DNA from: Eubacteriales bacterium
GTDB lineage: Bacteria > Bacillota > Clostridia > Oscillospirales > CAG-272
Assembly (NCBI GenBank): GCA_045644125.1
Contig: JAZRGJ010000103.1
Span: 1 to 61,305 of the forward strand
Direction of reading: 5' to 3'
Length of the DNA stretch: 61,305 nucleotides
Shown: positions 1 through 61,305 of the stretch, piece by piece
Position numbering within the stretch: position 1 is the first letter of the stretch
How the letters are laid out: every line of letters starts with the position of its first letter
Program-made: the position numbers and the translations under genes
The notes under the pieces: generated by a model
The model's database searches: none
Seen by the model: the letters and a program-made list of their open reading frames with translations, nothing else
What the model was told of the DNA's origin: nothing

Positions 1-268
1 AATTTTCAAACGCGCGCTCTTCAACGTGCACTGTGCCGCTCTTGTCGTCGCCAACCGCAAAGCTTGACGGGCTGTAGGCGATAGTCGGCGCTATCATGAG
101 TTCTTTTTCTTCCGCAAGCTTTTTTATCAAGCCCTCTGCGACGAGGGTGTCGCAGCCGTATGAGCAGTGCGGACCGTGATATTCAACCGTGCCGGCGGGA
201 ATTACGAGCGGCACGTTGTTTTCTTTAACGTAATTGGTTTCGCGCGGGAAGCTTTTATCAAGTATCAT
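1..268 (-). CDS. creatininase (creatinine amidohydrolase) family protein, N-terminal part; the gene runs off the left edge
   Basis: Not in the ORF track because it is open at the edge. Manual minus-strand translation from the ATG at 268-266 gives MILDKSFPRETNYVKENNVPLVIPAGTVEYHGPHCSYGCDTLVAEGLIKKLAEEKELMIAPTIAYSPS... The PxGxxExHGPH block resembles the metal-binding signature of the creatininase fold. There is an ATGA start/stop overlap with the upstream gene. Confidence 0.55.
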   Translation of the reverse strand, partial: MILDKSFPRETNYVKENNVPLVIPAGTVEYHGPHCSYGCDTLVAEGLIKKLAEEKELMIAPTIAYSPSSFAVGDDKSGTVHVEERAFEN

Positions 269-2487
269 TTTAAAACTCCTGTAATTTTTAATTCTCCCGC
301 TCCCGGTATACTGAAGCGGATAAGCTTATTTTCTTGCGAAAATTCAAGCTCTTCGCCGTTAAACGTAAGCTTTTTTGGAATAAATGAAAGCGAAAGCTCA
401 GCTTCGGCGGCATAATGCGTGTCGCAAGCAAGCCCATTCGATAAAGCTTTAACGTTTGAGAGCTTGAAATTGGCGTCGTAGATTCCGAAGCCACCTACCT
501 TGTTGAGAGAAAAGAGTCTTGATTTATGCGGCGCGAGATTAAAGCTGCAAATATCGGCGGCGTTGATTTGTTCGCCGCTCCATACGTCCGTAAGCACGTA
601 ATCTCCGTCGGGTAAACCGAGCTCCGCCATGGAAAAGCTTATGTTTTGCGCCCTCTCTTCAATATTGAAAATCGCAAGCGTTCTTATTGGGAGGGCTTCG
701 TTTTCTTCCGTTGAAAAATGCGGAGTTTTTATAAACATAAGCGACGGAGTGTTTCGTCCGGGTTTGCGATAATCGTAGTTTCCGAGATAAACGTTGTCGC
801 CGTTGTTTGGGCACGCAACCGCTTTTTTCAGCATTTTAAGCTTCGGTGACGATTTGTCAACCGAGCTGAATTTTCCTGCAATCTCGACCATTGAGCGAGT
901 TATAAGTATGTAATTTATGCAAAATTCCGCATCCGTGTCGTTAAGTCCCGGAAACATACCGATAGCATCGCTGTTAGGGACGAAGAGGTCACCTGTGTGA
1001 GTTGCAAAGCAAGCAACGCCCCATAAAAAATTGGTTTTTATATTTTCCCAGTTTCCCTCTCCAATGTCTATTCCGTAGCGGTAGTTGGTGAAATATTCAC
1101 CGAGAAACGGGTTGCCCATAACTATGTCGCAGCCGGTTTGAAGATAGCCGTCTTGAGGTATGTTTTGACGTAGAGTTGTCAACCATTCCGCGCGGTGCTC
1201 GTAGCCGGAAGCGTATTTTTCTTTGAGATAATCTCCGCTCGATTCAAAGGGGTAGCTCCAAAAATCGTGCTTAACCGCATCAAAGCCGTATTCTACGCAG
1301 AGCTTATTAAAGGCGAAGCGAGCGTAATTCTTTACCTCTTTAAGACTCACGTCGGGCGCTGCGGTGGATTTGAAGCGCTCGGAAAAATCGCAGAACCATT
1401 CAGGCTTTTCTTTGAAAAGCTTCATATTTATCGGGCAACATCCGCCTATCCATATAGCAGGGCGAAGTCCGATTTCGCGAAGCTTGTCGGTAAAGTGGCG
1501 AAGTCCTTTCGGGAATTTCGTTTTGTCTATTCCGTCATCCCCCTCGTAGGGCACGGCAAGGCCGTGGGCGCGGTCGCGGCAAATCGAGTATCCGTCGTCA
1601 AGCTGCAACCATTTCACCGTGGGGAAGTTCTCTTTAAGAGCTTTTGCCTCGGAAAGAAGCATATCCTCGCTTACGTCACGGAAAATTCCGTCGTTCCACG
1701 AGCCCCATACGACGTTATCACGGTTGATGCTTGTTGCGCCGTAATTCAAAGACAGTCTTTTTCGAAGCTCGTTTGAATATTTTTCAAATATTTTCTCAAG
1801 ATTTTGCGCTTCGTCCGTAGCGCCGATATACCACTCGTCAACAAGAGCTTCGCGCGCCTTTATTTCTCTGTACGCAATCGACTTGAAAGACGAGAAGATT
1901 TCGAGTTTTATGCCGTTTTTTCCGTGAGAAACAAGGTAGTTATGAAAGAAAACTCTTTGAGAGAGCGTTCCGTGAACAAGGCCGTGGGTTTTGTCGTAAT
2001 TACTTATTATAATAGCCGGAAACGGCTGATACGGAGATGCGCCGATTCGCTCGCTGACAACGCCGGGGTCCGCCCATTTAGTTCCTGCTTCCACGTCAAA
2101 CTCGGAGTTTGACACGTCGTTTGAGGTGCGGCTGTAATCCACGGGAAAGGTCATCTGCTCATAAATTCTCGGGTTTTCTGTGTGATAAAAATAGTCTTTG
2201 AATGAAGCTGCGCCGAAAGATATTCCGTCAAGCGTTAAGCCTAATTCACGCACACGTTGCACGCTTTCCGTGTTGTTTTTGTAGCAGCGCTTCGCTATAA
2301 AACCGTTTTCGGTTTCGGAAATGCAAAGCTCGTCGCAGTAAAGCTCGTTTTCGGTCTTGAGGCAAAGTGTTTCTCCGTTTTCGAAAAGCTCGTATTTTGA
2401 AAAATCGTCTTTGCCGTCAAAGCAAACGTAGGGTGTTATGCTAAAGCTTCCGCACCCAAGTTTTTTTAAGAGATAGTCCTTTTTCAT
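265..2487 (-). CDS. glycoside hydrolase, alpha-galactosidase-like (clan GH-D / GH36-like TIM barrel)
   Basis: 740-aa ORF. Motifs VKWLQLDDGYS, FPKGLRHF, GLRPAIWIGG and AVKHDFW match the catalytic barrel pattern of GH36/GH27-type enzymes (xxDDGW ... KxDxx). It is co-oriented with the adjacent peptidase and ASRT genes. Confidence 0.5.
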   Translation of the reverse strand: MKKDYLLKKLGCGSFSITPYVCFDGKDDFSKYELFENGETLCLKTENELYCDELCISETENGFIAKRCYKNNTESVQRVRELGLTLDGISFGAASFKDYFYHTENPRIYEQMTFPVDYSRTSNDVSNSEFDVEAGTKWADPGVVSERIGASPYQPFPAIIISNYDKTHGLVHGTLSQRVFFHNYLVSHGKNGIKLEIFSSFKSIAYREIKAREALVDEWYIGATDEAQNLEKIFEKYSNELRKRLSLNYGATSINRDNVVWGSWNDGIFRDVSEDMLLSEAKALKENFPTVKWLQLDDGYSICRDRAHGLAVPYEGDDGIDKTKFPKGLRHFTDKLREIGLRPAIWIGGCCPINMKLFKEKPEWFCDFSERFKSTAAPDVSLKEVKNYARFAFNKLCVEYGFDAVKHDFWSYPFESSGDYLKEKYASGYEHRAEWLTTLRQNIPQDGYLQTGCDIVMGNPFLGEYFTNYRYGIDIGEGNWENIKTNFLWGVACFATHTGDLFVPNSDAIGMFPGLNDTDAEFCINYILITRSMVEIAGKFSSVDKSSPKLKMLKKAVACPNNGDNVYLGNYDYRKPGRNTPSLMFIKTPHFSTEENEALPIRTLAIFNIEERAQNISFSMAELGLPDGDYVLTDVWSGEQINAADICSFNLAPHKSRLFSLNKVGGFGIYDANFKLSNVKALSNGLACDTHYAAEAELSLSFIPKKLTFNGEELEFSQENKLIRFSIPGAGELKITGVLK

Positions 2488-2490
2488 ACT

Positions 2491-2850
2491 TTAATATCCA
2501 AGCGTCGTGTAATACGCAAGATTCGTTTGTCTGTTGTCTAGTCTGCCGTACTGTACTACGATTTTGGTATCCGAAGAGAGCTTCATTGCGTATTGCGTTT
2601 CAAGAGGAACTTCAAATCCGCACATATCGGCAAGATTATTCATTCTGAAGCAACGCACTCTCTTTGCGTCGACAGTCCAGGTAATATCGTCGTAAGAATC
2701 CTTGTCCGTGAAGTAAATGCTTACTCTGATAGTTGCCTTTTTGTTCGTATCGTTAACGACGATAACGCTCTCGTGGCCCTTGAGCTCTCCCTCGCCGGGA
2801 GGGGGAAGCTCGCAATCGGGAATTATCCAGTATTTTTTTCCGCAATCCAT
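2491..2850 (-). CDS. sensory rhodopsin transducer (ASRT/TM1070-like) family protein
   Basis: The sequence MDCGKKYWIIPDCELPPPGEGELKGHESVIVVNDTNKKATIRVSIYFTDKD...VVQYGRLDNRQTNLAYYTTLGY aligns by eye with the ASRT family (HETxxxLN, IYYxDK, VQHTRLDxRQ). I moved the start to the ATG at 2850, which has GAGGA 6 nt upstream; the track start at 2871 is a TTG. Confidence 0.65.
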   Translation of the reverse strand: MDCGKKYWIIPDCELPPPGEGELKGHESVIVVNDTNKKATIRVSIYFTDKDSYDDITWTVDAKRVRCFRMNNLADMCGFEVPLETQYAMKLSSDTKIVVQYGRLDNRQTNLAYYTTLGY

Positions 2851-2860
2851 GGCTCTATCC

Positions 2861-4033
2861 TCAGAAATCAAGCTCTATGATGCCTTTTTTGAGATAGTCG
2901 GTGTAGCTTTCAACGCCATCCTTCTTGATAGCGACGCCCTTTTCCCAGCGGCAACCGAAGGTGGGGCCCGAAATAAAGGTGTCTATCTGGAACGTCATAT
3001 TCTCTTCAAGGGGATAGTGGGTTGAGGTTTCCATCCAAGGAGCTTCAACTTCTATCATACCCGTGCCGTGGCAGGGGCCGTAAACGTAATTGTCGCCGTA
3101 TCCCGCATCCTTATACATTTGAAGGAATTTCTTTGCAACGTCGTCAGCGTAAACGCCGGCTTTAAGCTGGGATTCCGTCCATTCGTGCATCTTGCGGCAG
3201 AATTCAACGAGCTCACGTCTTTCGCCCTCAAGCTTGCCCATAACTACGGGAAGACCGATGGAGGGGGAATATCCGTCTATTTTAGCGGAAAGGTTGAGCT
3301 GAACTATATCGCCTTTTTTGATTTCTCTGTATCTTGAACGGGAAATTGCGTGGCGAGTGCTCTCCTCGGAGAAAACGTACATGGGAAGACCTTCGTATTC
3401 CGCGCCGTTTTCGTAAATAACTCTTTGAGCAACGCCAACCATCTGAAGCTCGGTTACGCCGGGCTTAAGAGCCTTTATAACCTCGTCGGTTGCGAGCTCG
3501 ATTATTCTGAAGCCCTCACGTATGCAAGCGATTTCGTTTTCGCTCTTTATTTTGCGAAGCTCTACCATAATATCGTTGCATTTTACGATGTTTGCTTCGG
3601 GGTAAGCGTCCTTTAAGCCCTCGTATATGGGAAGTGTGCATTCTACGTAGCTTCCAAGACCTATATTGATCTTTTTGCCCTTAACGCCCAATGCGTTGAA
3701 CACTTCCGAGAAGGTGCTTGCCGTAAGCTCGGGGTAGCTGGGGTCAGCTGCTTCACGAAACTCTTTAAGAACGAAAACCTTGTCGATTTTGCCGAAATCC
3801 TTGCCGAAAACTGCGGATTCGGGGCCGACGAGAAGCGCCGCGTCACCGTTTGCGGATATAGCAACTCCGGCTCTTTCGAAAAGAGGCCAGAAGCCTGAAA
3901 AATAACGCGCGTTTGCGTAGTCGCTTTCGGTTGAAGAAACTACCATAACGTCAAGGCCGCGCTCGGCAATAAGTTTTGCGGCTCTTTTGATTCTTTCTTG
4001 ATATTCGTTGTCGGGAATGCAGATTCTTTTCAT
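2861..4033 (-). CDS. M24 family metallopeptidase (Xaa-Pro aminopeptidase / creatinase-like)
   Basis: 390-aa ORF with an N-terminal creatinase/prolidase domain and a pita-bread C-terminal domain (KPGVTELQ, GDIVQLNLSAKIDGY, GPCHGTGMIEVEAP, ENMTFQIDT). A GGAG RBS precedes the ATG at 4033. Confidence 0.7.
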   Translation of the reverse strand: MKRICIPDNEYQERIKRAAKLIAERGLDVMVVSSTESDYANARYFSGFWPLFERAGVAISANGDAALLVGPESAVFGKDFGKIDKVFVLKEFREAADPSYPELTASTFSEVFNALGVKGKKINIGLGSYVECTLPIYEGLKDAYPEANIVKCNDIMVELRKIKSENEIACIREGFRIIELATDEVIKALKPGVTELQMVGVAQRVIYENGAEYEGLPMYVFSEESTRHAISRSRYREIKKGDIVQLNLSAKIDGYSPSIGLPVVMGKLEGERRELVEFCRKMHEWTESQLKAGVYADDVAKKFLQMYKDAGYGDNYVYGPCHGTGMIEVEAPWMETSTHYPLEENMTFQIDTFISGPTFGCRWEKGVAIKKDGVESYTDYLKKGIIELDF

Positions 4034-4159
4034 GATAAGAACTCCTTTTTCATGTAGTATTGATGACTTTATTATATCTTTTTAAGCTTGGATTGTCATT
4101 GTAAAATTGTAACTATTAATTGAACAATCGTATTTTTTGATAAAAAATTTATATAAGTA

Positions 4160-4188
4160 TTGACTTGCGGTTTTCGTTGGTGTAAAAT
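4160..4188 (+). promoter_or_regulatory. sigma-A-type promoter (TTGACT-N17-TAAAAT) for the AraC gene; possibly leaderless
   Basis: TTGACT at 4160-4165, 17-nt spacer, TAAAAT at 4183-4188. Only 6 nt separate the -10 box from the ATG at 4195, and there is no convincing SD. Confidence 0.4.
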
Positions 4189-4194
4189 GAGAGC

Positions 4195-5073
4195 ATGAAA
4201 TTTAATCTTAAAAAAATAACGGACGTTTTGGAAATACCGGAGATAGCAAACGTTCACTTTTTCGAATTTGAAAAAGACTATTCAACCAACGAGGACTCTC
4301 ATCCGTTTTGCGAGCTTGTTTTTTCGTATTCGGGCACTCTTGGGATAATCTCCGAAAATTACGTAGGAAAGCTCAGAAAAGGAGAGCTTTTGATTCATCG
4401 CGCTGGTGAAAGGCATGCGCTGAAAAGCCACAAGAACAAGAAAACGACGGTAGTTATCATTGGATTCAAATGCTACTCGGAATATCTTAACTCCTTTTCG
4501 AAAAAACCGCTTCGTTTGTCAGAAAACGAAACCAAAGAGCTTGCCAGGATCGTAAAAGAGGGAAGAAACGTGTTTGCGCCGCCGTATGACGTCCCCGTTT
4601 ACGATATGAAGAAAAAAGAAAATCAAATATGGGGAAGTGAGCAGATGCTGCGCTCGCTTCTTGAAAACTTTTTGGTGGAGCTTGTCAGAAATCACGTTAT
4701 CCGAGAAGAGAAAAACGACACCGACGGCTCGGCGGATTTCAAAAGCGAGGAAATTCTTGCTTACGTTGACGCTCATTACACGGAAAAGCTCGTTCTTGAC
4801 GAAATGGCGTTTTTGTTTAATACCAACCGCTCGGCTTTTTGCAAAAAATTCAAATCCTTCACGGGAAAGACTTTCGTTAATTACGTTGCCGAGAAAAAGC
4901 TTGACACATTCTTGAAAATGCTTTCCGAAAGCAATCTGTCGCTTTCGGAAATAGCCCAGGCTTTAGGCTTTGACAGCACCGCATACCTTTGCAGATTTTT
5001 CAAAAACCACACGGGAAAAACGCCCAAGGAATATAGGCGAGAGCTTGAAGAAAAGAATCAATCAAAGGCGTAA
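4195..5073 (+). CDS. AraC family transcriptional regulator (cupin N-terminal domain plus two HTH motifs)
   Basis: 292 aa. The C-terminus LVLDEMAFLFNTNRSAFCKKFKSFTGKTFVNY...LSEIAQALGFDSTAYLCRFFKNHTGKTPKEYR is the typical AraC/XylS HTH_18 pattern. Confidence 0.85.
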   Translation: MKFNLKKITDVLEIPEIANVHFFEFEKDYSTNEDSHPFCELVFSYSGTLGIISENYVGKLRKGELLIHRAGERHALKSHKNKKTTVVIIGFKCYSEYLNSFSKKPLRLSENETKELARIVKEGRNVFAPPYDVPVYDMKKKENQIWGSEQMLRSLLENFLVELVRNHVIREEKNDTDGSADFKSEEILAYVDAHYTEKLVLDEMAFLFNTNRSAFCKKFKSFTGKTFVNYVAEKKLDTFLKMLSESNLSLSEIAQALGFDSTAYLCRFFKNHTGKTPKEYRRELEEKNQSKA

Positions 5074-5107
5074 AATCAATAAAATGTAAACTTATATTTG
5101 CAAAAAT

Positions 5108-5139
5108 AAAAGGAACTGGTTAAAATCAGTTCCTTTTTG
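5108..5139. terminator. bidirectional rho-independent terminator between convergent genes
   Basis: Stem AGGAACTG / CAGTTCCT with an 8-nt loop, an A-run upstream and a T-run downstream. Confidence 0.6.
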
Positions 5140-5188
5140 CATATTTTGAGCAGTGTTTGCGATACGAAAAAATTGCGATATGAGAAAA

Positions 5189-5614
5189 TTATTCCTCATC
5201 GTCGTCGCATTCTTCGTCGTTTGCAACGTCGTCAAGCTCGTCGTTAAAATTCTTCAAGCGAGCATTGTAATAGTAGGCGTCGCCCTCGGGGCTGACGAAG
5301 GAAAATTCGTTATCGTCCATATCGTAAAGCGTGCCTGTAACCTCGAGATTTTTAGCCGCTTTTGCAAAAAGCTCAATAAATTCATCCGTATCGAACTCGT
5401 CTATTTCAATTCCGATTTCGTCGTTTGAGAAAACGAGCTCGCATTTTTCCTCGTCGGAAATATTAGCGTAATTGTCGTCGAGGTTTATGTAGTCGCCGCT
5501 TACTTCGAAAAAGTCGTCAAGCTCTCCGGATTTCAAGAATCTTACAAGCTTTTTGATTTCGCTTTTCAAGCCTTTTGCTGTAATTTCAAAGTAAAGCTCG
5601 TCGTAAAGTGTCAT
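5189..5614 (-). CDS. hypothetical acidic protein
   Basis: The ORF was trimmed to the internal ATG at 5614, which has a GGAGA RBS (MTLYDELYFEITAKG...). The C-terminus is very acidic (DDVANDEECDDDEE). No recognisable motif. Confidence 0.5.
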   Translation of the reverse strand: MTLYDELYFEITAKGLKSEIKKLVRFLKSGELDDFFEVSGDYINLDDNYANISDEEKCELVFSNDEIGIEIDEFDTDEFIELFAKAAKNLEVTGTLYDMDDNEFSFVSPEGDAYYYNARLKNFNDELDDVANDEECDDDEE

Positions 5615-5777
5615 AGGGGATCTCCTTTTGTTTTTATGCGAATTGAGTATAGCACAGCGCTTTGCGTTTGTCAATATTTGTCTTGATAAAACGTTTTACC
5701 CTTTCTATAATATTACAAAACTACCGTTAAAAAGGTTACGGTAAACGGGGCGCAATTTGCAGCGCTTGTAATTTTTA

Positions 5778-6569
5778 TCATATAAGAAATGAAATTCCAT
5801 GCAATATGAGAAGATGCGAGGGGTAGAAAACGTAGAAAAAGTATTTCATATTAAGCTTGCCTCGGCTGCCGGAATATAAAATGAGAAGCGGCAGGGCAAA
5901 AAGAGCGAAAAACTGAGATTCTTCCTCAAGGGCGAAGCTTAAAAGCAAAAGACATACGCCGAGTGAAAAAACGTTTGGCAAGCGCTCAGCCAAGAAGGCT
6001 TTTTTGAAAAAGCGGTTTTTCTCGTTTTGGCTCTGAGCTTTTTCAAGGCTATCGCCAGCCTCACAGCTTACTTTGGGCATCTTAAATGCGCTTGCAAAGG
6101 CGGGAGCCATGCATCCGAAGAAGCCGTAATCAATGGTGAGAATTAAGTTTAAAAGATAGACGCCGACAATCGTTGCTATTAAAAGAAGCGTTGAAAAAAT
6201 TCGTTTTCCTAAGGATTCTTTCATCAAAAACGTTCTTTTTACGTATTGCATTACGTATACAACGGCAATCGAAACGGAAAACGTAAGAAGTATTCCGAGA
6301 TATAGGTCTCCCGATTGAATAGAGTAAGCTATCTGGCATATGACTCCGAGGATGAAAATGCCGCCGAAATATCTAAGCTTATTTCGTGTGTAATGGCAAC
6401 CCTCCGCAATCATATAGGCGTAAATCGGGAAAGAGAGTCGCCCTATTATTCTTAAAATTAAAAATTCGGGTAAAAGAATTATGCCGACGTGGTCAATAAG
6501 CATGGTTATTGCGGCAATTATTTTAAGCGTGTTTCCGCTAAAACCCCGAGTGGCGCTGTCGCTTGCCAT
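5778..6569 (-). CDS. TraX family membrane protein
   Basis: A polytopic membrane ORF whose N-terminus LKIIAAITMLIDHVG ... SFPIYAYMIAEG is typical of the TraX family. Confidence 0.65.
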   Translation of the reverse strand: MASDSATRGFSGNTLKIIAAITMLIDHVGIILLPEFLILRIIGRLSFPIYAYMIAEGCHYTRNKLRYFGGIFILGVICQIAYSIQSGDLYLGILLTFSVSIAVVYVMQYVKRTFLMKESLGKRIFSTLLLIATIVGVYLLNLILTIDYGFFGCMAPAFASAFKMPKVSCEAGDSLEKAQSQNEKNRFFKKAFLAERLPNVFSLGVCLLLLSFALEEESQFFALFALPLLILYSGSRGKLNMKYFFYVFYPSHLLILHGISFLI

Positions 6570-6603
6570 GAAACTCTCTCTTTCTTTAACTTGCTTTTAA
6601 AAT

Positions 6604-8361
6604 TTATTCGATAAAATCGTTGTCACGGAATTGGAGCGCATAAAGGTTTTTGTAAGTGCCGCCCTTGGCTATAAGCTCCTCGTGAGTGCCGCGCTCGTGA
6701 ATTTTGCCGTCCATTATTACGGCAATTTCGTCTGCGTTGCGTATAGTTGAGAGTCTGTGAGCGACGACTATCGTCGTTCTTCCGCGGCAAAGCTCGTCAA
6801 GAGCGCTTTGAATAAGAACTTCCGTCGTGTTGTCGAGCGCGCTCGTTGCTTCGTCAAGTATGAGTATCGAGGGGTCTTTCAAGAACACTCTTGCTATACT
6901 GAGTCGCTGCTTTTGTCCGCCGGAAAGCTTAACGCCTCTTTCACCGATTTCGGTGTCGTAGCCCTTTTCAAGAGAAATTATATAATCGTGGATATTAGCT
7001 CGGCGCGCAGCCTCGAAAACCTCCTCGTCGCTTGCCGTGGGGTTTCCGTAAAGGATATTTTCACGCACGGTGCCCGCAAAAAGAAATACGTCTTGCTGAA
7101 CTATACCGATGTTTTTACGAAGCGATTCAAGGGTTAGGTCTTTTATATCGATTCCGTCGATAAGTATTGCTCCGTCGCCGTCTTTGAGCTTGTAGAAATT
7201 AGGCAAAAGGTGGCAAAGCGTGGTTTTTCCTCCGCCCGACGGGCCGACAAGGGCAAGCTTTCTGCCTTTTTCAAGCTTCAAATCGATATTGTGAAGCACG
7301 CCTTTTGAATCGTCGTAAGAATAGCTTACGTTTTTGAATTCTATAACGCCGCTAACGTCTTTAAGCTCGCACGCATCGGGCGCGTCAAGCTCAGGCTTCT
7401 CGTCCATTATCTCAACGAAGCGTTTGAAGCCGCTGACGCCGTTTTGATATTGCTCCATAAAGCTGATAAGCGTGTTTACAGGGCTTATGAAGAGATTGAC
7501 CGAAACTATGAATGTAGAATAGTCCGCGAAGTCAATCCTTTTTAAGCACATAAATATGCCGCCTGCGATAAGAATGAAAACGTTGAATATATCGGTGATG
7601 AAGGTTGTGGAGCAGTGGAATTTAGCCATTGCGTCGTAAGCGCCGTAGGATGCGTCGACGAATTCCTTATCGCCTTTAGCGAATTTTTCAACCTCACGGT
7701 CTGCGTTTGTGTAAGCTTTTGTGACACGGATACCGGTTATGCTGCTTTCAACCGCCGCATTTATCAAGGCGTTGCTCTTTCTTCGAGCGTCAAAAGCGCG
7801 CTTCATTGCCTTTCTGTAATGGAACGTTACCAAGAAGAGAATCGGCACGCAGGTGAAGATTATAAGGGTGAGTATCCAATCTATCGTCATAAGATAGGTG
7901 AACGATAAAACTATCATGACGCTGCTTATCAATAAGTTTTCGGGGCCGTGGTGGGCAAGCTCGCAAACTTCGAAAAGGTCGCTCGTTATTCTCGTCATAA
8001 TTTTACCGGTTTCGTTATCGTCGTAAAAACGGAAGGGAAGCTTTTCAAGATGCCCGAAAAGGTCGCGGCGCATTTGTGACTGCATACGTACGCCGATTAT
8101 GTGTCCGTAATATTGAACGAAATAACGAAGGAACATACGCACAACGTAAAGCGTCACGAGAAGAGTTCCGAATATTATTATCGCGCGAAACACTTCGTCG
8201 GGAATGGTTTCGCTATTCATATTTTCTTCAAACAATTTGAGAGCTTGTCTTGTTACTACCGGATAAACCATGCCGATAATAGAGATAAAGAGCGCTGCCA
8301 TCATATCCCAGAAAAGCAGCTTTTTGTGCGGTTTGTAATAGCTTATAAAGCGTTTGAGCAT
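6604..8361 (-). CDS. ABC transporter, fused permease/ATP-binding exporter (MsbA/ABCB type)
   Basis: 585 aa with a six-TM N-terminal half. Walker A GPSGGGKTT, signature LSGGQKQR, Walker B ILILDEATSALD, H-loop VVAHRLST. Confidence 0.9.
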   Translation of the reverse strand: MLKRFISYYKPHKKLLFWDMMAALFISIIGMVYPVVTRQALKLFEENMNSETIPDEVFRAIIIFGTLLVTLYVVRMFLRYFVQYYGHIIGVRMQSQMRRDLFGHLEKLPFRFYDDNETGKIMTRITSDLFEVCELAHHGPENLLISSVMIVLSFTYLMTIDWILTLIIFTCVPILFLVTFHYRKAMKRAFDARRKSNALINAAVESSITGIRVTKAYTNADREVEKFAKGDKEFVDASYGAYDAMAKFHCSTTFITDIFNVFILIAGGIFMCLKRIDFADYSTFIVSVNLFISPVNTLISFMEQYQNGVSGFKRFVEIMDEKPELDAPDACELKDVSGVIEFKNVSYSYDDSKGVLHNIDLKLEKGRKLALVGPSGGGKTTLCHLLPNFYKLKDGDGAILIDGIDIKDLTLESLRKNIGIVQQDVFLFAGTVRENILYGNPTASDEEVFEAARRANIHDYIISLEKGYDTEIGERGVKLSGGQKQRLSIARVFLKDPSILILDEATSALDNTTEVLIQSALDELCRGRTTIVVAHRLSTIRNADEIAVIMDGKIHERGTHEELIAKGGTYKNLYALQFRDNDFIE

Positions 8362-8518
8362 ACGAATTCCTCTTAAGTTATGAATTATTTATATTATAGT
8401 GTATATAGGTGGAAAAATCAAGGTAAAATTTGTTTTTTTGTCGTATTTTTTAAAACTGCACTTGAATTTAATTTAAAAATTTTGTATACTTAATTTAAAG
8501 AAAAAAGAGGTGGCGCTT

Positions 8519-10429
8519 ATGTATTCGTATAAATTTAACCCAAGCGATTTGTTTTTGACTTTGTATGGCAAAAACGGCGGATATATTATGGATTTGCCGT
8601 TAAATGCGAGGATAAATTTCGGCGGAAAGGATTTGTTTTTTGTAAATCCTTGCGTAAAAAATGAGGACGGAAAGATAGAAATTACGGAAGAAAACCCCTG
8701 TGAAAGTCTTTCGGAAATAAAGCTTACCGCAACGTTTTACGAGGATTGCGCCGTAATATCGTTTGAAGCATTGGCGAAAACCGACTTTAATCTTTTCGAG
8801 CTTGAGCTTTTCAGAAAAGGCTCGCTTGGAATAAAGATGGTTGATTGCCTTGAATGGTTCTCGCCTCAGCCGAGAAATTACGACGGCATAAACAGAGCCT
8901 TTAACAAGCGATTCTCCGATTGCTCGCTCGACGGTTATTTCAGCCCCGCTCCTCTCAATTTTACGGTTGGAAACTCAAACGGTCTCGTTTCATTCGGACT
9001 TCTAGATTTGCCGAATTCATACGAATACAGAATGACGACAAGGCTTGGCGTAATCGTTGAAAAGCCTTGCGGACATATTCTTACGGCGGCAGGAGAGAAA
9101 TATAAATCTCCAAGGCTTATACTCAGTTTTCCGAGCGATGAGTACGAGGGTATATCGCTTTTCAGAAAAAAGCTTGCCGATTTCGGTGTGATTGACGAAA
9201 AAAGCGAACACGTATCGTACGATTGGTGGAAACGCCCCACCGCCGTTACGTACGGCGACGAAATGATGCTCTTCCAGCATAACTGGTTTAACGACGACGA
9301 TCTTGACAGCGAAGCGTTTAATGAAGAGTGGCTTTACGATTGGCTTCACCGCGCCGAAAAAAGACTTGGAAATACTGAATTTACGGTAATCGTCGATGCC
9401 TTTTGGCAATATAGATCCACCCCCGAGGCGCTTCCCGACGTTAGTCGATTCCCGAATTTCCGCAGATTTATCGACTATTGCCACGAAAGAGGACATAAGG
9501 TGCTGCTTTGGTCTACGCCGTATTTGTGCAATATTGATCTGCCCTTTGAAAGTCTTGCCGAGAAATACGATATGCTTGCTCCGGATTTCTTTAGCGAAGA
9601 GTCACCCCGTGTTAAGAAAATCGACTTCACGTCGGACAATGCCGAAGCTTATCTCAAAGAGATTTGCGAGAAGTTTTTCGGTGATGGCGAGGGAGCTTTG
9701 AACGCAGATGGAGTTAAACTCGATTTTCTTACCTGTCAGCACAATCCCGAAGAAACGGCTTACAAAAACGCAAGCAACGGAATAGGCGTAAAGGAAGCGT
9801 ACAGATTCCATAAGCTTTATTCCGAGGCGGCAAGAGCCGTTAAACCCGACGTTCTTATAAACACTTCTGTTTGCGACCCGAGATTTGAGAATTTTGCTTC
9901 GGCAAACAGACTTCACGACATTCAAAAGGTGCACTCGGAAAGAGAAATTCGAGCGAGGGTGTCATCGCTTGCGTGCCCGAATCTTCTTATAGACTCCGAC
10001 GGCGCAATAATGATAAGCGATTGGGTTAAGGAAACCTATATTTCAGCAGTCGTTTATTCGTCCCCGTCCGTTTACTACATTGACCGCTTCCACAACAGCG
10101 TTTCGTGGAGTGACGAAGAGATGAATTCTCTTGGCGCTTTGGTTTCTCTCGCAGCTAAAAAGCCGAATGGCGTGCCCATGTTTATAAGCGAGGGCAACTG
10201 GTGGCTTAAGTGCGGCGATGAGGTCGGCGCCGCGTCATTCGACGGCGAAACCGTTATCGTTTTCTCAAACGACGGCTATGCGTATCTTTTCTCGTGGAGG
10301 GACGGTGAAATATCGATTCCTTTCTTTAAAAGAAACGCAGAAATCCTGCCTTGCGGCTTTGCTCTTTGCGAGGATATGCTTTCCGCAAGCGTTGAATCGG
10401 GCAAGGTTTACAAAATAAAGCTAAAATGA
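8519..10429 (+). CDS. putative glycoside hydrolase (TIM-barrel, GH-D/GH31-like); function uncertain
   Basis: Long ORF. I chose the ATG at 8519, which has AAGAGG upstream; the track GTG is at 8510. Segments VIVDAFWQYR, FPNFRRFIDYCHERGHKVLLWSTPY and DGVKLDFL resemble the beta4/beta6 catalytic strands of alpha-glycosidase barrels. Confidence 0.4.
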   Translation: MYSYKFNPSDLFLTLYGKNGGYIMDLPLNARINFGGKDLFFVNPCVKNEDGKIEITEENPCESLSEIKLTATFYEDCAVISFEALAKTDFNLFELELFRKGSLGIKMVDCLEWFSPQPRNYDGINRAFNKRFSDCSLDGYFSPAPLNFTVGNSNGLVSFGLLDLPNSYEYRMTTRLGVIVEKPCGHILTAAGEKYKSPRLILSFPSDEYEGISLFRKKLADFGVIDEKSEHVSYDWWKRPTAVTYGDEMMLFQHNWFNDDDLDSEAFNEEWLYDWLHRAEKRLGNTEFTVIVDAFWQYRSTPEALPDVSRFPNFRRFIDYCHERGHKVLLWSTPYLCNIDLPFESLAEKYDMLAPDFFSEESPRVKKIDFTSDNAEAYLKEICEKFFGDGEGALNADGVKLDFLTCQHNPEETAYKNASNGIGVKEAYRFHKLYSEAARAVKPDVLINTSVCDPRFENFASANRLHDIQKVHSEREIRARVSSLACPNLLIDSDGAIMISDWVKETYISAVVYSSPSVYYIDRFHNSVSWSDEEMNSLGALVSLAAKKPNGVPMFISEGNWWLKCGDEVGAASFDGETVIVFSNDGYAYLFSWRDGEISIPFFKRNAEILPCGFALCEDMLSASVESGKVYKIKLK

Positions 10430-10436
10430 GAAAGTT

Positions 10437-11267
10437 ATGGCAAATATAATTAAAATTGACGATTTTTCAACACACGCCCTTGACGTTTACGCTCGCCTCA
10501 CCGGCGCTCAGCTGAGAAATAAGCTTGAACCCGACAAAGGAATTTTTATCGCTGAAAGTCCAACAGTTATAGAGGTTGCTTTAAATTCGGGATGCGAGCC
10601 CTTATCAATTCTCACGGATGAGCGGCTTTTAAACGATCAGGTAAAGGGAATAATAGAGCGTTGCGGCGACGTTCCCGTATATACCGCCTCACGTGACGTT
10701 TTAAAAGAAATTACCGGCTTTGAATTAACACGGGGCGCGCTCTCCGCAATGAAAAGACCTCGTTTGAAGTCTTTGGACGAGCTTTTATGCAACGCGCGTC
10801 GCATTGCGGTTTTCGAGGGGATAACGGATGCGACGAATATCGGCGCTCTCTTTCGCTCTGCCGCAGCGTTTGAAATAGATTCGGTTCTCGTAACGCCTAC
10901 GTGTTGCGATCCGCTTTCAAGAAGAGCGATAAGAGTAAGCATGGGCACGGTTTTTCAAGTGCCGTGGGGGCATATCTGCGAGAAAAAAGAGGATTGGCCC
11001 GTAGCGGGTGTTGATTTTTTAAAATCGCGCGGCTTTAAAACCGTGGCGATGGCGCTTTCCGACGACTCCGTTTCGATAGACGATGAAAGGCTTTTAAAGG
11101 AAGAAAAGCTTGCGATAATTCTCGGTACGGAGGGCGACGGCCTTTCCAAAACCACTATAGCGGAAAGCGATTATACCGCCAAGATTCCCATGGCGCACGG
11201 CGTTGATTCTTTAAACGTTGCCGCCGCAGGCGCAGTTGCTTTTTATCAGTTATCAAAGAAAAAATAA
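10437..11267 (+). CDS. TrmH/SpoU family RNA 2'-O-methyltransferase
   Basis: SpoU motifs ATNIGALFRSAAAF, LAIILGTEGDGLS and IPMAHGVDSLNVAAAGAVAFYQL. Confidence 0.85.
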   Translation: MANIIKIDDFSTHALDVYARLTGAQLRNKLEPDKGIFIAESPTVIEVALNSGCEPLSILTDERLLNDQVKGIIERCGDVPVYTASRDVLKEITGFELTRGALSAMKRPRLKSLDELLCNARRIAVFEGITDATNIGALFRSAAAFEIDSVLVTPTCCDPLSRRAIRVSMGTVFQVPWGHICEKKEDWPVAGVDFLKSRGFKTVAMALSDDSVSIDDERLLKEEKLAIILGTEGDGLSKTTIAESDYTAKIPMAHGVDSLNVAAAGAVAFYQLSKKK

Positions 11268-11273
11268 AAAAAG

Positions 11274-11315
11274 GCTAGCTCAAACACCCTTTGCAGTATT
11301 TGAGCTAGCGCTTTT
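11274..11315. terminator. bidirectional rho-independent terminator
   Basis: Stem GCTAGCTCAAA / TTTGAGCTAGC flanked by an A-run (left) and TTTTTTATTTT (right), between convergent genes. Confidence 0.7.
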
Positions 11316-12683
11316 TTATTTTGTTTCAACCAAAAGCGATGCGGATACGTTTATTTCAAGAGTTTGTTCGGCGCCGTTTCTTTCAACGACGAATTTCACA
11401 ACGTCACCGGGGCGCGCGTCAAACATAAATTCAACGCTGTGAAGTCTGTTAATCTCAATAGTTCTGCCGCCGATGGATGCGGATTTTAAAACGTCACCCA
11501 CTTCGAAAATTCCGTAAGCCGCGCTGTTTCTTTCAACGGTAAGGACGTCAATATTTTCAACGATTTTTATTCTTCCGGTATCAGCGTCGTACTCTGCGTG
11601 GCTGTCGCTTATCTGAACCGTGATTCCGAGCGTAGCTCTTTGCGGATGATATGAAGCGGTGTCAAGGCAGAAATAAATGATATTATCCGCTACGGATTTT
11701 GCAAGATTTGAGGGAATTGCGTACGCTATATTTTCAACGGTCGTGCTTTGGATTTTTGCATTAACTATACCTATAAGCTCGCCTTTGGAATTGAAAAGTC
11801 CGCCGCCCGAGTTGCCGCCGTTAACCGCCGTATCTATTCTCATTACACGGAATTTTACGTTGGTCATGTCATCTGCGCCGAGCATTTCTATGTATTCGGA
11901 GTCAACGCTTACAACGCCGAGCGAGGTTGAAAATCCGTTGCCCTCGGGGTTTCCTATTGCAATAGCGCTTTCTCCGACGTTTATTTCATCGGAATCAAAA
12001 AAGCTGACGGGATTTACGTCGCTGTTTCTTATAACGTCGCTGTCTTTTATTCTGAGAATTGCAATGTCGTAGTTAAGAGAGCCGCCGACGTATTCTGCGC
12101 TCATAGCCTTGGATTCAAGCATAGCGCCGTAAAGATATACGGAAATTTCATTGCTTATTCCGTCTATTGAATCGCAATCGGGATCGTAAACTACGTGGTA
12201 ATTGGTTATAATAATCGCCTCTCCCGCAGCCTTGTTGAGCTTATAAATAACACCTGCTCCGGCGCTTGCGTATTCCTGGGTTTGTCCGTATTGAGTTTTT
12301 TCAAAAGCGCAGAAGATATTCACGCTTGAGGTAAGTCCTCTTGCGCTTGCCGCCTCGATAAGTCCGTCGCCGCCCGTAACGCCGGGCGCGCCGTTAGCGC
12401 CGTCCGAGCCGTTAGCGCCATCCTTACCGTCCTCGCCGTCTTTGCCATCCTTGCCGTCTTTACCGTCTTTACCGTCGACGCCGTCCTTACCGTCCTTGCC
12501 TACGACTGTGCCGAGATTTTCTTTTTCTCCGTCCGTGTAGGTTATAACGAGCTCGCCGTCGCTGTTGATTTTAACCTTAGAAATGCCGACAGGCTCGTCT
12601 GAAGTTGAGCATGAAGCGAGGGAAATGAGTAAAATCGATATTAAGAGGACAGTTAAAATTTTTGCAAATACTTTATTTTTCAT
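11316..12683 (-). CDS. trypsin-like (S1C/HtrA-type) serine protease lipoprotein with a collagen-like Gly-X-Y repeat
   Basis: Lipobox LISLASC after a hydrophobic signal. Catalytic triad contexts NYHVV (His), DIAILRI (Asp) and GNSGGGLF (Ser). Residues 65-110 are (G-K/E/V/A-D/N)n triplets. I prefer the start at the ATG at 12683; the track GTG is at 12692. Confidence 0.8.
   Translation of the reverse strand: MKNKVFAKILTVLLISILLISLASCSTSDEPVGISKVKINSDGELVITYTDGEKENLGTVVGKDGKDGVDGKDGKDGKDGKDGEDGKDGANGSDGANGAPGVTGGDGLIEAASARGLTSSVNIFCAFEKTQYGQTQEYASAGAGVIYKLNKAAGEAIIITNYHVVYDPDCDSIDGISNEISVYLYGAMLESKAMSAEYVGGSLNYDIAILRIKDSDVIRNSDVNPVSFFDSDEINVGESAIAIGNPEGNGFSTSLGVVSVDSEYIEMLGADDMTNVKFRVMRIDTAVNGGNSGGGLFNSKGELIGIVNAKIQSTTVENIAYAIPSNLAKSVADNIIYFCLDTASYHPQRATLGITVQISDSHAEYDADTGRIKIVENIDVLTVERNSAAYGIFEVGDVLKSASIGGRTIEINRLHSVEFMFDARPGDVVKFVVERNGAEQTLEINVSASLLVETK
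12363..12500 (-). repeat. in-frame 9-nt periodic tandem repeat encoding the collagen-like GKDGKDGVDGKDG... tract
   Basis: Repeated CCGTCCTTG / CCGTCTTTA units are visible on the + strand. They translate on the minus strand as GKDGKDGVDGKDGKDGKDGKDGEDGKDGANGSDGANGAPGVTGGDG. Confidence 0.85.
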
Positions 12684-12721
12684 ACATTTCACCGATTGAA
12701 TTTTGAATTTAATTTTATCAG

Positions 12722-13606
12722 TTAAACAAGCGCGGGCTCAAGCTCCTCTTTACGAGCTGAAACTCGGCTTTTTGCTTCGTAAAAGCTTACGTCTTTTACG
12801 GTTTCGCCGTCTATTTGAAGCGCGCACGGGCGGTCGAACTCGACCTTTATTTCCGTGCCTTCGATTATTTCAAAAACCTTTTTGAATTTCAAATGATTTC
12901 CTTTAAAAACCGTAGGAAGCTTTGTAAGAATGCTGAGTGCGTGCTTCGTGTGAGCAACGGCAAACGAGATCTTTTTTTCGGGGTTAAGTCTGTTTTGCGT
13001 AGGCGCAATCATCATATTGCCGCCGTAAAATCTTCCGTTCATGGTAGGCGCAAGCCATACGTTTTTGTATTCATGCAAAACTCCGTCTACCCAAACGCGA
13101 GCGTTTCTCGGCTTGTACCCTCCGAGAAGTCCGCCAAGCGCTATTTTCAAATAGTTGGGAGCTTTTCCGCTTTTTTCTCTTTTTTTATCGCCTATCTCAC
13201 AGCAATATCCGTCAAGCCCGAAGCCGACTCCGTTTATGAAGCGGTATTCTTTGCCGTTGACGAGGACGGTGGGAAGATCTTTTATGTATTCGTTGATTTG
13301 AACGAAGCACGAACTGTCTTCCGCCACGTCGTTTATAAAGTCGTTTCCGGTTCCGCCTGCGTAGCAAAAGATGGGGAATGGGTATTCAACCTCGTCTATT
13401 GCGTTCACAAATTTATTTAAAGTTCCGTCGCCGCCGATTATAACGAGGGCATCTTTTTCACTTATTTTTTTGAGAAATTCGCGCTTATCTTCGACCTCGG
13501 AGCAAATATGAAATTCTATGGCTTCGCCACGGAACATTTCTTTTACGCATTTTTCGTTTTTCACGAAATCTCCGCCTGCGTTGTGGTTTGACAGCACGTA
13601 AACCAT
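12722..13606 (-). CDS. diacylglycerol/lipid kinase family protein (YegS/BmrU type)
   Basis: 294 aa. The GGDGTLNKFVN nucleotide-binding motif and overall DAGK_cat architecture. Confidence 0.75.
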   Translation of the reverse strand: MVYVLSNHNAGGDFVKNEKCVKEMFRGEAIEFHICSEVEDKREFLKKISEKDALVIIGGDGTLNKFVNAIDEVEYPFPIFCYAGGTGNDFINDVAEDSSCFVQINEYIKDLPTVLVNGKEYRFINGVGFGLDGYCCEIGDKKREKSGKAPNYLKIALGGLLGGYKPRNARVWVDGVLHEYKNVWLAPTMNGRFYGGNMMIAPTQNRLNPEKKISFAVAHTKHALSILTKLPTVFKGNHLKFKKVFEIIEGTEIKVEFDRPCALQIDGETVKDVSFYEAKSRVSARKEELEPALV

Positions 13607-13628
13607 TTTTAAGTCCTACCTTTTGAAA

Positions 13629-14537
13629 TTATGATAAATTATTTTTAAGGAAAGTTGCAACGTTTTTGCCGGAAATTTTTTCAACCGTCTGAGAGGAATA
13701 TTTTGAAAGAAGAAGCTCAATTACCTGGTCGTGAATGCTGGAGTCGAGGCTGATTCCGACGGGAAGCTTATCAACTCCGTCAAGGTCAAAGCCGAAGCCA
13801 AGGGCGTTTTCTCCGAAGTTTTCAAGCGCAAAATCAACGTGGCGCAATATGTCGTCAAGCGTCGCTTCTCCGGAATCGTTTAAAAATTCGGAGTAAAGAT
13901 TAAGGCCTATAACGCCGCCTCGCTCAACTATCATTTTTGCCATCTCGCGCGTAAGATTTCTCGGGGAAGAGCAAAGCTCACGGAAATTCGAGTGTGTTGC
14001 AAGCACGGGAAAACGGCTTACTTCCATGAGGTCGTAAAAGCTTTTGTCGGAAAGGTGAGATACGTCGCTGATTATTCCGAGAGCGTCGCATCTTCTGACC
14101 ATTTGCTTGCCGAGCTCTGAAAGTCCAGTATCGTTTTTATCCCAACACGACGTAGCAAGCTCGTTCGTTTCCCAAGCCATGCCGTAAACCGCAAGGCCGC
14201 CCATCGCCAAAACCTCAAGCTCGGGGGAGCTGGGGAAAAGTCCTGCGCCGCCCTCTACGCTGAAAAGCGAGGAGCGCATTTCGTTATCTTCAAAGCTGTA
14301 AACGTCTTCCGCATTTTTGACTCCGAGAAGACCGAGTCTTTCCTTTTCGGAAAGGTAGACGTTAAAATATTGCATAAGCTCCGCGCGGCGTTCTTCCGCA
14401 GGGCGCTTCGCCGCTGACACGAAAGCTGCTGTGAATTGCAGGTGAGGACGCTTTGCCGAGAAATTATAAGAATTTATAAGTCCACGGTCTCCGCCGACTC
14501 GTATAAGGCTGTCGCAATGCATATCAATTATAAACAT
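13629..14537 (-). CDS. membrane dipeptidase (peptidase family M19)
   Basis: N-terminus MFIIDMHCDSL (the HxD metal site), then SHLSDKSFYD and ATHSNFREL, all M19 hallmarks. The start is set at the ATG at 14537, which has a GGAG RBS. Confidence 0.75.
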   Translation of the reverse strand: MFIIDMHCDSLIRVGGDRGLINSYNFSAKRPHLQFTAAFVSAAKRPAEERRAELMQYFNVYLSEKERLGLLGVKNAEDVYSFEDNEMRSSLFSVEGGAGLFPSSPELEVLAMGGLAVYGMAWETNELATSCWDKNDTGLSELGKQMVRRCDALGIISDVSHLSDKSFYDLMEVSRFPVLATHSNFRELCSSPRNLTREMAKMIVERGGVIGLNLYSEFLNDSGEATLDDILRHVDFALENFGENALGFGFDLDGVDKLPVGISLDSSIHDQVIELLLSKYSSQTVEKISGKNVATFLKNNLS

Positions 14538-14671
14538 AAAAACTCCGCTGAAATTTATTTTATTCGACAATTTGACTTTATTGTACAATATTTTTTGGAT
14601 TTTGTCAATCTTGTGTATAATTTATATAATTATATGCCGCAATAAGTTTTTTTGATTATTTAAAAAAAGAC

Positions 14672-14700
14672 TTGACAATCCGTTGTTTTACGGGTATAAT
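14672..14700 (+). promoter_or_regulatory. consensus sigma-A promoter TTGACA-N17-TATAAT
   Basis: TTGACA at 14672-14677 and TATAAT at 14695-14700, exactly 17 nt apart, directly upstream of the T-box leader. Confidence 0.75.
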
Positions 14701-14706
14701 ACTTGC

Positions 14707-14972
14707 ATACGGCTATGACCGAGAGGAGTAACAGATTTCTGCGACCTTAAGAGAGGAAACGTTTGGTGTGAGTTTCCGGCGCGGCTCTGCGAAGCAGCTC
14801 GTGAGTCCCGAAGAGAACCTTTTGGCTAAATTTCGGCGGGCGCGCCCGTTAAAGCGCAGGACTTGTGATGGCAAGTCGATAAGGAAATTTCCGCGAGGGA
14901 ATTTTGAAAAACGGTGGTAACACGATAAATTCGTCCGTGTAGTATGCGAAAAGCGTACGGCACGGATTTTTT
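14707..14972 (+). promoter_or_regulatory. T-box riboswitch leader (tRNA-sensing transcription attenuator)
   Basis: Stem I elements are present: AGUA S-turn (GAGGAGUAAC), AG bulge UUAAGAGAG and distal hairpin GGAAAC-GUUUGGUGUGA-GUUUCC. The conserved T-box sequence AAAACGGUGGUAACACG lies at about 14908-14924. A terminator hairpin CCGTG...CACGG followed by TTTTTT lies at 14934-14972. Confidence 0.8.
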
Positions 14973-14985
14973 GTTTGGAGGAAAA

Positions 14986-15468
14986 ATGAACACGAAAATT
15001 CTTAAACTTATCGAAAGCAATGCAAAGCTTACGGCATCTGACATTGCAACAATCTGCTCGCTTGACGAAAGCGCGGTTAAAGCAGAGATTGCCGAAATGG
15101 AAGCTAAAGGTATTATCAAGGGCTACAAGGGCATTATCGACTGGGAAAAGGTTGATACCAACAGCGTCAGCGCCATAATTGAATTAAAGGTAACGCCAAA
15201 GGCTGAGCTCGGTTTTGAGGACGTTGCATCAAGAATTGCAAAGTATCCCTCCGTTGAGTCCGTTTCTCTTATGTCGGGCGTTTGCGATCTTATCGTAGTG
15301 GTAAAGGGAAGAACCTTCCAAGAGGTTTCTTATTTCGTTGCGCACGAGCTTGCTACGATAGATTCCGTTACGTCTACCGCAACTCAGTTTATTATGAGAA
15401 AATATAAGGAATTCGGCGTTGAATTAACCGATGAAGAAAACGACGAGAGGGATGTTATTTCTTTATGA
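14986..15468 (+). CDS. Lrp/AsnC family transcriptional regulator (AlaR/YugG-like)
   Basis: MNTKILKLIESNAKLTASDIATICSLDESAVKAEIAEMEAKGIIKGY... is a wHTH plus RAM-domain pattern. The start is at the ATG at 14986 behind GGAGG. It overlaps the downstream aminotransferase by 4 nt. Confidence 0.8.
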   Translation: MNTKILKLIESNAKLTASDIATICSLDESAVKAEIAEMEAKGIIKGYKGIIDWEKVDTNSVSAIIELKVTPKAELGFEDVASRIAKYPSVESVSLMSGVCDLIVVVKGRTFQEVSYFVAHELATIDSVTSTATQFIMRKYKEFGVELTDEENDERDVISL

Positions 15469-16637
15469 TAGATTATTCGAAAATACTTTCCGAAAAGGTT
15501 TTGGATATGAAGCCGTCGGGCATAAGAAAGTATTTTGACATAGCAAATTCCATGGAGGGAGTTATTTCTCTTGGAGTCGGCGAGCCCGATTTCAGAACAC
15601 CGTGGAAGATAAGAAATGCAGGAATACGAACGCTCGAGGGCGGAAGAACGAGATATACCGCAAACAGAGGTCTTGAGGCTCTGCGCGAGGAGGTTTCGAA
15701 GTACGTATTCCGAAAATACGAGCTTTCTTACGAGCCGAAAAGCGAAATTTTGCTCACGGTTGGCGGAAGCGAAGCTATCGACGCAACCTTAAGGGCGATA
15801 ATAAACCCCGGTGACGAGGTTATAATTCCACAGCCGAGCTACGTTTGCTACGAGCCGATGACGGCTCTTTCGGGCGGCGTTCCCGTCGTAGTTACCACCA
15901 AGGCTGAAAATCAATTCAAGCTTACGCCCGAAGAGCTTCTTGAAAAAATAACCCCTAAAACCAAAGCGATTATATTGCCGTATCCGTCAAATCCTACGGG
16001 CGCAATTATGGAAAAGAGCGATCTTGAAGCATTGGCAAACGTTCTTCGAGATAAAAACATTTTGGTTATACCGGATGAAATTTACTCCGAATTAACCTTT
16101 GCAAAAGGGCGGCACGTCAGCATTGCGGAAATCCCCGGAATGAAAGAAAGATGCGTCGTTATAAACGGATTTTCAAAAGCCTTTTCAATGACGGGATGGC
16201 GACTTGGCTTTGCGCTTGGCCCGAAAGAAATAATTAAGGAAATAACGAAGGTGCATCAGTACGCAATAATGTGCGCGCCCACGGTTTCCCAGTTTGCCGC
16301 AATCGAAGCTCTTAAAAATTGCGACGCCGAAGTTGAGAAAATGAAAGCGGAATACGACGCAAGGCGTAAAATCATAGTTAAAGGCTTTAACGACTTGGGC
16401 CTTGAATGTCACGAGCCGAAAGGCGCTTTCTATGCATTCCCGTCAATAAAATCGAGCGGAATGACGAGCGACGAATTCTGCGAAAAGCTTCTTTATTCGA
16501 AAAAGGTCGCTCTCGTGCCTGGAACAGCCTTTGGCGCCGGCGGCGAGGGCTTCGTGAGAGCTTCGTATTGTTACTCGATAGAGCATATCAAAGAAGCGCT
16601 CGAAAGAATTAAAGAATTTCTTGATGAATTAAAGTAA
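15465..16637 (+). CDS. class I/II pyridoxal-phosphate aminotransferase (AlaT/YugH- or AspC-like)
   Basis: LGVGEPDF, RYTANRGL and the PLP-lysine context NGFSKAFSMTGWRLGF. The pairing with an Lrp-type regulator mirrors the Bacillus alaR-alaT arrangement. Confidence 0.8.
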   Translation: MIDYSKILSEKVLDMKPSGIRKYFDIANSMEGVISLGVGEPDFRTPWKIRNAGIRTLEGGRTRYTANRGLEALREEVSKYVFRKYELSYEPKSEILLTVGGSEAIDATLRAIINPGDEVIIPQPSYVCYEPMTALSGGVPVVVTTKAENQFKLTPEELLEKITPKTKAIILPYPSNPTGAIMEKSDLEALANVLRDKNILVIPDEIYSELTFAKGRHVSIAEIPGMKERCVVINGFSKAFSMTGWRLGFALGPKEIIKEITKVHQYAIMCAPTVSQFAAIEALKNCDAEVEKMKAEYDARRKIIVKGFNDLGLECHEPKGAFYAFPSIKSSGMTSDEFCEKLLYSKKVALVPGTAFGAGGEGFVRASYCYSIEHIKEALERIKEFLDELK

Positions 16638-16682
16638 ATAATGATTTACATAAAAATGCACAAAGCATATAGCCGTGTAAAA

Positions 16683-16720
16683 AAGCTCGCTGTTTTCAGC
16701 GAGCTTTTTGTTTTTTTGTT
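16683..16720 (+). terminator. rho-independent terminator
   Basis: Stem AAGCTCGCTG / CAGCGAGCTT with loop TTTT, followed by TTTTGTTTTTTTGTT. Confidence 0.8.
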
Positions 16721-16742
16721 CTTGAATATTTGCGTTTTTTTA

Positions 16743-17537
16743 TTAAATGCCTAGAAGCCTTTTTGCATTCTTTGAGAAGATGTTTTCTTTCGCCTCGTCA
16801 GAAATCGGCTCAGCAAGAACGCCGCCGATATAGACGCCGGGGTTGCATATCGGATAATCCGTTCCGAAAAGTATGCGTTCGCTTCCCACGGTGTCAACGA
16901 GGTATCTTAGCATATGCCAGCGGAAAATACCCGTTCCCGAAATGTCGAGATACACGTTGTCGTATTTTTTCATTCTTTCTATGTGGCGTAGAACTGCGCC
17001 GTGCTCGCCGGGGTGAGCCGCAACGAATTTAACGTCGGGGTTTCTCTCTATCATTTCGTCAATGGTGTCAAACGCCATATCGTGAAAACTTACGACCATT
17101 GAATGACGCGCCGCTTCTTCAAGTATCGGGAAAAGCCCTTCTTCGTTGTAAGCCTTCCAGCCTTGAAGATAGGGAACGAGCTCGCCTATAAGATTCACGC
17201 CCTCTTTTGACATTCTTCTTATTTCGTTTATCGATTCTTCAACGTAATCGGGGTGAACGTGAAATCCCGGAACGTAAAACCCGCCAAGACGGTCACGGAG
17301 CGCCAACGCCTCGTCGTTGCACAGCTTTACGCTGGCGAAGCTTTCAACCGGCTCCCTGTAAATGATAACGCTGCCCGCAATTTTCGTGATACCCAAGTGG
17401 GAGAGGTCTTTTTTCATATCCTCTTCTTTCATGTCGTAATCTGCGTGATAATGACAGATATTGTATCTCTCGCTTGAAAACGGATGCGTGTGAAAATCTA
17501 TGATTTCAAAACCCTGATTTTCAATATTCATATTCAT
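16743..17537 (-). CDS. amidohydrolase family protein (metal-dependent TIM-barrel hydrolase)
   Basis: IIDFHTHPF (the HxH metal site), FVAAHPGEHG and LFGTDYP. The start is trimmed to the ATG at 17537 behind GGAG. Confidence 0.65.
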   Translation of the reverse strand: MNMNIENQGFEIIDFHTHPFSSERYNICHYHADYDMKEEDMKKDLSHLGITKIAGSVIIYREPVESFASVKLCNDEALALRDRLGGFYVPGFHVHPDYVEESINEIRRMSKEGVNLIGELVPYLQGWKAYNEEGLFPILEEAARHSMVVSFHDMAFDTIDEMIERNPDVKFVAAHPGEHGAVLRHIERMKKYDNVYLDISGTGIFRWHMLRYLVDTVGSERILFGTDYPICNPGVYIGGVLAEPISDEAKENIFSKNAKRLLGI

Positions 17538-17700
17538 TACTCCTTTATTATTCCGTAGAATCCTTTTAAGTCTATTATAAAATTGCCGCTCCGCTTTGTC
17601 AACCGAAAAAGCAAAAAAGGGTATTTTTCTTTTGTGCAAATCAACAAAAAAAGCTTACTTGGATTTTTATTTTTTGGCGCTGATATTTTGGCTCTAAGAC

Positions 17701-17729
17701 TTGACATTTCCTATAAATTATGATATAAT
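17701..17729 (+). promoter_or_regulatory. sigma-A promoter with extended -10 (TTGACA-N17-TGaTATAAT) for the pyr operon
   Basis: TTGACA at 17701-17706 and TATAAT at 17724-17729, preceded by TG at 17721-17722. Confidence 0.7.
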
Positions 17730-17789
17730 TTTAAAGATAAAAATGCACGGGTGCGCACAAGCGCATTTAGATGGCTGAAAGGACAAGCT

Positions 17790-19037
17790 ATGAAATACCT
17801 TCTCAAAAATGCGAAGATATATGAAAACGGCGCTATAATGACCAAGGATATGTTCCTTGACGGCGCTGAGCTTTTTGCTTTTTCTTCTTCCGTTGCCAGT
17901 GACGTTGAAACTATTGAAAATTGTATTATTTTTCCCGGCTTTTGTGACGTACACGTCCATTTAAGAGAGCCGGGATTTTCTTATAAAGAAACAATGGAAA
18001 CGGGAACTTTGGCTGCGGCAAGAGGCGGATACACGGCGGTTTTCGCAATGCCTAACTTGAATCCGACGCCCGATTCGAAAGAGAATCTTCAAAAGGAGCT
18101 CGACGCAATAGAGCGCGGAGCGAAAATAAAGGTTTATCCTTACGGAACGATAAGCGTTGGCGAAAAAGGAGAGGAGCTTTCCGACCTCGAGGGAATGGCG
18201 GAAAACGTTATTGCGTTTTCCGACGACGGACGCGGAGTGCAGTCGGAAGATATGATGCTCGAAGCGATGCAAAGAGCTAAAAAGCTCGGAAAGATTATAG
18301 TTGCTCACTGCGAGGACAATTCATTGCTTTTCGGCGGCTATATTCACGACGGCGAGTACGCCAAGGCTCACGGCCACAGGGGAATTTGCTCAAAGAGCGA
18401 GTATGCGCCGATAGAGCGTGATATAGAGCTTCTCAAAAAATGCGGAGCAAGCTATCACGTGTGCCACGTTTCCGCAAAGGAAAGCGTTGAGGCTATAAGA
18501 CGGGCAAAGGCTGCGGGCGTTGATATTACGGCAGAAACCGCGCCTCATTATCTGACTCTTGACGATTCGGATTTGCAAGAGGACGGAAGATTCAAGATGA
18601 ATCCCCCGATAAGAAGCAAAGAGGATAAAGAAGCGCTTATTGCGGGAATCCTTGACGGAACGCTTGATATGATAGCGACGGACCATGCGCCTCACAGCAA
18701 GGAAGAAAAATCGCGCGGTCTTGCGGGAAGCCTTATGGGCGTCGTCGGAATAGAAACCGCATTCCCCGTGCTCTACACTTACCTTGTGAAAACGGGAGTG
18801 ATTCCGATGGAAACCGTTGCAAAATGCCTTATCGACAACCCGAGAGGGCGTTTCGGATTACCGAAAAACGACGGATTTACAGTCTTTAAGCTCGACGAGA
18901 GCTACACGGTAAACCCCGACGAGTTTCTTTCTATGGGAAAAGCTACGCCCTACGAGGGCTGTGAGCTTTACGGAGCTTGCCTTATCACATCGCTTGACGG
19001 CAAGATTGTTTACGAAAATAAAAAAATATTGAGATAA
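17790..19037 (+). CDS. pyrC: dihydroorotase
   Basis: FCDVHVHLREPG, NPPIRSKED and ATDHAPH are the class I dihydroorotase motifs. The start is at the ATG at 17790 (MKYLLKNAKIYENG). Confidence 0.9.
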   Translation: MKYLLKNAKIYENGAIMTKDMFLDGAELFAFSSSVASDVETIENCIIFPGFCDVHVHLREPGFSYKETMETGTLAAARGGYTAVFAMPNLNPTPDSKENLQKELDAIERGAKIKVYPYGTISVGEKGEELSDLEGMAENVIAFSDDGRGVQSEDMMLEAMQRAKKLGKIIVAHCEDNSLLFGGYIHDGEYAKAHGHRGICSKSEYAPIERDIELLKKCGASYHVCHVSAKESVEAIRRAKAAGVDITAETAPHYLTLDDSDLQEDGRFKMNPPIRSKEDKEALIAGILDGTLDMIATDHAPHSKEEKSRGLAGSLMGVVGIETAFPVLYTYLVKTGVIPMETVAKCLIDNPRGRFGLPKNDGFTVFKLDESYTVNPDEFLSMGKATPYEGCELYGACLITSLDGKIVYENKKILR

Positions 19038-19055
19038 ATCTACGGAGGACGAAAA

Positions 19056-22000
19056 ATGGCAAAGAGAACCGACATCAAAAGAGTTATGATTATAGGCACG
19101 GGCCCTATCATCATCGGACAGGCAGCAGAGTTTGACTATGCAGGAACTCAGGCGTGCTTGGCACTCAAAGAGGAGGGATACGAGGTAATTCTCGTAAACT
19201 CAAACCCCGCGACGATAATGACCGATACTACGGTTGCGGATAAGGTTTATATGGAGCCCCTCACCCTTGAATACATTGCGAAAATCATAAGATACGAGCG
19301 CCCCGACGCTATAGTTCCCGGAATTGGCGGACAGACCGGTCTTAACATGGCTATGCTTCTTGAAAAGAAAGGAATACTTAAGGAAAGCGGCGTTGAGCTT
19401 CTCGGAACTTCGAGCGAAAGTATCGAAAGAGCCGAGGACAGAGAGCTTTTCAAAGAGCTTTGCGAATCGATAGGCGAGCCCGTTATTCCCTCGGAAATAG
19501 CTAACACGCTTGAAGAAGCTGTTGCCGCTGCGGCAAGAATCGGTTATCCCGTAGTTCTTCGCCCTGCGTTCACTCTCGGTGGCACGGGCGGCGGCTTTGC
19601 GTACGACGAGGAAGAGCTTCGCTTGCTTGCGGTAGGCGCTCTTGCGGCATCTCCCGTTAACCAGGTTCTCGTTGAAAAGAGCGTTCGCGGATACAAGGAA
19701 ATCGAATTCGAGGTTATGCGTGACGGCGAGGACAACGCAATAACCATCTGCGGAATGGAAAATATCGACCCCGTTGGCGTTCACACGGGTGACAGTATAG
19801 TCGTTGCTCCCATTATGACTCTCAGCGAGCACGACAGAAAAATGCTTAACGACAGCGCAATAAAGCTTATTCGTGAGCTTAAGATAGAGGGCGGATGCAA
19901 CGTTCAGTTTGCGCTTAATCCCAACTCCAGCGAATACTATCTTATCGAGGTTAACCCGAGAGTTTCGAGAAGCTCGGCTCTTGCTTCAAAGGCGAGCGGT
20001 TACCCGATTGCAAGAGTTACCGCAAAAATTGCGGTAGGTATGACTCTTGACGAGATTGAGGTTGCCGGAACTAAGGCTTCCTTTGAGCCCGACCTTGATT
20101 ACGTTATAGCTAAATTCCCCCGTTTCCCCTTTGATAAATTCACAACCGTTCCCAACAAGCTCGGAACTCAGATGAAAGCGACCGGCGAATGTATGAGTAT
20201 CGGCGCAAATCTTGAAGAGTGCCTTCTTAAATCCGTTCGCTCTCTTGAAATCGGAGTTTGCCATCTTTCTATGGCGAAGTTCGAGCAGATGTCGGATAAG
20301 GATACGCTTACCTATATTGAAGAATTCCACGACGATAACATTTTCGCAATCGCAGAGCTTTTGAGAAACGGACATACCGTTTCCGAAATTGCGGAAATAA
20401 CGAAAATTACGCCTTTCTTCCTTGAATCCGTTGAGAAGATTACGAATATGGAAAAGGCTCTTAAGGCGTCCGTCGGCGATACGAAGACTCTTCGTGAAGC
20501 AAAGGTTATGGGCTTCTCCGATAAGTTCATTTCAAAGCTTTGGGGAATGCCTGAAATCGAAATTGCAAACATTCGTAAGTCAGCCGGCATAATTCCTAAC
20601 TTCAGAATGGTTGATACGGCTCACGTAGGAGCTTATATCCCTTATTTCTACTCCTCTTACACCGGTGAAAATCAGTCGATACTCACCGACAGAAAGAAGG
20701 TTGTCGTTCTTGGCGCAGGTCCTATCAGAATAGGTCAGGGCGTTGAGTTTGACTACCCCACGGTTCACGCAGTAAACACCATAAGAAACCTCGGATATGA
20801 GGCTATCATTATAAACAACAACCCCGAAACCGTTTCTACCGACTACACAACGGCAGATAAGCTTTATTTCGAGCCTCTCACCGCAGAGGACGTTATGAAT
20901 ATAATTGACTTCGAGAAGCCCGAGGGCGTTATCGCTTCTCTTGGCGGTCAGACCGCAATCAACCTTGCCGCTCCTCTTGCAGCGCGCGGAGTTAAGATTA
21001 TAGGTACCGACTGCGAGGCTATCGAGCGCGCAGAAAACCGCGACGCATTCGAAAAGATTCTTGAAGAGCTTGGTATTCCTCAGCCTCAGGGACAGGCTGT
21101 TACCAAGATTGAAGACGGAGTTGCAGTTGCAAAGAAAATCGGTTATCCCGTTCTCGTTCGCCCGAGCTTCGTTCTCGGCGGCCGCGCTATGCAGCTTGTC
21201 GGAAATGAAGAGCAGCTTCGCCACTATTTGAGAACTGCCGTTGAAATAGACGAGGACAAGCCCGTTCTCGTTGACCACTATATCCAGGGTAAAGAGGTTG
21301 AGGTTGACGCAATCTGCGACGGAAGAAACGTTTTCGTTGCAGGTATTATGGAGCTCGTTGAGCGTACCGGTATTCACTCCGGCGACAGTATAAGCGTTTA
21401 TCCCGCATTCAGCATTTCGGATAAGGTTAAGGGCAAAATTCTTTCCTACTCTAAGATGCTTGGCGTCGGTATCGGCATCGTTGGTCTTTTCAACATTCAG
21501 TTCATCGTTGACGATAAGGAAGACGTTTACATCATTGAAGTTAACCCCCGTTCGTCAAGAACCGTTCCTTTCCTTTCCAAGTCCACGGGTTACTCTCTTG
21601 CGGATATTGCAACCGAGGTTATCATGGGCAAATCGTTAAGAGAGCTCGGAATCTTCGATCTTTATCCCGAAGAAAAGAAGCGTTGGTACTGTAAGGTTCC
21701 CGTATTCTCATTCAAGAAGATAAACGGAATCGACGCATATCTTTCTCCCGAAATGAAGTCCACCGGCGAAGCTATAGGTTATGACGACGACCTTTACAGA
21801 GCGTTCTATAAGGCTCTTCAGGCGTCGGGCATGAACGTTCAGAATTACGGAACGGTGTTCGTAACGATAGCAGATAAGGACAAGGAAGAAGCGCTTCCTC
21901 TTATCCGCCGCTTCTACAACCTCGGATTCAATATCGAGGCAAACTCGGGAACGGCAACCTACCTCAAGGAGCACGGAATAAGAACGAGAGTAAGAGCAAA

Positions 22001-22229
22001 GATAAGCTCCGGCTCAAGCGATATTCCCGCAGCGTTAAGACAGGGCCATATAGCTTACGTTATAAACACGAGCGACCTTTCTTCAACGGACAACCAGAAG
22101 GACGGTCACGAAATTCGTACCCTCGCAACCGAAACCGGTACGACGATGTTCACCTCTCTTGATACGGTAAGAGTTCTTCTTGACGTTCTTGAGGATATAA
22201 CCATTACGATTTCTACTATTGATGCATAA
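19056..22229 (+). CDS. carB: carbamoyl-phosphate synthase large subunit
   Basis: 1057 aa with duplicated ATP-grasp halves (IIGTGPIIIGQAAEFDYAGTQA ... VLGAGPIRIGQGVEFDY), the EVNPRVSRSSA / EVNPRSSRTVP motifs and a C-terminal MGS-like domain. Confidence 0.97.
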   Translation: MAKRTDIKRVMIIGTGPIIIGQAAEFDYAGTQACLALKEEGYEVILVNSNPATIMTDTTVADKVYMEPLTLEYIAKIIRYERPDAIVPGIGGQTGLNMAMLLEKKGILKESGVELLGTSSESIERAEDRELFKELCESIGEPVIPSEIANTLEEAVAAAARIGYPVVLRPAFTLGGTGGGFAYDEEELRLLAVGALAASPVNQVLVEKSVRGYKEIEFEVMRDGEDNAITICGMENIDPVGVHTGDSIVVAPIMTLSEHDRKMLNDSAIKLIRELKIEGGCNVQFALNPNSSEYYLIEVNPRVSRSSALASKASGYPIARVTAKIAVGMTLDEIEVAGTKASFEPDLDYVIAKFPRFPFDKFTTVPNKLGTQMKATGECMSIGANLEECLLKSVRSLEIGVCHLSMAKFEQMSDKDTLTYIEEFHDDNIFAIAELLRNGHTVSEIAEITKITPFFLESVEKITNMEKALKASVGDTKTLREAKVMGFSDKFISKLWGMPEIEIANIRKSAGIIPNFRMVDTAHVGAYIPYFYSSYTGENQSILTDRKKVVVLGAGPIRIGQGVEFDYPTVHAVNTIRNLGYEAIIINNNPETVSTDYTTADKLYFEPLTAEDVMNIIDFEKPEGVIASLGGQTAINLAAPLAARGVKIIGTDCEAIERAENRDAFEKILEELGIPQPQGQAVTKIEDGVAVAKKIGYPVLVRPSFVLGGRAMQLVGNEEQLRHYLRTAVEIDEDKPVLVDHYIQGKEVEVDAICDGRNVFVAGIMELVERTGIHSGDSISVYPAFSISDKVKGKILSYSKMLGVGIGIVGLFNIQFIVDDKEDVYIIEVNPRSSRTVPFLSKSTGYSLADIATEVIMGKSLRELGIFDLYPEEKKRWYCKVPVFSFKKINGIDAYLSPEMKSTGEAIGYDDDLYRAFYKALQASGMNVQNYGTVFVTIADKDKEEALPLIRRFYNLGFNIEANSGTATYLKEHGIRTRVRAKISSGSSDIPAALRQGHIAYVINTSDLSSTDNQKDGHEIRTLATETGTTMFTSLDTVRVLLDVLEDITITISTIDA

Positions 22230-22960
22230 TGAAGACCGGAATATTTAAGCTTAAAGAAAACAGAAAAATCGCCAAAAACACTTACGAATGGGTGCTTGTC
22301 GGCGATACGTCGGACGTCACCGCATCGGGACAGTTCGTTAATATTAAGCTCGACGGATTTTATCTTCGCAGACCTATCTCGGTCTGCGACGTCGAGGGTG
22401 ATGAGCTCACGCTTATTTTCAAGGTAGTTGGCGACGGCACCGAAAAAATGGCAAATGCCAAAATCGGTGACGAGTTTGACGTTATGACAGGCCTTGGAAA
22501 CGGCTACGACCTTACGAAAGCGGCAGACGCTCCCTTGCTTATCGGCGGCGGCGCAGGCGTTCCGCCCATGTATCTTCTTGCAAGACGTCTTGTTGCGCTC
22601 GGCAAAAAAGTTACCGTGATACTCGGCTTCGGCTCGGCAGACGAGGTTTTCTATAAAGAAAAATTCGAAGCGCTCGGCTGTAGCGTTATCGTTGCAACCG
22701 CTGACGGAACTATGGGCGTTAAGGGCTTCGTTACCGACGCTATGTCAGGGCTTGATTACAGCTATTTCTACACTTGCGGTCCAGAACCCATGCTCAAAGC
22801 GATTTACGACAGATCCACCTCGGACGGTGAGTTTAGCTTTGAAGAAAGAATGGGATGCGGCTTTGGCGCTTGCATGGGCTGCACCTGCGAAACGAAATAT
22901 AAATATAAGCGCATCTGCCGTGACGGCCCCGTGCTTGCGAAGGAGGAGATAGTATGGTAA
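22229..22960 (+). CDS. pyrK: dihydroorotate dehydrogenase B electron-transfer subunit
   Basis: An FAD/NAD-binding fold with a C-terminal 2Fe-2S cysteine cluster MGCGFGACMGCTC...CRDGPV. The ATG overlaps the carB stop. Confidence 0.9.
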   Translation: MKTGIFKLKENRKIAKNTYEWVLVGDTSDVTASGQFVNIKLDGFYLRRPISVCDVEGDELTLIFKVVGDGTEKMANAKIGDEFDVMTGLGNGYDLTKAADAPLLIGGGAGVPPMYLLARRLVALGKKVTVILGFGSADEVFYKEKFEALGCSVIVATADGTMGVKGFVTDAMSGLDYSYFYTCGPEPMLKAIYDRSTSDGEFSFEERMGCGFGACMGCTCETKYKYKRICRDGPVLAKEEIVW

Positions 22961-23865
22961 GCATAAAGACAGATCTTTGCGGAATCGAGCTTGACAACCC
23001 GATAATTCCCGCCAGCGGAACGTTCGGCTTCGGCTATGAATTCGCAGAGCTTTACGACATAAATATCCTCGGCTCGCTTTCTTTCAAGGGAACGACGCTT
23101 GCTCCGAGATTCGGAAATCCCACTCCGAGAATTGCGGAGTGCGCATCCGGTATGCTTAACGCAGTAGGACTTCAGAATCCCGGCGTTGACAAGGTTATCT
23201 CGGAAGAGCTTCCGAAGCTTTATAAGGTTTTTGATAAGCCGGTTATGGCAAACGTAAGCGGTTTTTCCGAGTACGAATACGTTGAAACCGTCAAAAAGCT
23301 TGATGCGGAGGAGAGAATCGGCTGGTTTGAAATCAACATCTCCTGCCCCAACGTTCACGGCGGCGGAATGAGCTTCGGCACGTCGTGCGAGGCTGCCGAG
23401 GGAATCACCAAGGCTGTTCGTAAGGTTACGAACAAACCTCTTATAATAAAGCTTTCTCCGAACGTTACCGACATCGCATCAATAGCAAAGGCTTGCGAAG
23501 CGGGCGGAGCTGACGGCGTCAGCCTTATAAACACTCTTCTCGGTATGAGAATAGACCTTAAAAAAAGAAAACCCATCATTGCAAATAAAACCGGAGGATT
23601 TTCCGGTCCTGCCATAAAGCCCGTTGCCGTACGTATGATCTATCAGGTTTACGAAGCGGTTAAAATTCCGATAGTCGGAATGGGCGGCGTTGCCACGGCA
23701 GATGACGTTATCGAAATGATGCTTGCGGGCGCTCGCGCTGTAGAGGTAGGCGCTGAAAACCTCGTTAACCCCTACGCTTGCCGCGATATTATAGAGGCGT
23801 TGCCTCTCGCTTGCGAGAAATACGGAATTAAAGATTTGAAAGAAATAATAGGAGGCGCACACTAA
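22954..23865 (+). CDS. pyrD: dihydroorotate dehydrogenase B catalytic subunit
   Basis: PASGTFGFG, EINISCPNV, KLSPNVTD, GGFSGPAIKP and GMGGV are class 1B DHOD motifs. Confidence 0.95.
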   Translation: MVSIKTDLCGIELDNPIIPASGTFGFGYEFAELYDINILGSLSFKGTTLAPRFGNPTPRIAECASGMLNAVGLQNPGVDKVISEELPKLYKVFDKPVMANVSGFSEYEYVETVKKLDAEERIGWFEINISCPNVHGGGMSFGTSCEAAEGITKAVRKVTNKPLIIKLSPNVTDIASIAKACEAGGADGVSLINTLLGMRIDLKKRKPIIANKTGGFSGPAIKPVAVRMIYQVYEAVKIPIVGMGGVATADDVIEMMLAGARAVEVGAENLVNPYACRDIIEALPLACEKYGIKDLKEIIGGAH

Positions 23866-24563
23866 TGGGAAAAGACGTTATAATCGCGTGTGATTTTGAC
23901 AGCGCGGAAAAAACCTTTGCTTTCCTTGATAAATTCACCGGGAAGAAACCTTTCGTTAAAATAGGAATGGAGCTTTACTACGCAGAGGGCCCCTCGATAG
24001 TAAAGGAAATTAAAAAGAGAGGTCACAAAATCTTCCTTGACCTCAAGCTTCACGACATCCCCAACACAGTTAAAAAGTCTATGGCAGTGCTCTCTCGCCT
24101 TGACGTTGATATGACAAACCTTCACGCAGCGGGAACGAAGAGAATGATGGAAGCGGCAATCGAGGGCCTTACACGTCCCGACGCCACCCGTCCGGTTCTT
24201 ATCGCCGTTACCCAGCTTACCTCTACCGACCAGGAGAGCATGGAGCGCGACCTTCTCATAAAAGAGCCTATCGACAAGGTAGTTATGCACTATGCGCACA
24301 ACGCTAAAGAAGCGGGACTTGACGGCGTAGTTTGCTCGCCCCTTGAAGCAGGAAAGGTTCACGACGTTTGCGGCGCAGGCTTCGTAACCGTTACCCCCGG
24401 CGTTTGATTTGCTGGCGGTGACGTTGGCGACCAGAAGAGAGTTATGACTCCTGCCGTGGCTAAGAAAATCGGCTCCGATTACATCGTAGTAGGAAGACCT
24501 ATTACCGCCGCTCCCGATCCTGTTGCAGCGTACGAAAGATGCGTCAGCGAGTTCGTCGGCTAA
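23865..24563 (+). pseudogene. pyrF: orotidine-5'-phosphate decarboxylase interrupted by an in-frame TGA at 24405-24407
   Basis: The track ORF 23865-24407 ends VTVTPGV*. The same frame continues [51 protein letters not shown] to the TAA at 24561-24563. Together they form a full-length 232-codon PyrF (FLDLKLHDIPNT, VTPGxR, DQxRxx[10 protein letters not shown]). The TGA sits where the conserved Arg of PGIR belongs. Confidence 0.85.
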
Positions 24564-24592
24564 GATAAAAACAAAACTTAAGGAGATATAAA

Positions 24593-25249
24593 ATGGAAAG
24601 CTATAAGAGAGAATTTATACAGTTCCTTGAAGGAGCGGGAGTTTTAAAATTTGGTGATTTCACCGCAAAAAGCGGAAGAAAGATACCCTACTTTATAAAT
24701 GCGGGAATGATTAAAACGGGCGCTGACATTGCAACGCTCGGTGAGTTTTACGCACGCGCTTATAACGAAAAGCTCGGCATGAAAAAGGCTGTGCTTTACG
24801 GCCCTGCGTATAAGGGAATCTCCCTCTCGGTATCTGCCGCAGTTGCTCTTTCCAAAAACGGTCTTAACGTTCCTTTCTTCTTTAACAGAAAGGAAGTGAA
24901 GGATCACGGCGAGGGCGGAGTATTCGTTGGTTACGTTCCCACGCCCGGTGAGGAAATCGTTATTATAGAGGACGTTATCACAGCAGGCACGGCTATCCGT
25001 GAGAGCATGGAAATTCTTTCTCACCTTGAGGGCACGAAGGTTGCCGCAACCTTTATCATGGTTGACCGTAAGGAAAAGGGACAGGGCGAGCGCGGAGCTA
25101 TGGCTGAAATCGAGGATCAGTTCGGATTCCCCGTTTATTCCATAGTAGACGTATACGATATTATCGAGTATCTTGAAGAGGATGATAGCAACGCCGAGAA
25201 CGTAGCTCGCATTAAGAAATATCTTGAAGTTTACGGCGCTAAAGCGTAA
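24593..25249 (+). CDS. pyrE: orotate phosphoribosyltransferase
   Basis: The PRPP-binding loop [17 protein letters not shown] and the N-terminal [17 protein letters not shown]. Confidence 0.92.
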
Positions 25250-25263
25250 AACTTGGAGTTGAA

Positions 25264-26322
25264 ATGAGAAATCTTATAAACATACTTGATTTATCATGTG
25301 AAGAAATCGACGAGCTTGTAGAACTCGGAAACGATATAATCGAAAATCCCGAAAAGTATAAGGAAGCTTGCCACGGAAAAATTCTCGGAACGCTTTTCTT
25401 TGAGCCCTCGACGAGAACAAGGCTTAGCTTTACCTCGGCTATGATGTCGCTCGGCGGAAACGTTCTCGGATTTTCCTCGGCCGGTAACTCGTCTATTTCC
25501 AAGGGCGAAACCGTTTCGGACACCATAAGAATGGTTGCCGCTTACAGTGATATTATAGTTATGCGCCACCCGAAAGAGGGCGCGCCTATAGTTGCGAAAA
25601 GAGTTTCCTCGGTTCCGATAATAAACGCAGGCGACGGCGGACATTTCCATCCGACGCAGACGCTTACCGACCTTATAACGATCAAGCGCAAGCTTGGCAG
25701 ATTTGACAATCTTACGGTCGGAATATGCGGCGACCTTAAGTACGGAAGAACCGTTCATTCTCTTATTGCGGCTATGTCAAGATACGAGAACGTGAAATTC
25801 GTTTTCATCTCTCCCGACGAGCTTAAAATGCCCGATTACATTACGGAAGAGCTTAAAGGAAAATGCGAATATTTCGAAACCGAAAATCTTGAAGAAGTAA
25901 TTCCCACGCTTGACGTTCTTTATATGACGAGAATTCAGGCTGAAAGATTTTCTTCCCGTGACGATTACGAGCGCCTTAAGGACTCGTATGAATTAACGAG
26001 AGCTAAGCTTTCGGACGCAAAACCCACTCTTGCGGTTATGCACCCCCTCCCCCGTGTAACAGAAATCAACGTTGACGTTGACGATGATCCGAGATGCGCA
26101 TATTTCGATCAAGCCGCATGGGGAAGATACATAAGAATGGCGCTTATAATTAAGCTCCTTTCCGACAAATCAAGCAAGGATTCTCTTGAAATAGGAGAAG
26201 AAAACGCAAATCTTATTTGCGCAAATCCGCATTGCATCACCGGTGTTGAGCGCGGTATCCGGCATCTTTTCAAAGACGGAAAGTGCGTATATTGCGACCA
26301 GAAGGCAGACCTTAAAAAATAA
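25264..26322 (+). CDS. pyrB: aspartate carbamoyltransferase catalytic chain with a C-terminal PyrI-type zinc-domain extension
   Basis: ATCase motifs [12 protein letters not shown] and HPLPRV are present. After the normal C-terminus (RMALIIKLL) about 45 extra residues follow: [32 protein letters not shown]. This is the CxxxxC...CxxC pattern of the ATCase regulatory-chain zinc domain. Confidence 0.85.
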
Positions 26323-26325
26323 TTT

Positions 26326-27198
26326 TTGCGAAAGGGCTTCGGCGTGAAAAACGAGAAAATTAAATCCAATATTCCGAAGCTCTTCGCAAGGGTTACGGGC
26401 GGTAAAGATGTAATCGCTAATACAACCGGCATTATAGCTGATTGGCATTATCACGACGAGCTTGAGTTTCTGCCCGTGTATAGCGGCGAGCTGATTATAG
26501 GCTTTGAGGACGAGGAGCTTGTTGCGAGAGCGGGTGACGTGGTTTTTGTCAACGCCGGTATTCCTCACATGACTTATGCCGAAAAGCCGCGCGCTTCGGG
26601 ACTTGTTCAGTTTAGAGAAAGCGACTTTGTAAACGGCGAGCTTCCGAGAATAATACGTTATTCAAGAAAAATGCACGGGATAGAAAATACTCCTGTCACT
26701 ATAATTCATTCCGAAGAGCTTTTAAATGCCGTAACTGAGATTATAGAAGAGGGAAAGGCAAACTGTCCCGCATGCGATTTTTTTGTAAAAAGCGGAATAT
26801 ATAAGGCGCTTGGAATTCTGTATAGAATGGGCATTTTGAAGGATGCTGATACTATGCTCGCAGAGCGTGACGTTCAGAAAATACTGCCCGTTCTTTCATA
26901 CGTTAATACGAATTACGCAGAGGACGTTAAACTTTCCGATGTTGCCGCAATGCTCTCGTTTGACGAGAGCTATTTCTGCCGTTTATTCAAGAATGCGACG
27001 GGTTCAACATTTACGGAATACTTGAATTTCGTGAGAATTTCGAAAGCAGAAAAGCTTCTTAAGAAAACTTCGAAGAGCATACTTGAAATTTCGGAGGCTG
27101 TCGGTTTTTCTTCCGTTTCATATTTCAACAGAATTTTTAAAAAATATCACTACGTATCGCCAAGGGCGTACCGCGGAATGTTGTATCAAAATATATAG
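26326..27198 (+). CDS. AraC family transcriptional regulator (cupin plus HTH)
   Basis: A cupin segment (HYHDELEFLPVYSGE...GDVVFVNAGIPH) and a C-terminal HTH_18 (LSDVAAMLSFDESYFCRLFKNATGSTFTEYLN...ISEAVGFSSVSYFNRIFKK). The start is uncertain: TTG at 26326 or GTG at 26344. Confidence 0.8.
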   Translation: MRKGFGVKNEKIKSNIPKLFARVTGGKDVIANTTGIIADWHYHDELEFLPVYSGELIIGFEDEELVARAGDVVFVNAGIPHMTYAEKPRASGLVQFRESDFVNGELPRIIRYSRKMHGIENTPVTIIHSEELLNAVTEIIEEGKANCPACDFFVKSGIYKALGILYRMGILKDADTMLAERDVQKILPVLSYVNTNYAEDVKLSDVAAMLSFDESYFCRLFKNATGSTFTEYLNFVRISKAEKLLKKTSKSILEISEAVGFSSVSYFNRIFKKYHYVSPRAYRGMLYQNI

Positions 27199-27207
27199 GA
27201 GAGTTTA

Positions 27208-27945
27208 ATGGAGATAAAATATACCGAAACCGAGTGGCAGGGATTTAAGAGCTTAAATTTTAAATTTGAAGACAGAAACGCCATTCTGGTTTTCCCGAAA
27301 AGCCCAAATGCCGAGAAAAAATGGCTTCTCAAAACCGAATATTTCGGAGCTTTTCCGAATTTTGAGATTGAGATGCTCAAAAGGGGCTATCATCTTGCAT
27401 ACGTTGCTAACGTAACTCGTTGGTTGCACCCGTCGGACATTGACGCAAAGGCTCGCTTCGCCGATTTTTTGCGCCGTGAGTTTGGCTTGAATGAAAAATG
27501 CGTCCCGGTAGGTATGAGCTGCGGAGGACTTCAAGCGGTTTATTTTGCCGCAAATCACCCAAGCTATATATCATCTCTTTATCTTGACGCGCCGGTTATG
27601 AATCTTTTAAGCTGCCCTTACGCTGTCGGCAACGAGGCGCAACCCGGATTTATCGCAGAATTTGAAGCGGCAACGGGAAAAACGCTTTCCGATTTGATAA
27701 ATTACAGAAATCATCCGATAGACAACGTACCGAAGCTTATTGAAAATAAGATTCCCGTAATTCTCGTGGCGGGTGATTCCGATACGGTAGTGCCTTATCA
27801 TGAGAACGGAAAAGCTCTTTACGAGCTTTATAAGGCGGCGGGGGCTCACATCGAGCTTTATCTTAAGCCGGGGGTTGACCACCACCCACACGGTCTTGAA
27901 GATCCGACGCCGATTATAAATTTCGTTGAAAAACATTACGAATAA
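27208..27945 (+). CDS. alpha/beta hydrolase (esterase/dienelactone-hydrolase-like)
   Basis: Nucleophile elbow GMSCGG, acid VAGDSDTVV and His in GVDHHPHG. Confidence 0.6.
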   Translation: MEIKYTETEWQGFKSLNFKFEDRNAILVFPKSPNAEKKWLLKTEYFGAFPNFEIEMLKRGYHLAYVANVTRWLHPSDIDAKARFADFLRREFGLNEKCVPVGMSCGGLQAVYFAANHPSYISSLYLDAPVMNLLSCPYAVGNEAQPGFIAEFEAATGKTLSDLINYRNHPIDNVPKLIENKIPVILVAGDSDTVVPYHENGKALYELYKAAGAHIELYLKPGVDHHPHGLEDPTPIINFVEKHYE

Positions 27946-27949
27946 GAAT

Positions 27950-27985
27950 AAAAGCAGGAGAAAAAATCTCCTGCTTTTATTTTAT
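27950..27985. terminator. bidirectional rho-independent terminator
   Basis: Stem AGCAGGAGA / TCTCCTGCT with loop AAAAA, then TTTATTTTAT, between convergent genes. Confidence 0.75.
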
Positions 27986-27989
27986 AAAA

Positions 27990-28763
27990 TTAAATTATGC
28001 TCTTGCCTTCCCAATCCTCGTCGGGATAAAATCCCATAACGGATGCTATCGTGGGGGCTATGTCGAGAAGTGAAAGCTGTTCTTTTATTTCGCCTTTTGT
28101 AAAGCTTTCGCCGATAAAGAAAAAGGGGATCGTCATATCTTCGGGAATATCAAGGCCGTGCGTCCTATCGTGTCCGCCGTGGTCTGCCATAATTACGACG
28201 TGATATTCATTGCCATAAGCTTCTATTATTTTTTTAACGTTATCAATGGCAATGGATATTCTTCTTAAATATTCGTCGCTCATCCAGCCAACGTCGTGCC
28301 CGCCCTTGTCGTCGGTATCAACGAGATAAAGGAAAACGAAATCGGGATGATATTCCGAAATGAGTTTGTCACATTCGTCCGTAAGAATCGTATCAACGCT
28401 TTCTGCGGCGCGGAAGTTCATATATTTTGCGTGCATAAGCGAGCCGGGGCGTGAAATGTCACGAATAGGCTCCCAACCGTAAAACATAGCGCTTTTGCCG
28501 CCTGCTTCTTTTATCTTTTCGAAAAGTCCTTTAACGGGGCGCACCTCGGGGGCGTAAGTGTTAGTAAGTATTCCGTGGCGCTGCGGCGTTACGGAGTGCG
28601 CCATTGAATAATGGCAGGGAAGAGTTACGGACGGTATCATAGAGCTTGCGGAGTAAGTGTAAGCCGACATTTTTTCAAGCTCCGAAAGATAGGGGTTTCC
28701 GCATTTTTTGAGCCCGTCGGGGCGCATTCCGTCAATCGATATTAAAATCAATTTGTTTTTCAT
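27990..28763 (-). CDS. alkaline-phosphatase superfamily phosphodiesterase/nucleotide pyrophosphatase-like protein
   Basis: LILISIDGMRPD (metal/nucleophile region), TLPCHYSM, YLVDTDDKGGHDVGW and MADHGGHD are typical type I phosphodiesterase / AP-superfamily motifs. Confidence 0.65.
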   Translation of the reverse strand: MKNKLILISIDGMRPDGLKKCGNPYLSELEKMSAYTYSASSMIPSVTLPCHYSMAHSVTPQRHGILTNTYAPEVRPVKGLFEKIKEAGGKSAMFYGWEPIRDISRPGSLMHAKYMNFRAAESVDTILTDECDKLISEYHPDFVFLYLVDTDDKGGHDVGWMSDEYLRRISIAIDNVKKIIEAYGNEYHVVIMADHGGHDRTHGLDIPEDMTIPFFFIGESFTKGEIKEQLSLLDIAPTIASVMGFYPDEDWEGKSII

Positions 28764-29974
28764 ACTTTAGCCCTTTTCTTGAAAATTTTAGTAAGAGGTA
28801 ACGATATGATAAGCGCAATAATCATAAGAGCAAAGCAAGCTATAATTACGCAAGTCCAGTCATTGTCAACGACGAGCAAGGGGAATATTACGCTTGCCGC
28901 TGCCGCAGCCATATAGCTTAAGAAGTCGAGGAATCCCGTGATGGTGGAAACCACTCCGGTTTTGTAAAGGCTGGGGCAATAAATGCTCCAAAGCACGGTT
29001 GCCGCCGCATTCGAGGCAAGAACGGAGATAACGAGAACGATAATATTTGCAATTCTGTTATGTATGAAAATAAGCGAGCCGAAGCCGAGCGAGGCAAGCA
29101 AGAACCAAAGAATCAGCGAAAGGTTCATATTTCTGCCGATGCGCTCGTATACGAAAATTGAAATAAAGGCTGCGGCGGATATAACGATAGTGGTAATGCT
29201 GAACATTCCCTCAGCTTCGGTTTCGTTGTATGAGAGATGTTCGGCAAAATAAAGGGTAAAGAAGCCGACAAGCGAGGTTCTTATAATACCCGTTATCATA
29301 GAAACTGCGGAGAATCTTAAAAGCTGATGCTCTTTTATAAGAAGCTTGACGCTGGCCTTTTCCTGATTTTTTTCCGCCTTGTACTGATTGTATTTTACGA
29401 TGCCGCGCTTTTCAAGCATAAGGAACGATAAAAAGCAAACAGAACCCATAACCGCAAGTGATATACTGCTGATTCCGAAAGCCCATTGCCAAGAAACCAT
29501 CATTGCGATAACGCCCGCAAGAGGTGAGCCGAAGAATGAGGAGAAGGTATAGCCAAGACTGCATCTTACGGCATGAATGGGCTCAGTGTTTTCGGAAACG
29601 ACCTTCGTCATAGGTCCGTATATAAACGAGAGAAAGAATCCCGTAAGTCCGTATACCGCAATTGAAATGAAATCAACATGCGCAATAAATGGGTATATAG
29701 CGTTTGTCACCGCGGAAAGCAAAAGTCCGAGGCTTATCATATATTTTGCTTTTATTTTGTCGCCGAGCCAGCCGTTTATAAGCTGACCGAAAGCGTAAAA
29801 AACAAAAAATGAAGCAGAGAGCAAGCCGATTGATTCTTTGTCAAAATTACCGGTCTGTTTCATCTGCGCCGAAACTGCTGAAAGTATGTTTCTCGCAAAA
29901 TAAACGGAAAGATAAGCTATGGAGCATAAAGTTCCTAAAAGAAAGGCGTTTTTTGCATTTTTTGAAAGTTTCAT
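28760..29974 (-). CDS. MFS transporter, organophosphate:phosphate antiporter-like
   Basis: A 12-TM pattern. The N-terminus YLSVYFARNILSAV...GLLSASFFVFYAFGQLINGWLGDKIKAK resembles GlpT/UhpC-type MFS proteins. The start is set at the ATG at 29974 behind GAGGA; the track TTG is at 30004. Confidence 0.7.
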   Translation of the reverse strand: MKLSKNAKNAFLLGTLCSIAYLSVYFARNILSAVSAQMKQTGNFDKESIGLLSASFFVFYAFGQLINGWLGDKIKAKYMISLGLLLSAVTNAIYPFIAHVDFISIAVYGLTGFFLSFIYGPMTKVVSENTEPIHAVRCSLGYTFSSFFGSPLAGVIAMMVSWQWAFGISSISLAVMGSVCFLSFLMLEKRGIVKYNQYKAEKNQEKASVKLLIKEHQLLRFSAVSMITGIIRTSLVGFFTLYFAEHLSYNETEAEGMFSITTIVISAAAFISIFVYERIGRNMNLSLILWFLLASLGFGSLIFIHNRIANIIVLVISVLASNAAATVLWSIYCPSLYKTGVVSTITGFLDFLSYMAAAAASVIFPLLVVDNDWTCVIIACFALMIIALIISLPLTKIFKKRAKV

Positions 29975-29990
29975 TTTAAAATCCTCAGAA

Positions 29991-30839
29991 TCAATGTTCT
30001 TCAACGTTGTGGGAAGTTATAATATTTTTTATTCTTGCGTAAGAATGTTTGTCTCCGTCCATAACACTCTCTAAATAAGACGTGAGCGCGTCAACCAAGG
30101 CCAGCTGCGAACTTCGGATTTCATTAGGCATAGCCGACTCGGAGTTGCCGCTTGCTCCTGCGATCAGAGCAAAATCGGCGAGCTTGGCAAGGGGTGAGTT
30201 CTTGTTTGACGTGATGGCAATTACGGGCGCTGAATTTTCCTTCGCTATTCTTACGGCGTCAATTACGTCTTTTGTCTTGCCGGAAGAAGAAACCGCAATG
30301 ACAAGACTGTTTTTATCGAGCATTGCCGCAGAAACCGCAGACGTAAGAACGTCGTTGACGGAAGATGCGCATATTCCTAGCTGGAGCAACTGATAGTAAA
30401 GATCCGTAGCAACGCAGGAAGAGCGGTAAACACCGTATATTTCTACGCGTTTTGCCGCAAGAATTAAAGCGGCGGCGGAGAGCAAATCTTCATTTGTATT
30501 TATCAGCTCGGTGTTGCGAAGCGCTATTGTTTTGTTTTTGTTGTTTCTGATAAGCGCTTCAATAACGCTTCCGTTTTCGCTCTCCGCGCCGACAGCCGTT
30601 TTAACGTATGAAGACAGCGCCTCGGCTACCTTGAGTTTCAGAATCGGGAAGCCGCCTTTTGCGTATTTGTTTGAAAAGTTAACGATGCTTCCTTGTGAGA
30701 CGGGTATGAGAGAGGAGAGTTCTTTCAGAGAATATTCCGTGAATTTTTTCGGATCTTTAATTATGAATGCGGCAATATCCGCTTCAACGCCGTGAAGCAA
30801 TGGGAGTAAAGCCGAAATCTCATTTAAAATATTTGCCAT
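29991..30839 (-). CDS. MurR/RpiR family transcriptional regulator (HTH_6 plus SIS domain)
   Basis: The N-terminal HTH (SLKELSSLIPVSQGSIVNFSNKYAKGGF) and the SIS motif VIAVSSSGKTKDVI. Confidence 0.8.
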   Translation of the reverse strand: MANILNEISALLPLLHGVEADIAAFIIKDPKKFTEYSLKELSSLIPVSQGSIVNFSNKYAKGGFPILKLKVAEALSSYVKTAVGAESENGSVIEALIRNNKNKTIALRNTELINTNEDLLSAAALILAAKRVEIYGVYRSSCVATDLYYQLLQLGICASSVNDVLTSAVSAAMLDKNSLVIAVSSSGKTKDVIDAVRIAKENSAPVIAITSNKNSPLAKLADFALIAGASGNSESAMPNEIRSSQLALVDALTSYLESVMDGDKHSYARIKNIITSHNVEEH

Positions 30840-30971
30840 AAGCCCTCTTTTGAAAAAAACTCATTTTATTTTCGCGCAGAAATGATTATATCACAATAAT
30901 ATGCTCGTGTCAATACGTTAATCAATTTTATATTCGTCGTAAAAAATATTCAAAACTTATTATCGGCAAAC

Positions 30972-31003
30972 AAAAAAATCGCGGTTTAAAACCGCGATTT
31001 TTA
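30972..31003. terminator. bidirectional rho-independent terminator
   Basis: The palindrome AAAAATCGCGGTTTAAACCGCGATTTTT lies immediately downstream of the minus-strand MFS gene. Confidence 0.7.
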
Positions 31004-31005
31004 AA

Positions 31006-32253
31006 TCATTTTTGCAAATAATTTTTTTCAAATTTTCTCCAAATCGGTATCATAATGGATATAATAACCAACGAGACAGCCACGATCGCGAACCAACACG
31101 TCGCAGTGATTTGCCAACCGAAAGAGTCGGCGATTCGCGCGAAAACGTAATTTGCAAGTACTATACCGAGCGACGCCATACAGTTGAAAAGGCCTGAAAG
31201 CGTTGCCACGCTGCCGAACTTTTCAAACTTTTTCGAAATATAAGAAAAGAATATCGACGTACCGGACGTTGATACCATAAGAAGCGTAAGAGCAGCTACT
31301 ATGAAGCCGACCTCAAGCTTGCCGATAAACATTATAGCAGCGAGAGGAATGAGCATTATGGCAAAGAAAAGCGCAATTATGAATGGTTCGTTGAACTTTT
31401 TAAATATCGGAATGCGTGATACGCAAAGTCCGACAGGGCCTGCCAGAACAAGAATTATATTAAGAGCATTTGCAAGCGCCGGCGTAAGACTTTCGTACGA
31501 TTCCATAAGCATTGTCGGCGCTAACGCTTTAACACCGAGATTTATCATACTTTGTATTATACCGACGAAGAGGGCCAAGGGAATTCCCGCTTTTATTATA
31601 AGTTTAAGCAATTCTTTTCCGGGAAGCTTCTTCGCAGGATTCGCCGCCACGACCGCTCCTGCATTTTCAATAACCATATCGCGCTTAAGAAAGGAATATA
31701 CGGAGAAGAAGAGGAGGCAAAGAACGAAAAGCGTTATGGCGGAAACCAAGAAATTAAATTTCCATTCGCTCATAAAAATTGCTATCAGGTACGATACGAG
31801 AAGTCCGACGGAGGAACTGAAATTTATAAAGAATATACATCTCATTCTGTGGTCGGGCGAAAGCTCGGTTGCGACAATTTTGAAAATTGATGGCCATATA
31901 CCAAACTGGCACACAGCATTTATCGACCATATAATTAACATTCCGACGTAATCGTCAATGAAATAAATGAGAAGATTGCATATTCCTGCGCCAAACATTC
32001 CTATAAGTATAAGCTTTGCGGGCGAATACTTGTCTGCCGCAATTCCTCCCACCACCTGAAACGGCGCATAGAAGAGATAAAAGGCTGCCGCAATGAGTCC
32101 CGTTTGGCTCTTCGACATAACCCCGGCATCTACTATTGACGCCATAGCCGCGCTGTAACAGTTTTTCGTCATGTATATCAAGGAATAAACGACGAAAACG
32201 AGAAGAAAAAGATACGCGCTCTTTTTGTGATCAACAAGGCATTTGCGTTCCAT
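31006..32253 (-). CDS. MFS transporter
   Basis: A 12-TM ORF. GLIAAAFYLFYAPFQVVGGIAADKYSPAK is the MFS loop 2-3 signature region. The start is at the ATG at 32253 behind AGGAAAGAGG. Confidence 0.7.
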   Translation of the reverse strand: MERKCLVDHKKSAYLFLLVFVVYSLIYMTKNCYSAAMASIVDAGVMSKSQTGLIAAAFYLFYAPFQVVGGIAADKYSPAKLILIGMFGAGICNLLIYFIDDYVGMLIIWSINAVCQFGIWPSIFKIVATELSPDHRMRCIFFINFSSSVGLLVSYLIAIFMSEWKFNFLVSAITLFVLCLLFFSVYSFLKRDMVIENAGAVVAANPAKKLPGKELLKLIIKAGIPLALFVGIIQSMINLGVKALAPTMLMESYESLTPALANALNIILVLAGPVGLCVSRIPIFKKFNEPFIIALFFAIMLIPLAAIMFIGKLEVGFIVAALTLLMVSTSGTSIFFSYISKKFEKFGSVATLSGLFNCMASLGIVLANYVFARIADSFGWQITATCWFAIVAVSLVIISIMIPIWRKFEKNYLQK

Positions 32254-32411
32254 TAACAAGCCTCTTTCCTAAATATGTTTCATTTTAAGTAACATTATAT
32301 CACTATCATATCAATTTATCAAGAAGAATTTTAAAGACTTAATTTAAAAAATTATGCTGCAACATAAAAAATTTCGACTTAAATAATGAAATTCGGGATT
32401 TCGCATTTTGA

Positions 32412-32460
32412 AAATAGGAAAGAGAGCGAAGATGTTTTGATCTTCACTCTCTTTTTTTGA
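32412..32460 (-). terminator. probable rho-independent terminator of the symporter gene
   Basis: An imperfect 13-bp stem (AGAGAGCGAAGAT / ATCTTCACTCTCT) with flanking A/T runs, 40 nt downstream of the stop at 32497. Confidence 0.5.
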
Positions 32461-32496
32461 CTGTTTATAAGGTTTTAAAAGTCGGGATTTTTAAAG

Positions 32497-33939
32497 CTAT
32501 TCTTCGGCCGTGTCTTTCCAAACGGTTACGCTCTTGTCCTTGTATCGCTTTTTGAATATTTTTCTTCGGAAAAGAAACGTCGTATAAACTATCCACAAAA
32601 CGAAGAATATTGCGCAGGCGATAATGGCGTTAGTCAGCGACTTGCCTGCAAAGCTGAGCATAAGTAAGAGCGGCGCTATCATCAACATAGCGGGGAAGTT
32701 TGAAAGAATGTAAAGGCTTGACGTGGGGGTGCGAAGATCGGGGTCAACCTCTTTCATGAGTATGACGCCGTTTGAAGCGGTTCCCGTAAGCGTTCCGAAG
32801 CTCATAAGGAAGAACTCGTGCTCGAATCCCTTAAAGCATTCCTTTGCAACCAAGCGCACGTAAACGTAGGTGATAAGAGCTCCGACAGCGCTGAGGATTA
32901 CGATGGGAAGAATGTAATTCTTTATATCGTTTATCTGAATTGCGGAAACTCCCGCAACTATCATAAGGTCGAAAGAAAATCCGGAGATGCGGTCCATCTG
33001 ATAATTGTTTATGTACTGGCGGTGCATCAGCTTGCGCTTGCGCAAGTTTTTAACTACGAATTTGATAAGCATAGCCGCAAGGGACGCCCACAGGAAGTTG
33101 AAGCCCCAGGCAATGTTGTTCGTGAAATCGGAGAGCGCGCCAAGGAGGCACATAAAGCCGAAGGAAAGAGCGTAGGCGATGGCAACGAAGCCTATCTGCA
33201 AAGAAAATTTATCAACCGACTCGTTGTCGGGCAATTCGTCTTCATTGACTTCAAACTGAGCCATATACTGCTTTTTGTGATCTGAGCTGCGTACTTGTAA
33301 ATCTCCGCGTTTTTTGTGAACGTTGATATAGAAAACTCCGAAAACGGAAGCAACCACGAACCCGATAGATGCAAGAGATAAGCCGAAGCTACCGTTGCCT
33401 GCAAACTGAGCTGCGGGAGTATTCGTGAAATCAATATCCCAGCTGAGCGCATTTCCGGGGCCCTGGCCGTAAGCGAGGGGGAGGATCAAGCCGCAAACGT
33501 AGGAGATAACCGTGCTGCCGTATCTCGTTATCAAAAATAAAATCAAGGTGATTCCAAGGCCGACGAAAGCTTGCAACATATAGGTTGCGCCCTGCAATGC
33601 GCCGAATTCAACTATTTGCGAGCGCTCTGTCTTAACGGTGTTTTTTTCCGTTTTCAAGGTCATAGCGGCAAAGCCGATTGCGAGGCAATGGTAGGTAATA
33701 ACCTGCATAAGTCGGTTGTCGACAAGCTCGAAGCCGCATTGCTTGCAAATAATATCAACGAGAAGAAGAGTACCGCCGCCCAAAAGCGCGGAGGGGATCA
33801 AGCAATTTCTGAAGAAGGGGATTTTGCGTCTTAAAATGTTGCCGAGCATTAAAAACATCAAAAGCAAGCCGAGCTGAACGAGAAACGCCCAAACGGCTCC
33901 GTAATTTTCCATGGAAAAATCCCAACTAGACGTGTTCAT
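32497..33939 (-). CDS. sodium:glutamate symporter (GltS family)-like membrane transporter
   Basis: A polytopic ORF. The N-terminus LGLLLMFLMLGNILRRKIPFFRNCLIPSALLGGG resembles GltS-family proteins. The start is at the ATG at 33939 behind GGAG. Confidence 0.5.
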   Translation of the reverse strand: MNTSSWDFSMENYGAVWAFLVQLGLLLMFLMLGNILRRKIPFFRNCLIPSALLGGGTLLLVDIICKQCGFELVDNRLMQVITYHCLAIGFAAMTLKTEKNTVKTERSQIVEFGALQGATYMLQAFVGLGITLILFLITRYGSTVISYVCGLILPLAYGQGPGNALSWDIDFTNTPAAQFAGNGSFGLSLASIGFVVASVFGVFYINVHKKRGDLQVRSSDHKKQYMAQFEVNEDELPDNESVDKFSLQIGFVAIAYALSFGFMCLLGALSDFTNNIAWGFNFLWASLAAMLIKFVVKNLRKRKLMHRQYINNYQMDRISGFSFDLMIVAGVSAIQINDIKNYILPIVILSAVGALITYVYVRLVAKECFKGFEHEFFLMSFGTLTGTASNGVILMKEVDPDLRTPTSSLYILSNFPAMLMIAPLLLMLSFAGKSLTNAIIACAIFFVLWIVYTTFLFRRKIFKKRYKDKSVTVWKDTAEE

Positions 33940-34018
33940 AAAGTCACACTCCTTTTTTGTGATTTGCAATGTAAATATATATAAATATTTAGTAATTCAG
34001 TCAACCGTTAACGCCAAT

Positions 34019-34048
34019 ATTATAATCCCGAAAAAACGCTTTTGTCAA
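34019..34048 (-). promoter_or_regulatory. sigma-A promoter (TTGACA-N18-TATAAT on the minus strand) for the symporter gene
   Basis: The minus strand reads TTGACAAAAGCGTTTTTTCGGGATTATAAT. Confidence 0.5.
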
Positions 34049-34234
34049 TTGAAAACGCCAAAAGTTTACATTTGCGTTACAAATTCAAATGCCCAAAAGC
34101 TGTGTTTTAACCCTTTATTTTGAAGTGTTTTCCCTGAAAATGGCCGCATAAAAGAAAAAATTCAAAGTCACCGGTATCGGAACTTTGATGTGAAGAAATA
34201 ATATTAATATCACAAAACGGAGGTTGAGAAATAC

Positions 34235-34282
34235 ATGCGCCGCCGCGCGTATTTTCTCATAAAAGGCAAAAAAGATGGCTGA
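34235..34282 (+). CDS. possible 15-codon upstream ORF (MRRRAYFLIKGKKDG) overlapping the start of the oxidoreductase gene
   Basis: The ATG at 34235 lies 8 nt after a strong GGAGG. Its TGA at 34280-34282 overlaps the ATG at 34275 of the main ORF, which itself lacks a good SD. Confidence 0.3.
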   Translation: MRRRAYFLIKGKKDG

Positions 34283-35585
34283 AAATATCAGATCAATATG
34301 GCAAGACGATGCGCCGAGGGTGAGTTTTGAAAGCTTTGAGGGAGATAAAAAAACTGACGTTTTAATAATCGGCGCAGGAATTGCGGGGATTTTATGCGCC
34401 TATAAGCTGAAAAATGCGGGAGTGGACTGTTTGGTTTTGGAAGCCGCAAATATTTGCGGCGGTATCACGAAAAACACCACGGCTAAAATCACTTTACAGC
34501 ACGGCTTGATTTACGATAAAATGATACGCCGCATCGGAGAGGATAAAGCGCGCTTGTATATAGAAGCTCAAAGCCGCGCTTGCGAAGAATACGCCGCGCT
34601 TTGCGAAAATACAGACTGTGATTACGAGGCGCGTGATAATTTCGTCTATTCGCTGGGCGACCGAAAGAAAATCGAAAAGGAGATTGCCGCTCTCGAGCGC
34701 CTCGGAGTGAAAGCCGAGTTTTCGGAGGCGGAGGAGTTGCCGTTTTCCGTGGCGGGCGCTGTGCGAGTTGGGCGGCAGGCGCAGTTTCACCCGTTGAAAT
34801 TTTTATATTCCGTCGCAAAGGATTTGCCGATTTTCGAAAACAGTAAGGTCACGGAGTTTTTGCCGGAGATGGCAATTACGGAGCGTGGAAAAATAAGATA
34901 TAAAAAGCTGATTATCGCAACTCATTTTCCGATTCTCAATAAGCACGGCCTATACCCTTTGAAGCTCTATCAGCATCGCTCCTACGTCCTTGCGCTTAAA
35001 GCTGCGCAAAAAGTGAACGGAATGTACGTTGACGAAGCGGATACGGGGATGTCGTTTCGAAGCTACGGCGAGCTTCTGCTCCTTGGCGGCGGAGGGCATC
35101 GCACGGGTAAGAGCGGCGGCTGTTGGCAAGAGCTTGAAGCCTTTGCGAAGAAGCATTATAAAAATGCCGAAGTCGTGAGAAAATGGGCGACGCAGGACAC
35201 CGTGTCTTTGGATGACGCGCCATATATCGGGCGGTATTCAAGGTCAACGCCCGAGGTATTCGTGGCAACGGGATTTAATAAATGGGGAATGACTAACGCC
35301 ATGGTTTCTGCCGACGTTCTTTGTAATCTCGTTCAGGATAAACCCGATCCTTACGCCAAAATCTTTTCGCCGTCAAGAAGCGTTTTCCGACCTCAACTTG
35401 CCATCAACGCATTTGAATCGGCGCTTGGACTTCTGACGCCCACCGCGCCTCGTTGCCCCCATCTCGGTTGCGCCCTAAAATATAACCGCGCCGAGCATAG
35501 CTGGGATTGCCCGTGCCACGGAAGCCGCTTTACCGAGCAGGGCGAGCTGATTGACAATCCCGCAACGGACGATAAAAGAATGTAG
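34275..35585 (+). CDS. FAD-dependent oxidoreductase fused to a C-terminal Rieske 2Fe-2S domain
   Basis: The dinucleotide-binding motif DVLIIGAGIAGILCAY and the C-terminal Rieske motifs CPHLGC...CPCHGS. Confidence 0.8.
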   Translation: MAENIRSIWQDDAPRVSFESFEGDKKTDVLIIGAGIAGILCAYKLKNAGVDCLVLEAANICGGITKNTTAKITLQHGLIYDKMIRRIGEDKARLYIEAQSRACEEYAALCENTDCDYEARDNFVYSLGDRKKIEKEIAALERLGVKAEFSEAEELPFSVAGAVRVGRQAQFHPLKFLYSVAKDLPIFENSKVTEFLPEMAITERGKIRYKKLIIATHFPILNKHGLYPLKLYQHRSYVLALKAAQKVNGMYVDEADTGMSFRSYGELLLLGGGGHRTGKSGGCWQELEAFAKKHYKNAEVVRKWATQDTVSLDDAPYIGRYSRSTPEVFVATGFNKWGMTNAMVSADVLCNLVQDKPDPYAKIFSPSRSVFRPQLAINAFESALGLLTPTAPRCPHLGCALKYNRAEHSWDCPCHGSRFTEQGELIDNPATDDKRM

Positions 35586-35650
35586 CGGTATAGCTTGGCG
35601 CTCCGTGGGAAATAATAGTATTAAATCACAAACGGAGGTCGATATTCGTT

Positions 35651-36313
35651 ATGTTCAAACACGAAAAGATTTTATTTCATCCGGTAGAAGTCGAAAGACC
35701 GAATCCGCAATACGCCGTTTTGCTTCAAGAACAGCTTGGCGGCGGTAACGGCGAATTAAAGGCGGCAATGCAATATATGTCGCAAAGCTTCAGAATCAAG
35801 GATCCCGAAATTAAGGACCTGTTTCTTGACATCGCCGCAGAGGAGCTTTCGCATCTTGAAATGGTTTCGCAAACCGTTAATCTGCTCAACGGTCACGAAG
35901 TTGATGCGACACGGGTGCTGTCGGGAGAAATACAAACGCACGTTCAAAACGGGCTCAATCCCGGACTAATCAATGCTTCCGGCTATTCCTGGACGGCGGA
36001 TTACGTTACCGTCACGGGCGACTTGTGCGCTGATTTGCTCTCAAACATTGCCTCGGAGCAGCGCGCAAAGGTGGTTTACGAGTATCTCTATCGCCAAATC
36101 GAAGACAAAAAGGTGCGTGAAACTATCGATTTTCTCCTTAACAGAGAGGAAGCGCACAATCAAATGTTCCGTGACGCCTTTAATAAAGTGCAAGAAAGCG
36201 GCTCAAACCGTGATTTCGGCACTACCAAAGCCGCAAAAATGTATTTCTCTCTCTCAAATCCGGGCCCAAACAGCTTCGCAACGGGAGAAACCAAGCCTCC
36301 GGAATTTAAGTAA
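35651..36313 (+). CDS. manganese catalase family protein (CotJC-like)
   Basis: LQEQLGGGNGELKAAMQYMSQSF and AAEELSHLEM are the di-Mn ferritin-like catalase motifs. Confidence 0.85.
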   Translation: MFKHEKILFHPVEVERPNPQYAVLLQEQLGGGNGELKAAMQYMSQSFRIKDPEIKDLFLDIAAEELSHLEMVSQTVNLLNGHEVDATRVLSGEIQTHVQNGLNPGLINASGYSWTADYVTVTGDLCADLLSNIASEQRAKVVYEYLYRQIEDKKVRETIDFLLNREEAHNQMFRDAFNKVQESGSNRDFGTTKAAKMYFSLSNPGPNSFATGETKPPEFK

Positions 36314-36340
36314 TTCCGCCCGAAAACGCCGTCAGCAGAA

Positions 36341-36369
36341 CAGCCTCCGACAAGCGGAGGCTGTTTTTT
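36341..36369 (+). terminator. rho-independent terminator
   Basis: Stem CAGCCTCCG / CGGAGGCTG with loop ACAAG, followed by TTTTTT. Confidence 0.8.
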
Positions 36370-36370
36370 A

Positions 36371-37600
36371 TTACTGTTTTTTGAAAGTGATATTTCCCGA
36401 GTTATAAATAAACGTTCCGAAGAGCGTCCAGTAAACGAAAACTAATGCGTCGGGATTAAACTGCTTGTTCGGCATCTCACGGAGCATAACATTTTCTTTC
36501 GTATCGGCGCAAGCCTTTTCGGCATCTGCTTTCGCTTCTTCAAGGCTGTAATAAATCTTGGAATTTACCGAGCCGGATTCCGTATCAAACTTATATCTGA
36601 TATTTCCCCCCTTAAGAGCGAGGTAACGCGCGAGAACCTTTTCTGCGTGTTTCTTTTCTTCGCCGGACTTGATTTCAACGATTTTCGAGAGAATTTTTAT
36701 GCATGCGGAATTTGAGAGATAGCGATAAAGGCCGGTGCCCCATTGGGTGCTATTGGGATTTCCCGCGTTCTTATAATAATCCCAGAACTTAAGCTGACGC
36801 GCTTCATCGGGTGTAAGCTCGATCGCGTATTCGGGATCGGCTTTTACGTATCCCGCAGAGAGCTCATCTCCTTCGTCTATAACACCGGTGATAAACACTC
36901 CGAATATAATGCGCTCCGTTGTGCCGGGCATAACGGTTGTTAAAACTGCAAGTCCGTTCTGCTTTGCGTTTGTAATCCGACGAGCCTTATGCGCTCCATT
37001 GTCGTCGAGATTTTCACCGGCATACGCTCTCCACTCGGTGAGCATTCTTGATTCGTAACAAACGAAGCTTTCTTTATGTATAGCGAGGAGCTCGTCATAA
37101 CTGATCTCGCCTCTATAATAACGACCGCAAGGAGAGCCTGCATTTAAACACCAGGCGCGTTTTTCTTTTTCAATGTTATATTTGATCTGCTCGGGAGAGC
37201 ATACGCCCTTGAAGCCGATGCAAGAATGCGAGCAACCGCCATCGCAGAAATTGGCTTTGAAGGCAAGGTTGCCGTGTTCCTTATTCTTAAGCTCAGCAGC
37301 AGAAAGCGTGCGCTTCTTATTTCCTTCGGCTACCGTTCGAGCGTAATGGCGTCTGATTTCTTCTGCTTTAGCCGCTGCCTTTGCGCGCTCTTCGGCTTCT
37401 TTCTTTGCAACCGCCTCATCAGCAATAACCTTGACTTCGTTCTGCGCTTCAGCATCGGCAAACTTTAAGAACTCGGCAAAGACATCGGGGTAACGGAAAT
37501 TCAACGTCTTTCCGGGGAATTCTGCAGTGACGATATTGTTTTCGAACTTTACGATTACACCCTCTCCGAATGTTTTGTGAATGACTTTTTTGTTAAGCAT
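36371..37600 (-). CDS. hypothetical protein with an N-terminal UvrD/PcrA-C-terminal-like (Tudor/DUF3553-like) domain, a charged coiled coil and a Cys-rich central region
   Basis: 409 aa with a GGAGA RBS. N-terminus KVIHKTFGEGVIVKFENNIVTAEFPGKTLNF. The middle region is FCDGGCSHSCIGFKGVCSP...WCLNAGSPCGRYY. The gene is driven by copy 4 of the island operator/promoter. Confidence 0.6.
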   Translation of the reverse strand: MLNKKVIHKTFGEGVIVKFENNIVTAEFPGKTLNFRYPDVFAEFLKFADAEAQNEVKVIADEAVAKKEAEERAKAAAKAEEIRRHYARTVAEGNKKRTLSAAELKNKEHGNLAFKANFCDGGCSHSCIGFKGVCSPEQIKYNIEKEKRAWCLNAGSPCGRYYRGEISYDELLAIHKESFVCYESRMLTEWRAYAGENLDDNGAHKARRITNAKQNGLAVLTTVMPGTTERIIFGVFITGVIDEGDELSAGYVKADPEYAIELTPDEARQLKFWDYYKNAGNPNSTQWGTGLYRYLSNSACIKILSKIVEIKSGEEKKHAEKVLARYLALKGGNIRYKFDTESGSVNSKIYYSLEEAKADAEKACADTKENVMLREMPNKQFNPDALVFVYWTLFGTFIYNSGNITFKKQ

Positions 37601-37664
37601 TGTTAGTTCTCCTTTTTAATTAAATTTCCGGCAAAAATGCTGTTTTGATTTTGCTTACGCCTAT

Positions 37665-37699
37665 ATTATACATTCCTTGTTTTCGATAAATCGGGTTTT
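37665..37699 (-). promoter_or_regulatory. island promoter/operator copy 4 (AAAACCCGAT-N19-TATAAT, minus strand)
   Basis: The minus strand reads AAAACCCGATTTATCGAAAACAAGGAATGTATAAT. It has the same geometry as the three + strand copies. Confidence 0.65.
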
Positions 37700-37711
37700 G
37701 GTGAATTTTTT

Positions 37712-37733
37712 TAAAAAATTTCGAAATTTTTTA
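37712..37733. repeat. 22-nt perfect palindrome TAAAAAATTTCGAAATTTTTTA in the divergent control region
   Basis: Read directly from the sequence; it is self-complementary over all 22 nt. Confidence 0.8.
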
Positions 37734-37829
37734 TACCTCATGAAATTTAGTTGAAATAACATACAAAATATGATATGCTTAAATACAAGGAAAACGCGAG
37801 TTTAAAAAATATTTTTTCAAAAAGCCTTG

Positions 37830-37864
37830 AAAACCCGATTTATCAGATTTTTGTTTGATATAAT
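37830..37864 (+). promoter_or_regulatory. island promoter/operator copy 1 (AAAACCCGAT-N19-TATAAT)
   Basis: AAAACCCGATTTATCAGATTTTTGTTTGATATAAT. The preceding 25 nt (AAAAAATATTTTTTCAAAAAGCC) are also repeated at 41353-41375. Confidence 0.65.
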
Positions 37865-37892
37865 AAGACATCACAAAATGGAGGATAGACAC

Positions 37893-40079
37893 ATGGCAGA
37901 AAAAGACAGCGCAAAAAAAACGAATACGAAAAAAGCAAAAAACGAAAAAGAAAAGGTTAAAACCGATATAAATTCAGCAGCTATTTTAAATGTTCTTGAA
38001 AATTACTCAGGTCAGATAAAAAACGGTAAAATAGTTAAACTTACACTTGTTCAAATACAGCAGTATCTGAAGGAGTTTTTTGATGTTTCAATCAAAAGTA
38101 CAGACACGATTAAAGAAAATATAAGCGATCTTCAGGGGCTGGGCAATAAGTATCGCAATGCTTTTCCCATGATATTTTGCGATGGAAAAGACGAGGAAGA
38201 TGAAAAATCCTTCGAAAAAGATTTTGATGAAGAGTTCGTCTGCGAAGACAACTCAGAAAAAATCAACTCTCACAAAGTTAAGTATTATTGGATGCCGAAG
38301 AAAAACGTTTTGGATTCAGGAGAGTATAAAATCTTAAAAGCTAAAATTGAGTCGGACGTATCATTAAATTCTATTGAAAAGGCGAGCTTGATAAGAAAAA
38401 TTGATAGCATTTCTTCTAATGACTACACTCGTGAGCTGGGTTCTTTTGACCAAAATCCGACTGTTGACGTTGAGTCGCTGGGTAACAAAAACGTTTCAAA
38501 AAAGGTAGATACGATAGGAGAAGCAATAAGAGCAGGTATTAAGATTACGTTCTACAACGGCGCATATGACAAGAGCAAGAGCCTTGAAAAGATAGGTGAT
38601 GTAATTAAATTTTCTCCATATCATATTACGGATAAAAATGGATATGTTTATGTAATTGGATTGAAGGACGGAGAGACGTCCGCAACTTCCTACAGAATCG
38701 ACAAGCTTATAGACTTAAAAAAAGAAAAATCAAATTCCGATAACCGAGATAATTATAAAAATTTGCATCGTTACATAGAGTCGCATCCGTTTATGAGCAA
38801 CGACGAAAAAAATGTCGAAGCAATACTTAAGCTTCGGAAAAATATCACGTATGAACAGGATAATATCGGTGATGTTATTGATGCGTTTGGCTATACTCCT
38901 GTTATAACTGAAGACAAGAATGAGAATGACGAGTGTGAAGGATATACCGTTAAATTAAGCGCGACAGAAGAGGCAATTTATAAATTTGCTCTTTTGCATT
39001 CCGATGTGGTAGAGGTGAAATCTCCCGAAGGGTTGCGTAACCGTTTGCGTAAAATGTCCAAATATTCTTACGATAGTTATCTTTCAACTTATGAAGATTT
39101 CTATGAAGCGGAAATAGATAAAATTAAAGAAGGTGGCTTGGGACATAGCATAAAGAGGGAATTCCATTGTGAAGGCGTTGATCTTTCGAAAAGAACGGAA
39201 TACCATAATATACCTATCCTTCGTCTTTGCCTTGATAATAACAATGTTGAAGATATTTCGTTCGTTCGCAATTATAAAGATCTCTGCTCATTTAGAACAA
39301 GAAAGAATCCCATAGTTGATTATACGCCTTTATGTGATATTGATACAATTCAAGCAATGCAAATTATAGATTCGAAGCTTGAATCGTATGACTTTATAAA
39401 GAATTGCAAAAGTTTAAGAAAACTCACGCTTGATAATAACGAAGTGAAAGACAAATCTGCTTTATATACACCTTTACACCTTGATTATTTGGTTTTGTTT
39501 GATGAAGATGAAATAGATGTAGAGTTGTTTAAAAAAAGCAACCCTTTAACAGAGGTTTTGATTGGCTGGGACAAGTTGGATGATAAAAAATATTTCATTA
39601 ACCCCGTTTATCCGATTAATCGTAAATATACAGTACCACATAATTATCCGTTGAATATTTTTGCGGAATTTGCACCATCTCGCGCAAGAGAAATAATTGG
39701 ACAAAACGTATGCAACGAGGCCGACAAAATCATATCTACAGACTTGGAAATTGGGGCAAAGTTAGAGGCCATTATTGATGATTTTGGCATGAAAGAATCT
39801 AAAATTTTTCGTTCCATAGCTAAAGATGGCAAGACTATTGTTGAAACGGCTAAAGAGAATAACATGCGCATACAGGATGTTATAGACGTATTCGTGAAGT
39901 GTAGGAAGAGTTTTGGTTCAAAGCAAAATAGAGATTTTTTCATTGGTACATATAAAAAATATTATAAACCGCTCTATAAAAAGCCCACGACAACATCTAA
40001 CGCCGGCAATAACAGTAAAAGAGAAGAAAATAAAATTGCCGAATACAAGCTTAAAATTCGTAGAAAAAGATATGACTAA
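37893..40079 (+). CDS. WYL-domain transcriptional regulator (wHTH-WYL-WCX) fused to a C-terminal leucine-rich-repeat region
   Basis: The start is at the ATG at 37893 behind GGAGG. Features in order: a Lys-rich N-terminus; a wHTH-like segment ILNVLENYSGQ...LTLVQIQQYLKEFFDVSIKSTDTIKENISDL; a WYL-like core GYVYVIGLKDGETSATSYRIDKLIDL; a WCX-like segment VVEVKSPEGLRNRLRKM; then LRR-like repeats LRLCLDNNNVEDISFVRNYKDL..., LRKLTLDNNEVKDKSAL. Confidence 0.6.
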   Translation: MAEKDSAKKTNTKKAKNEKEKVKTDINSAAILNVLENYSGQIKNGKIVKLTLVQIQQYLKEFFDVSIKSTDTIKENISDLQGLGNKYRNAFPMIFCDGKDEEDEKSFEKDFDEEFVCEDNSEKINSHKVKYYWMPKKNVLDSGEYKILKAKIESDVSLNSIEKASLIRKIDSISSNDYTRELGSFDQNPTVDVESLGNKNVSKKVDTIGEAIRAGIKITFYNGAYDKSKSLEKIGDVIKFSPYHITDKNGYVYVIGLKDGETSATSYRIDKLIDLKKEKSNSDNRDNYKNLHRYIESHPFMSNDEKNVEAILKLRKNITYEQDNIGDVIDAFGYTPVITEDKNENDECEGYTVKLSATEEAIYKFALLHSDVVEVKSPEGLRNRLRKMSKYSYDSYLSTYEDFYEAEIDKIKEGGLGHSIKREFHCEGVDLSKRTEYHNIPILRLCLDNNNVEDISFVRNYKDLCSFRTRKNPIVDYTPLCDIDTIQAMQIIDSKLESYDFIKNCKSLRKLTLDNNEVKDKSALYTPLHLDYLVLFDEDEIDVELFKKSNPLTEVLIGWDKLDDKKYFINPVYPINRKYTVPHNYPLNIFAEFAPSRAREIIGQNVCNEADKIISTDLEIGAKLEAIIDDFGMKESKIFRSIAKDGKTIVETAKENNMRIQDVIDVFVKCRKSFGSKQNRDFFIGTYKKYYKPLYKKPTTTSNAGNNSKREENKIAEYKLKIRRKRYD

Positions 40080-40095
40080 GGAGAAGTGTGCTTAA

Positions 40096-41274
40096 GTGGA
40101 AAATAAGGATGGCTTTTATTATCACGTAAATGAAATAAACAAGCGCAATGACAGAAGCGGAAATGCGGCAATATATAATGCTTGCAAAAACAAGGGAAAA
40201 AACGTGTTTAATACTGCTGATGCGGAATTCCTGGAGGGAATGTTGTGGCTTATTGGCAGGTCATACGCAGCATCACCGCAAAGGCGATCATACGGTGTTA
40301 GCAGCAAAATGAAAGATGATGAACAGGGGAAAAAACGCGCGGTATGGCCTGTAAAAACCGAAAATTCAGGTAACGGAGATTTTTTTGCAGAAATTGCCGA
40401 TTACATTGTAAAACCTAAGGGAAAATCAAGAGAAGATTTAGCAAAGCTTAAAGACTGCTTGGAAAAATTGTCTTCGTATGAAAAACAACCGTATAATTTT
40501 GATTTTTCAAAAAATTCAGCAAATTGCGAAGATTTGCAACGGTTAATTTGTGTTGTTCAGAGCGTAAGCTTGTTTAACAGATTAATTAAAAGAGCCAGCG
40601 AACGCTTTGACTGCGTTCCGGGTGACAATATACATAAAATTGCCCCGAAGCACTCTAAGTCGGGAGTGGAAGAGAAGGAATACGTATATTGTAAAAACCA
40701 AATATCTTTTTGCAGCAAGTTTTTGCACTTTTTCTTCCCTAATTCCGTTTTTATAATCGATCAGTTTTCTGAAAAAGGAGCTAAGATAATTTTCCCTAAA
40801 AAAACTTCAAAAAAATACAAGTTTATATCTTCAACATACGTGGATGAATTCGATCCTCCTGAAAATGAGGTGTTTAATTTAAGCGGAACCATTGAAACTT
40901 TTAAAAGAAAACGCCAAGACATAATAAATATCATAAAAAAAATAGAAGAAAATGAAGAAATAAAAAAGGAATTTGAGGCAGATTCAGTAGAAATAGAAAA
41001 TCTTAAAGAAAGCAGTGTTAAGATAGAAAAAGACAGCGAAGATGTATCGACTAGCAGCGATAAAGCAAATGGGAAAGGCTATTCCGAACGGTATTTGATT
41101 CATTGTGTAAATTCGTACGTTCTTTGCTGTTTGTTGAAGGGGGAAATTGAAGCGCCGGTCGTTTCCTTTCCTCGCTTGTCCGATTCCGTTTTTATGCGAA
41201 TCAAAACCAAGAATAAACAAAACGCTTCTGCTAAAGAAAAGAGAAAAAAAATAAAAGAAATTTACGGAATATAG
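40096..41274 (+). CDS. hypothetical protein (392 aa), no recognisable motif
   Basis: A GTG start 9 nt after AAGGAGAAG and 16 nt after the WYL gene stop, so it is in the same operon. It has Lys/Glu-rich low-complexity stretches near the C-terminus. Confidence 0.5.
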   Translation: MENKDGFYYHVNEINKRNDRSGNAAIYNACKNKGKNVFNTADAEFLEGMLWLIGRSYAASPQRRSYGVSSKMKDDEQGKKRAVWPVKTENSGNGDFFAEIADYIVKPKGKSREDLAKLKDCLEKLSSYEKQPYNFDFSKNSANCEDLQRLICVVQSVSLFNRLIKRASERFDCVPGDNIHKIAPKHSKSGVEEKEYVYCKNQISFCSKFLHFFFPNSVFIIDQFSEKGAKIIFPKKTSKKYKFISSTYVDEFDPPENEVFNLSGTIETFKRKRQDIINIIKKIEENEEIKKEFEADSVEIENLKESSVKIEKDSEDVSTSSDKANGKGYSERYLIHCVNSYVLCCLLKGEIEAPVVSFPRLSDSVFMRIKTKNKQNASAKEKRKKIKEIYGI

Positions 41275-41293
41275 TAAATTAACTATAGTTATT

Positions 41294-41326
41294 AAGCGCA
41301 CCGCTTTTGGCGGCGCGCTTTTAATT
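41294..41326 (+). terminator. rho-independent terminator
   Basis: Stem AAGCGCACCGC / GCGGCGCGCTT (one mismatch) with loop TTTT and the trailing T-rich run TTTTAATTTT. Confidence 0.6.
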
Positions 41327-41378
41327 TTACCAAAAGTCTGATTCTTGGCGAGAAAAAATATTTTTTCAAAAAGCCGTG

Positions 41379-41413
41379 AAAACCCGATAAATCGGAAATT
41401 GCAAGCGTATAAT
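41379..41413 (+). promoter_or_regulatory. island promoter/operator copy 2 (AAAACCCGAT-N19-TATAAT)
   Basis: AAAACCCGATAAATCGGAAATTGCAAGCGTATAAT. It contains the perfect inverted repeat CCGAT-AA-ATCGG. Confidence 0.65.
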
Positions 41414-41444
41414 GGAGCCACAAAACAATAAATGGAGGTCAAAA

Positions 41445-42074
41445 ATGACAACAATTCGCAAGTGCCGAATTATACTCGGAACGGGAGAAGATATATTGGC
41501 AAATCTAAAAAAAACAAATCTATTTATCGGAGAAAATTCGTCAGCGGCTATTTATGCGCTGGCAGAAGCTTGTTGCGGAACGCATAATAGCGATTTAAAG
41601 ATGCGTTGTGTGAATTTTGAGTTTGAATATGATGAAAAAACTTACGTAGTGACGGCCGTTAGCGCCAAAGATGGAGCGACAGCTTTAGTAAAATATCCGG
41701 AAGATAATGAGGTTTTTAATGAAAGCGCTTTTTTGGAATTTAATTCTATAAGGGATGCGTTTTCTTATAACAGCAGAAACGTTTTCAAAAATGATAAGAT
41801 TGGCAAAATGGATAATTTATTATCCGATTCAGAAATAAGCATGCTTAATTACAAGGAGTTTGTCAAAGGATTGAAAAAGCGAGGCGAGGATAGACCGATT
41901 TTCATTTCCGGATTTTTCGAAAAAACAGACAAAGAGACGAGGGCTAAAATACTCGACGAATTATCGGCATTAACACCAAAATCCCAAATTTTTATAGCGG
42001 TTAGCAAAGACGTTTTTGGCGAAGAGTTTGAAGGAGAAAAAATATTTTTAGAAAAAATTTGGGATGTGGTATGA
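41445..42074 (+). CDS. hypothetical protein (209 aa); possibly a degenerate ABC/SMC-type ATPase head
   Basis: The start is at the ATG at 41445 behind GGAGG. NLFIGENSSAAIYALAEA occupies the place of a Walker A segment (NxIxGxNGSGKS) but lacks the GK[ST]. RPIFISGFFEKTD replaces a Walker B/D-loop. The similarity is weak. Confidence 0.45.
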   Translation: MTTIRKCRIILGTGEDILANLKKTNLFIGENSSAAIYALAEACCGTHNSDLKMRCVNFEFEYDEKTYVVTAVSAKDGATALVKYPEDNEVFNESAFLEFNSIRDAFSYNSRNVFKNDKIGKMDNLLSDSEISMLNYKEFVKGLKKRGEDRPIFISGFFEKTDKETRAKILDELSALTPKSQIFIAVSKDVFGEEFEGEKIFLEKIWDVV

Positions 42075-42108
42075 AAACCCGATAAATCGAAAATTAGAAG
42101 CGTATAAT
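42074..42108 (+). promoter_or_regulatory. island promoter/operator copy 3 (AAAACCCGAT-N19-TATAAT)
   Basis: AAAACCCGATAAATCGAAAATTAGAAGCGTATAAT. It starts at the stop codon of the preceding gene. The post -10 sequence (A/G)GAGCCACAAAA is shared with copy 2. Confidence 0.65.
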
Positions 42109-42153
42109 AGAGCCACAAAATAAAAAATGCATTTTTGACAAGGAGATAAAAAA

Positions 42154-42792
42154 ATGATGGATTTTAATAAATTCCCGATTTTATACGAAGAAGGGACAAG
42201 AGAGCTTGTGGAGGAATTTATATTTGATCACTTCGAGAGCTTAGATGACGGAATGATTTGTCATGAGATGGAATCGGAGTACGTACATAGCGATGTCTAT
42301 AATTTCAGCAGCGGATTTGTTGAAGGCTCTCGTTTGTATGTCACGTGCGGAATGGGCGCTCGTTCGCAGAACAGCTTGCGTCCGGGATACGATCATATTG
42401 AGCTTATGATGTTTGGAAGCGAAAATCTCAAGAATGATATTGACGTGATAAATCAGTTGGTAAACTTATCAAAATATCCCTTCCGCAATTCGAGTTGGTT
42501 AGGTCCTTTTCATACCATTAATGTTACAGAAAAAATCAAAGAAAAGTTCGGATTTTCTTACCTGTGGTTTCTCCCGGAGTTTGCAGAGCTTGAAGTGACG
42601 GATGGCTTTGAAACGTACACGGTTAAGTTTTTGCCGCTTGCGCCTCTCTATGAGGATGAAAGAGACGTGTTGGCGCGTATGGACGAATCGAGCGAAGAGC
42701 TTAGAAATAAACTTCTTGAGGCTTTGCAAGAAAACGTCAGTATGTTTCATATAGACGTTTCAAGACTTAGCTTGGCTACCGATCTTTTTTAG
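42154..42792 (+). CDS. SUFU-like (suppressor-of-fused family) domain protein, putative immunity-type protein
   Basis: The pattern YVHSDVY...LYVTCGMGARSQN...HIELMMFGSEN...LSKYPFRNSSWLGPFHTINV matches the bacterial SUFU-like domain layout (vH.D, T.GMS, ELm, W..L..la.yp, gHt). Confidence 0.45.
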   Translation: MMDFNKFPILYEEGTRELVEEFIFDHFESLDDGMICHEMESEYVHSDVYNFSSGFVEGSRLYVTCGMGARSQNSLRPGYDHIELMMFGSENLKNDIDVINQLVNLSKYPFRNSSWLGPFHTINVTEKIKEKFGFSYLWFLPEFAELEVTDGFETYTVKFLPLAPLYEDERDVLARMDESSEELRNKLLEALQENVSMFHIDVSRLSLATDLF

Positions 42793-42833
42793 CGCTGTTA
42801 AAAACTTAAATCTAAAGAGATGGAAGAATCAAT

Positions 42834-43220
42834 ATGTTTTTTGTTATTTATAACCCAAAAGATAAATTGAGAGATGAAATAGATTCCATTTTTAAAACCG
42901 ACGTTTTGCGTTTCTCGGAATATATGCAAAAAGAGCGCAGAAAACCGGAGAACAAGGAACTTTTTATCGCAGGTGAAGGAACTGTTATAACTCGTCTTCT
43001 TGAAAAGGCAGCAACGGACGATGGGCTTTTGAATGAATACAAAGCTATTATGTTTGACGAGGATATTATTGCAAAAATCGATGAGGCAACTGAAATAAAA
43101 CCGTACTTTGCAAAGCTCTTGAATTCATGGATGGTGATATTTTATTGCGCTAAATACGAAAGTACAATTATCCGCCTTAAAGAGACCGAATTGTGTGACG
43201 ATATTTTTGAAATGAATTAA
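42834..43220 (+). CDS. hypothetical protein (128 aa)
   Basis: An ORF with the coding-strand context of the operon. No recognisable motif. Confidence 0.45.
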   Translation: MFFVIYNPKDKLRDEIDSIFKTDVLRFSEYMQKERRKPENKELFIAGEGTVITRLLEKAATDDGLLNEYKAIMFDEDIIAKIDEATEIKPYFAKLLNSWMVIFYCAKYESTIIRLKETELCDDIFEMN

Positions 43221-43237
43221 ATAAAAGGAGACTAAAA

Positions 43238-44494
43238 ATGAGTGCATTTGATAAAATTATAGGTTTTGATTCGATAAAGAACGATTTGCTTGGGATTATA
43301 GACATTATTAAAAATCCCGATATTTATCGCAGCTTAGGAGCTGAAGTTCCTCACGGAGTTATGCTTGAGGGAGATCCCGGAATGGGTAAGACGTTGATGG
43401 CTAAAGCATTTATAGAGGAGTGCGGAATTCCTTCTTTCGTTATAAGAAGATCGAAGTCTTCCGAACATTTCATTGCTGAGATGAACAACGTATTTGAAGA
43501 AGCTTCAAGACATGGTAGGGCTGTGATTTTGCTTGATGACATTGACAAAATGGCTCCGGAAGAAAATAATAGCCAGGAGTATTCGGTGCTTCAGGCGTTA
43601 ATAGACTCCGTTCACGACAAGGAAGTCTTCATTATCGCAACCGCAAATTGTACTCACGACCTTCCTGATAGTCTCAAAAGAGCAGGTAGATTTGACCGTT
43701 GGATAATGGTAAGATCGCCCTCCAGAGCGGATGGGGAGAAGATAGTTAAGTATTACATATCCAAGAAGCCTATTTCCGAGGACGTGAATCTTGAAGACGT
43801 GTGTAAGATGCTTTCGTATCGCTCGTGCGCAGCCATTGATTCCGTAGTAAACCTTGCGGCTATTATGGCAGGGCGCGCTCGTTCTGAAAAAATAATGATG
43901 AATCACTTGGTAAATGCGACATTGACAGAGGCTTACGGATTGATTGATACCTGCGAAGGACTTTCCCACGAAGAAAGAGAAATGGTTGCATATCACGAGG
44001 CGGGCCACGCAGTTATATGCGACATAATAAAGGAAGGCAGCGTCGGCGTTGTAAGCATTTGCTCTAATCAGAGAGCTGACAAGGGTGGATTTATGTTGCG
44101 TTGTGATGAGCTTGAGAGACGTCCGTATGATATTCTCGTAAGCCTTGGCGGTAAAGCCGCATGTGAGATAAAATATGGCAAAGTTGCATCCGGCACAAAG
44201 GGCGATCTCACTAAGGCATGTCATAATATCAATATATCTACAAAGTGTATGGGGGCATACGGAGTTGCTAACATCGGATTTGGTAGTGAATCGGAGTTCC
44301 AAGATCAGAGAAGCGAAATTATAGTGACTGCCGAGCTTGAAAGATATCTCTTTAAGGCTAAAGAAATTCTCGCTGAAAACCGCGAATATCTCGACAAGCT
44401 TGCATCGGCGCTTTACGAGAAAGAAACGCTTCTGAATTCGGAGATTGCAGCAATCCGCGCGACTTGTACGATCAAGCCTGCGGTTGTGGGATAA
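43238..44494 (+). CDS. soluble FtsH-like AAA+ ATPase / M41 zinc metalloprotease lacking the N-terminal membrane anchor
   Basis: Walker A GDPGMGKT, Walker B ILLDDID, second region of homology ATANCTHDLPDSLKRAGRFDR, zinc site HEAGHAV, and downstream LGGKAACEIKYG...SGTKGDLTKA (the FtsH third-ligand region). No TM segment precedes the AAA module. Confidence 0.75.
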   Translation: MSAFDKIIGFDSIKNDLLGIIDIIKNPDIYRSLGAEVPHGVMLEGDPGMGKTLMAKAFIEECGIPSFVIRRSKSSEHFIAEMNNVFEEASRHGRAVILLDDIDKMAPEENNSQEYSVLQALIDSVHDKEVFIIATANCTHDLPDSLKRAGRFDRWIMVRSPSRADGEKIVKYYISKKPISEDVNLEDVCKMLSYRSCAAIDSVVNLAAIMAGRARSEKIMMNHLVNATLTEAYGLIDTCEGLSHEEREMVAYHEAGHAVICDIIKEGSVGVVSICSNQRADKGGFMLRCDELERRPYDILVSLGGKAACEIKYGKVASGTKGDLTKACHNINISTKCMGAYGVANIGFGSESEFQDQRSEIIVTAELERYLFKAKEILAENREYLDKLASALYEKETLLNSEIAAIRATCTIKPAVVG

Positions 44495-44549
44495 TCGACA
44501 TGACGAAAATGGCAACAAAATATGGATTTTAACAAATGTGGGGTGCAGT

Positions 44550-45038
44550 ATGAATATCGAGAGTGAATATACGTTGGATGACGTTCTGGCAATGTTTCCT
44601 ACCGAGCCAAATAGAAAATGCGCTTTGCATCTTTTGCCAAGCGCGCTAGACTTCGTGCGCAAAAGTGATACCGAGTTTGGTACGGCGCAAATGCAAAAAC
44701 ATTTGAAAGCCGGATACGGTCAGACTGCAAAGGTAATAGATGCGCTTATCGCTTTATGCGTAATAGAAATTGCCGAAGAAAAACCTCGCAAATATAAAAG
44801 GCTTTGCGAGAAAAGTGAAATTCAGCACGACGTTTATTATAACGGTCACGTTCACGAGGCAGATAATGAGCTTAAAAGCGGCTGGGATCCTGCGCTTTTC
44901 AGAACCGAAGAGGAGTGTCTTAACTATATAAAAAATACTTATTCGGAGTTTGAAAATCCCGTGTATGTGATAGAAAAAGTTCGCATAGGCGGTGATGTTT
45001 GGGAGATTATCGATCGCCAAGAAATAAAGGATAAATGA
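44550..45038 (+). CDS. FtsK-gamma-like winged-helix domain protein
   Basis: The start is at the ATG at 44550. FGTAQMQKHLKAGYGQTAKVIDALIALCVIE parallels the FtsK gamma consensus S.s.LQR.L.IGY.RAArliD.LE..Giv. Confidence 0.5.
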   Translation: MNIESEYTLDDVLAMFPTEPNRKCALHLLPSALDFVRKSDTEFGTAQMQKHLKAGYGQTAKVIDALIALCVIEIAEEKPRKYKRLCEKSEIQHDVYYNGHVHEADNELKSGWDPALFRTEEECLNYIKNTYSEFENPVYVIEKVRIGGDVWEIIDRQEIKDK

Positions 45039-45275
45039 AAAAAGAGATATTATGAATTGCAGAGTAATAGGAATCGGCGGCGCCGGTAGGAATATATTAA
45101 AAGCTTTGCTTGAATAATCGAAACGGTTTTCAAAAAATGATGCTCCGATGGATCAAGTCCAAATTTATCCCAAACAGTTTGGCATCATATAAACGTAAGG
45201 CGGCGAAGTCTCGAAGCCCGGCGCCTTGCTGATTTGCAATCAAATATCATGGATGACGAGAAATATGACGGATAA

Positions 45276-45665
45276 AGAAAAAATATTATACGACTTTTAC
45301 GACAGTCTACGGTAACGCTGCCGAATTCTTTAACGTAGATTGAAAAATATGCCTTTGCGTATCGAAGAAGCTTAAAAAGCGTAAACTTACCGGATAGCAT
45401 AAAAATCATTCATGAGTATGCTTTTTACGATTGCGCGCGGCTTGAAGAAATCGTAATACCACCCAAGGTTTCGTATATCGCTGTCGAAATGTTCCGAGGA
45501 TGTTCATCTCTTAAAAGCGTCATTCTCACTGAAAATATATCATGCATAGGAAGCTTAGCCGGTGTAATTGATATAGACGAATATGCGTTTTGCGGATGCA
45601 AAAATTTAACTATCGAAAGAATGATCGACAAAGATTCATCAGTAATCATACCCACGAAATTTTAA
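45276..45665 (+). pseudogene. decayed fragment of a BspA-type leucine-rich-repeat protein (in-frame TAG at 45336-45338, no start codon)
   Basis: Manual translation in one frame gives ...STVTLPNSLT*IEKYAFAYRRSLKSVNLPDSIKIIHEYAFYDCARLEEIVIPPKVSYIAVEMFRGCSSLKSVILTENISCIGS...DEYAFCGCKNLTI. This is the LRR_5/BspA repeat pattern (IP.sV..I...AF..C..L). Confidence 0.5.
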
Positions 45666-45683
45666 AAGTCCAGGAGAAGAGTA

Positions 45684-48600
45684 ATGGCAAAGGAACAGAT
45701 AAATAGGATAGAGTCCGAGGAAGATGCTGTATTAGCGGCAAAAGAGAAAAAAGACGTATATCATAGTTTTTTCAACAGCCTTATGAAAGGCGGCGAAATC
45801 TTCACTTGCGATGATATAGAACTTGCAATTGAGGCGCTTCAGCTTAGTAAACTCGATATTAAAGAAAGAGAAGACAAAAAGCGCAGAGAGCGAGAAGCCG
45901 AGCTTCTGAAGCAGAAACTAATTGAAGATGAAGAGCGCAGAAGAGCGGCTGAGGAACGCGCAAGAAAAAGAGCACAGAGAGCACGTGAAAAACGAGCGGA
46001 AGAAATCAGCGCCATGGAGCTCCCTCTCGACTTTGTTAATACTTTTGAGGATGACGCAAGAGCTAACGTTCATTGCGATACTATTGCAGAAGGACTTCTT
46101 GTATCCCTTGATTGCCTTGGTATCGTTGATATCGAGTTCATCTCTTCCATCACAGGCGAGGAAATGAAAACGGTTATCGAAACGCTTAAGGGCTCAATTT
46201 ATCAGAACCCTCTTATGTGGGACGAATGCTTTTACAAGGGATGGGAAACTGCGGACGAGTATCTTTCGGGAAATCTTATGCACAAGCTCAGTCTTGCCGA
46301 GGATGCAAACGAAGAATATCCCGGTATTTTCGCAGAGAACATTAAGGCTTTGAAAGAAGTTATCAGTCCCGATATCGCAAGAGACGATATTTACGTTACG
46401 CTCGGTTCTCCTTGGGTTCCTGCCGACGTAGTAGACGATTTTATACTCCATCTTGTCGGTCTTGATAAAAATGCTGACGGCGATTATCCCGAGGAAGCAG
46501 AGCCTTTCCTTACACCTGATTATATGACGGCACATGATCCGACAACAGGTCTTTGGGATATTCCGCTAAAACGAAGATTTCGTAAAAGCCATTCTCACGG
46601 AAAATGGGAAAAGTATAATTATGAGATCTGGGGAACTGAACGCATGGATATGCTCTATCTTATGGAGAATATCCTCAATATGAAAACACTTGCAGTTTAC
46701 GATCAGATAGACGAAAAAACAAGAAAGCTTAATCAGTCGGAAACGGTCAAAGTGCTTGAAAAGCAGGACAAGATGATTGCCGAATTTCAGAAATGGGTGT
46801 GGGAAGATGAGAAGAGAGCTGCGCGCATCCAATCGGCATATCAGAGAAGATACGGAAATATTAAAAAACGAGTTTTTAACGGATCATTCCTTGAATTCCC
46901 GGATATGAATCCCGAAATCGAGCTCAGAGCTCACCAAAAGGATTCCGTTGCAAGAATAATTTTCTCTCCGAATACATTACTTGCGCACGACGTTGGCGCG
47001 GGCAAAACCTATACGATGATTGCTGCCGGTATGGAGCTTCGCAGACTTGGAAAGTCGAAGAAGAATATGTACGTAATTCCCAACAACATTATGCCTCAGT
47101 GGGTTGAAATGTTCAGAAAGATGTACCCGAAAGCAAATCTTCTCGTTGTAAACAACAGAAACTTCTGCTTGAAAAAGCGTAACGAAACCTTAAAAAAGAT
47201 AATCAACGAGGATTTCGATGCTATTCTGATTACATATTCAAGCTTCGATCAGCTTTCTCTTTCAAAAAAGTATTACGAAGACTTTTACGAAAAGCAGCTT
47301 GCAATACTCGATAAGGCAAAGGAAAACTTCTATTCCAAGGCAAAAATCGAGAAAAAGCAAGAGATAGTTCAAAAGGCGCTCATGAAGCTGGAGAAAGCGA
47401 CAACCTCCGATATTTGTGATATAGCATTTGACGAGCTCGGAATCAACACACTCTTTGTGGACGAAGCCCATAATTACAAGAACGTATCGGTAGCAACGGG
47501 CATTACCAGAGTGCGCGGAATATCATCTCAAGGCTCGAAGAAATGCGATGGAATGATGGACAAGATTCACTGCGTACAAAGACAGAATCACGGTGGCAGA
47601 GTTATTCTCGCAACCGGAACACCTATCACCAACAGTATTACGGACCTCTTTATTCTTCAGAAGTATTTGCAGGACGGAGAGCTCGAATTCCTTGGTATTC
47701 AGAACTTTGACGCTTGGGTTGCTACATACGCAAAGAAAACCACCGAGTTTGAGGTTGATATTGATACGAGTAATTACCGCCTGGCAACAAGATTTTCCCG
47801 TTTCTTTAACGTGCCGGAGCTTACGTCAATTTTGTCGTCCGTTGCTGATTTTTATCACGTTGACCAAAGCGTAGGAATTCCCGAATTTGAGGGATATACG
47901 GACTCTCTTGCTGACGGAAGCGAAGACTTCATGGACTATCTTAAGGATATTTCCTCAAGAGCGGATGACGTCAGAGAGAAAAGAGTCAGCCCTAAGGAAG
48001 ATAACCTTCTTAAAATCACGACCGACGGTAGAAAAGCGGCGCTTGACATGCGACTTATCGACCTTGTTTACGGTCTTGATCCCGATTCCAAGGTGTATAG
48101 ATGCGCAGAAAACATCATGCGAATCTATGATGAGACGAGAGATAAAAAGCTTATTCAAATGGTATTTATAGATCAGTCAACGCCTAAAGCCGGGTTCAAC
48201 CTTTACGATGAGCTTAAGAGCATTCTCAAGGCTATGGGAATGTCGGAGCACGAGATAGCATACATTCACGATGCAAGCACTGAAGCCAAGAAAAAGCTTC
48301 TGTTCCGAGATTTGCGACTTGGAAACGTTGCAGTCGTTATCGGTTCAACCTTTAAGATGGGACTTGGTGTTAACGTGCAGAAAAAGCTTTGCGCGCTTCA
48401 TCACATGGACGTACCGTGGAGACCTGCGGATATGGTGCAGCGAGAGGGACGAATACTGCGTCAGGGAAACCTTTGTAAATCTGTAAAAATATTCAGATAT
48501 ATCACTAAGGGATCGTTTGATGCGTATTCCTGGCAGCTTCTTGAGGCTAAGCAGAGATTTATAAGCCAGATACTTTCCGGACATGCGACTATTCGTGAGG

Positions 48601-49316
48601 GAAGCGACATTGATGAATCGGTGCTTAACTATGCAGAGGTCAAAGCACTTGCTGTTGGTAATCCCTTGATGAAGAAGCGAATCGAGCTTATGAACGAGCT
48701 TGATAAATACAAAATTCTTAACCGCGATTACGTTGAGCAAAGAATTAAGAAGCAGGAGGAGCTTGCTTCTATCCCCGAAAAAATAAATCTTCAAAAGAAG
48801 CACATATTTAACACGAAGCGCGATATTGAGTATTACGAAAATAACAAGATTGATTACAATGAAATTCCCAAGGAAGAGCAAAAGGAAATTCGTCAGAAAA
48901 TTTTCGATGCGGTAAGAACGCACATAAATATGCCGATCGAAAAGAAGGTGCTTACTTATCAGGGATTTGACGTAGTCGTTCCTGCAAGAATGCGTCCAAA
49001 GGAAATTACGGAAAAATCAAAGGTTGAAGGTCAGAGAGGTAAAACCAAGAGCATTCCGTACGTATTTGTAAAGAGAAACGGAGCGCATTACATGGAAATC
49101 GAAAGCGTTTCCGGAATTACCAAGAGATTAAACAACCTTCTTGAAAATCTCGGAGAAAGACTTAAAAACCAGGAAAGCTATCTTGAGGCGCTCTTGCAGA
49201 AAGAAAAGGATCTTCGTGAGGAGCTTAGCTGTGAAGGCGAGTCTTACGTAGAGGAAATGGAATTGCTCAAAGAAGAAATATTAAAAATAAGTGAGGAGCT
49301 TGGACTTGTAGCATGA
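45684..49316 (+). CDS. SNF2-family (superfamily 2) helicase with a long N-terminal extension
   Basis: 1210 aa. Motif I HDVGAGKTY, II FVDEAHNYKN, III LATGTPITNS, VI QREGRILRQGN. The N-terminus contains an Arg/Glu/Lys coiled coil (KKRREREAELLKQKLIEDEERRRAAEERARKRAQRAREKRAEE) and a region (TLGSPWVPADVVDDFILHL) reminiscent of the large helicase/methylase proteins of mobile elements. No methyltransferase motif was seen. Confidence 0.8.
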   Translation: MAKEQINRIESEEDAVLAAKEKKDVYHSFFNSLMKGGEIFTCDDIELAIEALQLSKLDIKEREDKKRREREAELLKQKLIEDEERRRAAEERARKRAQRAREKRAEEISAMELPLDFVNTFEDDARANVHCDTIAEGLLVSLDCLGIVDIEFISSITGEEMKTVIETLKGSIYQNPLMWDECFYKGWETADEYLSGNLMHKLSLAEDANEEYPGIFAENIKALKEVISPDIARDDIYVTLGSPWVPADVVDDFILHLVGLDKNADGDYPEEAEPFLTPDYMTAHDPTTGLWDIPLKRRFRKSHSHGKWEKYNYEIWGTERMDMLYLMENILNMKTLAVYDQIDEKTRKLNQSETVKVLEKQDKMIAEFQKWVWEDEKRAARIQSAYQRRYGNIKKRVFNGSFLEFPDMNPEIELRAHQKDSVARIIFSPNTLLAHDVGAGKTYTMIAAGMELRRLGKSKKNMYVIPNNIMPQWVEMFRKMYPKANLLVVNNRNFCLKKRNETLKKIINEDFDAILITYSSFDQLSLSKKYYEDFYEKQLAILDKAKENFYSKAKIEKKQEIVQKALMKLEKATTSDICDIAFDELGINTLFVDEAHNYKNVSVATGITRVRGISSQGSKKCDGMMDKIHCVQRQNHGGRVILATGTPITNSITDLFILQKYLQDGELEFLGIQNFDAWVATYAKKTTEFEVDIDTSNYRLATRFSRFFNVPELTSILSSVADFYHVDQSVGIPEFEGYTDSLADGSEDFMDYLKDISSRADDVREKRVSPKEDNLLKITTDGRKAALDMRLIDLVYGLDPDSKVYRCAENIMRIYDETRDKKLIQMVFIDQSTPKAGFNLYDELKSILKAMGMSEHEIAYIHDASTEAKKKLLFRDLRLGNVAVVIGSTFKMGLGVNVQKKLCALHHMDVPWRPADMVQREGRILRQGNLCKSVKIFRYITKGSFDAYSWQLLEAKQRFISQILSGHATIREGSDIDESVLNYAEVKALAVGNPLMKKRIELMNELDKYKILNRDYVEQRIKKQEELASIPEKINLQKKHIFNTKRDIEYYENNKIDYNEIPKEEQKEIRQKIFDAVRTHINMPIEKKVLTYQGFDVVVPARMRPKEITEKSKVEGQRGKTKSIPYVFVKRNGAHYMEIESVSGITKRLNNLLENLGERLKNQESYLEALLQKEKDLREELSCEGESYVEEMELLKEEILKISEELGLVA

Positions 49317-50425
49317 GTGAAATAAGAACAAATATGCCGTCTCTTTCTGTTGAAAGGACGATAACAACACTGACACGCGCGTATACTTCGGTAATCGAAA
49401 AGGGACTTTCTCCGAAGATACTTCCTTCGGTTATGATGTGGGGGCCTCCCGGCGTAGGTAAATCGCAAGCAGTAAGAGCGATTGCCAAGGATATAGAGAA
49501 AAAGACGGGAAAAACGGTTAAAATCACTGACGTAAGACTTCTTCTCTTTAACCCCATTGACCTTAGAGGAATCCCCACTGCAAACGCAGATAAAACCCTC
49601 GCAATATGGTTAAAGCCTCAGATATTTCAGATGTCTGACAGCGATGATATAATAAACATACTTTTCCTCGACGAGATTTCGGCAGCTCCGCAATCCGTGC
49701 AAGCCGCGGCGTATCAGATAACGCTTGACAGAGTCGTAGGTGAGCATAAGCTTCCCGATAACTGCATCGTTATTGCCGCGGGTAACCGTGTTACGGATAA
49801 GTCGGTATCATTTAAGATGCCCAAAGCGCTCGCAAACCGTCTTTTGCATATAGAGGTCGAGGGAAGCTTTGGCTCATGGAAAAATTGGGCTGAAAGGAGC
49901 GGAATAAATAAAAAGGTTCTCGGTTTCCTTTCTTTCAGAACGGACAAGCTCTTCGGCTTTGACGCAAAGAATGACGATCTTGCATTCGCAACGCCTCGTT
50001 CATGGGAAATGGTATCCAATATTCTCAATAACGTATGTGATGATGTAAGCGCAATGTACCCTATGATTGCAGGGCTTATCGGCTCGGGACTTGCTCTTGA
50101 ATTTCGCTCGTGGTGCGGAATGAATTCCGATCTTCCGGACATTGAGGGCATCTTTGACGGAACTGAATTCACTATTCCCAAGACCTCCGATGCGATGTAT
50201 GCGGTTATAACGAGCATGGCAGATTACGCCAAAGACCATAAATACGAAACCGAAAGGATTGGCAACTCCTTAAACTACGCTTCAAAATTCCCGGCTGATT
50301 ACGTTGCGATACTTCTTAAAGAGTACGAAGCGATAGATGAAGAGTATAAGGACGTGCTTCTTGATATACCTGAATATACCGACCTCATAAGCAAGAGGGG
50401 AGTTTTGCGTAATGGCAGAGTATGA
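49313..50425 (+). CDS. MoxR-like AAA+ ATPase (AAA_5 / CbbQ-NorQ-CobS class)
   Basis: Walker A GPPGVGKS, Walker B ILFLDEIS, sensor region IVIAAGNRVTDKS. There is an ATGA overlap with the helicase stop. Confidence 0.8.
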   Translation: MSEIRTNMPSLSVERTITTLTRAYTSVIEKGLSPKILPSVMMWGPPGVGKSQAVRAIAKDIEKKTGKTVKITDVRLLLFNPIDLRGIPTANADKTLAIWLKPQIFQMSDSDDIINILFLDEISAAPQSVQAAAYQITLDRVVGEHKLPDNCIVIAAGNRVTDKSVSFKMPKALANRLLHIEVEGSFGSWKNWAERSGINKKVLGFLSFRTDKLFGFDAKNDDLAFATPRSWEMVSNILNNVCDDVSAMYPMIAGLIGSGLALEFRSWCGMNSDLPDIEGIFDGTEFTIPKTSDAMYAVITSMADYAKDHKYETERIGNSLNYASKFPADYVAILLKEYEAIDEEYKDVLLDIPEYTDLISKRGVLRNGRV

Positions 50426-51956
50426 CGGTGAAACCATGGAGATCGTAAGAAGGCTTCAAGCGACAAGAATGGCTGTGCTGTCAAAGCAGCCGTTCTTCGG
50501 AGTTCTTCTTATGAATTTCCGTATGGCGCTGGATAAATCCACGTCTACGTCATATACCGACGGTATCAGGCTTTCGTTTAACCCCGATTTTCTCAAATCT
50601 CTCAGCGACTCGGAGCTTGAGCTTGTTATGATGCATGAAGCGCTTCACGCAGCTCTCGGTCATCCATTCAGAGTGCAAGCGGATTACGAGCTTGAGCTTT
50701 ACGACCTCGCTTGCGATATAGTAGTAAACTCAAATATATTTTATAGCTTTGGCGAAGATGAGAAGAAAATTACAATAAAGCAATTCGGTGTTCTTCCTCA
50801 CAAAACTCCAAGCGGTAAAGAGGGATATGAGCGTACCGTTGAAGAGGTTTACAACGAACTTTTAAAATCGTCAGCCACAGCAAAAAAGAAAAAACGAGGA
50901 AAAGCCGACGGCGCGGGAGGCGGAGGTAAAAGCGATTCCGATGCCAAAACCGACACGGACGATAGTTCTGATGATTCGTCACAAGATGAGCGCGGTGAGG
51001 ATAAAACGGGCGAGACGGAAGAAAGAGATAAATCCTCTTCGAAAGCATCGAGAGGCGGTAAAGGAAAAAACAAGGAAAATTCGAATGTCAACGAAGAGCT
51101 CAGCATTGAAGCATTGATAAGCTCAATAAAAAAACGTAATAAATTTTTAAAAGCAAAATACGATTCTCCGTCATATAAAGAACGGTGTACGATAAAGGTG
51201 GAAGTAACAAGCAGTAATGCGGTTTTTGACGATCATACTTTTTGGCAGGGGGATGATCCGGATAATTCAAACTCTGCATTGTGGTATGACAGAACAATGC
51301 GAGCTACTGAAATTATATTAGAAAAAGAAAAATCCCACGTTGGTTTTGGAGGACCGCCATTGTGCGCGCAACGTTTGTTGAAGGAATTGCGCGAAACCGC
51401 AGTAGATTGGCGCACGCTTTTGAATGATTTTATTCAGGAAGAGGTAAACGACTATTCGTTTTCGCCCCCAGACAGAAGAATGGATGATTCCCCTTTCTTC
51501 TTGCCGGATTTCAATGAAAAGGACGATTCGGTGAAAAACATATGGTTTTTAATTGATACATCGGGCTCGATAGGTGATGAGGCTATATCTGCGGCATATT
51601 CCGAGATTATAAGTGCTATGGAAATGTTTAATAGCTTTGAAGGCTTGTTAAGCTTTACCGAGGTGTTTGTTACCGAGCCTATTCCTTTTTGCTCGCCGGA
51701 AGAATTGCTTAAAATAAAGCCGGTTGGCGGCGGTGGAAATGATTTTGGAGAGATATTCAGATTCATGCAGAGAAATATGATGGATAAGCTGCCTGCGTCT
51801 ATAGTAATTTTGACGGATGGTTACGATACATATCCCGAGGAATCCGAAGCATTAGGAATCCCGGTGTTATGGTTAATTAACAATAAAGAGGCGATAGATC
51901 CGCCGTGGGGAAAATTTGCAAGGTTTGAAATAGGAAAAAAAGGAGAATTAAAATGA
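50412..51956 (+). CDS. vWA-domain protein with an N-terminal HExxH metallopeptidase-like domain (DUF2201-type)
   Basis: MMHEALHAALGH (HExxH); a Lys/Asp/Ser-rich low-complexity linker; the MIDAS motif FLIDTSGSIGDE and the VWA-like ILTDGYDTYP. It overlaps the MoxR gene by 14 nt. Confidence 0.75.
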   Translation: MAEYDGETMEIVRRLQATRMAVLSKQPFFGVLLMNFRMALDKSTSTSYTDGIRLSFNPDFLKSLSDSELELVMMHEALHAALGHPFRVQADYELELYDLACDIVVNSNIFYSFGEDEKKITIKQFGVLPHKTPSGKEGYERTVEEVYNELLKSSATAKKKKRGKADGAGGGGKSDSDAKTDTDDSSDDSSQDERGEDKTGETEERDKSSSKASRGGKGKNKENSNVNEELSIEALISSIKKRNKFLKAKYDSPSYKERCTIKVEVTSSNAVFDDHTFWQGDDPDNSNSALWYDRTMRATEIILEKEKSHVGFGGPPLCAQRLLKELRETAVDWRTLLNDFIQEEVNDYSFSPPDRRMDDSPFFLPDFNEKDDSVKNIWFLIDTSGSIGDEAISAAYSEIISAMEMFNSFEGLLSFTEVFVTEPIPFCSPEELLKIKPVGGGGNDFGEIFRFMQRNMMDKLPASIVILTDGYDTYPEESEALGIPVLWLINNKEAIDPPWGKFARFEIGKKGELK

Positions 51957-53911
51957 ACGATCTTCAGAAAATGAAGGAGCTTATAAAGAAAATAAACGAG
52001 GCGGATAAGGCGTATTTTGGGGAAGACAAGCCCATTATGACCGACAGAGAATACGACGGTTTAATCCTTGAGCTTAAAATTCTCGAAAGAACCACGGGAG
52101 TTCGTTTTGCAAATTCTCCTACAGGAAGAATTCCCGGCGATGCCAAGGCAGGCCTTGAAACAGTTAAGCACTCAAAGCCTATGCTTTCTTGCCAAAAGAC
52201 GAAAGAGGTGCGTGACGTGGTAGAGTTTGCGGGGGAACACGAGATTGTTCTTTCTTGGAAAATGGACGGCCTTACGCTCGTTTTGCGTTATGAGAACGGA
52301 AAATTCAAGCAAGCGATAACAAGAGGCGCGGAGGGAATCGTCGGCGAGGACGTTACGCACACCGTTAAAAATTTCAGAAACATTCCTCTCGTCATTCCCT
52401 CTAAGGAATCATTCGAGGTAAGGGGAGAGGGCGTCGTTTCCTGGGATGACCATAACATACTCACAAGGCTTCACGATGGGACATCGCACCCGAGAAGCGT
52501 TGCATCGGGAGCGGTAAGAAGCCTTGAGGCAGACGTCGGAAAGCTTTCGCATCTGGATTTTTTCGCATTCGAGCTTATTAAGGATAATGCGCCGGACAGC
52601 AAAATGGAGCAGCTTGAATTTCTTCAAAAAAACAACTTCGACGTAGTCGAGCATAAGCTTGTGGAAGAAAGCTCTGAAATTGAAAAGGCTATCGAAGAAT
52701 TTGCTCCCTCGGGATTCAAATATCCCGTTGACGGTATAGTTGCGGAATACGACGATATAGAATACGGCAAGAGCCTTGGCGCAACGGCGCACCATGAAAA
52801 ACGAATGATTGCTCTTAAATGGCGTGATGAAGTTAAGGAAACGAGATTCCGCGGAGTTGAGCTTAAGACGACGAGAACGGGCGTTGTAAGCATTGTCGGA
52901 AAGTTTGACGAGGTGCTTATAGACGGCACGAGAGTACACAGAGCAAGTCTGCATAACCTCTCCAACTTCGAAAAGTACAGCTTTGGCATCGGCGATATAA
53001 TCCGAGTTTATAAGGCTAATATGATCATTCCTCAAATTGCGGAAAACTTGACGCGCAGCGGTACTTACAATCTGCCAAAGCACTGCCCTTGCTGCGGAAC
53101 GGAGCTGACGGTGAAGCTGTCCATTTCGGGCGTTAAAGAGCTTTATTGCCCAAACGAACAGTGTATTGCCAGACACGCAAGAAAAATTGCGCGCTATTGC
53201 GATAAAAATGCAATGAACATAGATGGTCTCTCGGCTTCGGTTATAGAAAATATGATGGCTTACGGTTGGGTGCAGAGCTTTAAAGACCTCTATCACCTTG
53301 ACCTTCACAGAGATGAAATTGTCTTGCGACCGGGATTTGGACAAGATAAATATCAAGCTATGATAGAAGCGATAGAGGAGAGTCGACACTGTCATATGTA
53401 TCAGTTTCTCGTTGGAATAGGAATACCCAACCTCGGTAACGAAGCGGCGAAAACGCTCCATCAGTATTACTACGGCAACTTCAGAAAATTTGAGGAAGCC
53501 ATTTCGGAAAACTTTAATTTTGCCCGTATAGAAGGTATCAGTGAAGCAACAAGCCGTTCAATACATACCTGGTTTTCTGACAAAACTAACATTAGAATAA
53601 TTAACTCGCTTATACCCGAGCTTAAATTTATCAGCAAGACTGATATTATCAAAGATAAGGAAAACCCCTTCCTCGATACGAAGGTCGTTGTAACCGGAAG
53701 TTTTGAGAGCTTTTCGAGAGAAGGAATAATCGAGCTTCTCACCGCGCTCGGCGCAAAAGTTTGCGATAACGTTACCGAGGACGTGAACTATCTGATTTAC
53801 GGCGCAGTTCCCGGCGGCAAAAAAATAAGCAACGCGATAAAATTCGGCGTGAATATGATAAGCGAAAAGAACTTTGCAGAAATGCTTGGAACCGGTGAAG
53901 ATAAATATTGA
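51953..53911 (+). CDS. ligA: NAD-dependent DNA ligase (LigA-type), island-encoded copy
   Basis: The Ia domain AYFGEDKPIMTDREYDGLILELKILE, the adenylation motif SWKMDGLT (KxDG), the Zn finger CPCCGTEL...CPNEQC, an HhH region and a C-terminal BRCT (VVVTGSFESFSREGIIELLTALGAKV). There is an ATGA overlap with the upstream gene. Confidence 0.85.
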   Translation: MNDLQKMKELIKKINEADKAYFGEDKPIMTDREYDGLILELKILERTTGVRFANSPTGRIPGDAKAGLETVKHSKPMLSCQKTKEVRDVVEFAGEHEIVLSWKMDGLTLVLRYENGKFKQAITRGAEGIVGEDVTHTVKNFRNIPLVIPSKESFEVRGEGVVSWDDHNILTRLHDGTSHPRSVASGAVRSLEADVGKLSHLDFFAFELIKDNAPDSKMEQLEFLQKNNFDVVEHKLVEESSEIEKAIEEFAPSGFKYPVDGIVAEYDDIEYGKSLGATAHHEKRMIALKWRDEVKETRFRGVELKTTRTGVVSIVGKFDEVLIDGTRVHRASLHNLSNFEKYSFGIGDIIRVYKANMIIPQIAENLTRSGTYNLPKHCPCCGTELTVKLSISGVKELYCPNEQCIARHARKIARYCDKNAMNIDGLSASVIENMMAYGWVQSFKDLYHLDLHRDEIVLRPGFGQDKYQAMIEAIEESRHCHMYQFLVGIGIPNLGNEAAKTLHQYYYGNFRKFEEAISENFNFARIEGISEATSRSIHTWFSDKTNIRIINSLIPELKFISKTDIIKDKENPFLDTKVVVTGSFESFSREGIIELLTALGAKVCDNVTEDVNYLIYGAVPGGKKISNAIKFGVNMISEKNFAEMLGTGEDKY

Positions 53912-53932
53912 CGGAATTGGTGGAAAGGAAAA

Positions 53933-54295
53933 ATGACCGTAAACGATGATTTTATAATTGTTGATACCATTACAGAAAAAACAACAATACAAGGTAAAAA
54001 ACGCAAAAATCTCAAAACGGTTGTTATTCCGGAAGGCGTAAAAACAATTTCCGGCAGCGCTTTTTGTGGCTGCGAAAACCTTAAAGCCATATATATTCCC
54101 GGAAGTATACAAATGATTCAGCCTTTCGCTTTCAAAGGCTGTGATAAATTAAGAAATGTATATATTGAAAAAACAGCATGGGATTTCAATGGGTTATATG
54201 AGCTTAAAAACTGTAAGAATGCAGTCCTGTACGGATCGGGGTGCTATTTTAGAGAATTTGCTTCGAAGATCAATCTTCCATATGTTGAAGCGTAA
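53933..54295 (+). CDS. short BspA-type leucine-rich-repeat protein (no signal peptide)
   Basis: LKTVVIPEGVKTISGSAFCGCENLKAIYIPGSIQMIQPFAFKGCDKLRNVYI is the LRR_5 pattern. Confidence 0.6.
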   Translation: MTVNDDFIIVDTITEKTTIQGKKRKNLKTVVIPEGVKTISGSAFCGCENLKAIYIPGSIQMIQPFAFKGCDKLRNVYIEKTAWDFNGLYELKNCKNAVLYGSGCYFREFASKINLPYVEA

Positions 54296-54395
54296 GTGAT
54301 ATATATATAAACTCTGCGATTATTGCGTATTGCAAAACATATAAAATTGTAATATAATAAATTCAAAAGATAAAATTATAAAAGGAGGACTAAAA

Positions 54396-54833
54396 ATGAT
54401 TTGCACAGCAGAAGAATTAAAAATTAAAGTAAACAAAGCGCGACTCATGTCGAGAGCTGAATTGATGGAAAACGAGGACAAGCTTCCTGAGGTGTCATCT
54501 TGTTACTGGTGGCTTTCGGACCTTGATGAAAATGATGAAGATTACGTAGCTTATGCAGAGGGCAATTACACCGAAGAGGATATGTATTGCGATAAAACCG
54601 ACGGTAATACGTATATCAGAGTGGCTCTTGAAATAACATCTGACGGCGTAAAGAATGGCTCTGAATTTGTTTATTGCGGTTACTTATTTACCGTTCTTTC
54701 AGATACCCTGGCCATATCAAACAACTTCATAGGTAAATCAAAGTACTATGACGAAGATTTGCTCGATTACATATATACCGATGAAGAAATCACATGTACA
54801 CTTACCTATACCATTGCAGATATGATATTTTGA
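54396..54833 (+). CDS. hypothetical acidic protein (145 aa)
   Basis: An AAGGAGGA RBS. No recognisable motif. A TTGCAA-N17-TATAAT promoter lies at 54330-54358. Confidence 0.5.
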   Translation: MICTAEELKIKVNKARLMSRAELMENEDKLPEVSSCYWWLSDLDENDEDYVAYAEGNYTEEDMYCDKTDGNTYIRVALEITSDGVKNGSEFVYCGYLFTVLSDTLAISNNFIGKSKYYDEDLLDYIYTDEEITCTLTYTIADMIF

Positions 54834-54850
54834 TAGCTTTTGGTCCAAAT

Positions 54851-54879
54851 TTGTCCTAGTGAATGTTGTATCATATAAA
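54851..54879 (+). promoter_or_regulatory. promoter with atypical -35 (TTGTCC-N17-TATAAA), family copy a
   Basis: TTGTCC at 54851-54856 and TATAAA at 54874-54879. Confidence 0.45.
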
Positions 54880-54938
54880 TGTAAGCGAACCCGCGAGGTA
54901 AGCGCTGAAAACATTTATATTTTGGAGGTAAATTTACT

Positions 54939-55040
54939 ATGGCTAAGACTAAAAAAGGTAACAAGATCGTTTGCGTCGGCGGATATGTTAAGTCTGACGG
55001 AACTAAAGTTAAAGGTCATCGCCGCTCCACTCCTCGCTGA
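54939..55040 (+). CDS. small basic protein, 33 aa (MAKTKKGNKIVCVGGYVKSDGTKVKGHRRSTPR)
   Basis: Not in the track because it is too short. GGAGG lies 9 nt upstream of the ATG. A GC-rich 9-bp hairpin (TCGCCGCTC/GAGCGGCGA) straddles the stop. Confidence 0.4.
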   Translation: MAKTKKGNKIVCVGGYVKSDGTKVKGHRRSTPR

Positions 55041-55123
55041 GCGGCGACGTAATTCGGCAAAAGAGATTTAAGAAACTATATTACGACAACATTTAAGGTT
55101 AAATTTGAAAGGGGTATTCTAAA

Positions 55124-55297
55124 ATGTGGGGAAATACGAAAACTTTTAAAATAGTTTATTACGACAATAATGTAAAGTCCGGCGACAAACGCAGGTCGAC
55201 TTTTATTGAGGCTTATGACAGAAGCGACGCTATCTATAAGTTTCATCAGGACTACGGGCAGGATTACGTCGTAAGAGATTGCATTGAAATCGGATAA
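55124..55297 (+). CDS. small hypothetical protein, 57 aa
   Basis: Not in the track. The ATG is preceded by GAAAGGGG. The protein is MWGNTKTFKIVYYDNNVKSGDKRRSTFIEAYDRSDAIYKFHQDYGQDYVVRDCIEIG. Confidence 0.35.
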   Translation: MWGNTKTFKIVYYDNNVKSGDKRRSTFIEAYDRSDAIYKFHQDYGQDYVVRDCIEIG

Positions 55298-55311
55298 AGA
55301 GAAAACGATAG

Positions 55312-55340
55312 GTAGATCCGTCATTCAATGACGGATCTAC
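55312..55340 (+). repeat. 14-bp perfect inverted repeat (GTAGATCCGTCATT c AATGACGGATCTAC); possible terminator without a T-tract
   Basis: Read directly from the sequence. It is followed by GACAAAA...TTTTGTC, a second short inverted repeat that overlaps the next promoter. Confidence 0.5.
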
Positions 55341-55367
55341 GACAAAACCAAGAAGTATTGGATGATT

Positions 55368-55396
55368 TTGTCCTATAAAGCATGTTATAATATAAT
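55368..55396 (+). promoter_or_regulatory. promoter with atypical -35 (TTGTCC-N17-TATAAT), family copy b
   Basis: TTGTCC at 55368-55373 and TATAAT at 55391-55396, upstream of the NMNAT-macrodomain gene. Confidence 0.45.
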
Positions 55397-55427
55397 CGTA
55401 AAATAACATTGGAGGAAAGCAGATATT

Positions 55428-56990
55428 ATGAAAATCACCGTTCTTTTCGGAAGTTTTAATCCGCTTACTAACGCGCATGTCGCAGCGATGAAAAACGCAG
55501 TCAAGGCAATCGGCGCCGACCTTGGCTTGTTCGTTGCCGCTAATGGACAGTACCTCAAGAGGAAGACGCTCAAGATAGGCGATCTCTTCTACCTCTCCGA
55601 GGACGAGAGAAAAGAGAGCGTCGAGCAGGTTTGCGCCTCTGAGCCTAAGCTTCAGTTCTGGGGTTACGAGCTTGGTGGCATAAATCCCAATCGCTTTAAG
55701 ACGCTTTGCAAGATTCAGAATCAGTATCCCGATGCCGAGATCTACGAGATCCAAGGGGCTGACAAGGTACGTACGCTCTTGAAATCCGGTTACGGCGAGG
55801 AATACGTTGGCAAGTTTCGCTTCGTTGTCTTCGAGAGATACGGCATCGACCTTGAAGCCATATTCCGTGAAAACCCGTTGCTTGATAAGCTTAAAGATTC
55901 TTTCGTTATTCTTCCACCGCTTGACGAGATCAGCTCTACAGAAGTTCGCCGTCGCTTCTATGCGGGCGAGGACTTTTCCGATCTTGTGCCGCCGGCGGTT
56001 GTTGAGATCGTGAGCAAGCACAAGCCCTCGGATTTCAGCATCTCATTTAAGGAGCGTATGAAGGTCATGATGTCAAGCGGCAGGTTTGGCCGTCAGAACG
56101 CCCGCAAAGAGATTTATAAGCTCAACACAGAACTGTTTCACGCATGGCAGAACGGAACCGCCGATATCGACCTCGGCGACCACAAGGCATTCCTTGGCGG
56201 CGCGAAGCTCTATAAGAAGCCCTTCGACGTCAGCAATATGGGCGAGGTGTACGAGTCAACTGTAACAGGCTGCGTCAACGCCGACTGCATGGATGTTGCC
56301 GAGCAGCTCATCGCACAGGGCTATCATCCCGCAATCCTTAACCTTGCTTCAGCTAAGAGACCTTGCGGTGGTTGGGATGCCGGTATGGGCGCGCAGGAAG
56401 AGTCGCTTTGCTTTTCCTCTACTCTCAGTCAGTCGCTGTACCAGTTTGGTGACCCCAATTATAAGAACGCCCCCGATAGCGGTGCCCCCACAAGGGAAAT
56501 CGCCTATCCGGACGACATCCACTACGGCGGCATTTACTCTCCCGACGTTACATTCTTCAGAAACAACATCTCCAAGTACTACACCCTCAGAGAAGAGTCC
56601 TTTAAGTGCGACGTTATCACCGTGGCGGCGCTTTGCTTCAACGGTAAGTCCCACTATGCGGGTATCGATGAGCTTTCGTATCAGGCGGAAGACGGCGGTT
56701 TTACCCCCGAGGGCAAGGAGATTATGCTCAGCAAGATCCGCACTATCTTCCGCATGGGTGTGGAGCATGGTAAGGATGCGCTTGTGCTCGGCGCATTTGG
56801 CTGCGGTGCTTATGCGCTCCAGCCCTCTGCGGTTGCCCCTTTGTTTCGCGTAGTTATGGAGGAACCTGAGTTCAAGAACAAGTTCAAGCAGCTTGTCTTT
56901 GCCATCCTTGAGCGTCCTCGCAGACCGCAGGGGCTTGACGGCAAGTTCGCTCCCTTCTACCGTGAGTTTGGCGCTTATTCGCTAAAATAG
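55428..56990 (+). CDS. fusion protein: nicotinate/nicotinamide-mononucleotide adenylyltransferase (NadD/NMNAT-like) plus a bacterial-type PARG-like macrodomain (TIGR02452/DUF2263)
   Basis: The N-terminus has ITVLFGSFNPLTNAHVAAM (GxFxPxxxxH) and EISSTEVRRRF (ISSTxxR). The C-terminus has ILNLASAKRPCGGWDAGMGAQEESLC (the GGG-X6-8-QEE type signature) and LVLGAFGCGAY. Confidence 0.8.
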   Translation: MKITVLFGSFNPLTNAHVAAMKNAVKAIGADLGLFVAANGQYLKRKTLKIGDLFYLSEDERKESVEQVCASEPKLQFWGYELGGINPNRFKTLCKIQNQYPDAEIYEIQGADKVRTLLKSGYGEEYVGKFRFVVFERYGIDLEAIFRENPLLDKLKDSFVILPPLDEISSTEVRRRFYAGEDFSDLVPPAVVEIVSKHKPSDFSISFKERMKVMMSSGRFGRQNARKEIYKLNTELFHAWQNGTADIDLGDHKAFLGGAKLYKKPFDVSNMGEVYESTVTGCVNADCMDVAEQLIAQGYHPAILNLASAKRPCGGWDAGMGAQEESLCFSSTLSQSLYQFGDPNYKNAPDSGAPTREIAYPDDIHYGGIYSPDVTFFRNNISKYYTLREESFKCDVITVAALCFNGKSHYAGIDELSYQAEDGGFTPEGKEIMLSKIRTIFRMGVEHGKDALVLGAFGCGAYALQPSAVAPLFRVVMEEPEFKNKFKQLVFAILERPRRPQGLDGKFAPFYREFGAYSLK

Positions 56991-57000
56991 TTTGTTAACA

Positions 57001-57026
57001 GCTGCAAGGATTTTTATCCTTGCAGC
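57001..57026 (+). terminator. hairpin (GCTGCAAGGAT tttt ATCCTTGCAGC) downstream of the fusion gene; a weak terminator with no T-tract
   Basis: An 11-bp perfect stem, 10 nt after the stop. Confidence 0.4.
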
Positions 57027-57061
57027 AAAATTGTTAAAATTAAAAGCGTTTAGGGATAGAT

Positions 57062-57090
57062 TTGTCCGATAAGATATGGTATAATATAAA
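57062..57090 (+). promoter_or_regulatory. promoter with atypical -35 (TTGTCC-N17-TATAAA), family copy c
   Basis: TTGTCC at 57062-57067 and TATAAA at 57085-57090, upstream of the Sel1 gene. Confidence 0.45.
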
Positions 57091-57121
57091 TAAAATCATG
57101 ACTATCGAAAGGAAATGAGGT

Positions 57122-58345
57122 ATGAGTTACATCCACAACAATAAAATCAACATCGAAGAAATTATTGAAAAAGCAAATCTTGGAGATGCAGAGTCACAGT
57201 ATACATTGGGAAGAGCCTATTGTAGCGGCCGTTATGTAGAGCGTGATTATAGTGCGGCAGTTAGATGGTTTGAAAAGTCTGCCGAACAAGGAAATGAAGA
57301 TGCTATGATTTTTCTTGGAACATGTTATATTCAAGGTTATGGTGTGGAAAAGAACGTGTGGGAAGGCATTAAACTGTGGACTATGGCAGCCGATCGTGAC
57401 AATAAACAAGCTATGATCAAGCTGGCTTCTTTACATTACAATGGTTCTTATAGCTTTGATGTCAATTATAACGAAGCGTTCAAATGGTACATCAAAGCTG
57501 ATTGTAAGTCCAGAATTGGTGAATGCTATCTCTATGGCCGTGGAGTTGAGCAGGACTATAAAATGGCTGTAAAATACTTTATTGAGGCAGATGACAGAGA
57601 TATGCTTGGTGAGTGCTATCTTCACGGCTGGGGGGTAGAGAAAAATGTTAAAAAAACGGTTGAACTTTGGGAAAGCATATCGGAGCATACGAATCATACC
57701 ATAAATGACAAGCTTTGGCATCTTTACCTTGATGGTAACTTTATAGATCCTGATTATGAGAAGGCCTTTCGGCTATTGAATAACGAAGCGTTTAGAGAAG
57801 ACGGTGATCCGGAAGGTGGTGATTATGAGGCGCGCTACGAGTTGGCCCGTTGTTATTATGAAGGTAAGGGTGTCAAAAAAGACACGAAGCTCGCCCTTAA
57901 ACTATATAGATCAACCATTGAACTCTTTTACAGATATGACGGATCAGCTTCCATTTCAGAGGAACCGGATTGTATTCTAAACACTCGTAGAATTCTCGTG
58001 AAGCACGGTTATAAAAGTGAAATCAATAAAATTAAGAAAGCGGCTGAAGCCGGTGATGCCAAAGCCGCGGAAATTCTGGAAGAGGCTGGAATTGAATTTA
58101 TCGCGCCTCAGCAATCAACTCCTATTTCGACTGAGCTTACAGTTGAACCGATATTAAAGGCAGCTCCGAAACGTGAAGCTCCTATTGATATTGCCGTTGG
58201 AGAAACTGTTATTCACAAGATTTTCGGAGAGGGTATTGTTCGCAAATCCGAAAATGGATATATTATTGTTGCATTTGCTTGCGGAGAAAAGAAATTTTTG
58301 AATCCCGAAGCTTTTTACAACGGTTTTTTTAGTCGCGACGTCTGA
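57122..58345 (+). CDS. Sel1-repeat (TPR-like) protein with a C-terminal UvrD/PcrA-C-terminal-like (Tudor/DUF3553-like) domain
   Basis: Repeated units AESQYTLGRAYCSGRYVERDYSAAVRWFEKSAEQGNEDAMIFLGTCY... are the Sel1 pattern. The C-terminus GETVIHKIFGEGIVRKSENGYIIVAFACGEKKFL resembles the N-terminus of the 409-aa protein at 36371-37600. Confidence 0.7.
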   Translation: MSYIHNNKINIEEIIEKANLGDAESQYTLGRAYCSGRYVERDYSAAVRWFEKSAEQGNEDAMIFLGTCYIQGYGVEKNVWEGIKLWTMAADRDNKQAMIKLASLHYNGSYSFDVNYNEAFKWYIKADCKSRIGECYLYGRGVEQDYKMAVKYFIEADDRDMLGECYLHGWGVEKNVKKTVELWESISEHTNHTINDKLWHLYLDGNFIDPDYEKAFRLLNNEAFREDGDPEGGDYEARYELARCYYEGKGVKKDTKLALKLYRSTIELFYRYDGSASISEEPDCILNTRRILVKHGYKSEINKIKKAAEAGDAKAAEILEEAGIEFIAPQQSTPISTELTVEPILKAAPKREAPIDIAVGETVIHKIFGEGIVRKSENGYIIVAFACGEKKFLNPEAFYNGFFSRDV

Positions 58346-58571
58346 TTTCTCAATAAAAAACAAGCCTTACGGTTTATGAAGCTTATTGCCATTCTCAAAA
58401 CGCATATTATGAGGAAATCGGCTACCGAATGCGCAGAGATTGAGCTATCAATGTCCGTAAATTAGTACACGAAGTGTGTTATAATAAGTTAGCCAAGTAA
58501 TAAAGGACGATTTTATCTTTTAAACCATATTATAATCTAAATGTACTAAAACAAAAAAGGAAATTGTAAAA

Positions 58572-59162
58572 ATGATCGACGAAAAAAGACTTGAAACAAC
58601 ACCCGTTCAGCATATCCGCAATCTTATTGAGAGCATCAAAGACGGTAAGCTGAGCGTTACGTATTATGATCCGATTGAGCCCTCGTACACCAGAAGCTAT
58701 GACGTGTCATGCTCGGCGGTGGATGCCGATGAATTCGTTTCGAAATATGAGGCTCTTACAAATGCCCTTGAAGCGATTGGAAAAGCGCGCGAAAAGCTCA
58801 ATTCCGGAGCCGGTGCAGAAGACGTGCTTACGCCCGAGCAGATTGATGTTTGGAATACATACGTATGTGATTTTAAGGAGAACTTTGATGCGGGCGAATA
58901 TAAGCTTGACGAGCTTTACATAAGACGGGAGGACGGAGACGAGCTCAGCGAAGAGGAGCATGAAGTTCTCGAGCGTCACTACGAGTGGTTTGAAACACAG
59001 TGCTTAAAGCGTTTGCCTAAAAAGGCGTATTCTCCGATGCTTCTTGTGAATAAAGCTCAGAGATATGAATATTTCATCAGTCAGAATGCGCCAAAAACCG
59101 TGATTGACGAAGAAGGACGTTGCCTTGCCGAAGAGCTGATTCTCTATTATGCAGCAAAATAA
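58572..59162 (+). CDS. hypothetical protein (196 aa)
   Basis: An AAGGAAA RBS. Acidic, with no recognisable motif. Confidence 0.45.
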   Translation: MIDEKRLETTPVQHIRNLIESIKDGKLSVTYYDPIEPSYTRSYDVSCSAVDADEFVSKYEALTNALEAIGKAREKLNSGAGAEDVLTPEQIDVWNTYVCDFKENFDAGEYKLDELYIRREDGDELSEEEHEVLERHYEWFETQCLKRLPKKAYSPMLLVNKAQRYEYFISQNAPKTVIDEEGRCLAEELILYYAAK

Positions 59163-59212
59163 AACCCTTGTTTGAGAATAATGCAAACAAAAATCATATT
59201 AAGGAGTTTAAA

Positions 59213-59863
59213 ATGGATACGCATCTTCTTAACGGGAAAAGTACAGAAGATTTATTTGCCGATACAGAATACACGTGGGATCTGACAGAAGATTCAGAGG
59301 CGGAACTCTCTGGCGAGAAATTTAATTATCATTTCATTTTCGGAAATGAAAAAATCGTGTTCATCAAAGCCGGCGCAGGTGGATCTTCACGAGGATATAA
59401 GGATAAATATATTAAGATGGCAGAGCGGATCCACGAGAGAATCGGCGCTACTGTAATCTGCGCTTCCAATCCTATAGATCCGATATGTGATGCTCCTGAT
59501 GCTGAAGAAATTCGTTGGGCAGTAAACAAAATGGGACTTGCGAGCTTTGAGCTATATCTTCTGGGCGTCTCAGATGGCGCCTATTTAAATCTTAATTTAG
59601 CAAGCCAATTTCCTGAAACGGTAAAATGGATCGGTATAAACGCCTCTTTTGTTGAAATATCTGATCTGGAAGAAAAATTGAAGACGTTGCCAAATGTATT
59701 CAAGCTTATGATTTACGGTACGCGAGATGACAATTTCAATGAGGTCGTACCTGAACTCAGCGAAATGAGTTGTGACAATTTCACTTTGAAATTCGTCGAA
59801 GGTGCAGACCATAGCTTCAAGGATATGCTTGAGGAATTTGTTTCACTATCTGATTTTGTATAA
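59213..59863 (+). CDS. alpha/beta hydrolase fold protein
   Basis: The start is at the ATG at 59213 behind AAGGAG. Nucleophile elbow GVSDGA, acid YGTRDD and His in GADHSF. Confidence 0.5.
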   Translation: MDTHLLNGKSTEDLFADTEYTWDLTEDSEAELSGEKFNYHFIFGNEKIVFIKAGAGGSSRGYKDKYIKMAERIHERIGATVICASNPIDPICDAPDAEEIRWAVNKMGLASFELYLLGVSDGAYLNLNLASQFPETVKWIGINASFVEISDLEEKLKTLPNVFKLMIYGTRDDNFNEVVPELSEMSCDNFTLKFVEGADHSFKDMLEEFVSLSDFV

Positions 59864-60037
59864 AACAGTAAAACTGTAAAAGATGCGTATTTCGACTTAT
59901 AATAACGTGGGGGAATATGAGTTTTGATGCAGTTTCTAAATTGCGCATCGACTGAACGAGAAATGCGTTTGCAGTGTGATTGAGATTGTGTCGGGGCTGC
60001 AATGTCCTATATACAAAGCTTGTTGAAAGGATAAAAA

Positions 60038-60145
60038 ATGAATATCGTAATTGACAATGACGTTTGGTGCGAGCTTGAGGTTGAGGGCTGCGTTTGCAAA
60101 TATAAATTCTTACTACCTAACATTCCCATTGGAGTCGGCGTTTAA
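60038..60145 (+). CDS. possible small protein, 35 aa (MNIVIDNDVWCELEVEGCVCKYKFLLPNIPIGVGV)
   Basis: Not in the track. The ATG lies behind GAAAGGA. The stop is 1 nt before the next ATG. Confidence 0.25.
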   Translation: MNIVIDNDVWCELEVEGCVCKYKFLLPNIPIGVGV

Positions 60146-60146
60146 C

Positions 60147-60338
60147 ATGAAGGTGTCGTACGAGCGCAAGACCACGCCGGTTATTTCGAGGAAAGAAAAG
60201 GTAGAGCCCAAGGATTTCCTCAAGTTCTTCCGAGAATTCCGAAAGGCGTATAACGAGAACTATTCCTTGTTCTATATGTTCACCGTAAGCGCCAAGGAGT
60301 GGTATGACGGATTTTGCATTGAAGGAGCTGATTGCTGA
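60147..60338 (+). CDS. hypothetical small protein (63 aa)
   Basis: The track ORF 60051-60338 was trimmed to its first ATG (MKVSYERKTTPVISRKEK...). Confidence 0.35.
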   Translation: MKVSYERKTTPVISRKEKVEPKDFLKFFREFRKAYNENYSLFYMFTVSAKEWYDGFCIEGADC

Positions 60339-60509
60339 TATGAGAAATTTTGAAGATCTTAAAAGAGTGTCGATGATGGTAATGGCCCTGTTATTGCTTT
60401 TAAAAAAGAGGACGAGGTAAGTTTCGAAGATATTGAGGATGATGCCGAGTATTTCAAGGTTGCAGCAACTTACAAAAATCTCTTTAATCAACAAAAGGAA
60501 GACAAAGAA

Positions 60510-61199
60510 ATGACCTTCGGAGAAATGGAACAAAAGTTAATCGAGGAATGCACGAAAGATCCCATTGATTTAGATAAAATTAAAACGCTTATCGATAATG
60601 GAGCTGACATTAATGCTTGTGGGGGAAAATGGAATACACCATTGAACAGAGAGATTGTAAATTATTACGCATGTAGAGGTGAAAAGTTTGAAAATCGGAG
60701 TTTGTCAAATTTCGCGCAAGTGATGGAGCTGCTTATCAACAGAGGAATGCTGTTGAATCCTAAGCCGGGTGACAGCCACGGATTTTTGTTGCCGGATTTG
60801 CAATTTTTGCCTCCGGAGAAAATCTGTATTGATACATATAAAATGCTATTGGAAAAAGGTAATCCTTCATTTGAAGACCTGGACTACGCATTGTATTGCT
60901 ATGTATGCAATATGCATAGTACGGATGATGATTACGATTTTTACTCTTGGAAAAAACCGAAGATGTACAAGAAAAAAGATTGTCTAAATTACTTTCTGGA
61001 AATGACATATTGGACTTGTGCATATAAGGTAAAGCTGTATCCTGAAAAATGCGCTGAGGCTTTGCTTGCTTTTGATTGGTTTAATCGAGAAAAATACACA
61101 GTGAAGCTGAAAAGAGGACGTCAAACGTCGCGAGTTGTTATTGAAGACGATGAAACCCAACAGAGCGCCATAATTTATAGCTACACAGAAGATGATTGA
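60510..61199 (+). CDS. hypothetical protein with an ankyrin-repeat-like motif
   Basis: An AAGGAAG RBS. IKTLIDNGADINACGGKWNTPLNREIV fits the ankyrin consensus (L...GAD.N..d..g.TPL). The remainder is unrecognised. Confidence 0.4.
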   Translation: MTFGEMEQKLIEECTKDPIDLDKIKTLIDNGADINACGGKWNTPLNREIVNYYACRGEKFENRSLSNFAQVMELLINRGMLLNPKPGDSHGFLLPDLQFLPPEKICIDTYKMLLEKGNPSFEDLDYALYCYVCNMHSTDDDYDFYSWKKPKMYKKKDCLNYFLEMTYWTCAYKVKLYPEKCAEALLAFDWFNREKYTVKLKRGRQTSRVVIEDDETQQSAIIYSYTEDD

Positions 61200-61227
61200 T
61201 TTTGAGTAAAACGAAGGAGATACAATA

Positions 61228-61305
61228 ATGAGCGAATTTGATAATCTGAAAAAGAAGGTAGAGGAAGGCGAGGTCGCCACAATAACATTGTTTTTAGATG
61301 ATGAT
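61228..61305 (+). CDS. hypothetical protein, N-terminal fragment (runs off the right edge)
   Basis: The ATG lies behind AAGGAGA. MSEFDNLKKKVEEGEVATITLFLDDD... is open to the end of the window. Confidence 0.35.
   Translation, partial: MSEFDNLKKKVEEGEVATITLFLDDD

Follow-up and report, generated by a model that had tools for sequence, protein, structure and literature searches.

The eight genes between positions 36371 and 45038 of the window, by which we mean the whole 61,305-nt stretch analysed, include a WYL-domain regulator and an FtsH-like protease, and raise the question whether they constitute one WYL-gated defence module, as a preliminary description had proposed. All eight open reading frames were present as described, and the answer depends on what joins them here and on whether they stay together elsewhere.

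Four class A promoters and the island around them

The same element had been said to head four transcription units, with the eight genes forming one regulon, and both points held. The element, AAAACCCGAT-N19-TATAAT, here called class A, gave exactly four matches with 0 mismatches each, even when two mismatches were allowed, versus 0.07 expected from shuffling (0 of 100 shuffles reached four). The copies are correctly placed before each unit: promoter 1 (37665-37699, minus strand) drives g409, promoter 2 (37830-37864, plus strand) drives the WYL-LRR gene and g392, promoter 3 (41379-41413, plus strand) drives g209, and promoter 4 (42074-42108, plus strand), which overlaps the g209 stop codon, drives the SUFU gene, g128, the protease gene and g162. 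Promoter 2 is the sole copy with TGn directly 5' of TATAAT (extended -10). The sequence reported for the element was correct but too short, since alignment of the copies gave a longer conserved unit, AAAAAATATTTTT(T)CAAAAAG..TGAAAACCCGATWWATCG..GTATAAT(A/G)GAGCCACAAAA, with an A/T-rich upstream tract, a consensus -10 and no -35 hexamer. In addition, the same 12-bp palindrome, CCGAT-WW-ATCGG, is present in all four copies, with its centre ~31 bp upstream of the predicted start. The shared operator and promoter, the extended conservation and the right positions argue for a single regulon, and judged by their sequence the promoters are of the sigma-A type. No further copies of AAACCCGAT were found before other genes, and the class A promoters gave no single-strand hairpin signal (z 0.1-0.7), unlike Frpo-type leading-region promoters. 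Because the motif was not found in the 92 related loci checked, and because g409 homologues in two of the relatives (L086 and L093, 79-83% identity) lie behind a different repeated operator, TTGACAAAATCGTCACATG, the class A operator appears to belong to the island and not to its cargo.

As noted before, the block is more AT-rich than the genes to its left, with a GC content of 0.34-0.38 at 38-43 kb versus 0.44-0.51 at 18-36 kb. The left flank contains pyrC, carB, pyrK, pyrD, pyrB and genes for an MFS transporter, a glutamate symporter and a Mn catalase. A terminator-like GC-rich hairpin with a T-run (36337..36367, plus strand; 13-pair stem, 7 GC pairs) separates the Mn-catalase gene from the 3' end of g409; GC falls to the right of this hairpin, which marks the left edge of an island. 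The eight-gene block is the left arm of this co-oriented island of at least 25 kb in a gut Clostridia MAG. It is not self-contained and runs on into a second regulon, the right arm (45164..58540, plus strand), with five copies of a class B promoter, TTTRTCY-N12-TATMATMTAA (at 45164, 54850, 55367, 57061 and 58512), and their genes. These encode a DarB-like SNF2 helicase (PHROG match 1e-232), a MoxR AAA protein, a DUF2201 metallopeptidase-VWA protein, a NAD-dependent ligase, a BspA-LRR protein, a PARG-NMNAT fusion, a Sel1-Tudor protein and proteins without assignment. Because the contig ends inside the island, and no integrase, relaxase, att site or tRNA was found in the window, we infer its mobility; the low GC, the co-orientation, the right-arm genes and the neighbours in other loci point to a mobile-element-type genomic island.

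The regulator, the protease and the other products

The WYL-LRR regulator (37893..40079, plus strand; 728 aa) leads one of the units, behind its own class A copy. Its start must be the ATG at 37893, located behind a GGAGGA ribosome-binding site, because a longer reading frame would begin inside the promoter. The wHTH-WYL-WCX part covers residues ~25-390 and is followed by internalin-type LRRs (~437-565) and a basic tail. In Pfam, the WYL domain stays below the cut-off (17.1 vs 21.8), and the PADLOC WYL match is 9.5e-15. Comparison with the canonical 330-aa HTH-WYL-WCX family using hhalign gave a probability of 100% (E 5e-65, 312 columns), and the profile of that family matches the structures of PafC, PafBC and a WYL-domain protein at 7e-10 to 6.5e-7. 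The LRR is weak in Pfam and matches Roco and internalin LRR structures at 2e-16 to 5e-13. These alignments bear out the original assignment, and WYL-LRR is a complete transcription factor, of the same class as PafBC and DriD, that carries an internalin-type LRR in addition. Such fusions also occur in L005, L034, L082 and L084.

The soluble FtsH-like AAA+/M41 zinc protease (43238..44494, plus strand) was also correctly recognised, with both Pfam AAA (75 bits) and Peptidase_M41 (64 bits) over the cut-off. Like FtsH, it combines the two domains on one chain, keeps HEXXH, the third zinc-ligand Glu, Walker A and the arginine fingers, and aligns full length to FtsH structures. It differs from true FtsH in its low identity (~30%), and it lacks the first ~160 model positions, the transmembrane/periplasmic region, and thus a membrane anchor: it covers positions 160-598 of TIGR01241 and scores 209 against a cut-off of 600. 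Walker A G-K-T, D100-D101, Arg148/151, H253-E254-x-x-H257 and E310 were invariant in 25 homologues, and the ATPase and protease residues are intact. Unfoldase activity is not assured, because the Walker B catalytic position is Asp instead of Glu (DD, not DE) and the pore loop is 4 residues shorter. With at least 426 confirmed places among GTDB species representatives, the protease is the most widely conserved gene of the module.

Two products around the protease belong to one family. The g209 protein (41445..42074, plus strand) is a distant paralogue of g128 (42834..43220, plus strand), a short family member whose gene ends 18 bp before the protease gene. Iterated profiles link g209 and g128-type proteins at E 1e-17 to 1e-22, and their alignment gives a common C-terminal motif, RPIFI..F..(I/V)DEA..(17 nt-equivalent spacer)..RQVFIAV. 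The family lies directly upstream of the protease gene in other loci; g128 itself is kept there in L081-L084, L086 and L094 (28-77% identity), and its profile links it to 221-225-aa proteins at the equivalent position in L005 and L042. A weak PADLOC AriA match was obtained for g209 (E 0.0025). The SUFU-like protein (42154..42792, plus strand) was confirmed by Pfam (7e-16, 59 bits vs cut-off 25) and has homologues in L082, L084 and L044. For g162 (44550..45038, plus strand), a small protein described as having an FtsK-gamma winged helix, a Pfam FtsK_gamma match exists but is weak (18.9 bits, under the cut-off of 30.6), so that this identity is suggestive. Homologues follow the protease in L002, L081, L082, L084 and L094, and the L086 equivalent is a 354-aa FtsK_SpoIIIE and FtsK_gamma fusion (30.9 bits).

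The g409 protein (36371..37600, minus strand) starts with a UvrD/PcrA-C-terminal-type Tudor domain (residues ~1-48), followed by a long helix, a Cys-rich region and a beta-rich core without structural match. Its AF2 model (mean pLDDT 78) matched 7egt_B in Foldseek (TM 0.79, rmsd 2.0, 31% identity; profile match E 0.2) as well as 7egs_B, a UvrD C-terminal domain on the RNAP beta lobe. Residues 331-409 form an extension that is missing from the ~330-aa relatives, the family majority, and the 409-aa length recurs in 9 of the g409 matches. No match to g409 was found in Pfam, PADLOC, PHROG or NCBIfam, and none of 117 homologues has a Pfam domain on the shared region. The uncharacterised g392 (40096..41274, plus strand), which shares promoter 2 with WYL-LRR, gave a confident AF2 model (pLDDT 86, pTM 0.89) whose fold is not recognisable, Foldseek finding nothing significant in PDB (best E 3.8) or BFVD (best E 0.95). 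Its family comprises 1028 cluster representatives at E<=1e-3; 10 distant members gave no significant Pfam match, the sole one being sub-threshold (E 0.0076). In L001 and L002, g392 adjoins a WYL gene.

A mosaic cargo built from separately mobile cassettes

The eight genes do not stay together in the 95 related loci, where what recurs is limited to sub-cassettes: WYL and protease genes close to one another (35 of 85 loci), a member of the g128/g209 family immediately upstream of the protease, and a gamma-domain or DNA ATPase gene downstream of it. Co-occurrence of the 409-, 392-, 209- and 128-aa proteins with the protease and WYL genes, the check that had been suggested, was not borne out, as g409, g392, g209, SUFU, g128 and g162 were each detected in 0-2 of 80 protease-homologue loci by tblastn and in 2-7 of 85 loci by iterated profiles. 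Homologues of g409 and g392 also occur with neither protease nor WYL annotated within 10 kb. In L086, whose protease is 90% identical, WYL-LRR (by tblastn), g392, g209 and SUFU were not detectable. The g128-protease-g162 cassette is kept in L081-L084, L086 and L094. The cargo is thus a mosaic of g409, WYL-LRR with g392, g209, and SUFU with g128, protease and g162, and its recurrent core consists of the anchorless protease, a g128/g209-family gene before it and a gamma-domain or DNA ATPase gene after it. The link between WYL and protease is frequent, not obligatory. Of the 39 loci whose flanks extend for 5 kb or more in each direction, 18 have a WYL gene within 5 kb of the protease, and in 11 loci it lies within 700 bp. 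The nearest WYL gene is at most 5 kb away in 29 of the 35 WYL-bearing loci and further in 6, and in more than half of the protease loci no WYL gene is in reach.

The neighbours of the protease elsewhere include retron RT, type IV restriction enzyme, PbeA, MADS, Macro, ADP-ribosylglycohydrolase, relaxase, TnpV, vWA, calcineurin-like phosphatase and HIRAN genes. A DarB-like gene is linked to it in 12 of 80 loci. The Butyrivibrio plasmid pCY186 carries the protease gene amid two WYL genes and plasmid replisome genes (Rep, dnaX, PolC, DnaB, DnaA/Hda), and in relatives the ATPase gene that follows it encodes FtsK_SpoIIIE (L082, L086), DnaB_C (L084) or Bac_DnaA (L094). In L086, a compact island is flanked by housekeeping genes, and no mobility genes can be seen within 10 kb.

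Possible roles of the class A regulon

WYL-LRR resembles PafBC of mycobacteria and DriD of Caulobacter, WYL activators of DNA-damage regulons, in its HTH-WYL-WCX layout and end-to-end family alignment. At PafBC 'sigma adaptation' promoters, a good -10 and a fixed upstream motif occur without a -35, and the class A promoters share this layout. Unlike PafBC and DriD, WYL-LRR carries an extra C-terminal internalin-type LRR, and the class A regulon is mobile-island cargo, not recA or other repair genes. BrxR and CapW, the WYL factors that gate the BREX and CBASS defence operons, are repressors. With these the locus shares a WYL factor at the head of a conflict module and a palindromic operator overlapping the promoter, and autoregulation is probable here; however, they control single operons with defined effectors, whereas here four dispersed promoters drive heterogeneous cargo, and PADLOC detected neither BREX nor CBASS genes. 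ImmR/ImmA of ICEs and prophages combine an XRE-type repressor with a small COG2856 zinc protease without ATPase, and likewise join a DNA-binding regulator to a metalloprotease on mobile DNA, with no detected homology to the module. The plasmid-borne defence pair IetAS also places a classic-clade AAA ATPase and a protease activity on mobile DNA, but its protease is a separate subtilisin-type protein instead of a fused M41 metalloprotease, and the IetA likeness (PADLOC 1.9e-16; NCBIfam 'IteA_antiphage' 3.8e-11, 42.8 vs family cut-off 510) is confined to the generic AAA domain. Finally, ARG-centred, WYL/Nudix-regulated ADP-ribose counter-systems have been predicted in other phyla (Iyer et al. 2022, PMC9503650). 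They likewise have a WYL factor for which sensing of a signal derived from nucleotides is predicted, accessory genes in a variable mosaic, and the vWA, calcineurin-like phosphatase, Macro and HIRAN partners seen around the protease in related loci, but the class A regulon has no ADP-ribosylglycohydrolase and the protease is not part of those systems. On the block, PADLOC returned only single-protein generic-domain matches (WYL, IetA-type AAA, marginal AriA) and no system, and full-text literature searches found no description of the module, in agreement with the earlier statement that no named system is known to have this composition.

That all eight products cooperate in one dedicated anti-phage or anti-plasmid system, with the WYL factor as gate and the protease as effector, would fit the promoter common to all four units, the retron RT, type IV restriction, PbeA and MADS genes near the protease in other loci, and the compact L086 island without visible mobility genes; in the accounts cited, defence operons are often headed by WYL factors (Picton 2022; Blankenchip 2022, as cited). 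However, the set is not conserved, the six non-core genes being each in 0-7 of 85 loci, members of the g409 and g392 families are found on their own, L086 has the protease without WYL-LRR, g392, g209 and SUFU, and PADLOC has no system-level match, so that we consider a single defence system very unlikely. What stands of the proposed WYL-gated module is one regulon, with a WYL factor at the head of a unit and a protease that is often WYL-linked, but not a fixed eight-gene unit or a self-contained block. It is also conceivable, if doubtful, that the block belongs to an early, establishment or counter-defence arm, expressed when a conjugative or phage-like element enters a new host. In this arm, the protease would remove host defence or stress proteins, the SUFU-like protein would neutralise toxins, and g409, with its RNAP-binding-type Tudor domain, would manipulate host RNA polymerase. 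The module adjoins and is co-oriented with the DarB-like antirestriction-type helicase, a type of gene that recurs with the protease in other loci, and the PARG-NMNAT fusion, NAD-dependent ligase and MoxR-VWA genes are co-oriented too; Macro, ADP-ribosylglycohydrolase and phosphatase genes are among the neighbours elsewhere, and plasmid leading regions are known clusters of anti-defence genes (PMC11541004). Against this, no relaxase, oriT or T4SS genes lie in the window, the class A promoters lack the Frpo-type hairpin signal, no mobility genes accompany the L086 island within 10 kb, and bona fide defence genes occur in these neighbourhoods as well. A role of the protease cassette in replication or segregation control of a large plasmid-like element, in which it would turn over an initiator, a loader or a translocase much as DnaA or lambda CII are degraded by host proteases, would agree with the gene order on pCY186, the FtsK_SpoIIIE, DnaB_C and Bac_DnaA ATPases after the protease, and the resemblance of g162 to the DNA-binding gamma domain of FtsK. 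Yet replication initiator and partition genes are not in the window, the ATPase partner varies between loci and is missing here, the cassette is also found in small chromosomal islands, and an inducible WYL-controlled promoter is atypical for housekeeping replication genes, which makes this role improbable.

We see an even chance that the block is no fixed system of eight genes but a regulon specific to its island, which is of the mobile-element type and belongs to a gut Clostridia MAG. In this regulon, a WYL-LRR dimer would bind the CCGAT-WW-ATCGG palindrome, the putative operator, and would control all four units, its own included. We moderately favour a ligand-dependent activator, which would substitute for the -35 contact, over a repressor, because the promoters have no -35 and a rigid spacing, and because PafBC, the closest relative with a solved structure, is an activator. 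The palindrome centre at -31 also fits a classical repressor site, and the binder could instead be g162 or a host factor. With WYL-LRR as the regulator, a signal derived from nucleic acid would act as trigger at the WYL domain, possibly together with a protein that the LRR senses. After induction, the hexameric protease would degrade a specific DNA-associated target, with g128 as candidate adaptor and g162, through its gamma-like winged helix, as putative DNA tether, two roles proposed from adjacency alone. The outcome would serve a conflict that sets the element against its host or against rival elements, and we lean slightly towards a function that serves the element, e.g. in establishment or counter-defence, over host defence.

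Promoters of the regulon

In the preliminary description, all four transcription units of the eight-gene block were placed behind a single promoter element, and this proved correct. A pattern search of the window with AAAACCCGAT-N19-TATAAT, the class A promoter, gave four matches without a mismatch, with the coordinates and strands as first stated (37665-37699 on the minus strand, and 37830-37864, 41379-41413 and 42074-42108 on the plus strand), against a chance expectation from shuffles of 0.07; none of 100 shuffles gave four. A start codon with its own ribosome-binding site follows each copy after 40-60 nt. The genes that begin here are g409 (37600, minus strand; the number in such names is the length of the product in amino acids), the WYL-LRR regulator gene, which is followed by g392 (ATG at 37893), g209 (41445), and the SUFU-like gene (42154), which is followed by g128, the protease gene and g162. 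The block was also said to be richer in AT than its left flank, and the GC content is indeed 0.34-0.38 at 38-43 kb versus 0.44-0.51 at 18-36 kb, the left flank being made up of housekeeping genes (pyrC, carB, pyrK, pyrD, pyrB and genes for an MFS transporter, a glutamate symporter and a Mn catalase).

Alignment of 160 nt around each of the four copies revealed a longer conserved unit, consisting of an A/T tract, AAAAAATATTTTT(T)CAAAAAG, then (T)GAAAACCCGATWWATCG, a variable stretch, GTATAAT, and finally (A/G)GAGCCACAAAA, which is a conserved initial transcribed region. The core contains the palindrome CCGAT-WW-ATCGG, which is thus present at the WYL-LRR gene's own promoter and at the three others, and whose center is at approximately -31 when TATAAT is taken as -12 to -7. 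Seventeen bp ahead of the -10 element stands the hexamer CGATTT or CGATAA, which is not a -35 element, and a generic sigma-70 scan did not call the class A sites. A TGn motif immediately 5' of TATAAT occurs at only one of the four copies, the WYL-LRR gene's own promoter. When one mismatch was allowed, AAACCCGAT had no additional copy ahead of any gene in the window, so the regulon comprises four promoters, and we consider the class A block a genuine single-operator regulon.

Two other promoter types were considered and rejected. The combination of TGAAA(A/C) and CGTATA resembles a sigma-W-type ECF promoter, but the spacing is 23 nt instead of 16-17 nt, and TGAAA is not kept at the g409 promoter. 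Frpo-like single-strand promoters, as expected of anti-defense islands in plasmid leading regions, were also discarded, since the single-stranded DNA of the four class A promoters folds no better than shuffled sequences (z 0.1-0.7).

The regulator, the protease and their partners

The WYL-LRR protein (37893-40079) was recognized from the start as a regulator, and profile comparison upholds this. With hhalign, residues 26-391 align with positions 30-345 of the 359 positions of the canonical ~330-aa HTH-WYL-WCX family (probability 100%, E 5e-65), a family that matches the structures of PafC, PafBC and a WYL-domain protein, and a member of which is recognized by Pfam (WYL 5.6e-9, WCX 1.2e-8). The WYL-LRR protein by itself is marginal in Pfam, scoring under the WYL cut-off, and gives 9.5e-15 with the PADLOC WYL profile. 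Its domains follow the order winged HTH, WYL and WCX dimerization domain, after which residues ~437-565 match the leucine-rich repeats of internalin and Roco proteins (2e-16 to 5e-13). These alignments place the regulator in the HTH-WYL-WCX class, with the LRR part as a new fusion. Long WYL-LRR proteins of a similar kind are encoded in four of the related genomic loci gathered for comparison (L005, L034, L082 and L084).

The designation of the protease (43238-44494, plus strand) as a soluble FtsH-like AAA+ zinc protease also stands. It combines AAA (Pfam 8.7e-21) and Peptidase_M41 (1.7e-17) domains and aligns over its full length with soluble FtsH structures, from residue ~19 of the crystal constructs. 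Among 25 homologues there is no variation in the Walker A motif, the arginine fingers, HEAGH or Glu310. At the sequence level, the protease looks catalytically competent. The first ~160 positions of the FtsH model are missing and, with a TIGR01241 score of 209 versus a cut-off of 600 and neither the N-terminal transmembrane anchor nor the periplasmic domain, the protein is a relative of FtsH but falls outside this family by both anchor and score. Of the motifs expected in an unfoldase, Walker B (hhhhDE) reads LLDDID here, with D100 and D101 invariant in the same 25 homologues, and the pore loop is four residues shorter than in FtsH, with an invariant Phe78. Across the whole ~420-aa family, Walker B carries Asp-Asp and not Asp-Glu, the pore loop is short and the C-terminal tail TI.PA.VG is conserved; this combination sets the family apart and may bear on its mechanism. 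Homologues were confirmed at at least 426 places among species-representative genomes.

The product of g392 (40096-41274, plus strand) falls in no family of any library. Its AF2 model is confident (pLDDT 86, pTM 0.89) and found no match with Foldseek in PDB and BFVD; g392 may be a new fold. The family is large, with 1028 representatives of 50% clusters at E<=1e-3, and 10 distant members had no significant match in Pfam. For g409 (model pLDDT 78), residues 1-48 resemble the C-terminal Tudor domain of UvrD (7egt_B, TM 0.79, rmsd 2.0, 31% identity) and also match 7egs_B, the UvrD C-terminal domain on the beta lobe of RNA polymerase; the remainder of the protein was unmatched. A Tudor motif of this UvrD C-terminal type, HK.FGEG.V, is common to the g409 N-terminus (37539-37590, minus strand) and the C-terminus of a Sel1-repeat protein of the island (58203-58254, plus strand), and the two segments have 71% DNA identity over 52 nt, thus two island proteins carry a probable RNA-polymerase-binding module.

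Iterated profiles indicate that g209 and g128 are distant paralogues. A P-loop-like GENSSA and a Walker-B-like RPIFI..DEA had suggested degenerate ABC/SMC-type ATPase halves, but the sole backing for this was a marginal PADLOC AriA match (E 0.0025); a profile search of PDB returned nothing, pairwise BLAST between g209 and g128 gave no significance, and the ATPase assignment was dropped while the paralogy was kept. The SUFU domain of the SUFU-like protein is solid (59 bits versus a Pfam cut-off of 25). SUFU-like immunity proteins of polymorphic toxin systems are encoded beside a toxin gene or cassette, but Pfam, PADLOC and NCBIfam found no toxin domain in any neighbor of this gene. The g162 protein lacks the FtsK/SpoIIIE motor to which a gamma winged helix is normally joined and has no PDB sequence match, and its FtsK_gamma score of 18.9 bits is under the Pfam cut-off of 30.6. 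This match gains weight because the equivalent protein of L086, a compact related island, is fused with FtsK_SpoIIIE and scores 30.9 bits for the gamma domain.

Distribution of the genes and layout of the island

For comparison, 80 loci around protease homologues were taken from the at least 426 confirmed places, and another 15 that surround close relatives or homologues of g409 and g392 were added, together with one plasmid. With tblastn, the 80 genome loci contained WYL (12), DarB-like (12), MoxR (10) and VWA (9) genes, and g409, g392, g209, SUFU, g128 and g162 in 0-2 loci each. Iterated profiles, applied to 85 loci, raised WYL to 35 and found the g209 family in 7, g128 in 6 and g162 in 4. 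The eight genes thus do not form a conserved unit, given that the six non-core genes are found in at most 2 of the 80 loci with tblastn, and only sub-sets recur.

The neighborhoods of the protease are highly mosaic, and three features recur. A WYL gene is found near the protease gene in 35 of the 85 loci, at a distance of up to 5 kb in 29 of these and beyond 5 kb in 6; in 11 loci the two genes share a strand and are no more than 700 bp apart, and of the 39 loci that reach 5 kb or more in both directions, 18 carry a WYL gene at up to 5 kb. Immediately upstream of the protease, a gene of the g128/g209 family is present in the window, L004, L005, L042, L081-L084, L086 and L094. Downstream, a gamma-domain gene and/or a gene for a DNA P-loop ATPase recurs, for example FtsK_SpoIIIE in L082 and L086, DnaB_C in L084, Bac_DnaA in L094 and DnaA/Hda in the plasmid pCY186. 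Close relatives carry parts of the module. The gene order in L082 is WYL-LRR, a 202-aa gene, SUFU, g128, protease and g162, and that in L084 is WYL, g209, SUFU, protease and g162. Distant homologues of g409 and g392 reside in small cassettes, where no AAA/M41 or WYL gene was annotated within 10 kb. The association between WYL and soluble FtsH-like proteins is widespread and uncharacterized.

Related islands differ in their operator. The class A motif, sought in 92 related loci with up to 3-4 substitutions, gave matches at chance level only. Instead, L086 and L093 have a repeated element of their own, TTGACAAAATCGTCACATG, with three copies in the former (6932-6950, 9845-9862 and 9931-9949) and two in the latter (1839-1857 and 1926-1944), situated in divergent promoter regions including the one ahead of g409. 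In these islands the protease is 90% and g409 79-83% identical to the window proteins, thus the same cargo is wired to different switches in different islands, which argues for an island-encoded regulator. With the class A element at its own promoter, the WYL-LRR protein is the obvious candidate. L086 (protease 90%, g409 83% identical) occupies ~8 kb between mnmG-ymdB-rny and GH16-GtrA; this compact island contains g409, g128, the protease and the FtsK-gamma fusion, and lacks WYL-LRR, g392, g209 and SUFU. The absence of the WYL-LRR gene was seen with tblastn, and a 361-aa gene with a weak C-terminal HTH_11 match is a candidate regulator in that island.

The class A block makes up half of a larger island, in which every gene between 37.9 and 61.3 kb points the same way. 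The right arm of this island encodes a DarB-like SNF2 helicase (PHROG 1e-232), a MoxR AAA protein, a DUF2201 metallopeptidase-VWA protein, a NAD-dependent ligase, a BspA-LRR protein, a PARG-NMNAT fusion, and Sel1 and ankyrin-repeat proteins, and the DarB-like gene is linked with MoxR and DUF2201-VWA genes in ~10 related loci. A second set of promoters, class B (TTTRTCY-N12-TATMATMTAA), is found on the plus strand at 45164-45192, 54850-54878, 55367-55395, 57061-57089 and 58512-58540. At these five intergenic sites an upstream GGAY half-site completes a GGACAAATTTGTCC-like palindrome at the -35 position, and they head the units for the DarB-like/MoxR/VWA/ligase genes, PARG-NMNAT, the Sel1 protein and g196. 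Considering both classes, the island is organized as at least two regulons of moron-like cassettes with one promoter design.

The DarB-like protein (1210 aa; 45684-49316, plus strand) corresponds to positions 2105-3184 of a PHROG profile for giant polyvalent antirestriction proteins (4647 positions in all), and appears to be a helicase segment of one of these that stands by itself. PARG-NMNAT (55428-56990, plus strand) joins an NMN/NaMN adenylyltransferase (TIGR00482, 4e-22) to a microbial PARG/TIGR02452 macrodomain-type hydrolase (2e-30), and could combine NAD resynthesis with ADP-ribose removal, like enzymes that counter NAD-depleting or ADP-ribosylating immunity. The stretch of 640 bp that separates the regulons (45040-45680) contains a decayed BspA-type LRR_5 gene, with stops in frame 0, that matches LRR proteins of L078 and L062 (1e-15 to 1e-19), and a 21-codon remnant, MNCRVIGIGGAGRNILKALLE, that matches the start of an L084 gene.

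The window is a complete 61,305-bp contig of an NCBI assembly and breaks off within the island, as is typical of assembly breaks at mobile or repeated DNA. It contains no tRNA gene, and up to the contig end it showed no relaxase, whereas an anti-defense island of a plasmid leading region would lie beside oriT or a relaxase. A near-identity DNA search of phage and plasmid collections with 36.4-61.3 kb found nothing, an exact-protein look-up of window proteins led to no other contig, and the five window proteins checked were all singletons at 90% clustering. In phages, PHROG and phage searches found only full-length or distant (27-30% identity) FtsH genes, without a prophage assignment.

Possible mode of action and significance

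PafBC, the closest solved relative of the WYL-LRR protein, is an activator, as is DriD, and together with the missing -35 element and the rigid spacing this favors activation over repression. The WYL-LRR protein would bind the class A palindrome and, somewhat more probably than repressing, activate transcription in response to a signal. Induction would then supply the protease together with g128, its presumed adaptor, and g162, the presumed tether to DNA, after which the protease would degrade a DNA-associated target.

The preliminary reading of the block as a candidate conflict or defense system is supported in part, and who would benefit from it can be read in two ways. In the Butyrivibrio plasmid pCY186, the gene for a protease with 34% identity is surrounded by plasmid replisome genes, two WYL genes and a HIRAN gene, and the recurrent neighbors in the 80 loci include a relaxase and TnpV, as well as ADP-ribose and NAD enzymes and phosphatases. 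Such replisome contexts and the neighbors of counter-defense type point to a function for the mobile element. The same 80 loci also have defense genes as recurrent neighbors (retron RT, type IV restriction enzyme, PbeA and MADS), and these, along with the WYL gating and the compact L086 island, point to host defense.

The preliminary description knew of no named system with this composition, and the searches found none either. No system-level match was found for the eight proteins in PADLOC-DB v2, which returned only generic WYL, the IetA AAA domain and the marginal AriA fragment, and nothing for g409, g392, SUFU, g128 and g162; nor did full-text literature searches aimed at such a system yield a description of a system of WYL and soluble FtsH-like proteins. 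Similarity to IetAS, a plasmid-borne defense pair of an ATPase and a protease, is confined to the generic AAA domain (NCBIfam IteA 42.8 versus a cut-off of 510), and the window has no IetS-type subtilase. WYL-gated conflict modules are well known, and to our knowledge none that has been characterized uses an ATP-dependent FtsH-type metalloprotease. The ARG-centered WYL/Nudix systems have the theme in common but not the components (Iyer et al. 2022, PMC9503650).

The broadest reading, which we put forward tentatively and consider less probable than not, is that the anchorless FtsH-like proteases, present at at least 426 places in species-representative gut and rumen Clostridia genomes, would be a new class of inducible proteolytic effector in element-host conflict. 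They would often be gated by WYL proteins, including an undescribed WYL-LRR fusion that could join nucleic-acid and protein sensing, and be aimed at DNA-bound substrates by g128-type adaptors and FtsK-gamma-type tethers, with the co-regulated g392 representing a new fold.

For structural biology, the WYL-LRR fusion and the g392 model, which is confident but without a match, are of interest on their own. The promoter design, in which a palindrome replaces the -35 element and is repeated ahead of swappable cargo, with a second such class adjoining, offers a clean test of PafBC-like 'sigma adaptation' in Firmicutes, and may reveal how islands bring new cargo under one switch. Clostridia of the human and animal gut are rich in members of the protease family, which is not known to have been studied at all. 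A clear phenotype, be it defense, counter-defense or control of element maintenance, would make regulated AAA+ proteolysis a further mechanism of element-host conflict, and would open hundreds of variable islands in genomes of the gut microbiome to functional study.

Follow-up and report, generated by a model that had tools for sequence, protein, structure and literature searches.

A mobile-element-borne fusion of an NMNAT-like adenylyltransferase with a PARG-like macrodomain in gut Clostridia, a candidate enzyme against NAD-based attack

The 61,305-nucleotide stretch of DNA analysed here (the window) carries on its positive strand, at 55428..56990, an open reading frame for a 520-aa protein in which an N-terminal adenylyltransferase domain of the NadD/NMNAT fold (aa 1-200; 55428..56027) is joined to a bacterial-type PARG module consisting of a helical N-terminal extension and a macrodomain (aa ~205-520; 56040..56987). 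The fusion is accessory and borne by mobile elements, and is not a housekeeping gene. We read it as an accessory cassette of conjugative or integrative elements of gut Clostridia that encodes a two-domain enzyme against NAD-based attack, a reading to which we assign a probability of about one in two. A published description of an NMNAT-PARG fusion was not found in the literature searched; the 2012 survey of NAD systems by de Souza & Aravind may list it.

An earlier note, made from the sequence letters, had proposed that a single polypeptide combines an NMNAT-like enzyme with a PARG-like macrodomain, and this architecture is borne out by HMM matches, an AF2 model and Foldseek searches. Pfam and NCBIfam models match both halves, and the AF2 model of the 520-aa chain has a pLDDT of 91.7 and a pTM of 0.80, the latter suggesting, for a two-domain chain, that the domains are modelled in a fixed arrangement. 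The motifs quoted in the note were located at aa 8-17 (GSFNPLTNAH; 55449-55478), aa 168-177 (ISSTEVRRRF, with ISSTEVR at 55929-55949), aa 304-328 (the motif block LNLASAKRPCGGWDAGMGAQEESLC; 56337-56411) and aa 455-462 (GAFGCGAY; 56790-56813), all on the positive strand. Across about 120 close homologues (cluster representatives) the catalytic motifs are intact in both halves, with GSFNPxTxxH, ISSTxxR, GG-X7-QEE and G[AG][FL][GS]CGAY each present in >90%. The note had raised disabling catalytic substitutions as a potential objection; the motifs themselves are intact, but the Trp presumed to stack on the pyridine ring in NadD is replaced by Ser, as discussed below.

The C-terminal half is matched by Pfam PARG_cat_microb (PF10021; aa 245-379, E 1.9e-21, 77.4 bits against a cut-off of 23.5) and NCBIfam TIGR02452 (aa 258-498, 106.3 bits against a cut-off of 50). 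Searching the PDB by sequence returned the PARGs of D. radiodurans (4e-12) and T. curvata (2e-11), and Foldseek aligned the module with 3SIH and 5ZDB at E ~1e-13 and a TM of 0.76-0.77 on the target. In the AF2 model the N-terminal helical extension is made up of helices at aa 207-258, ahead of the macro core. The macrodomain, this extension, the QEE motif and the GxxGCG loop are common to the fusion and the bacterial-type PARGs (DUF2263/TIGR02452; T. curvata 3SIG, D. radiodurans DRB0099 5ZDB), whereas the fused adenylyltransferase, an identity of 23-25% to the solved PARGs and a Cys in place of the first Gly of GGG set the fusion apart. The signature at aa 313-325 reads C313-G-G-(WDAGMGA)-Q323-E324-E325, with a spacing of 7 and an intact QEE that is conserved in ~115/120 close homologues, and the diphosphate loop GAFGCGAY aligns to GAWGCGVF of the D. 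radiodurans enzyme. Among distant fusions (29-38% identity), QEE and the GxGCG loop are both degenerate, so that catalysis by the PARG half does not extend to every member of the broader family. The closest relatives of the PARG module are fused to ARH, NADAR and WYL-WCX, which are ADP-ribose-reversal or sensor modules.

The N-terminal half is matched by the superfamily model CTP_transf_like (Pfam PF01467; aa 6-176, E 1.2e-9, above its cut-off), and reaches 79.2 bits with the NCBIfam NadD model TIGR00482, below the cut-off of 112.45, though positions 2-192 of the 194 in the model are covered. Mycobacterial NadD was retrieved by sequence search of the PDB at 4e-9, and Foldseek gave TM values of 0.81-0.85 to NadD of E. 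faecium, B. anthracis and mycobacteria, identifying a Rossmann-type nucleotidyltransferase fold. The ATP-binding motifs are present as T14-N-A-H17 (Ala in place of Gly) and I168-SSTEVR174, the TxxH variant presumably resembling the eukaryotic GSFNPITxxH motif. G8-P12, H17, S169, S170 and R174 are invariant across 17 diverse fusions, and in the alignment of fusions no N-domain motif varies down to about 30% identity, GADK (aa 110-113) among them; GADK occurs in 120/120 close representatives, in many of which the pattern also hits an earlier GADKGLF site near residue 30. The domain has the fold (TM 0.83-0.85), (T/H)xxH, GxD and ISSTxxR in common with NadD/NMNAT enzymes (TIGR00482; 5DB4, 8AIH, 1KAQ, human NMNAT1/3), and departs from them in its score below the equivalog cut-off, in Ser120 and in the added C-terminal PARG module.

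The fusion gene is a self-contained cassette of promoter, RBS, coding sequence and hairpin. The promoter proposed in the earlier note, TTGTCC-N17-TATAAT, was found as a consensus match at 55368-55396 within a promoter box at 55360..55396 (positive strand), and is made more credible by the recurrence of this box upstream of other island genes, the ~36-nt family (D1/D2) having at least five island copies, at 45157, 54843, 55360, 57054 and 58505. A GGAGG ribosome-binding site (55411..55415) lies 12 nt before the ATG, and 12 nt past the stop codon a terminator-like hairpin, CTGCAAGGA-TTTTT-ATCCTTGCAG (57002..57025), would close the cassette as a monocistronic unit, ahead of another promoter box that begins at 57054. 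Further upstream, a D1 copy of the box (54843..54885) precedes a small basic ORF of 33 aa, MAKTKKGNKIVCVGGYVKSDGTKVKGHRRSTPR (54941..55042; both positive strand), which accompanies the fusion as a conserved upstream neighbour and has homologues of 35-40 aa in five related loci (L001, L002, L003, L007 and L008). Alignment of upstream regions indicates that in relatives a copy of the 54843-type box drives both genes; in L001, L002, L003 and L007 the small ORF immediately precedes the fusion and no promoter box intervenes, and a box separates the two in L008, as in the window. Here a 57-aa ORF (55124-55297) has been inserted between the small ORF and the fusion promoter, followed by an inverted repeat with a 13-bp stem (55312..55340, from a terminator-like scan, no strand assigned) that is probably a terminator or insulator. 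The gene is also GC-richer than its surroundings, as had been judged by eye, with 52.7% GC (GC3 64%) against 40.0% in the rest of the island, a difference of 12 points, and 30-38% in the immediate flanks; the island has 40% GC against 45% in the chromosomal part of the window, and the fusion gene resembles neither.

Every gene of the island (37.8 to 61.3 kb of the window) lies on the positive strand. The fusion recurs in >120 protein clusters from gut Acutalibacteraceae/Oscillospiraceae, as a rule in one-directional accessory islands. When 185,579 species representatives were scanned with a pattern able to detect close relatives only, 16 loci came back, 13 of them encoding the fusion across both domains at full or nearly full length. 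Flanks are variable and non-syntenic, and the order of the cassettes is shuffled between loci. A relaxase (PF03432) and ParB are found near the fusion in L001, where the fusion ranks second among the genes that diverge from that pair, and this is the only locus in which a relaxase adjoins it; elsewhere the neighbours include SSB, a transglutaminase-core protein and an orphan N6_Mtase upstream (L003/L004), a 983-aa FtsK/SpoIIIE-type protein (L008), or PcfJ and a TIR-LRR protein (L021). The suggestion that this is a gene of a mobile element holds on the strength of the variable flanks with relaxase/ParB, FtsK-type ATPase, PcfJ and SSB, and the architecture survey, which finds an accessory gene in shuffled loci of few genomes, argues against the housekeeping status that the note had allowed for. 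A one-directional array with SSB, ParB or orphan-methylase genes is likewise seen in the leading-region anti-defence genes of conjugative elements (PMC11541004). Recurrent neighbours of the fusion are an alpha/beta-hydrolase, a helical protein, Sel1, DUF2779, WYL-LRR and AAA-M41 proteins. A conserved ART/NADase toxin partner was considered and rejected, the recurrent neighbours being the alpha/beta-hydrolase and the helical protein, and, unlike DarG-type macrodomain antitoxins, the fusion has no ART-family toxin among its neighbours by Pfam.

No full-length homologue was found in PLSDB plasmids or GenBank phages (50,697 phage records), where matches are PARG-only or NMNAT-only and lie in Deinococcus plasmids, Bacillus phage G (gp114) and Lak megaphages; near-identical DNA is likewise lacking from GenBank phages. 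The fusion has no match in PHROGs or PADLOC, and no two-domain viral structural homologue in BFVD, where the best query TM was 0.49, to PARG-only proteins. No NAD riboswitch or other Rfam family was found near the gene, and no tRNA gene that could serve as an integration site in the window. Rfam matched the window at a single site, a T-box at 14.7 kb.

PncA, PncB and NadE, sought with phage queries by tblastn, were not found within 10 kb of the fusion, in 24 related loci or in the window, nor were Nampt, PncB, NRK or NadE within 10 kb in the 24 related loci, the Pfam contexts agreeing. The cassette alone cannot rebuild NAD from ADPR and nicotinamide. A different arrangement is seen in IMG/VR, where 80 phage loci (L025-L104) carry the N-domain motif in a stand-alone homologue (~33% identity) that adjoins PncB in all 80; PncA, PncB, NMNAT and NadE are all present in 71, and in 5 a PARG_cat_microb gene lies directly upstream of the NAD-salvage cluster. 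These gut-phage PncA-DUF5662-PncB-NMNAT-NadE clusters hold those stand-alone homologues that come closest to the N domain, with SFNPxTxxH in common and PARG and NMNAT as neighbours; they differ from the fusion in keeping NMNAT and PARG exclusively as separate genes, in encoding a complete nicotinamide-salvage pathway, in retaining the Trp and in residing in phage genomes of 90-215 kb. Such PncA-PncB-NMNAT-NadE clusters, in some cases accompanied by a PARG gene, may give phages one more way of restoring NAD, and no description of them was found in the literature searched. They also bear on the coupling of ADP-ribose removal to NAD resynthesis inferred in the earlier note. Coupling to the reversal of ADP-ribosylation gains from this linkage of PARG and salvage genes, which recurs independently in gut phages, but the scavenging of ADP-ribose into NAD is unsupported and lacks a direct chemical route here, as NMNAT needs NMN or NaMN and not ADPR.

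From these features we infer the following mechanism. The C-terminal half is predicted to be an active PARG that would cleave ribose-ribose bonds or ADP-ribose on 2'-OH or phosphate ends of nucleic acids, freeing ADP-ribose and restoring the modified target; bacterial PARGs are known to take ADP-ribose off RNA 2'-OH and DNA/RNA phosphate ends (PMC11833690). The N-terminal half, as an ATP-using NadD/NMNAT-type enzyme, would speed the conversion of NaMN/NMN to NaAD/NAD, the last common step of NAD synthesis, with the remaining steps supplied by PncA/PncB/NadE of the host. Together the two activities would blunt the effectors that the element or its host encounters, whether NAD-depleting (TIR/SIR2-type) or ADP-ribosylating. 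Precedents come from phages, which overcome defences based on NAD depletion by means of the reconstitution pathways NARP1-3 (10.1101/2024.02.11.579819; PMC13464706) and in which the ribose-ribose glycosidase RyDEP is encoded together with NAD-rebuilding genes (PMC13232231).

The same biochemistry could have another beneficiary, and it is conceivable, if unlikely, that the fusion provides host-cell immunity against NADase/ART interbacterial toxins or phage ADP-ribosyltransferases and not anti-defence for the element. The window island is rich in families of orphan-immunity arrays (SUFU, Sel1, ankyrin, LRR_5), genes reminiscent of defence are found in related islands (type I RM, PLD, TIR-LRR and an AAA+M41 protein that PADLOC matches as IetA-like), and in L005 and L023 the fusion stands alone between chromosomal genes. 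Tri1 is an ARH-type immunity protein, and acquired interbacterial defence arrays occur on Bacteroidales ICEs, both of which count for a host-serving role. Bacterial PARG has also been proposed to act in defence, as a module that counters ADP-ribosylating toxins, RhsP2 for example (PMC11833690). However, no cognate toxin or secretion system is found nearby, and the relaxase, ParB, SSB, orphan methylase and PcfJ of several loci fit element-serving genes at least equally well; sequence alone accommodates both roles.

The substrate of the N domain raises a second alternative. Ser120 (55785-55787, positive strand) aligns in both MAFFT and HMMER alignments with W117 of EcNadD and MtNadD, the conserved Trp taken to pack against the pyridine of NMN/NaMN. 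The change from Trp to Ser extends throughout the clade at >=65% identity (consensus KS[SGA][HY]G), and the residues of the fusion differ at every one of the EcNadD positions for NMN/NaMN specificity. With Ser in the place of the stacking Trp across the clade, the identity of the acceptor is uncertain, and it may not be NMN/NaMN. It is doubtful, and we think improbable, that the N domain is not an NMN/NaMN adenylyltransferase at all and instead processes the PARG product or a related ADPR-derived molecule in a substrate-channelling pair, for which the options might be a reversible reaction, ADPR + PPi <-> ATP + ribose-5-phosphate, or cleavage by the PARG of the ribose-ribose bond of cyclic ADPR signals. 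Consistent with this, the Trp is lost from the whole crown clade while the ATP-binding motifs are invariant, the fused domains have a pTM that suggests a fixed arrangement, and PARG chemistry is the hydrolysis of ribose-ribose O-glycosides, the bond type of 2'cADPR. The eukaryotic PARG -> NUDIX5 route yields ATP from ADPR and PPi. RyDEP offers a precedent for pairing a ribose-ribose glycosidase with NAD rebuilding, but it is the only enzyme known to hydrolyse gcADPR (PMC13232231). Stacking could instead fall to a His or Tyr that is conserved two positions beyond Ser120, and the Trp is kept in the distant, deeper-branching fusions and in the phage NMNATs, whose adjacency to PncB/NadE points to ordinary NaMN chemistry as ancestral. 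We know of no NMNAT-fold enzyme that carries out the reaction of ADPR and PPi to ATP and ribose-5-phosphate.

A bolder version, which we regard as a long shot, is that a single conjugative-element polypeptide both destroys ADPR-based immune chemistry and repays its cost, as a channelled counter to TIR/SIR2/ART effectors. The PARG would cut bonds between riboses or those that hold ADP-ribose on nucleic acids, perhaps among them the 1''-2' linkage in the Thoeris signal 2'cADPR, and the Trp-less NMNAT-fold domain could handle the freed ADPR or rebuild NAD, for example by ADPR + PPi <-> ATP + ribose-5-P.

It is very unlikely that the fusion belongs to a nucleic-acid repair module in which the PARG strips ADP-ribose caps, the island LigA seals and the NMNAT remakes NAD from the NMN that LigA releases. 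A complete LigA with adenylation, OB, HhH and BRCT domains lies 1.5 kb upstream (51953-53911), its N-terminal Ia-type motif DKAYFGEDKPIMTDREYDGL being readable by eye, and WYL-PARG fusions hint at a nucleic-acid link. A ligase-PARG-Pnkp operon has been reported from D. radiodurans, as has the action of PARG on ADP-ribosylated phosphate ends in general (PMC11833690). However, LigA is missing from the 10-kb flanks of all other related loci, for which reason an obligatory link to the island NAD-dependent ligase was rejected, and four unrelated small genes and separate promoters intervene between LigA and the fusion. Least credible, at only a few chances in a hundred, is an ordinary housekeeping NadD of the host with an extra domain, for although the N domain matches NadD over its full length and no second nadD is found in the 61-kb window, the neighbourhoods are variable, non-syntenic and of mobile type, the GC of the gene differs from that of both island and chromosomal part, few genomes carry the fusion (in the scan of representatives, for close relatives only), and the domain falls below the NadD equivalog cut-off and has lost the conserved Trp.

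An anti-NAD-attack cassette, our preferred reading, can be set beside three known arrangements. With NARP2 (Nampt + NMNAT, KVP40) and NARP3 (PnuC + NadR-like) it has in common an adenylyltransferase of NAD synthesis on a mobile element, presumably offsetting NAD depletion; it differs in having no partner that supplies the mononucleotide (Nampt, NRK/NadR, PnuC or PncB), in carrying a PARG domain in place of a Nudix, kinase or transporter partner, and in its conjugative-element and not phage context. NadM-Nudix of Synechocystis (slr0787) and Francisella is a chromosomal, metabolic bifunctional NMNAT/ADP-ribose pyrophosphatase, and thus likewise one polypeptide that unites an NMN adenylyltransferase with an ADP-ribose-acting enzyme; its Nudix partner destroys free ADPR, whereas the macrodomain of the fusion would release it. 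RyDEP with NARP1 is similar in that an RyR-domain ribose-ribose glycosidase is genetically coupled to NAD rebuilding in a mobile element, but its fold is unrelated and its ADPR feeds Adps/Namat directly, whereas the fusion lacks a route from ADPR to NMNAT (PMC13232231).

NAD depletion and ADP-ribosylation are central weapons among bacteria, phages and plasmids, and the known counters (NARP1-3, sponges, RyDEP, DarG/NADAR) come almost all from phages or toxin-antitoxin pairs. If functional, the fusion would extend NAD-centred counter-defence to conjugative elements, as a compact one-gene tool combining ADP-ribose removal with NAD resynthesis in abundant, uncultured gut Clostridia. The loss of the stacking Trp hints that this NMNAT-fold domain uses substrates differently, and were one polypeptide to provide the channelled counter outlined above, this would be a new activity for that fold.

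The open reading frame at 55428-56990 (+) encodes a 520-aa protein in which all four motifs that an earlier note had read from the sequence are present where it placed them. The proposed combination of an NMNAT and a PARG-like domain in one polypeptide was borne out by Pfam, NCBIfam and PDB sequence searches, an AlphaFold2 model and Foldseek. Pfam assigned CTP_transf_like to residues 6-176 and PARG_cat_microb to residues 245-379, the NCBIfam model TIGR02452 exceeded its cut-off, and the NadD equivalog TIGR00482 gave a full-length, sub-threshold match (79 versus a cut-off of 112 bits). D. radiodurans PARG, T. curvata PARG and mycobacterial NadD were matched among PDB sequences. The AlphaFold2 model, with 17 diverse homologues as input, is confident (pLDDT 91.7, pTM 0.80), and Foldseek aligned residues ~205-520 of this predicted structure with bacterial PARG structures (TM 0.76) and residues 1-200 with NadD/NMNAT structures (TM 0.81-0.85).

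NMNAT/NadD enzymes transfer AMP from ATP to NMN or NaMN. Across 17 aligned fusions, the most divergent at 29% identity, G8-S-F-N-P12, H17, G110-A-D-K113, S169, S170 and R174 are invariant in the N-terminal domain. GSFNPxTxxH, ISSTxxR, the PARG GG-X7-QEE motif and the GxxGCGAY diphosphate loop are kept by more than 90% of the 120 closest cluster representatives (69-100% identity), and the GADK pattern occurs in all 120, many also matching at an earlier GADKGLF site. However, in the window protein the first glycine of the PARG GGG triplet is replaced by Cys313 (the glutamate pair being E324/E325), and the position of the pyridine-stacking tryptophan of NadD/NMNAT (W117 in both EcNadD and MtNadD) is occupied by Ser120 in MAFFT and HMMER alignments alike. 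Here the whole clade at ≥65% identity carries K-S-[SGA]-[HY]-G, F or M occurs in a few intermediate forms, and the tryptophan is kept in deep-branching fusions and phage homologues. ATP handling therefore looks intact and the acceptor pocket remodelled, and the His/Tyr two residues further on might compensate for the lost tryptophan. The most distant fusions (29-38% identity) retain the N-domain motifs but have a decayed QEE motif and diphosphate loop, which marks the adenylyltransferase as the constant part of the wider fusion family.

The architecture survey proposed in the earlier note revealed that the fusion recurs and is not a one-off, full-length homologues forming at least 120 clusters in a 90%-identity protein database and a 50%-identity library adding about a dozen full-length fusion clusters as distant as 30% identity. 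Where a source is named, it is a human or ruminant gut MAG assigned to Acutalibacteraceae, Oscillospiraceae, Eubacteriales or "Clostridia", and source records call the protein only "TIGR02452 family protein". Among 185,579 species genomes, a pattern scan able to detect close relatives only gave 16 loci; in 13 of these the encoded fusion spans both domains.

The window comprises a chromosomal part (1-37.6 kb, 45% GC), with an MFS transporter, a DAO/Rieske oxidoreductase, a Mn catalase and a T-box leader (14706-14941, +; Rfam RF00230, 101.6 bits) directly upstream of the ORF starting at 14944, and an island (37.8-61.3 kb, 40% GC) with all genes on the positive strand. In map order, the island products are a WYL protein, several unknowns, a SUFU-family protein (42154-42792), a soluble FtsH-like AAA + peptidase M41 protein (43238-44494), a block (45684-53911) of a 1210-aa SNF2-type helicase, a MoxR-like AAA ATPase, a DUF2201 VWA/metallopeptidase and a complete NAD-dependent DNA ligase, a BspA-type LRR_5 protein (53933-54295), the fusion, a Sel1-repeat protein (57122-58345), two conserved unknowns and a weak ankyrin-like protein (60510-61199). 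SUFU, LRR_5, Sel1 and ankyrin families are often encountered as immunity or anti-effector proteins. The M41 protein, in which no membrane part was detected, recurs among islands (L001 9008-10270; L009 13242-14606; L022 14012-15289) and matches IetA in PADLOC (E 2e-16); the helicase has weak PADLOC matches to DrmD and DpdE. The N-terminus of a 409-aa island-border protein (36371-37600, -) and the Sel1 C-terminus have a ~17-aa motif in common (…KIFGEGIV…), reflected in a 52-nt inverted repeat at 37539-37590 (-) and 58203-58254 (+).

As noted earlier by eye, the fusion gene is GC-richer than its flanks (52.7% GC, GC3 64%, versus 40% for the remaining island). It lies 3-12 GC points above its surroundings in 13 of 14 loci among the related bacterial loci L001-L023 and follows overall host GC (39-60%); this constant offset speaks against one recent acquisition from a GC-rich donor. 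The predicted TTGTCC-N17-TATAAT site is likewise present (55368-55396) and belongs to a ~36-nt promoter box, copies of which precede at least four other island genes. With its predicted promoter, a GGAGG site and a hairpin right past the stop codon, the gene forms a monocistronic cassette. Two families of near-identical boxes are repeated ahead of many island genes, one at 45157-45199, 54843-54885, 55360-55402, 57054-57089 and 58505-58540 (consensus GGAT.ATTTTGTCC...TATAATATAA) and one at 37804-37847, 41353-41434 and 42072-42129 (consensus AAAGCC.TGAAAACCCGAT..ATC.GAAA..GCGTATAAT), which suggests modular cassettes under common control. A dyad inside the first-family box in relatives, ATGGGA-N8-TCCCAT, overlaps the -35 element and could be an operator. 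A very basic ORF of 33-40 aa (54941-55042, +; MAKT.KGNK...H.RS.P), with its own RBS, is conserved upstream of the fusion gene in the window and in L001, L002, L003, L007 and L008. It lies directly upstream, apparently co-transcribed, in L001, L002, L003 and L007; a second promoter box separates the two in L008 and the window, where an inserted 57-aa ORF (55124-55297) and a hairpin are also found.

The earlier assignment of the fusion to a mobile element is upheld by shuffled accessory neighbourhoods containing relaxase/ParB, PcfJ, FtsK-type and SSB genes. The fusion adjoins a relaxase and ParB in L001, lies downstream of SSB, a transglutaminase-core protein and an orphan N6-methylase in L003/4, is 7 kb from a 983-aa FtsK/SpoIIIE protein in L008, near PcfJ and a TIR-LRR protein in L021, and beside a type I RM system and a PLD nuclease in L022. 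All-against-all comparison identified recurrent cassettes shuffled between loci (alpha/beta-hydrolase, helical 200-aa protein, WYL-LRR, Sel1, DUF2779, AAA-M41 and PcfJ) and no invariant partner gene among the compared loci, which rules out half of a toxin-antidote pair. In L023 only a 53-aa ORF and WYL-LRR accompany the fusion, between thrS and chromosomal genes, and in L005 it stands alone beside these same genes. The shuffling, the lack of a constant partner and these solitary settings identify an autonomous accessory cassette of conjugative/integrative elements, and such variable settings are not those of a common housekeeping fusion, the alternative the earlier note had raised. The most frequent neighbours are the proteins at 59210-59863 and 58572-59162: one an alpha/beta-hydrolase that has a G-x-S-x-G elbow and matches cinnamoyl esterases in a PDB profile search (E 5e-5), the other a helical ~200-aa protein whose C-terminus weakly matches an RNA polymerase beta' segment (E 0.017). 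A WYL-LRR protein neighbours the fusion in 7 of 16 loci.

The nearest relatives of the PARG module are fused to ADP-ribosylglycohydrolase (ARH), NADAR, HD or WYL-WCX sensor domains, combinations characteristic of the ADP-ribose-reversal modules found in conflict systems; the closest architectures (P0139, P0140, P0145, P0161, P0173, P0174) are DUF6939-LRR_5-WYL-WCX-PARG, WYL-WCX-PARG, cREC-PARG-HTH-NADAR, DUF1810-PARG-ARH and ARH-PARG. BFVD contains no two-domain viral counterpart, and several giant viruses there encode both proteins separately. An IMG/VR scan with the N-domain motif identified 80 phage contigs from gut metagenomes, many of 90-215 kb, each with a stand-alone NMNAT ~33% identical to the N-terminal domain. 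NAPRTase (PncB) adjoins the NMNAT gene in all 80, and 71 hold the full set of isochorismatase-type nicotinamidase (PncA), PncB, NMNAT and NAD synthase (NadE), usually with a DUF5662 gene (PncA-DUF5662-PncB-NMNAT-NadE; e.g., L025 9761-15008 and L028 7724-11402). By annotation this set is a complete nicotinamide-to-NAD salvage route; the cluster is unmentioned in the literature searched on phage NAD reconstitution. Five contigs have a 260-aa PARG_cat_microb gene immediately upstream of PncA, and the clusters are independent evidence for a link between PARG and NAD salvage. The L025 NMNAT frame (13634-14230) contains one in-frame stop codon through which the tblastn match continues, and which could reflect stop-codon reassignment, a pseudogene or sequencing error. 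A search of 24 bacterial loci for phage-type salvage genes (PncA, PncB, NadE) found none within 10 kb of the fusion.

Bacterial PARGs hydrolyse terminal ADP-ribose of PAR and also strip ADP-ribose from RNA 2'-OH and DNA/RNA phosphate ends (PMC8120803; PMC11833690). Against the many defence systems that deplete NAD, phages deploy the reconstitution pathways NARP1-3 (10.1101/2024.02.11.579819; PMC13464706), and RyDEP, a ribose-ribose glycosidase encoded by a phage, breaks down cyclic ADPR signals and supplies NARP1 (PMC13232231). The fusion would join ADP-ribose removal by its PARG module to the NAD-resynthesis step of its N-terminal domain, helping element or host to withstand NADase and ADP-ribosyltransferase attack. 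The conversion of ADP-ribose-derived products into NAD suggested earlier is chemically not direct: ADPR is not known to be a substrate of NMNAT, and the cassette is without NMN/NaMN-making enzymes, so that the remaining steps would fall to host PncA, PncB and NadE.

The same chemistry could instead benefit the host by conferring an acquired immunity to toxins that target NAD or to phage enzymes, which fits the SUFU, Sel1, Ank and LRR genes of the island and the defence-like neighbours. A more unusual reading, viable given the tryptophan-to-serine change, is that the N-terminal domain may act on a non-pyridine substrate, e.g., ADPR or ribose-5-phosphate. The fusion could also work in a repair module with the island NAD-dependent ligase; however, this link is not conserved, and the helicase/MoxR/DUF2201/ligase block was found in none of 20 related loci (L001-L020). 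A housekeeping NadD is disfavoured by genomic context, rarity, composition and the sub-threshold TIGR00482 score.

Full-text literature searches, with one relevant survey outside their coverage, returned no paper on an NMNAT-PARG fusion. The nearest known systems are bacterial PARG and NadD themselves, NadM-Nudix fusions, NARP2 and NARP3, and RyDEP with NARP1. We infer that the fusion is a mobile-element or host counter to NADase and ADP-ribosyltransferase attack, and would belong with the mobile-element counter-measures centred on NAD.
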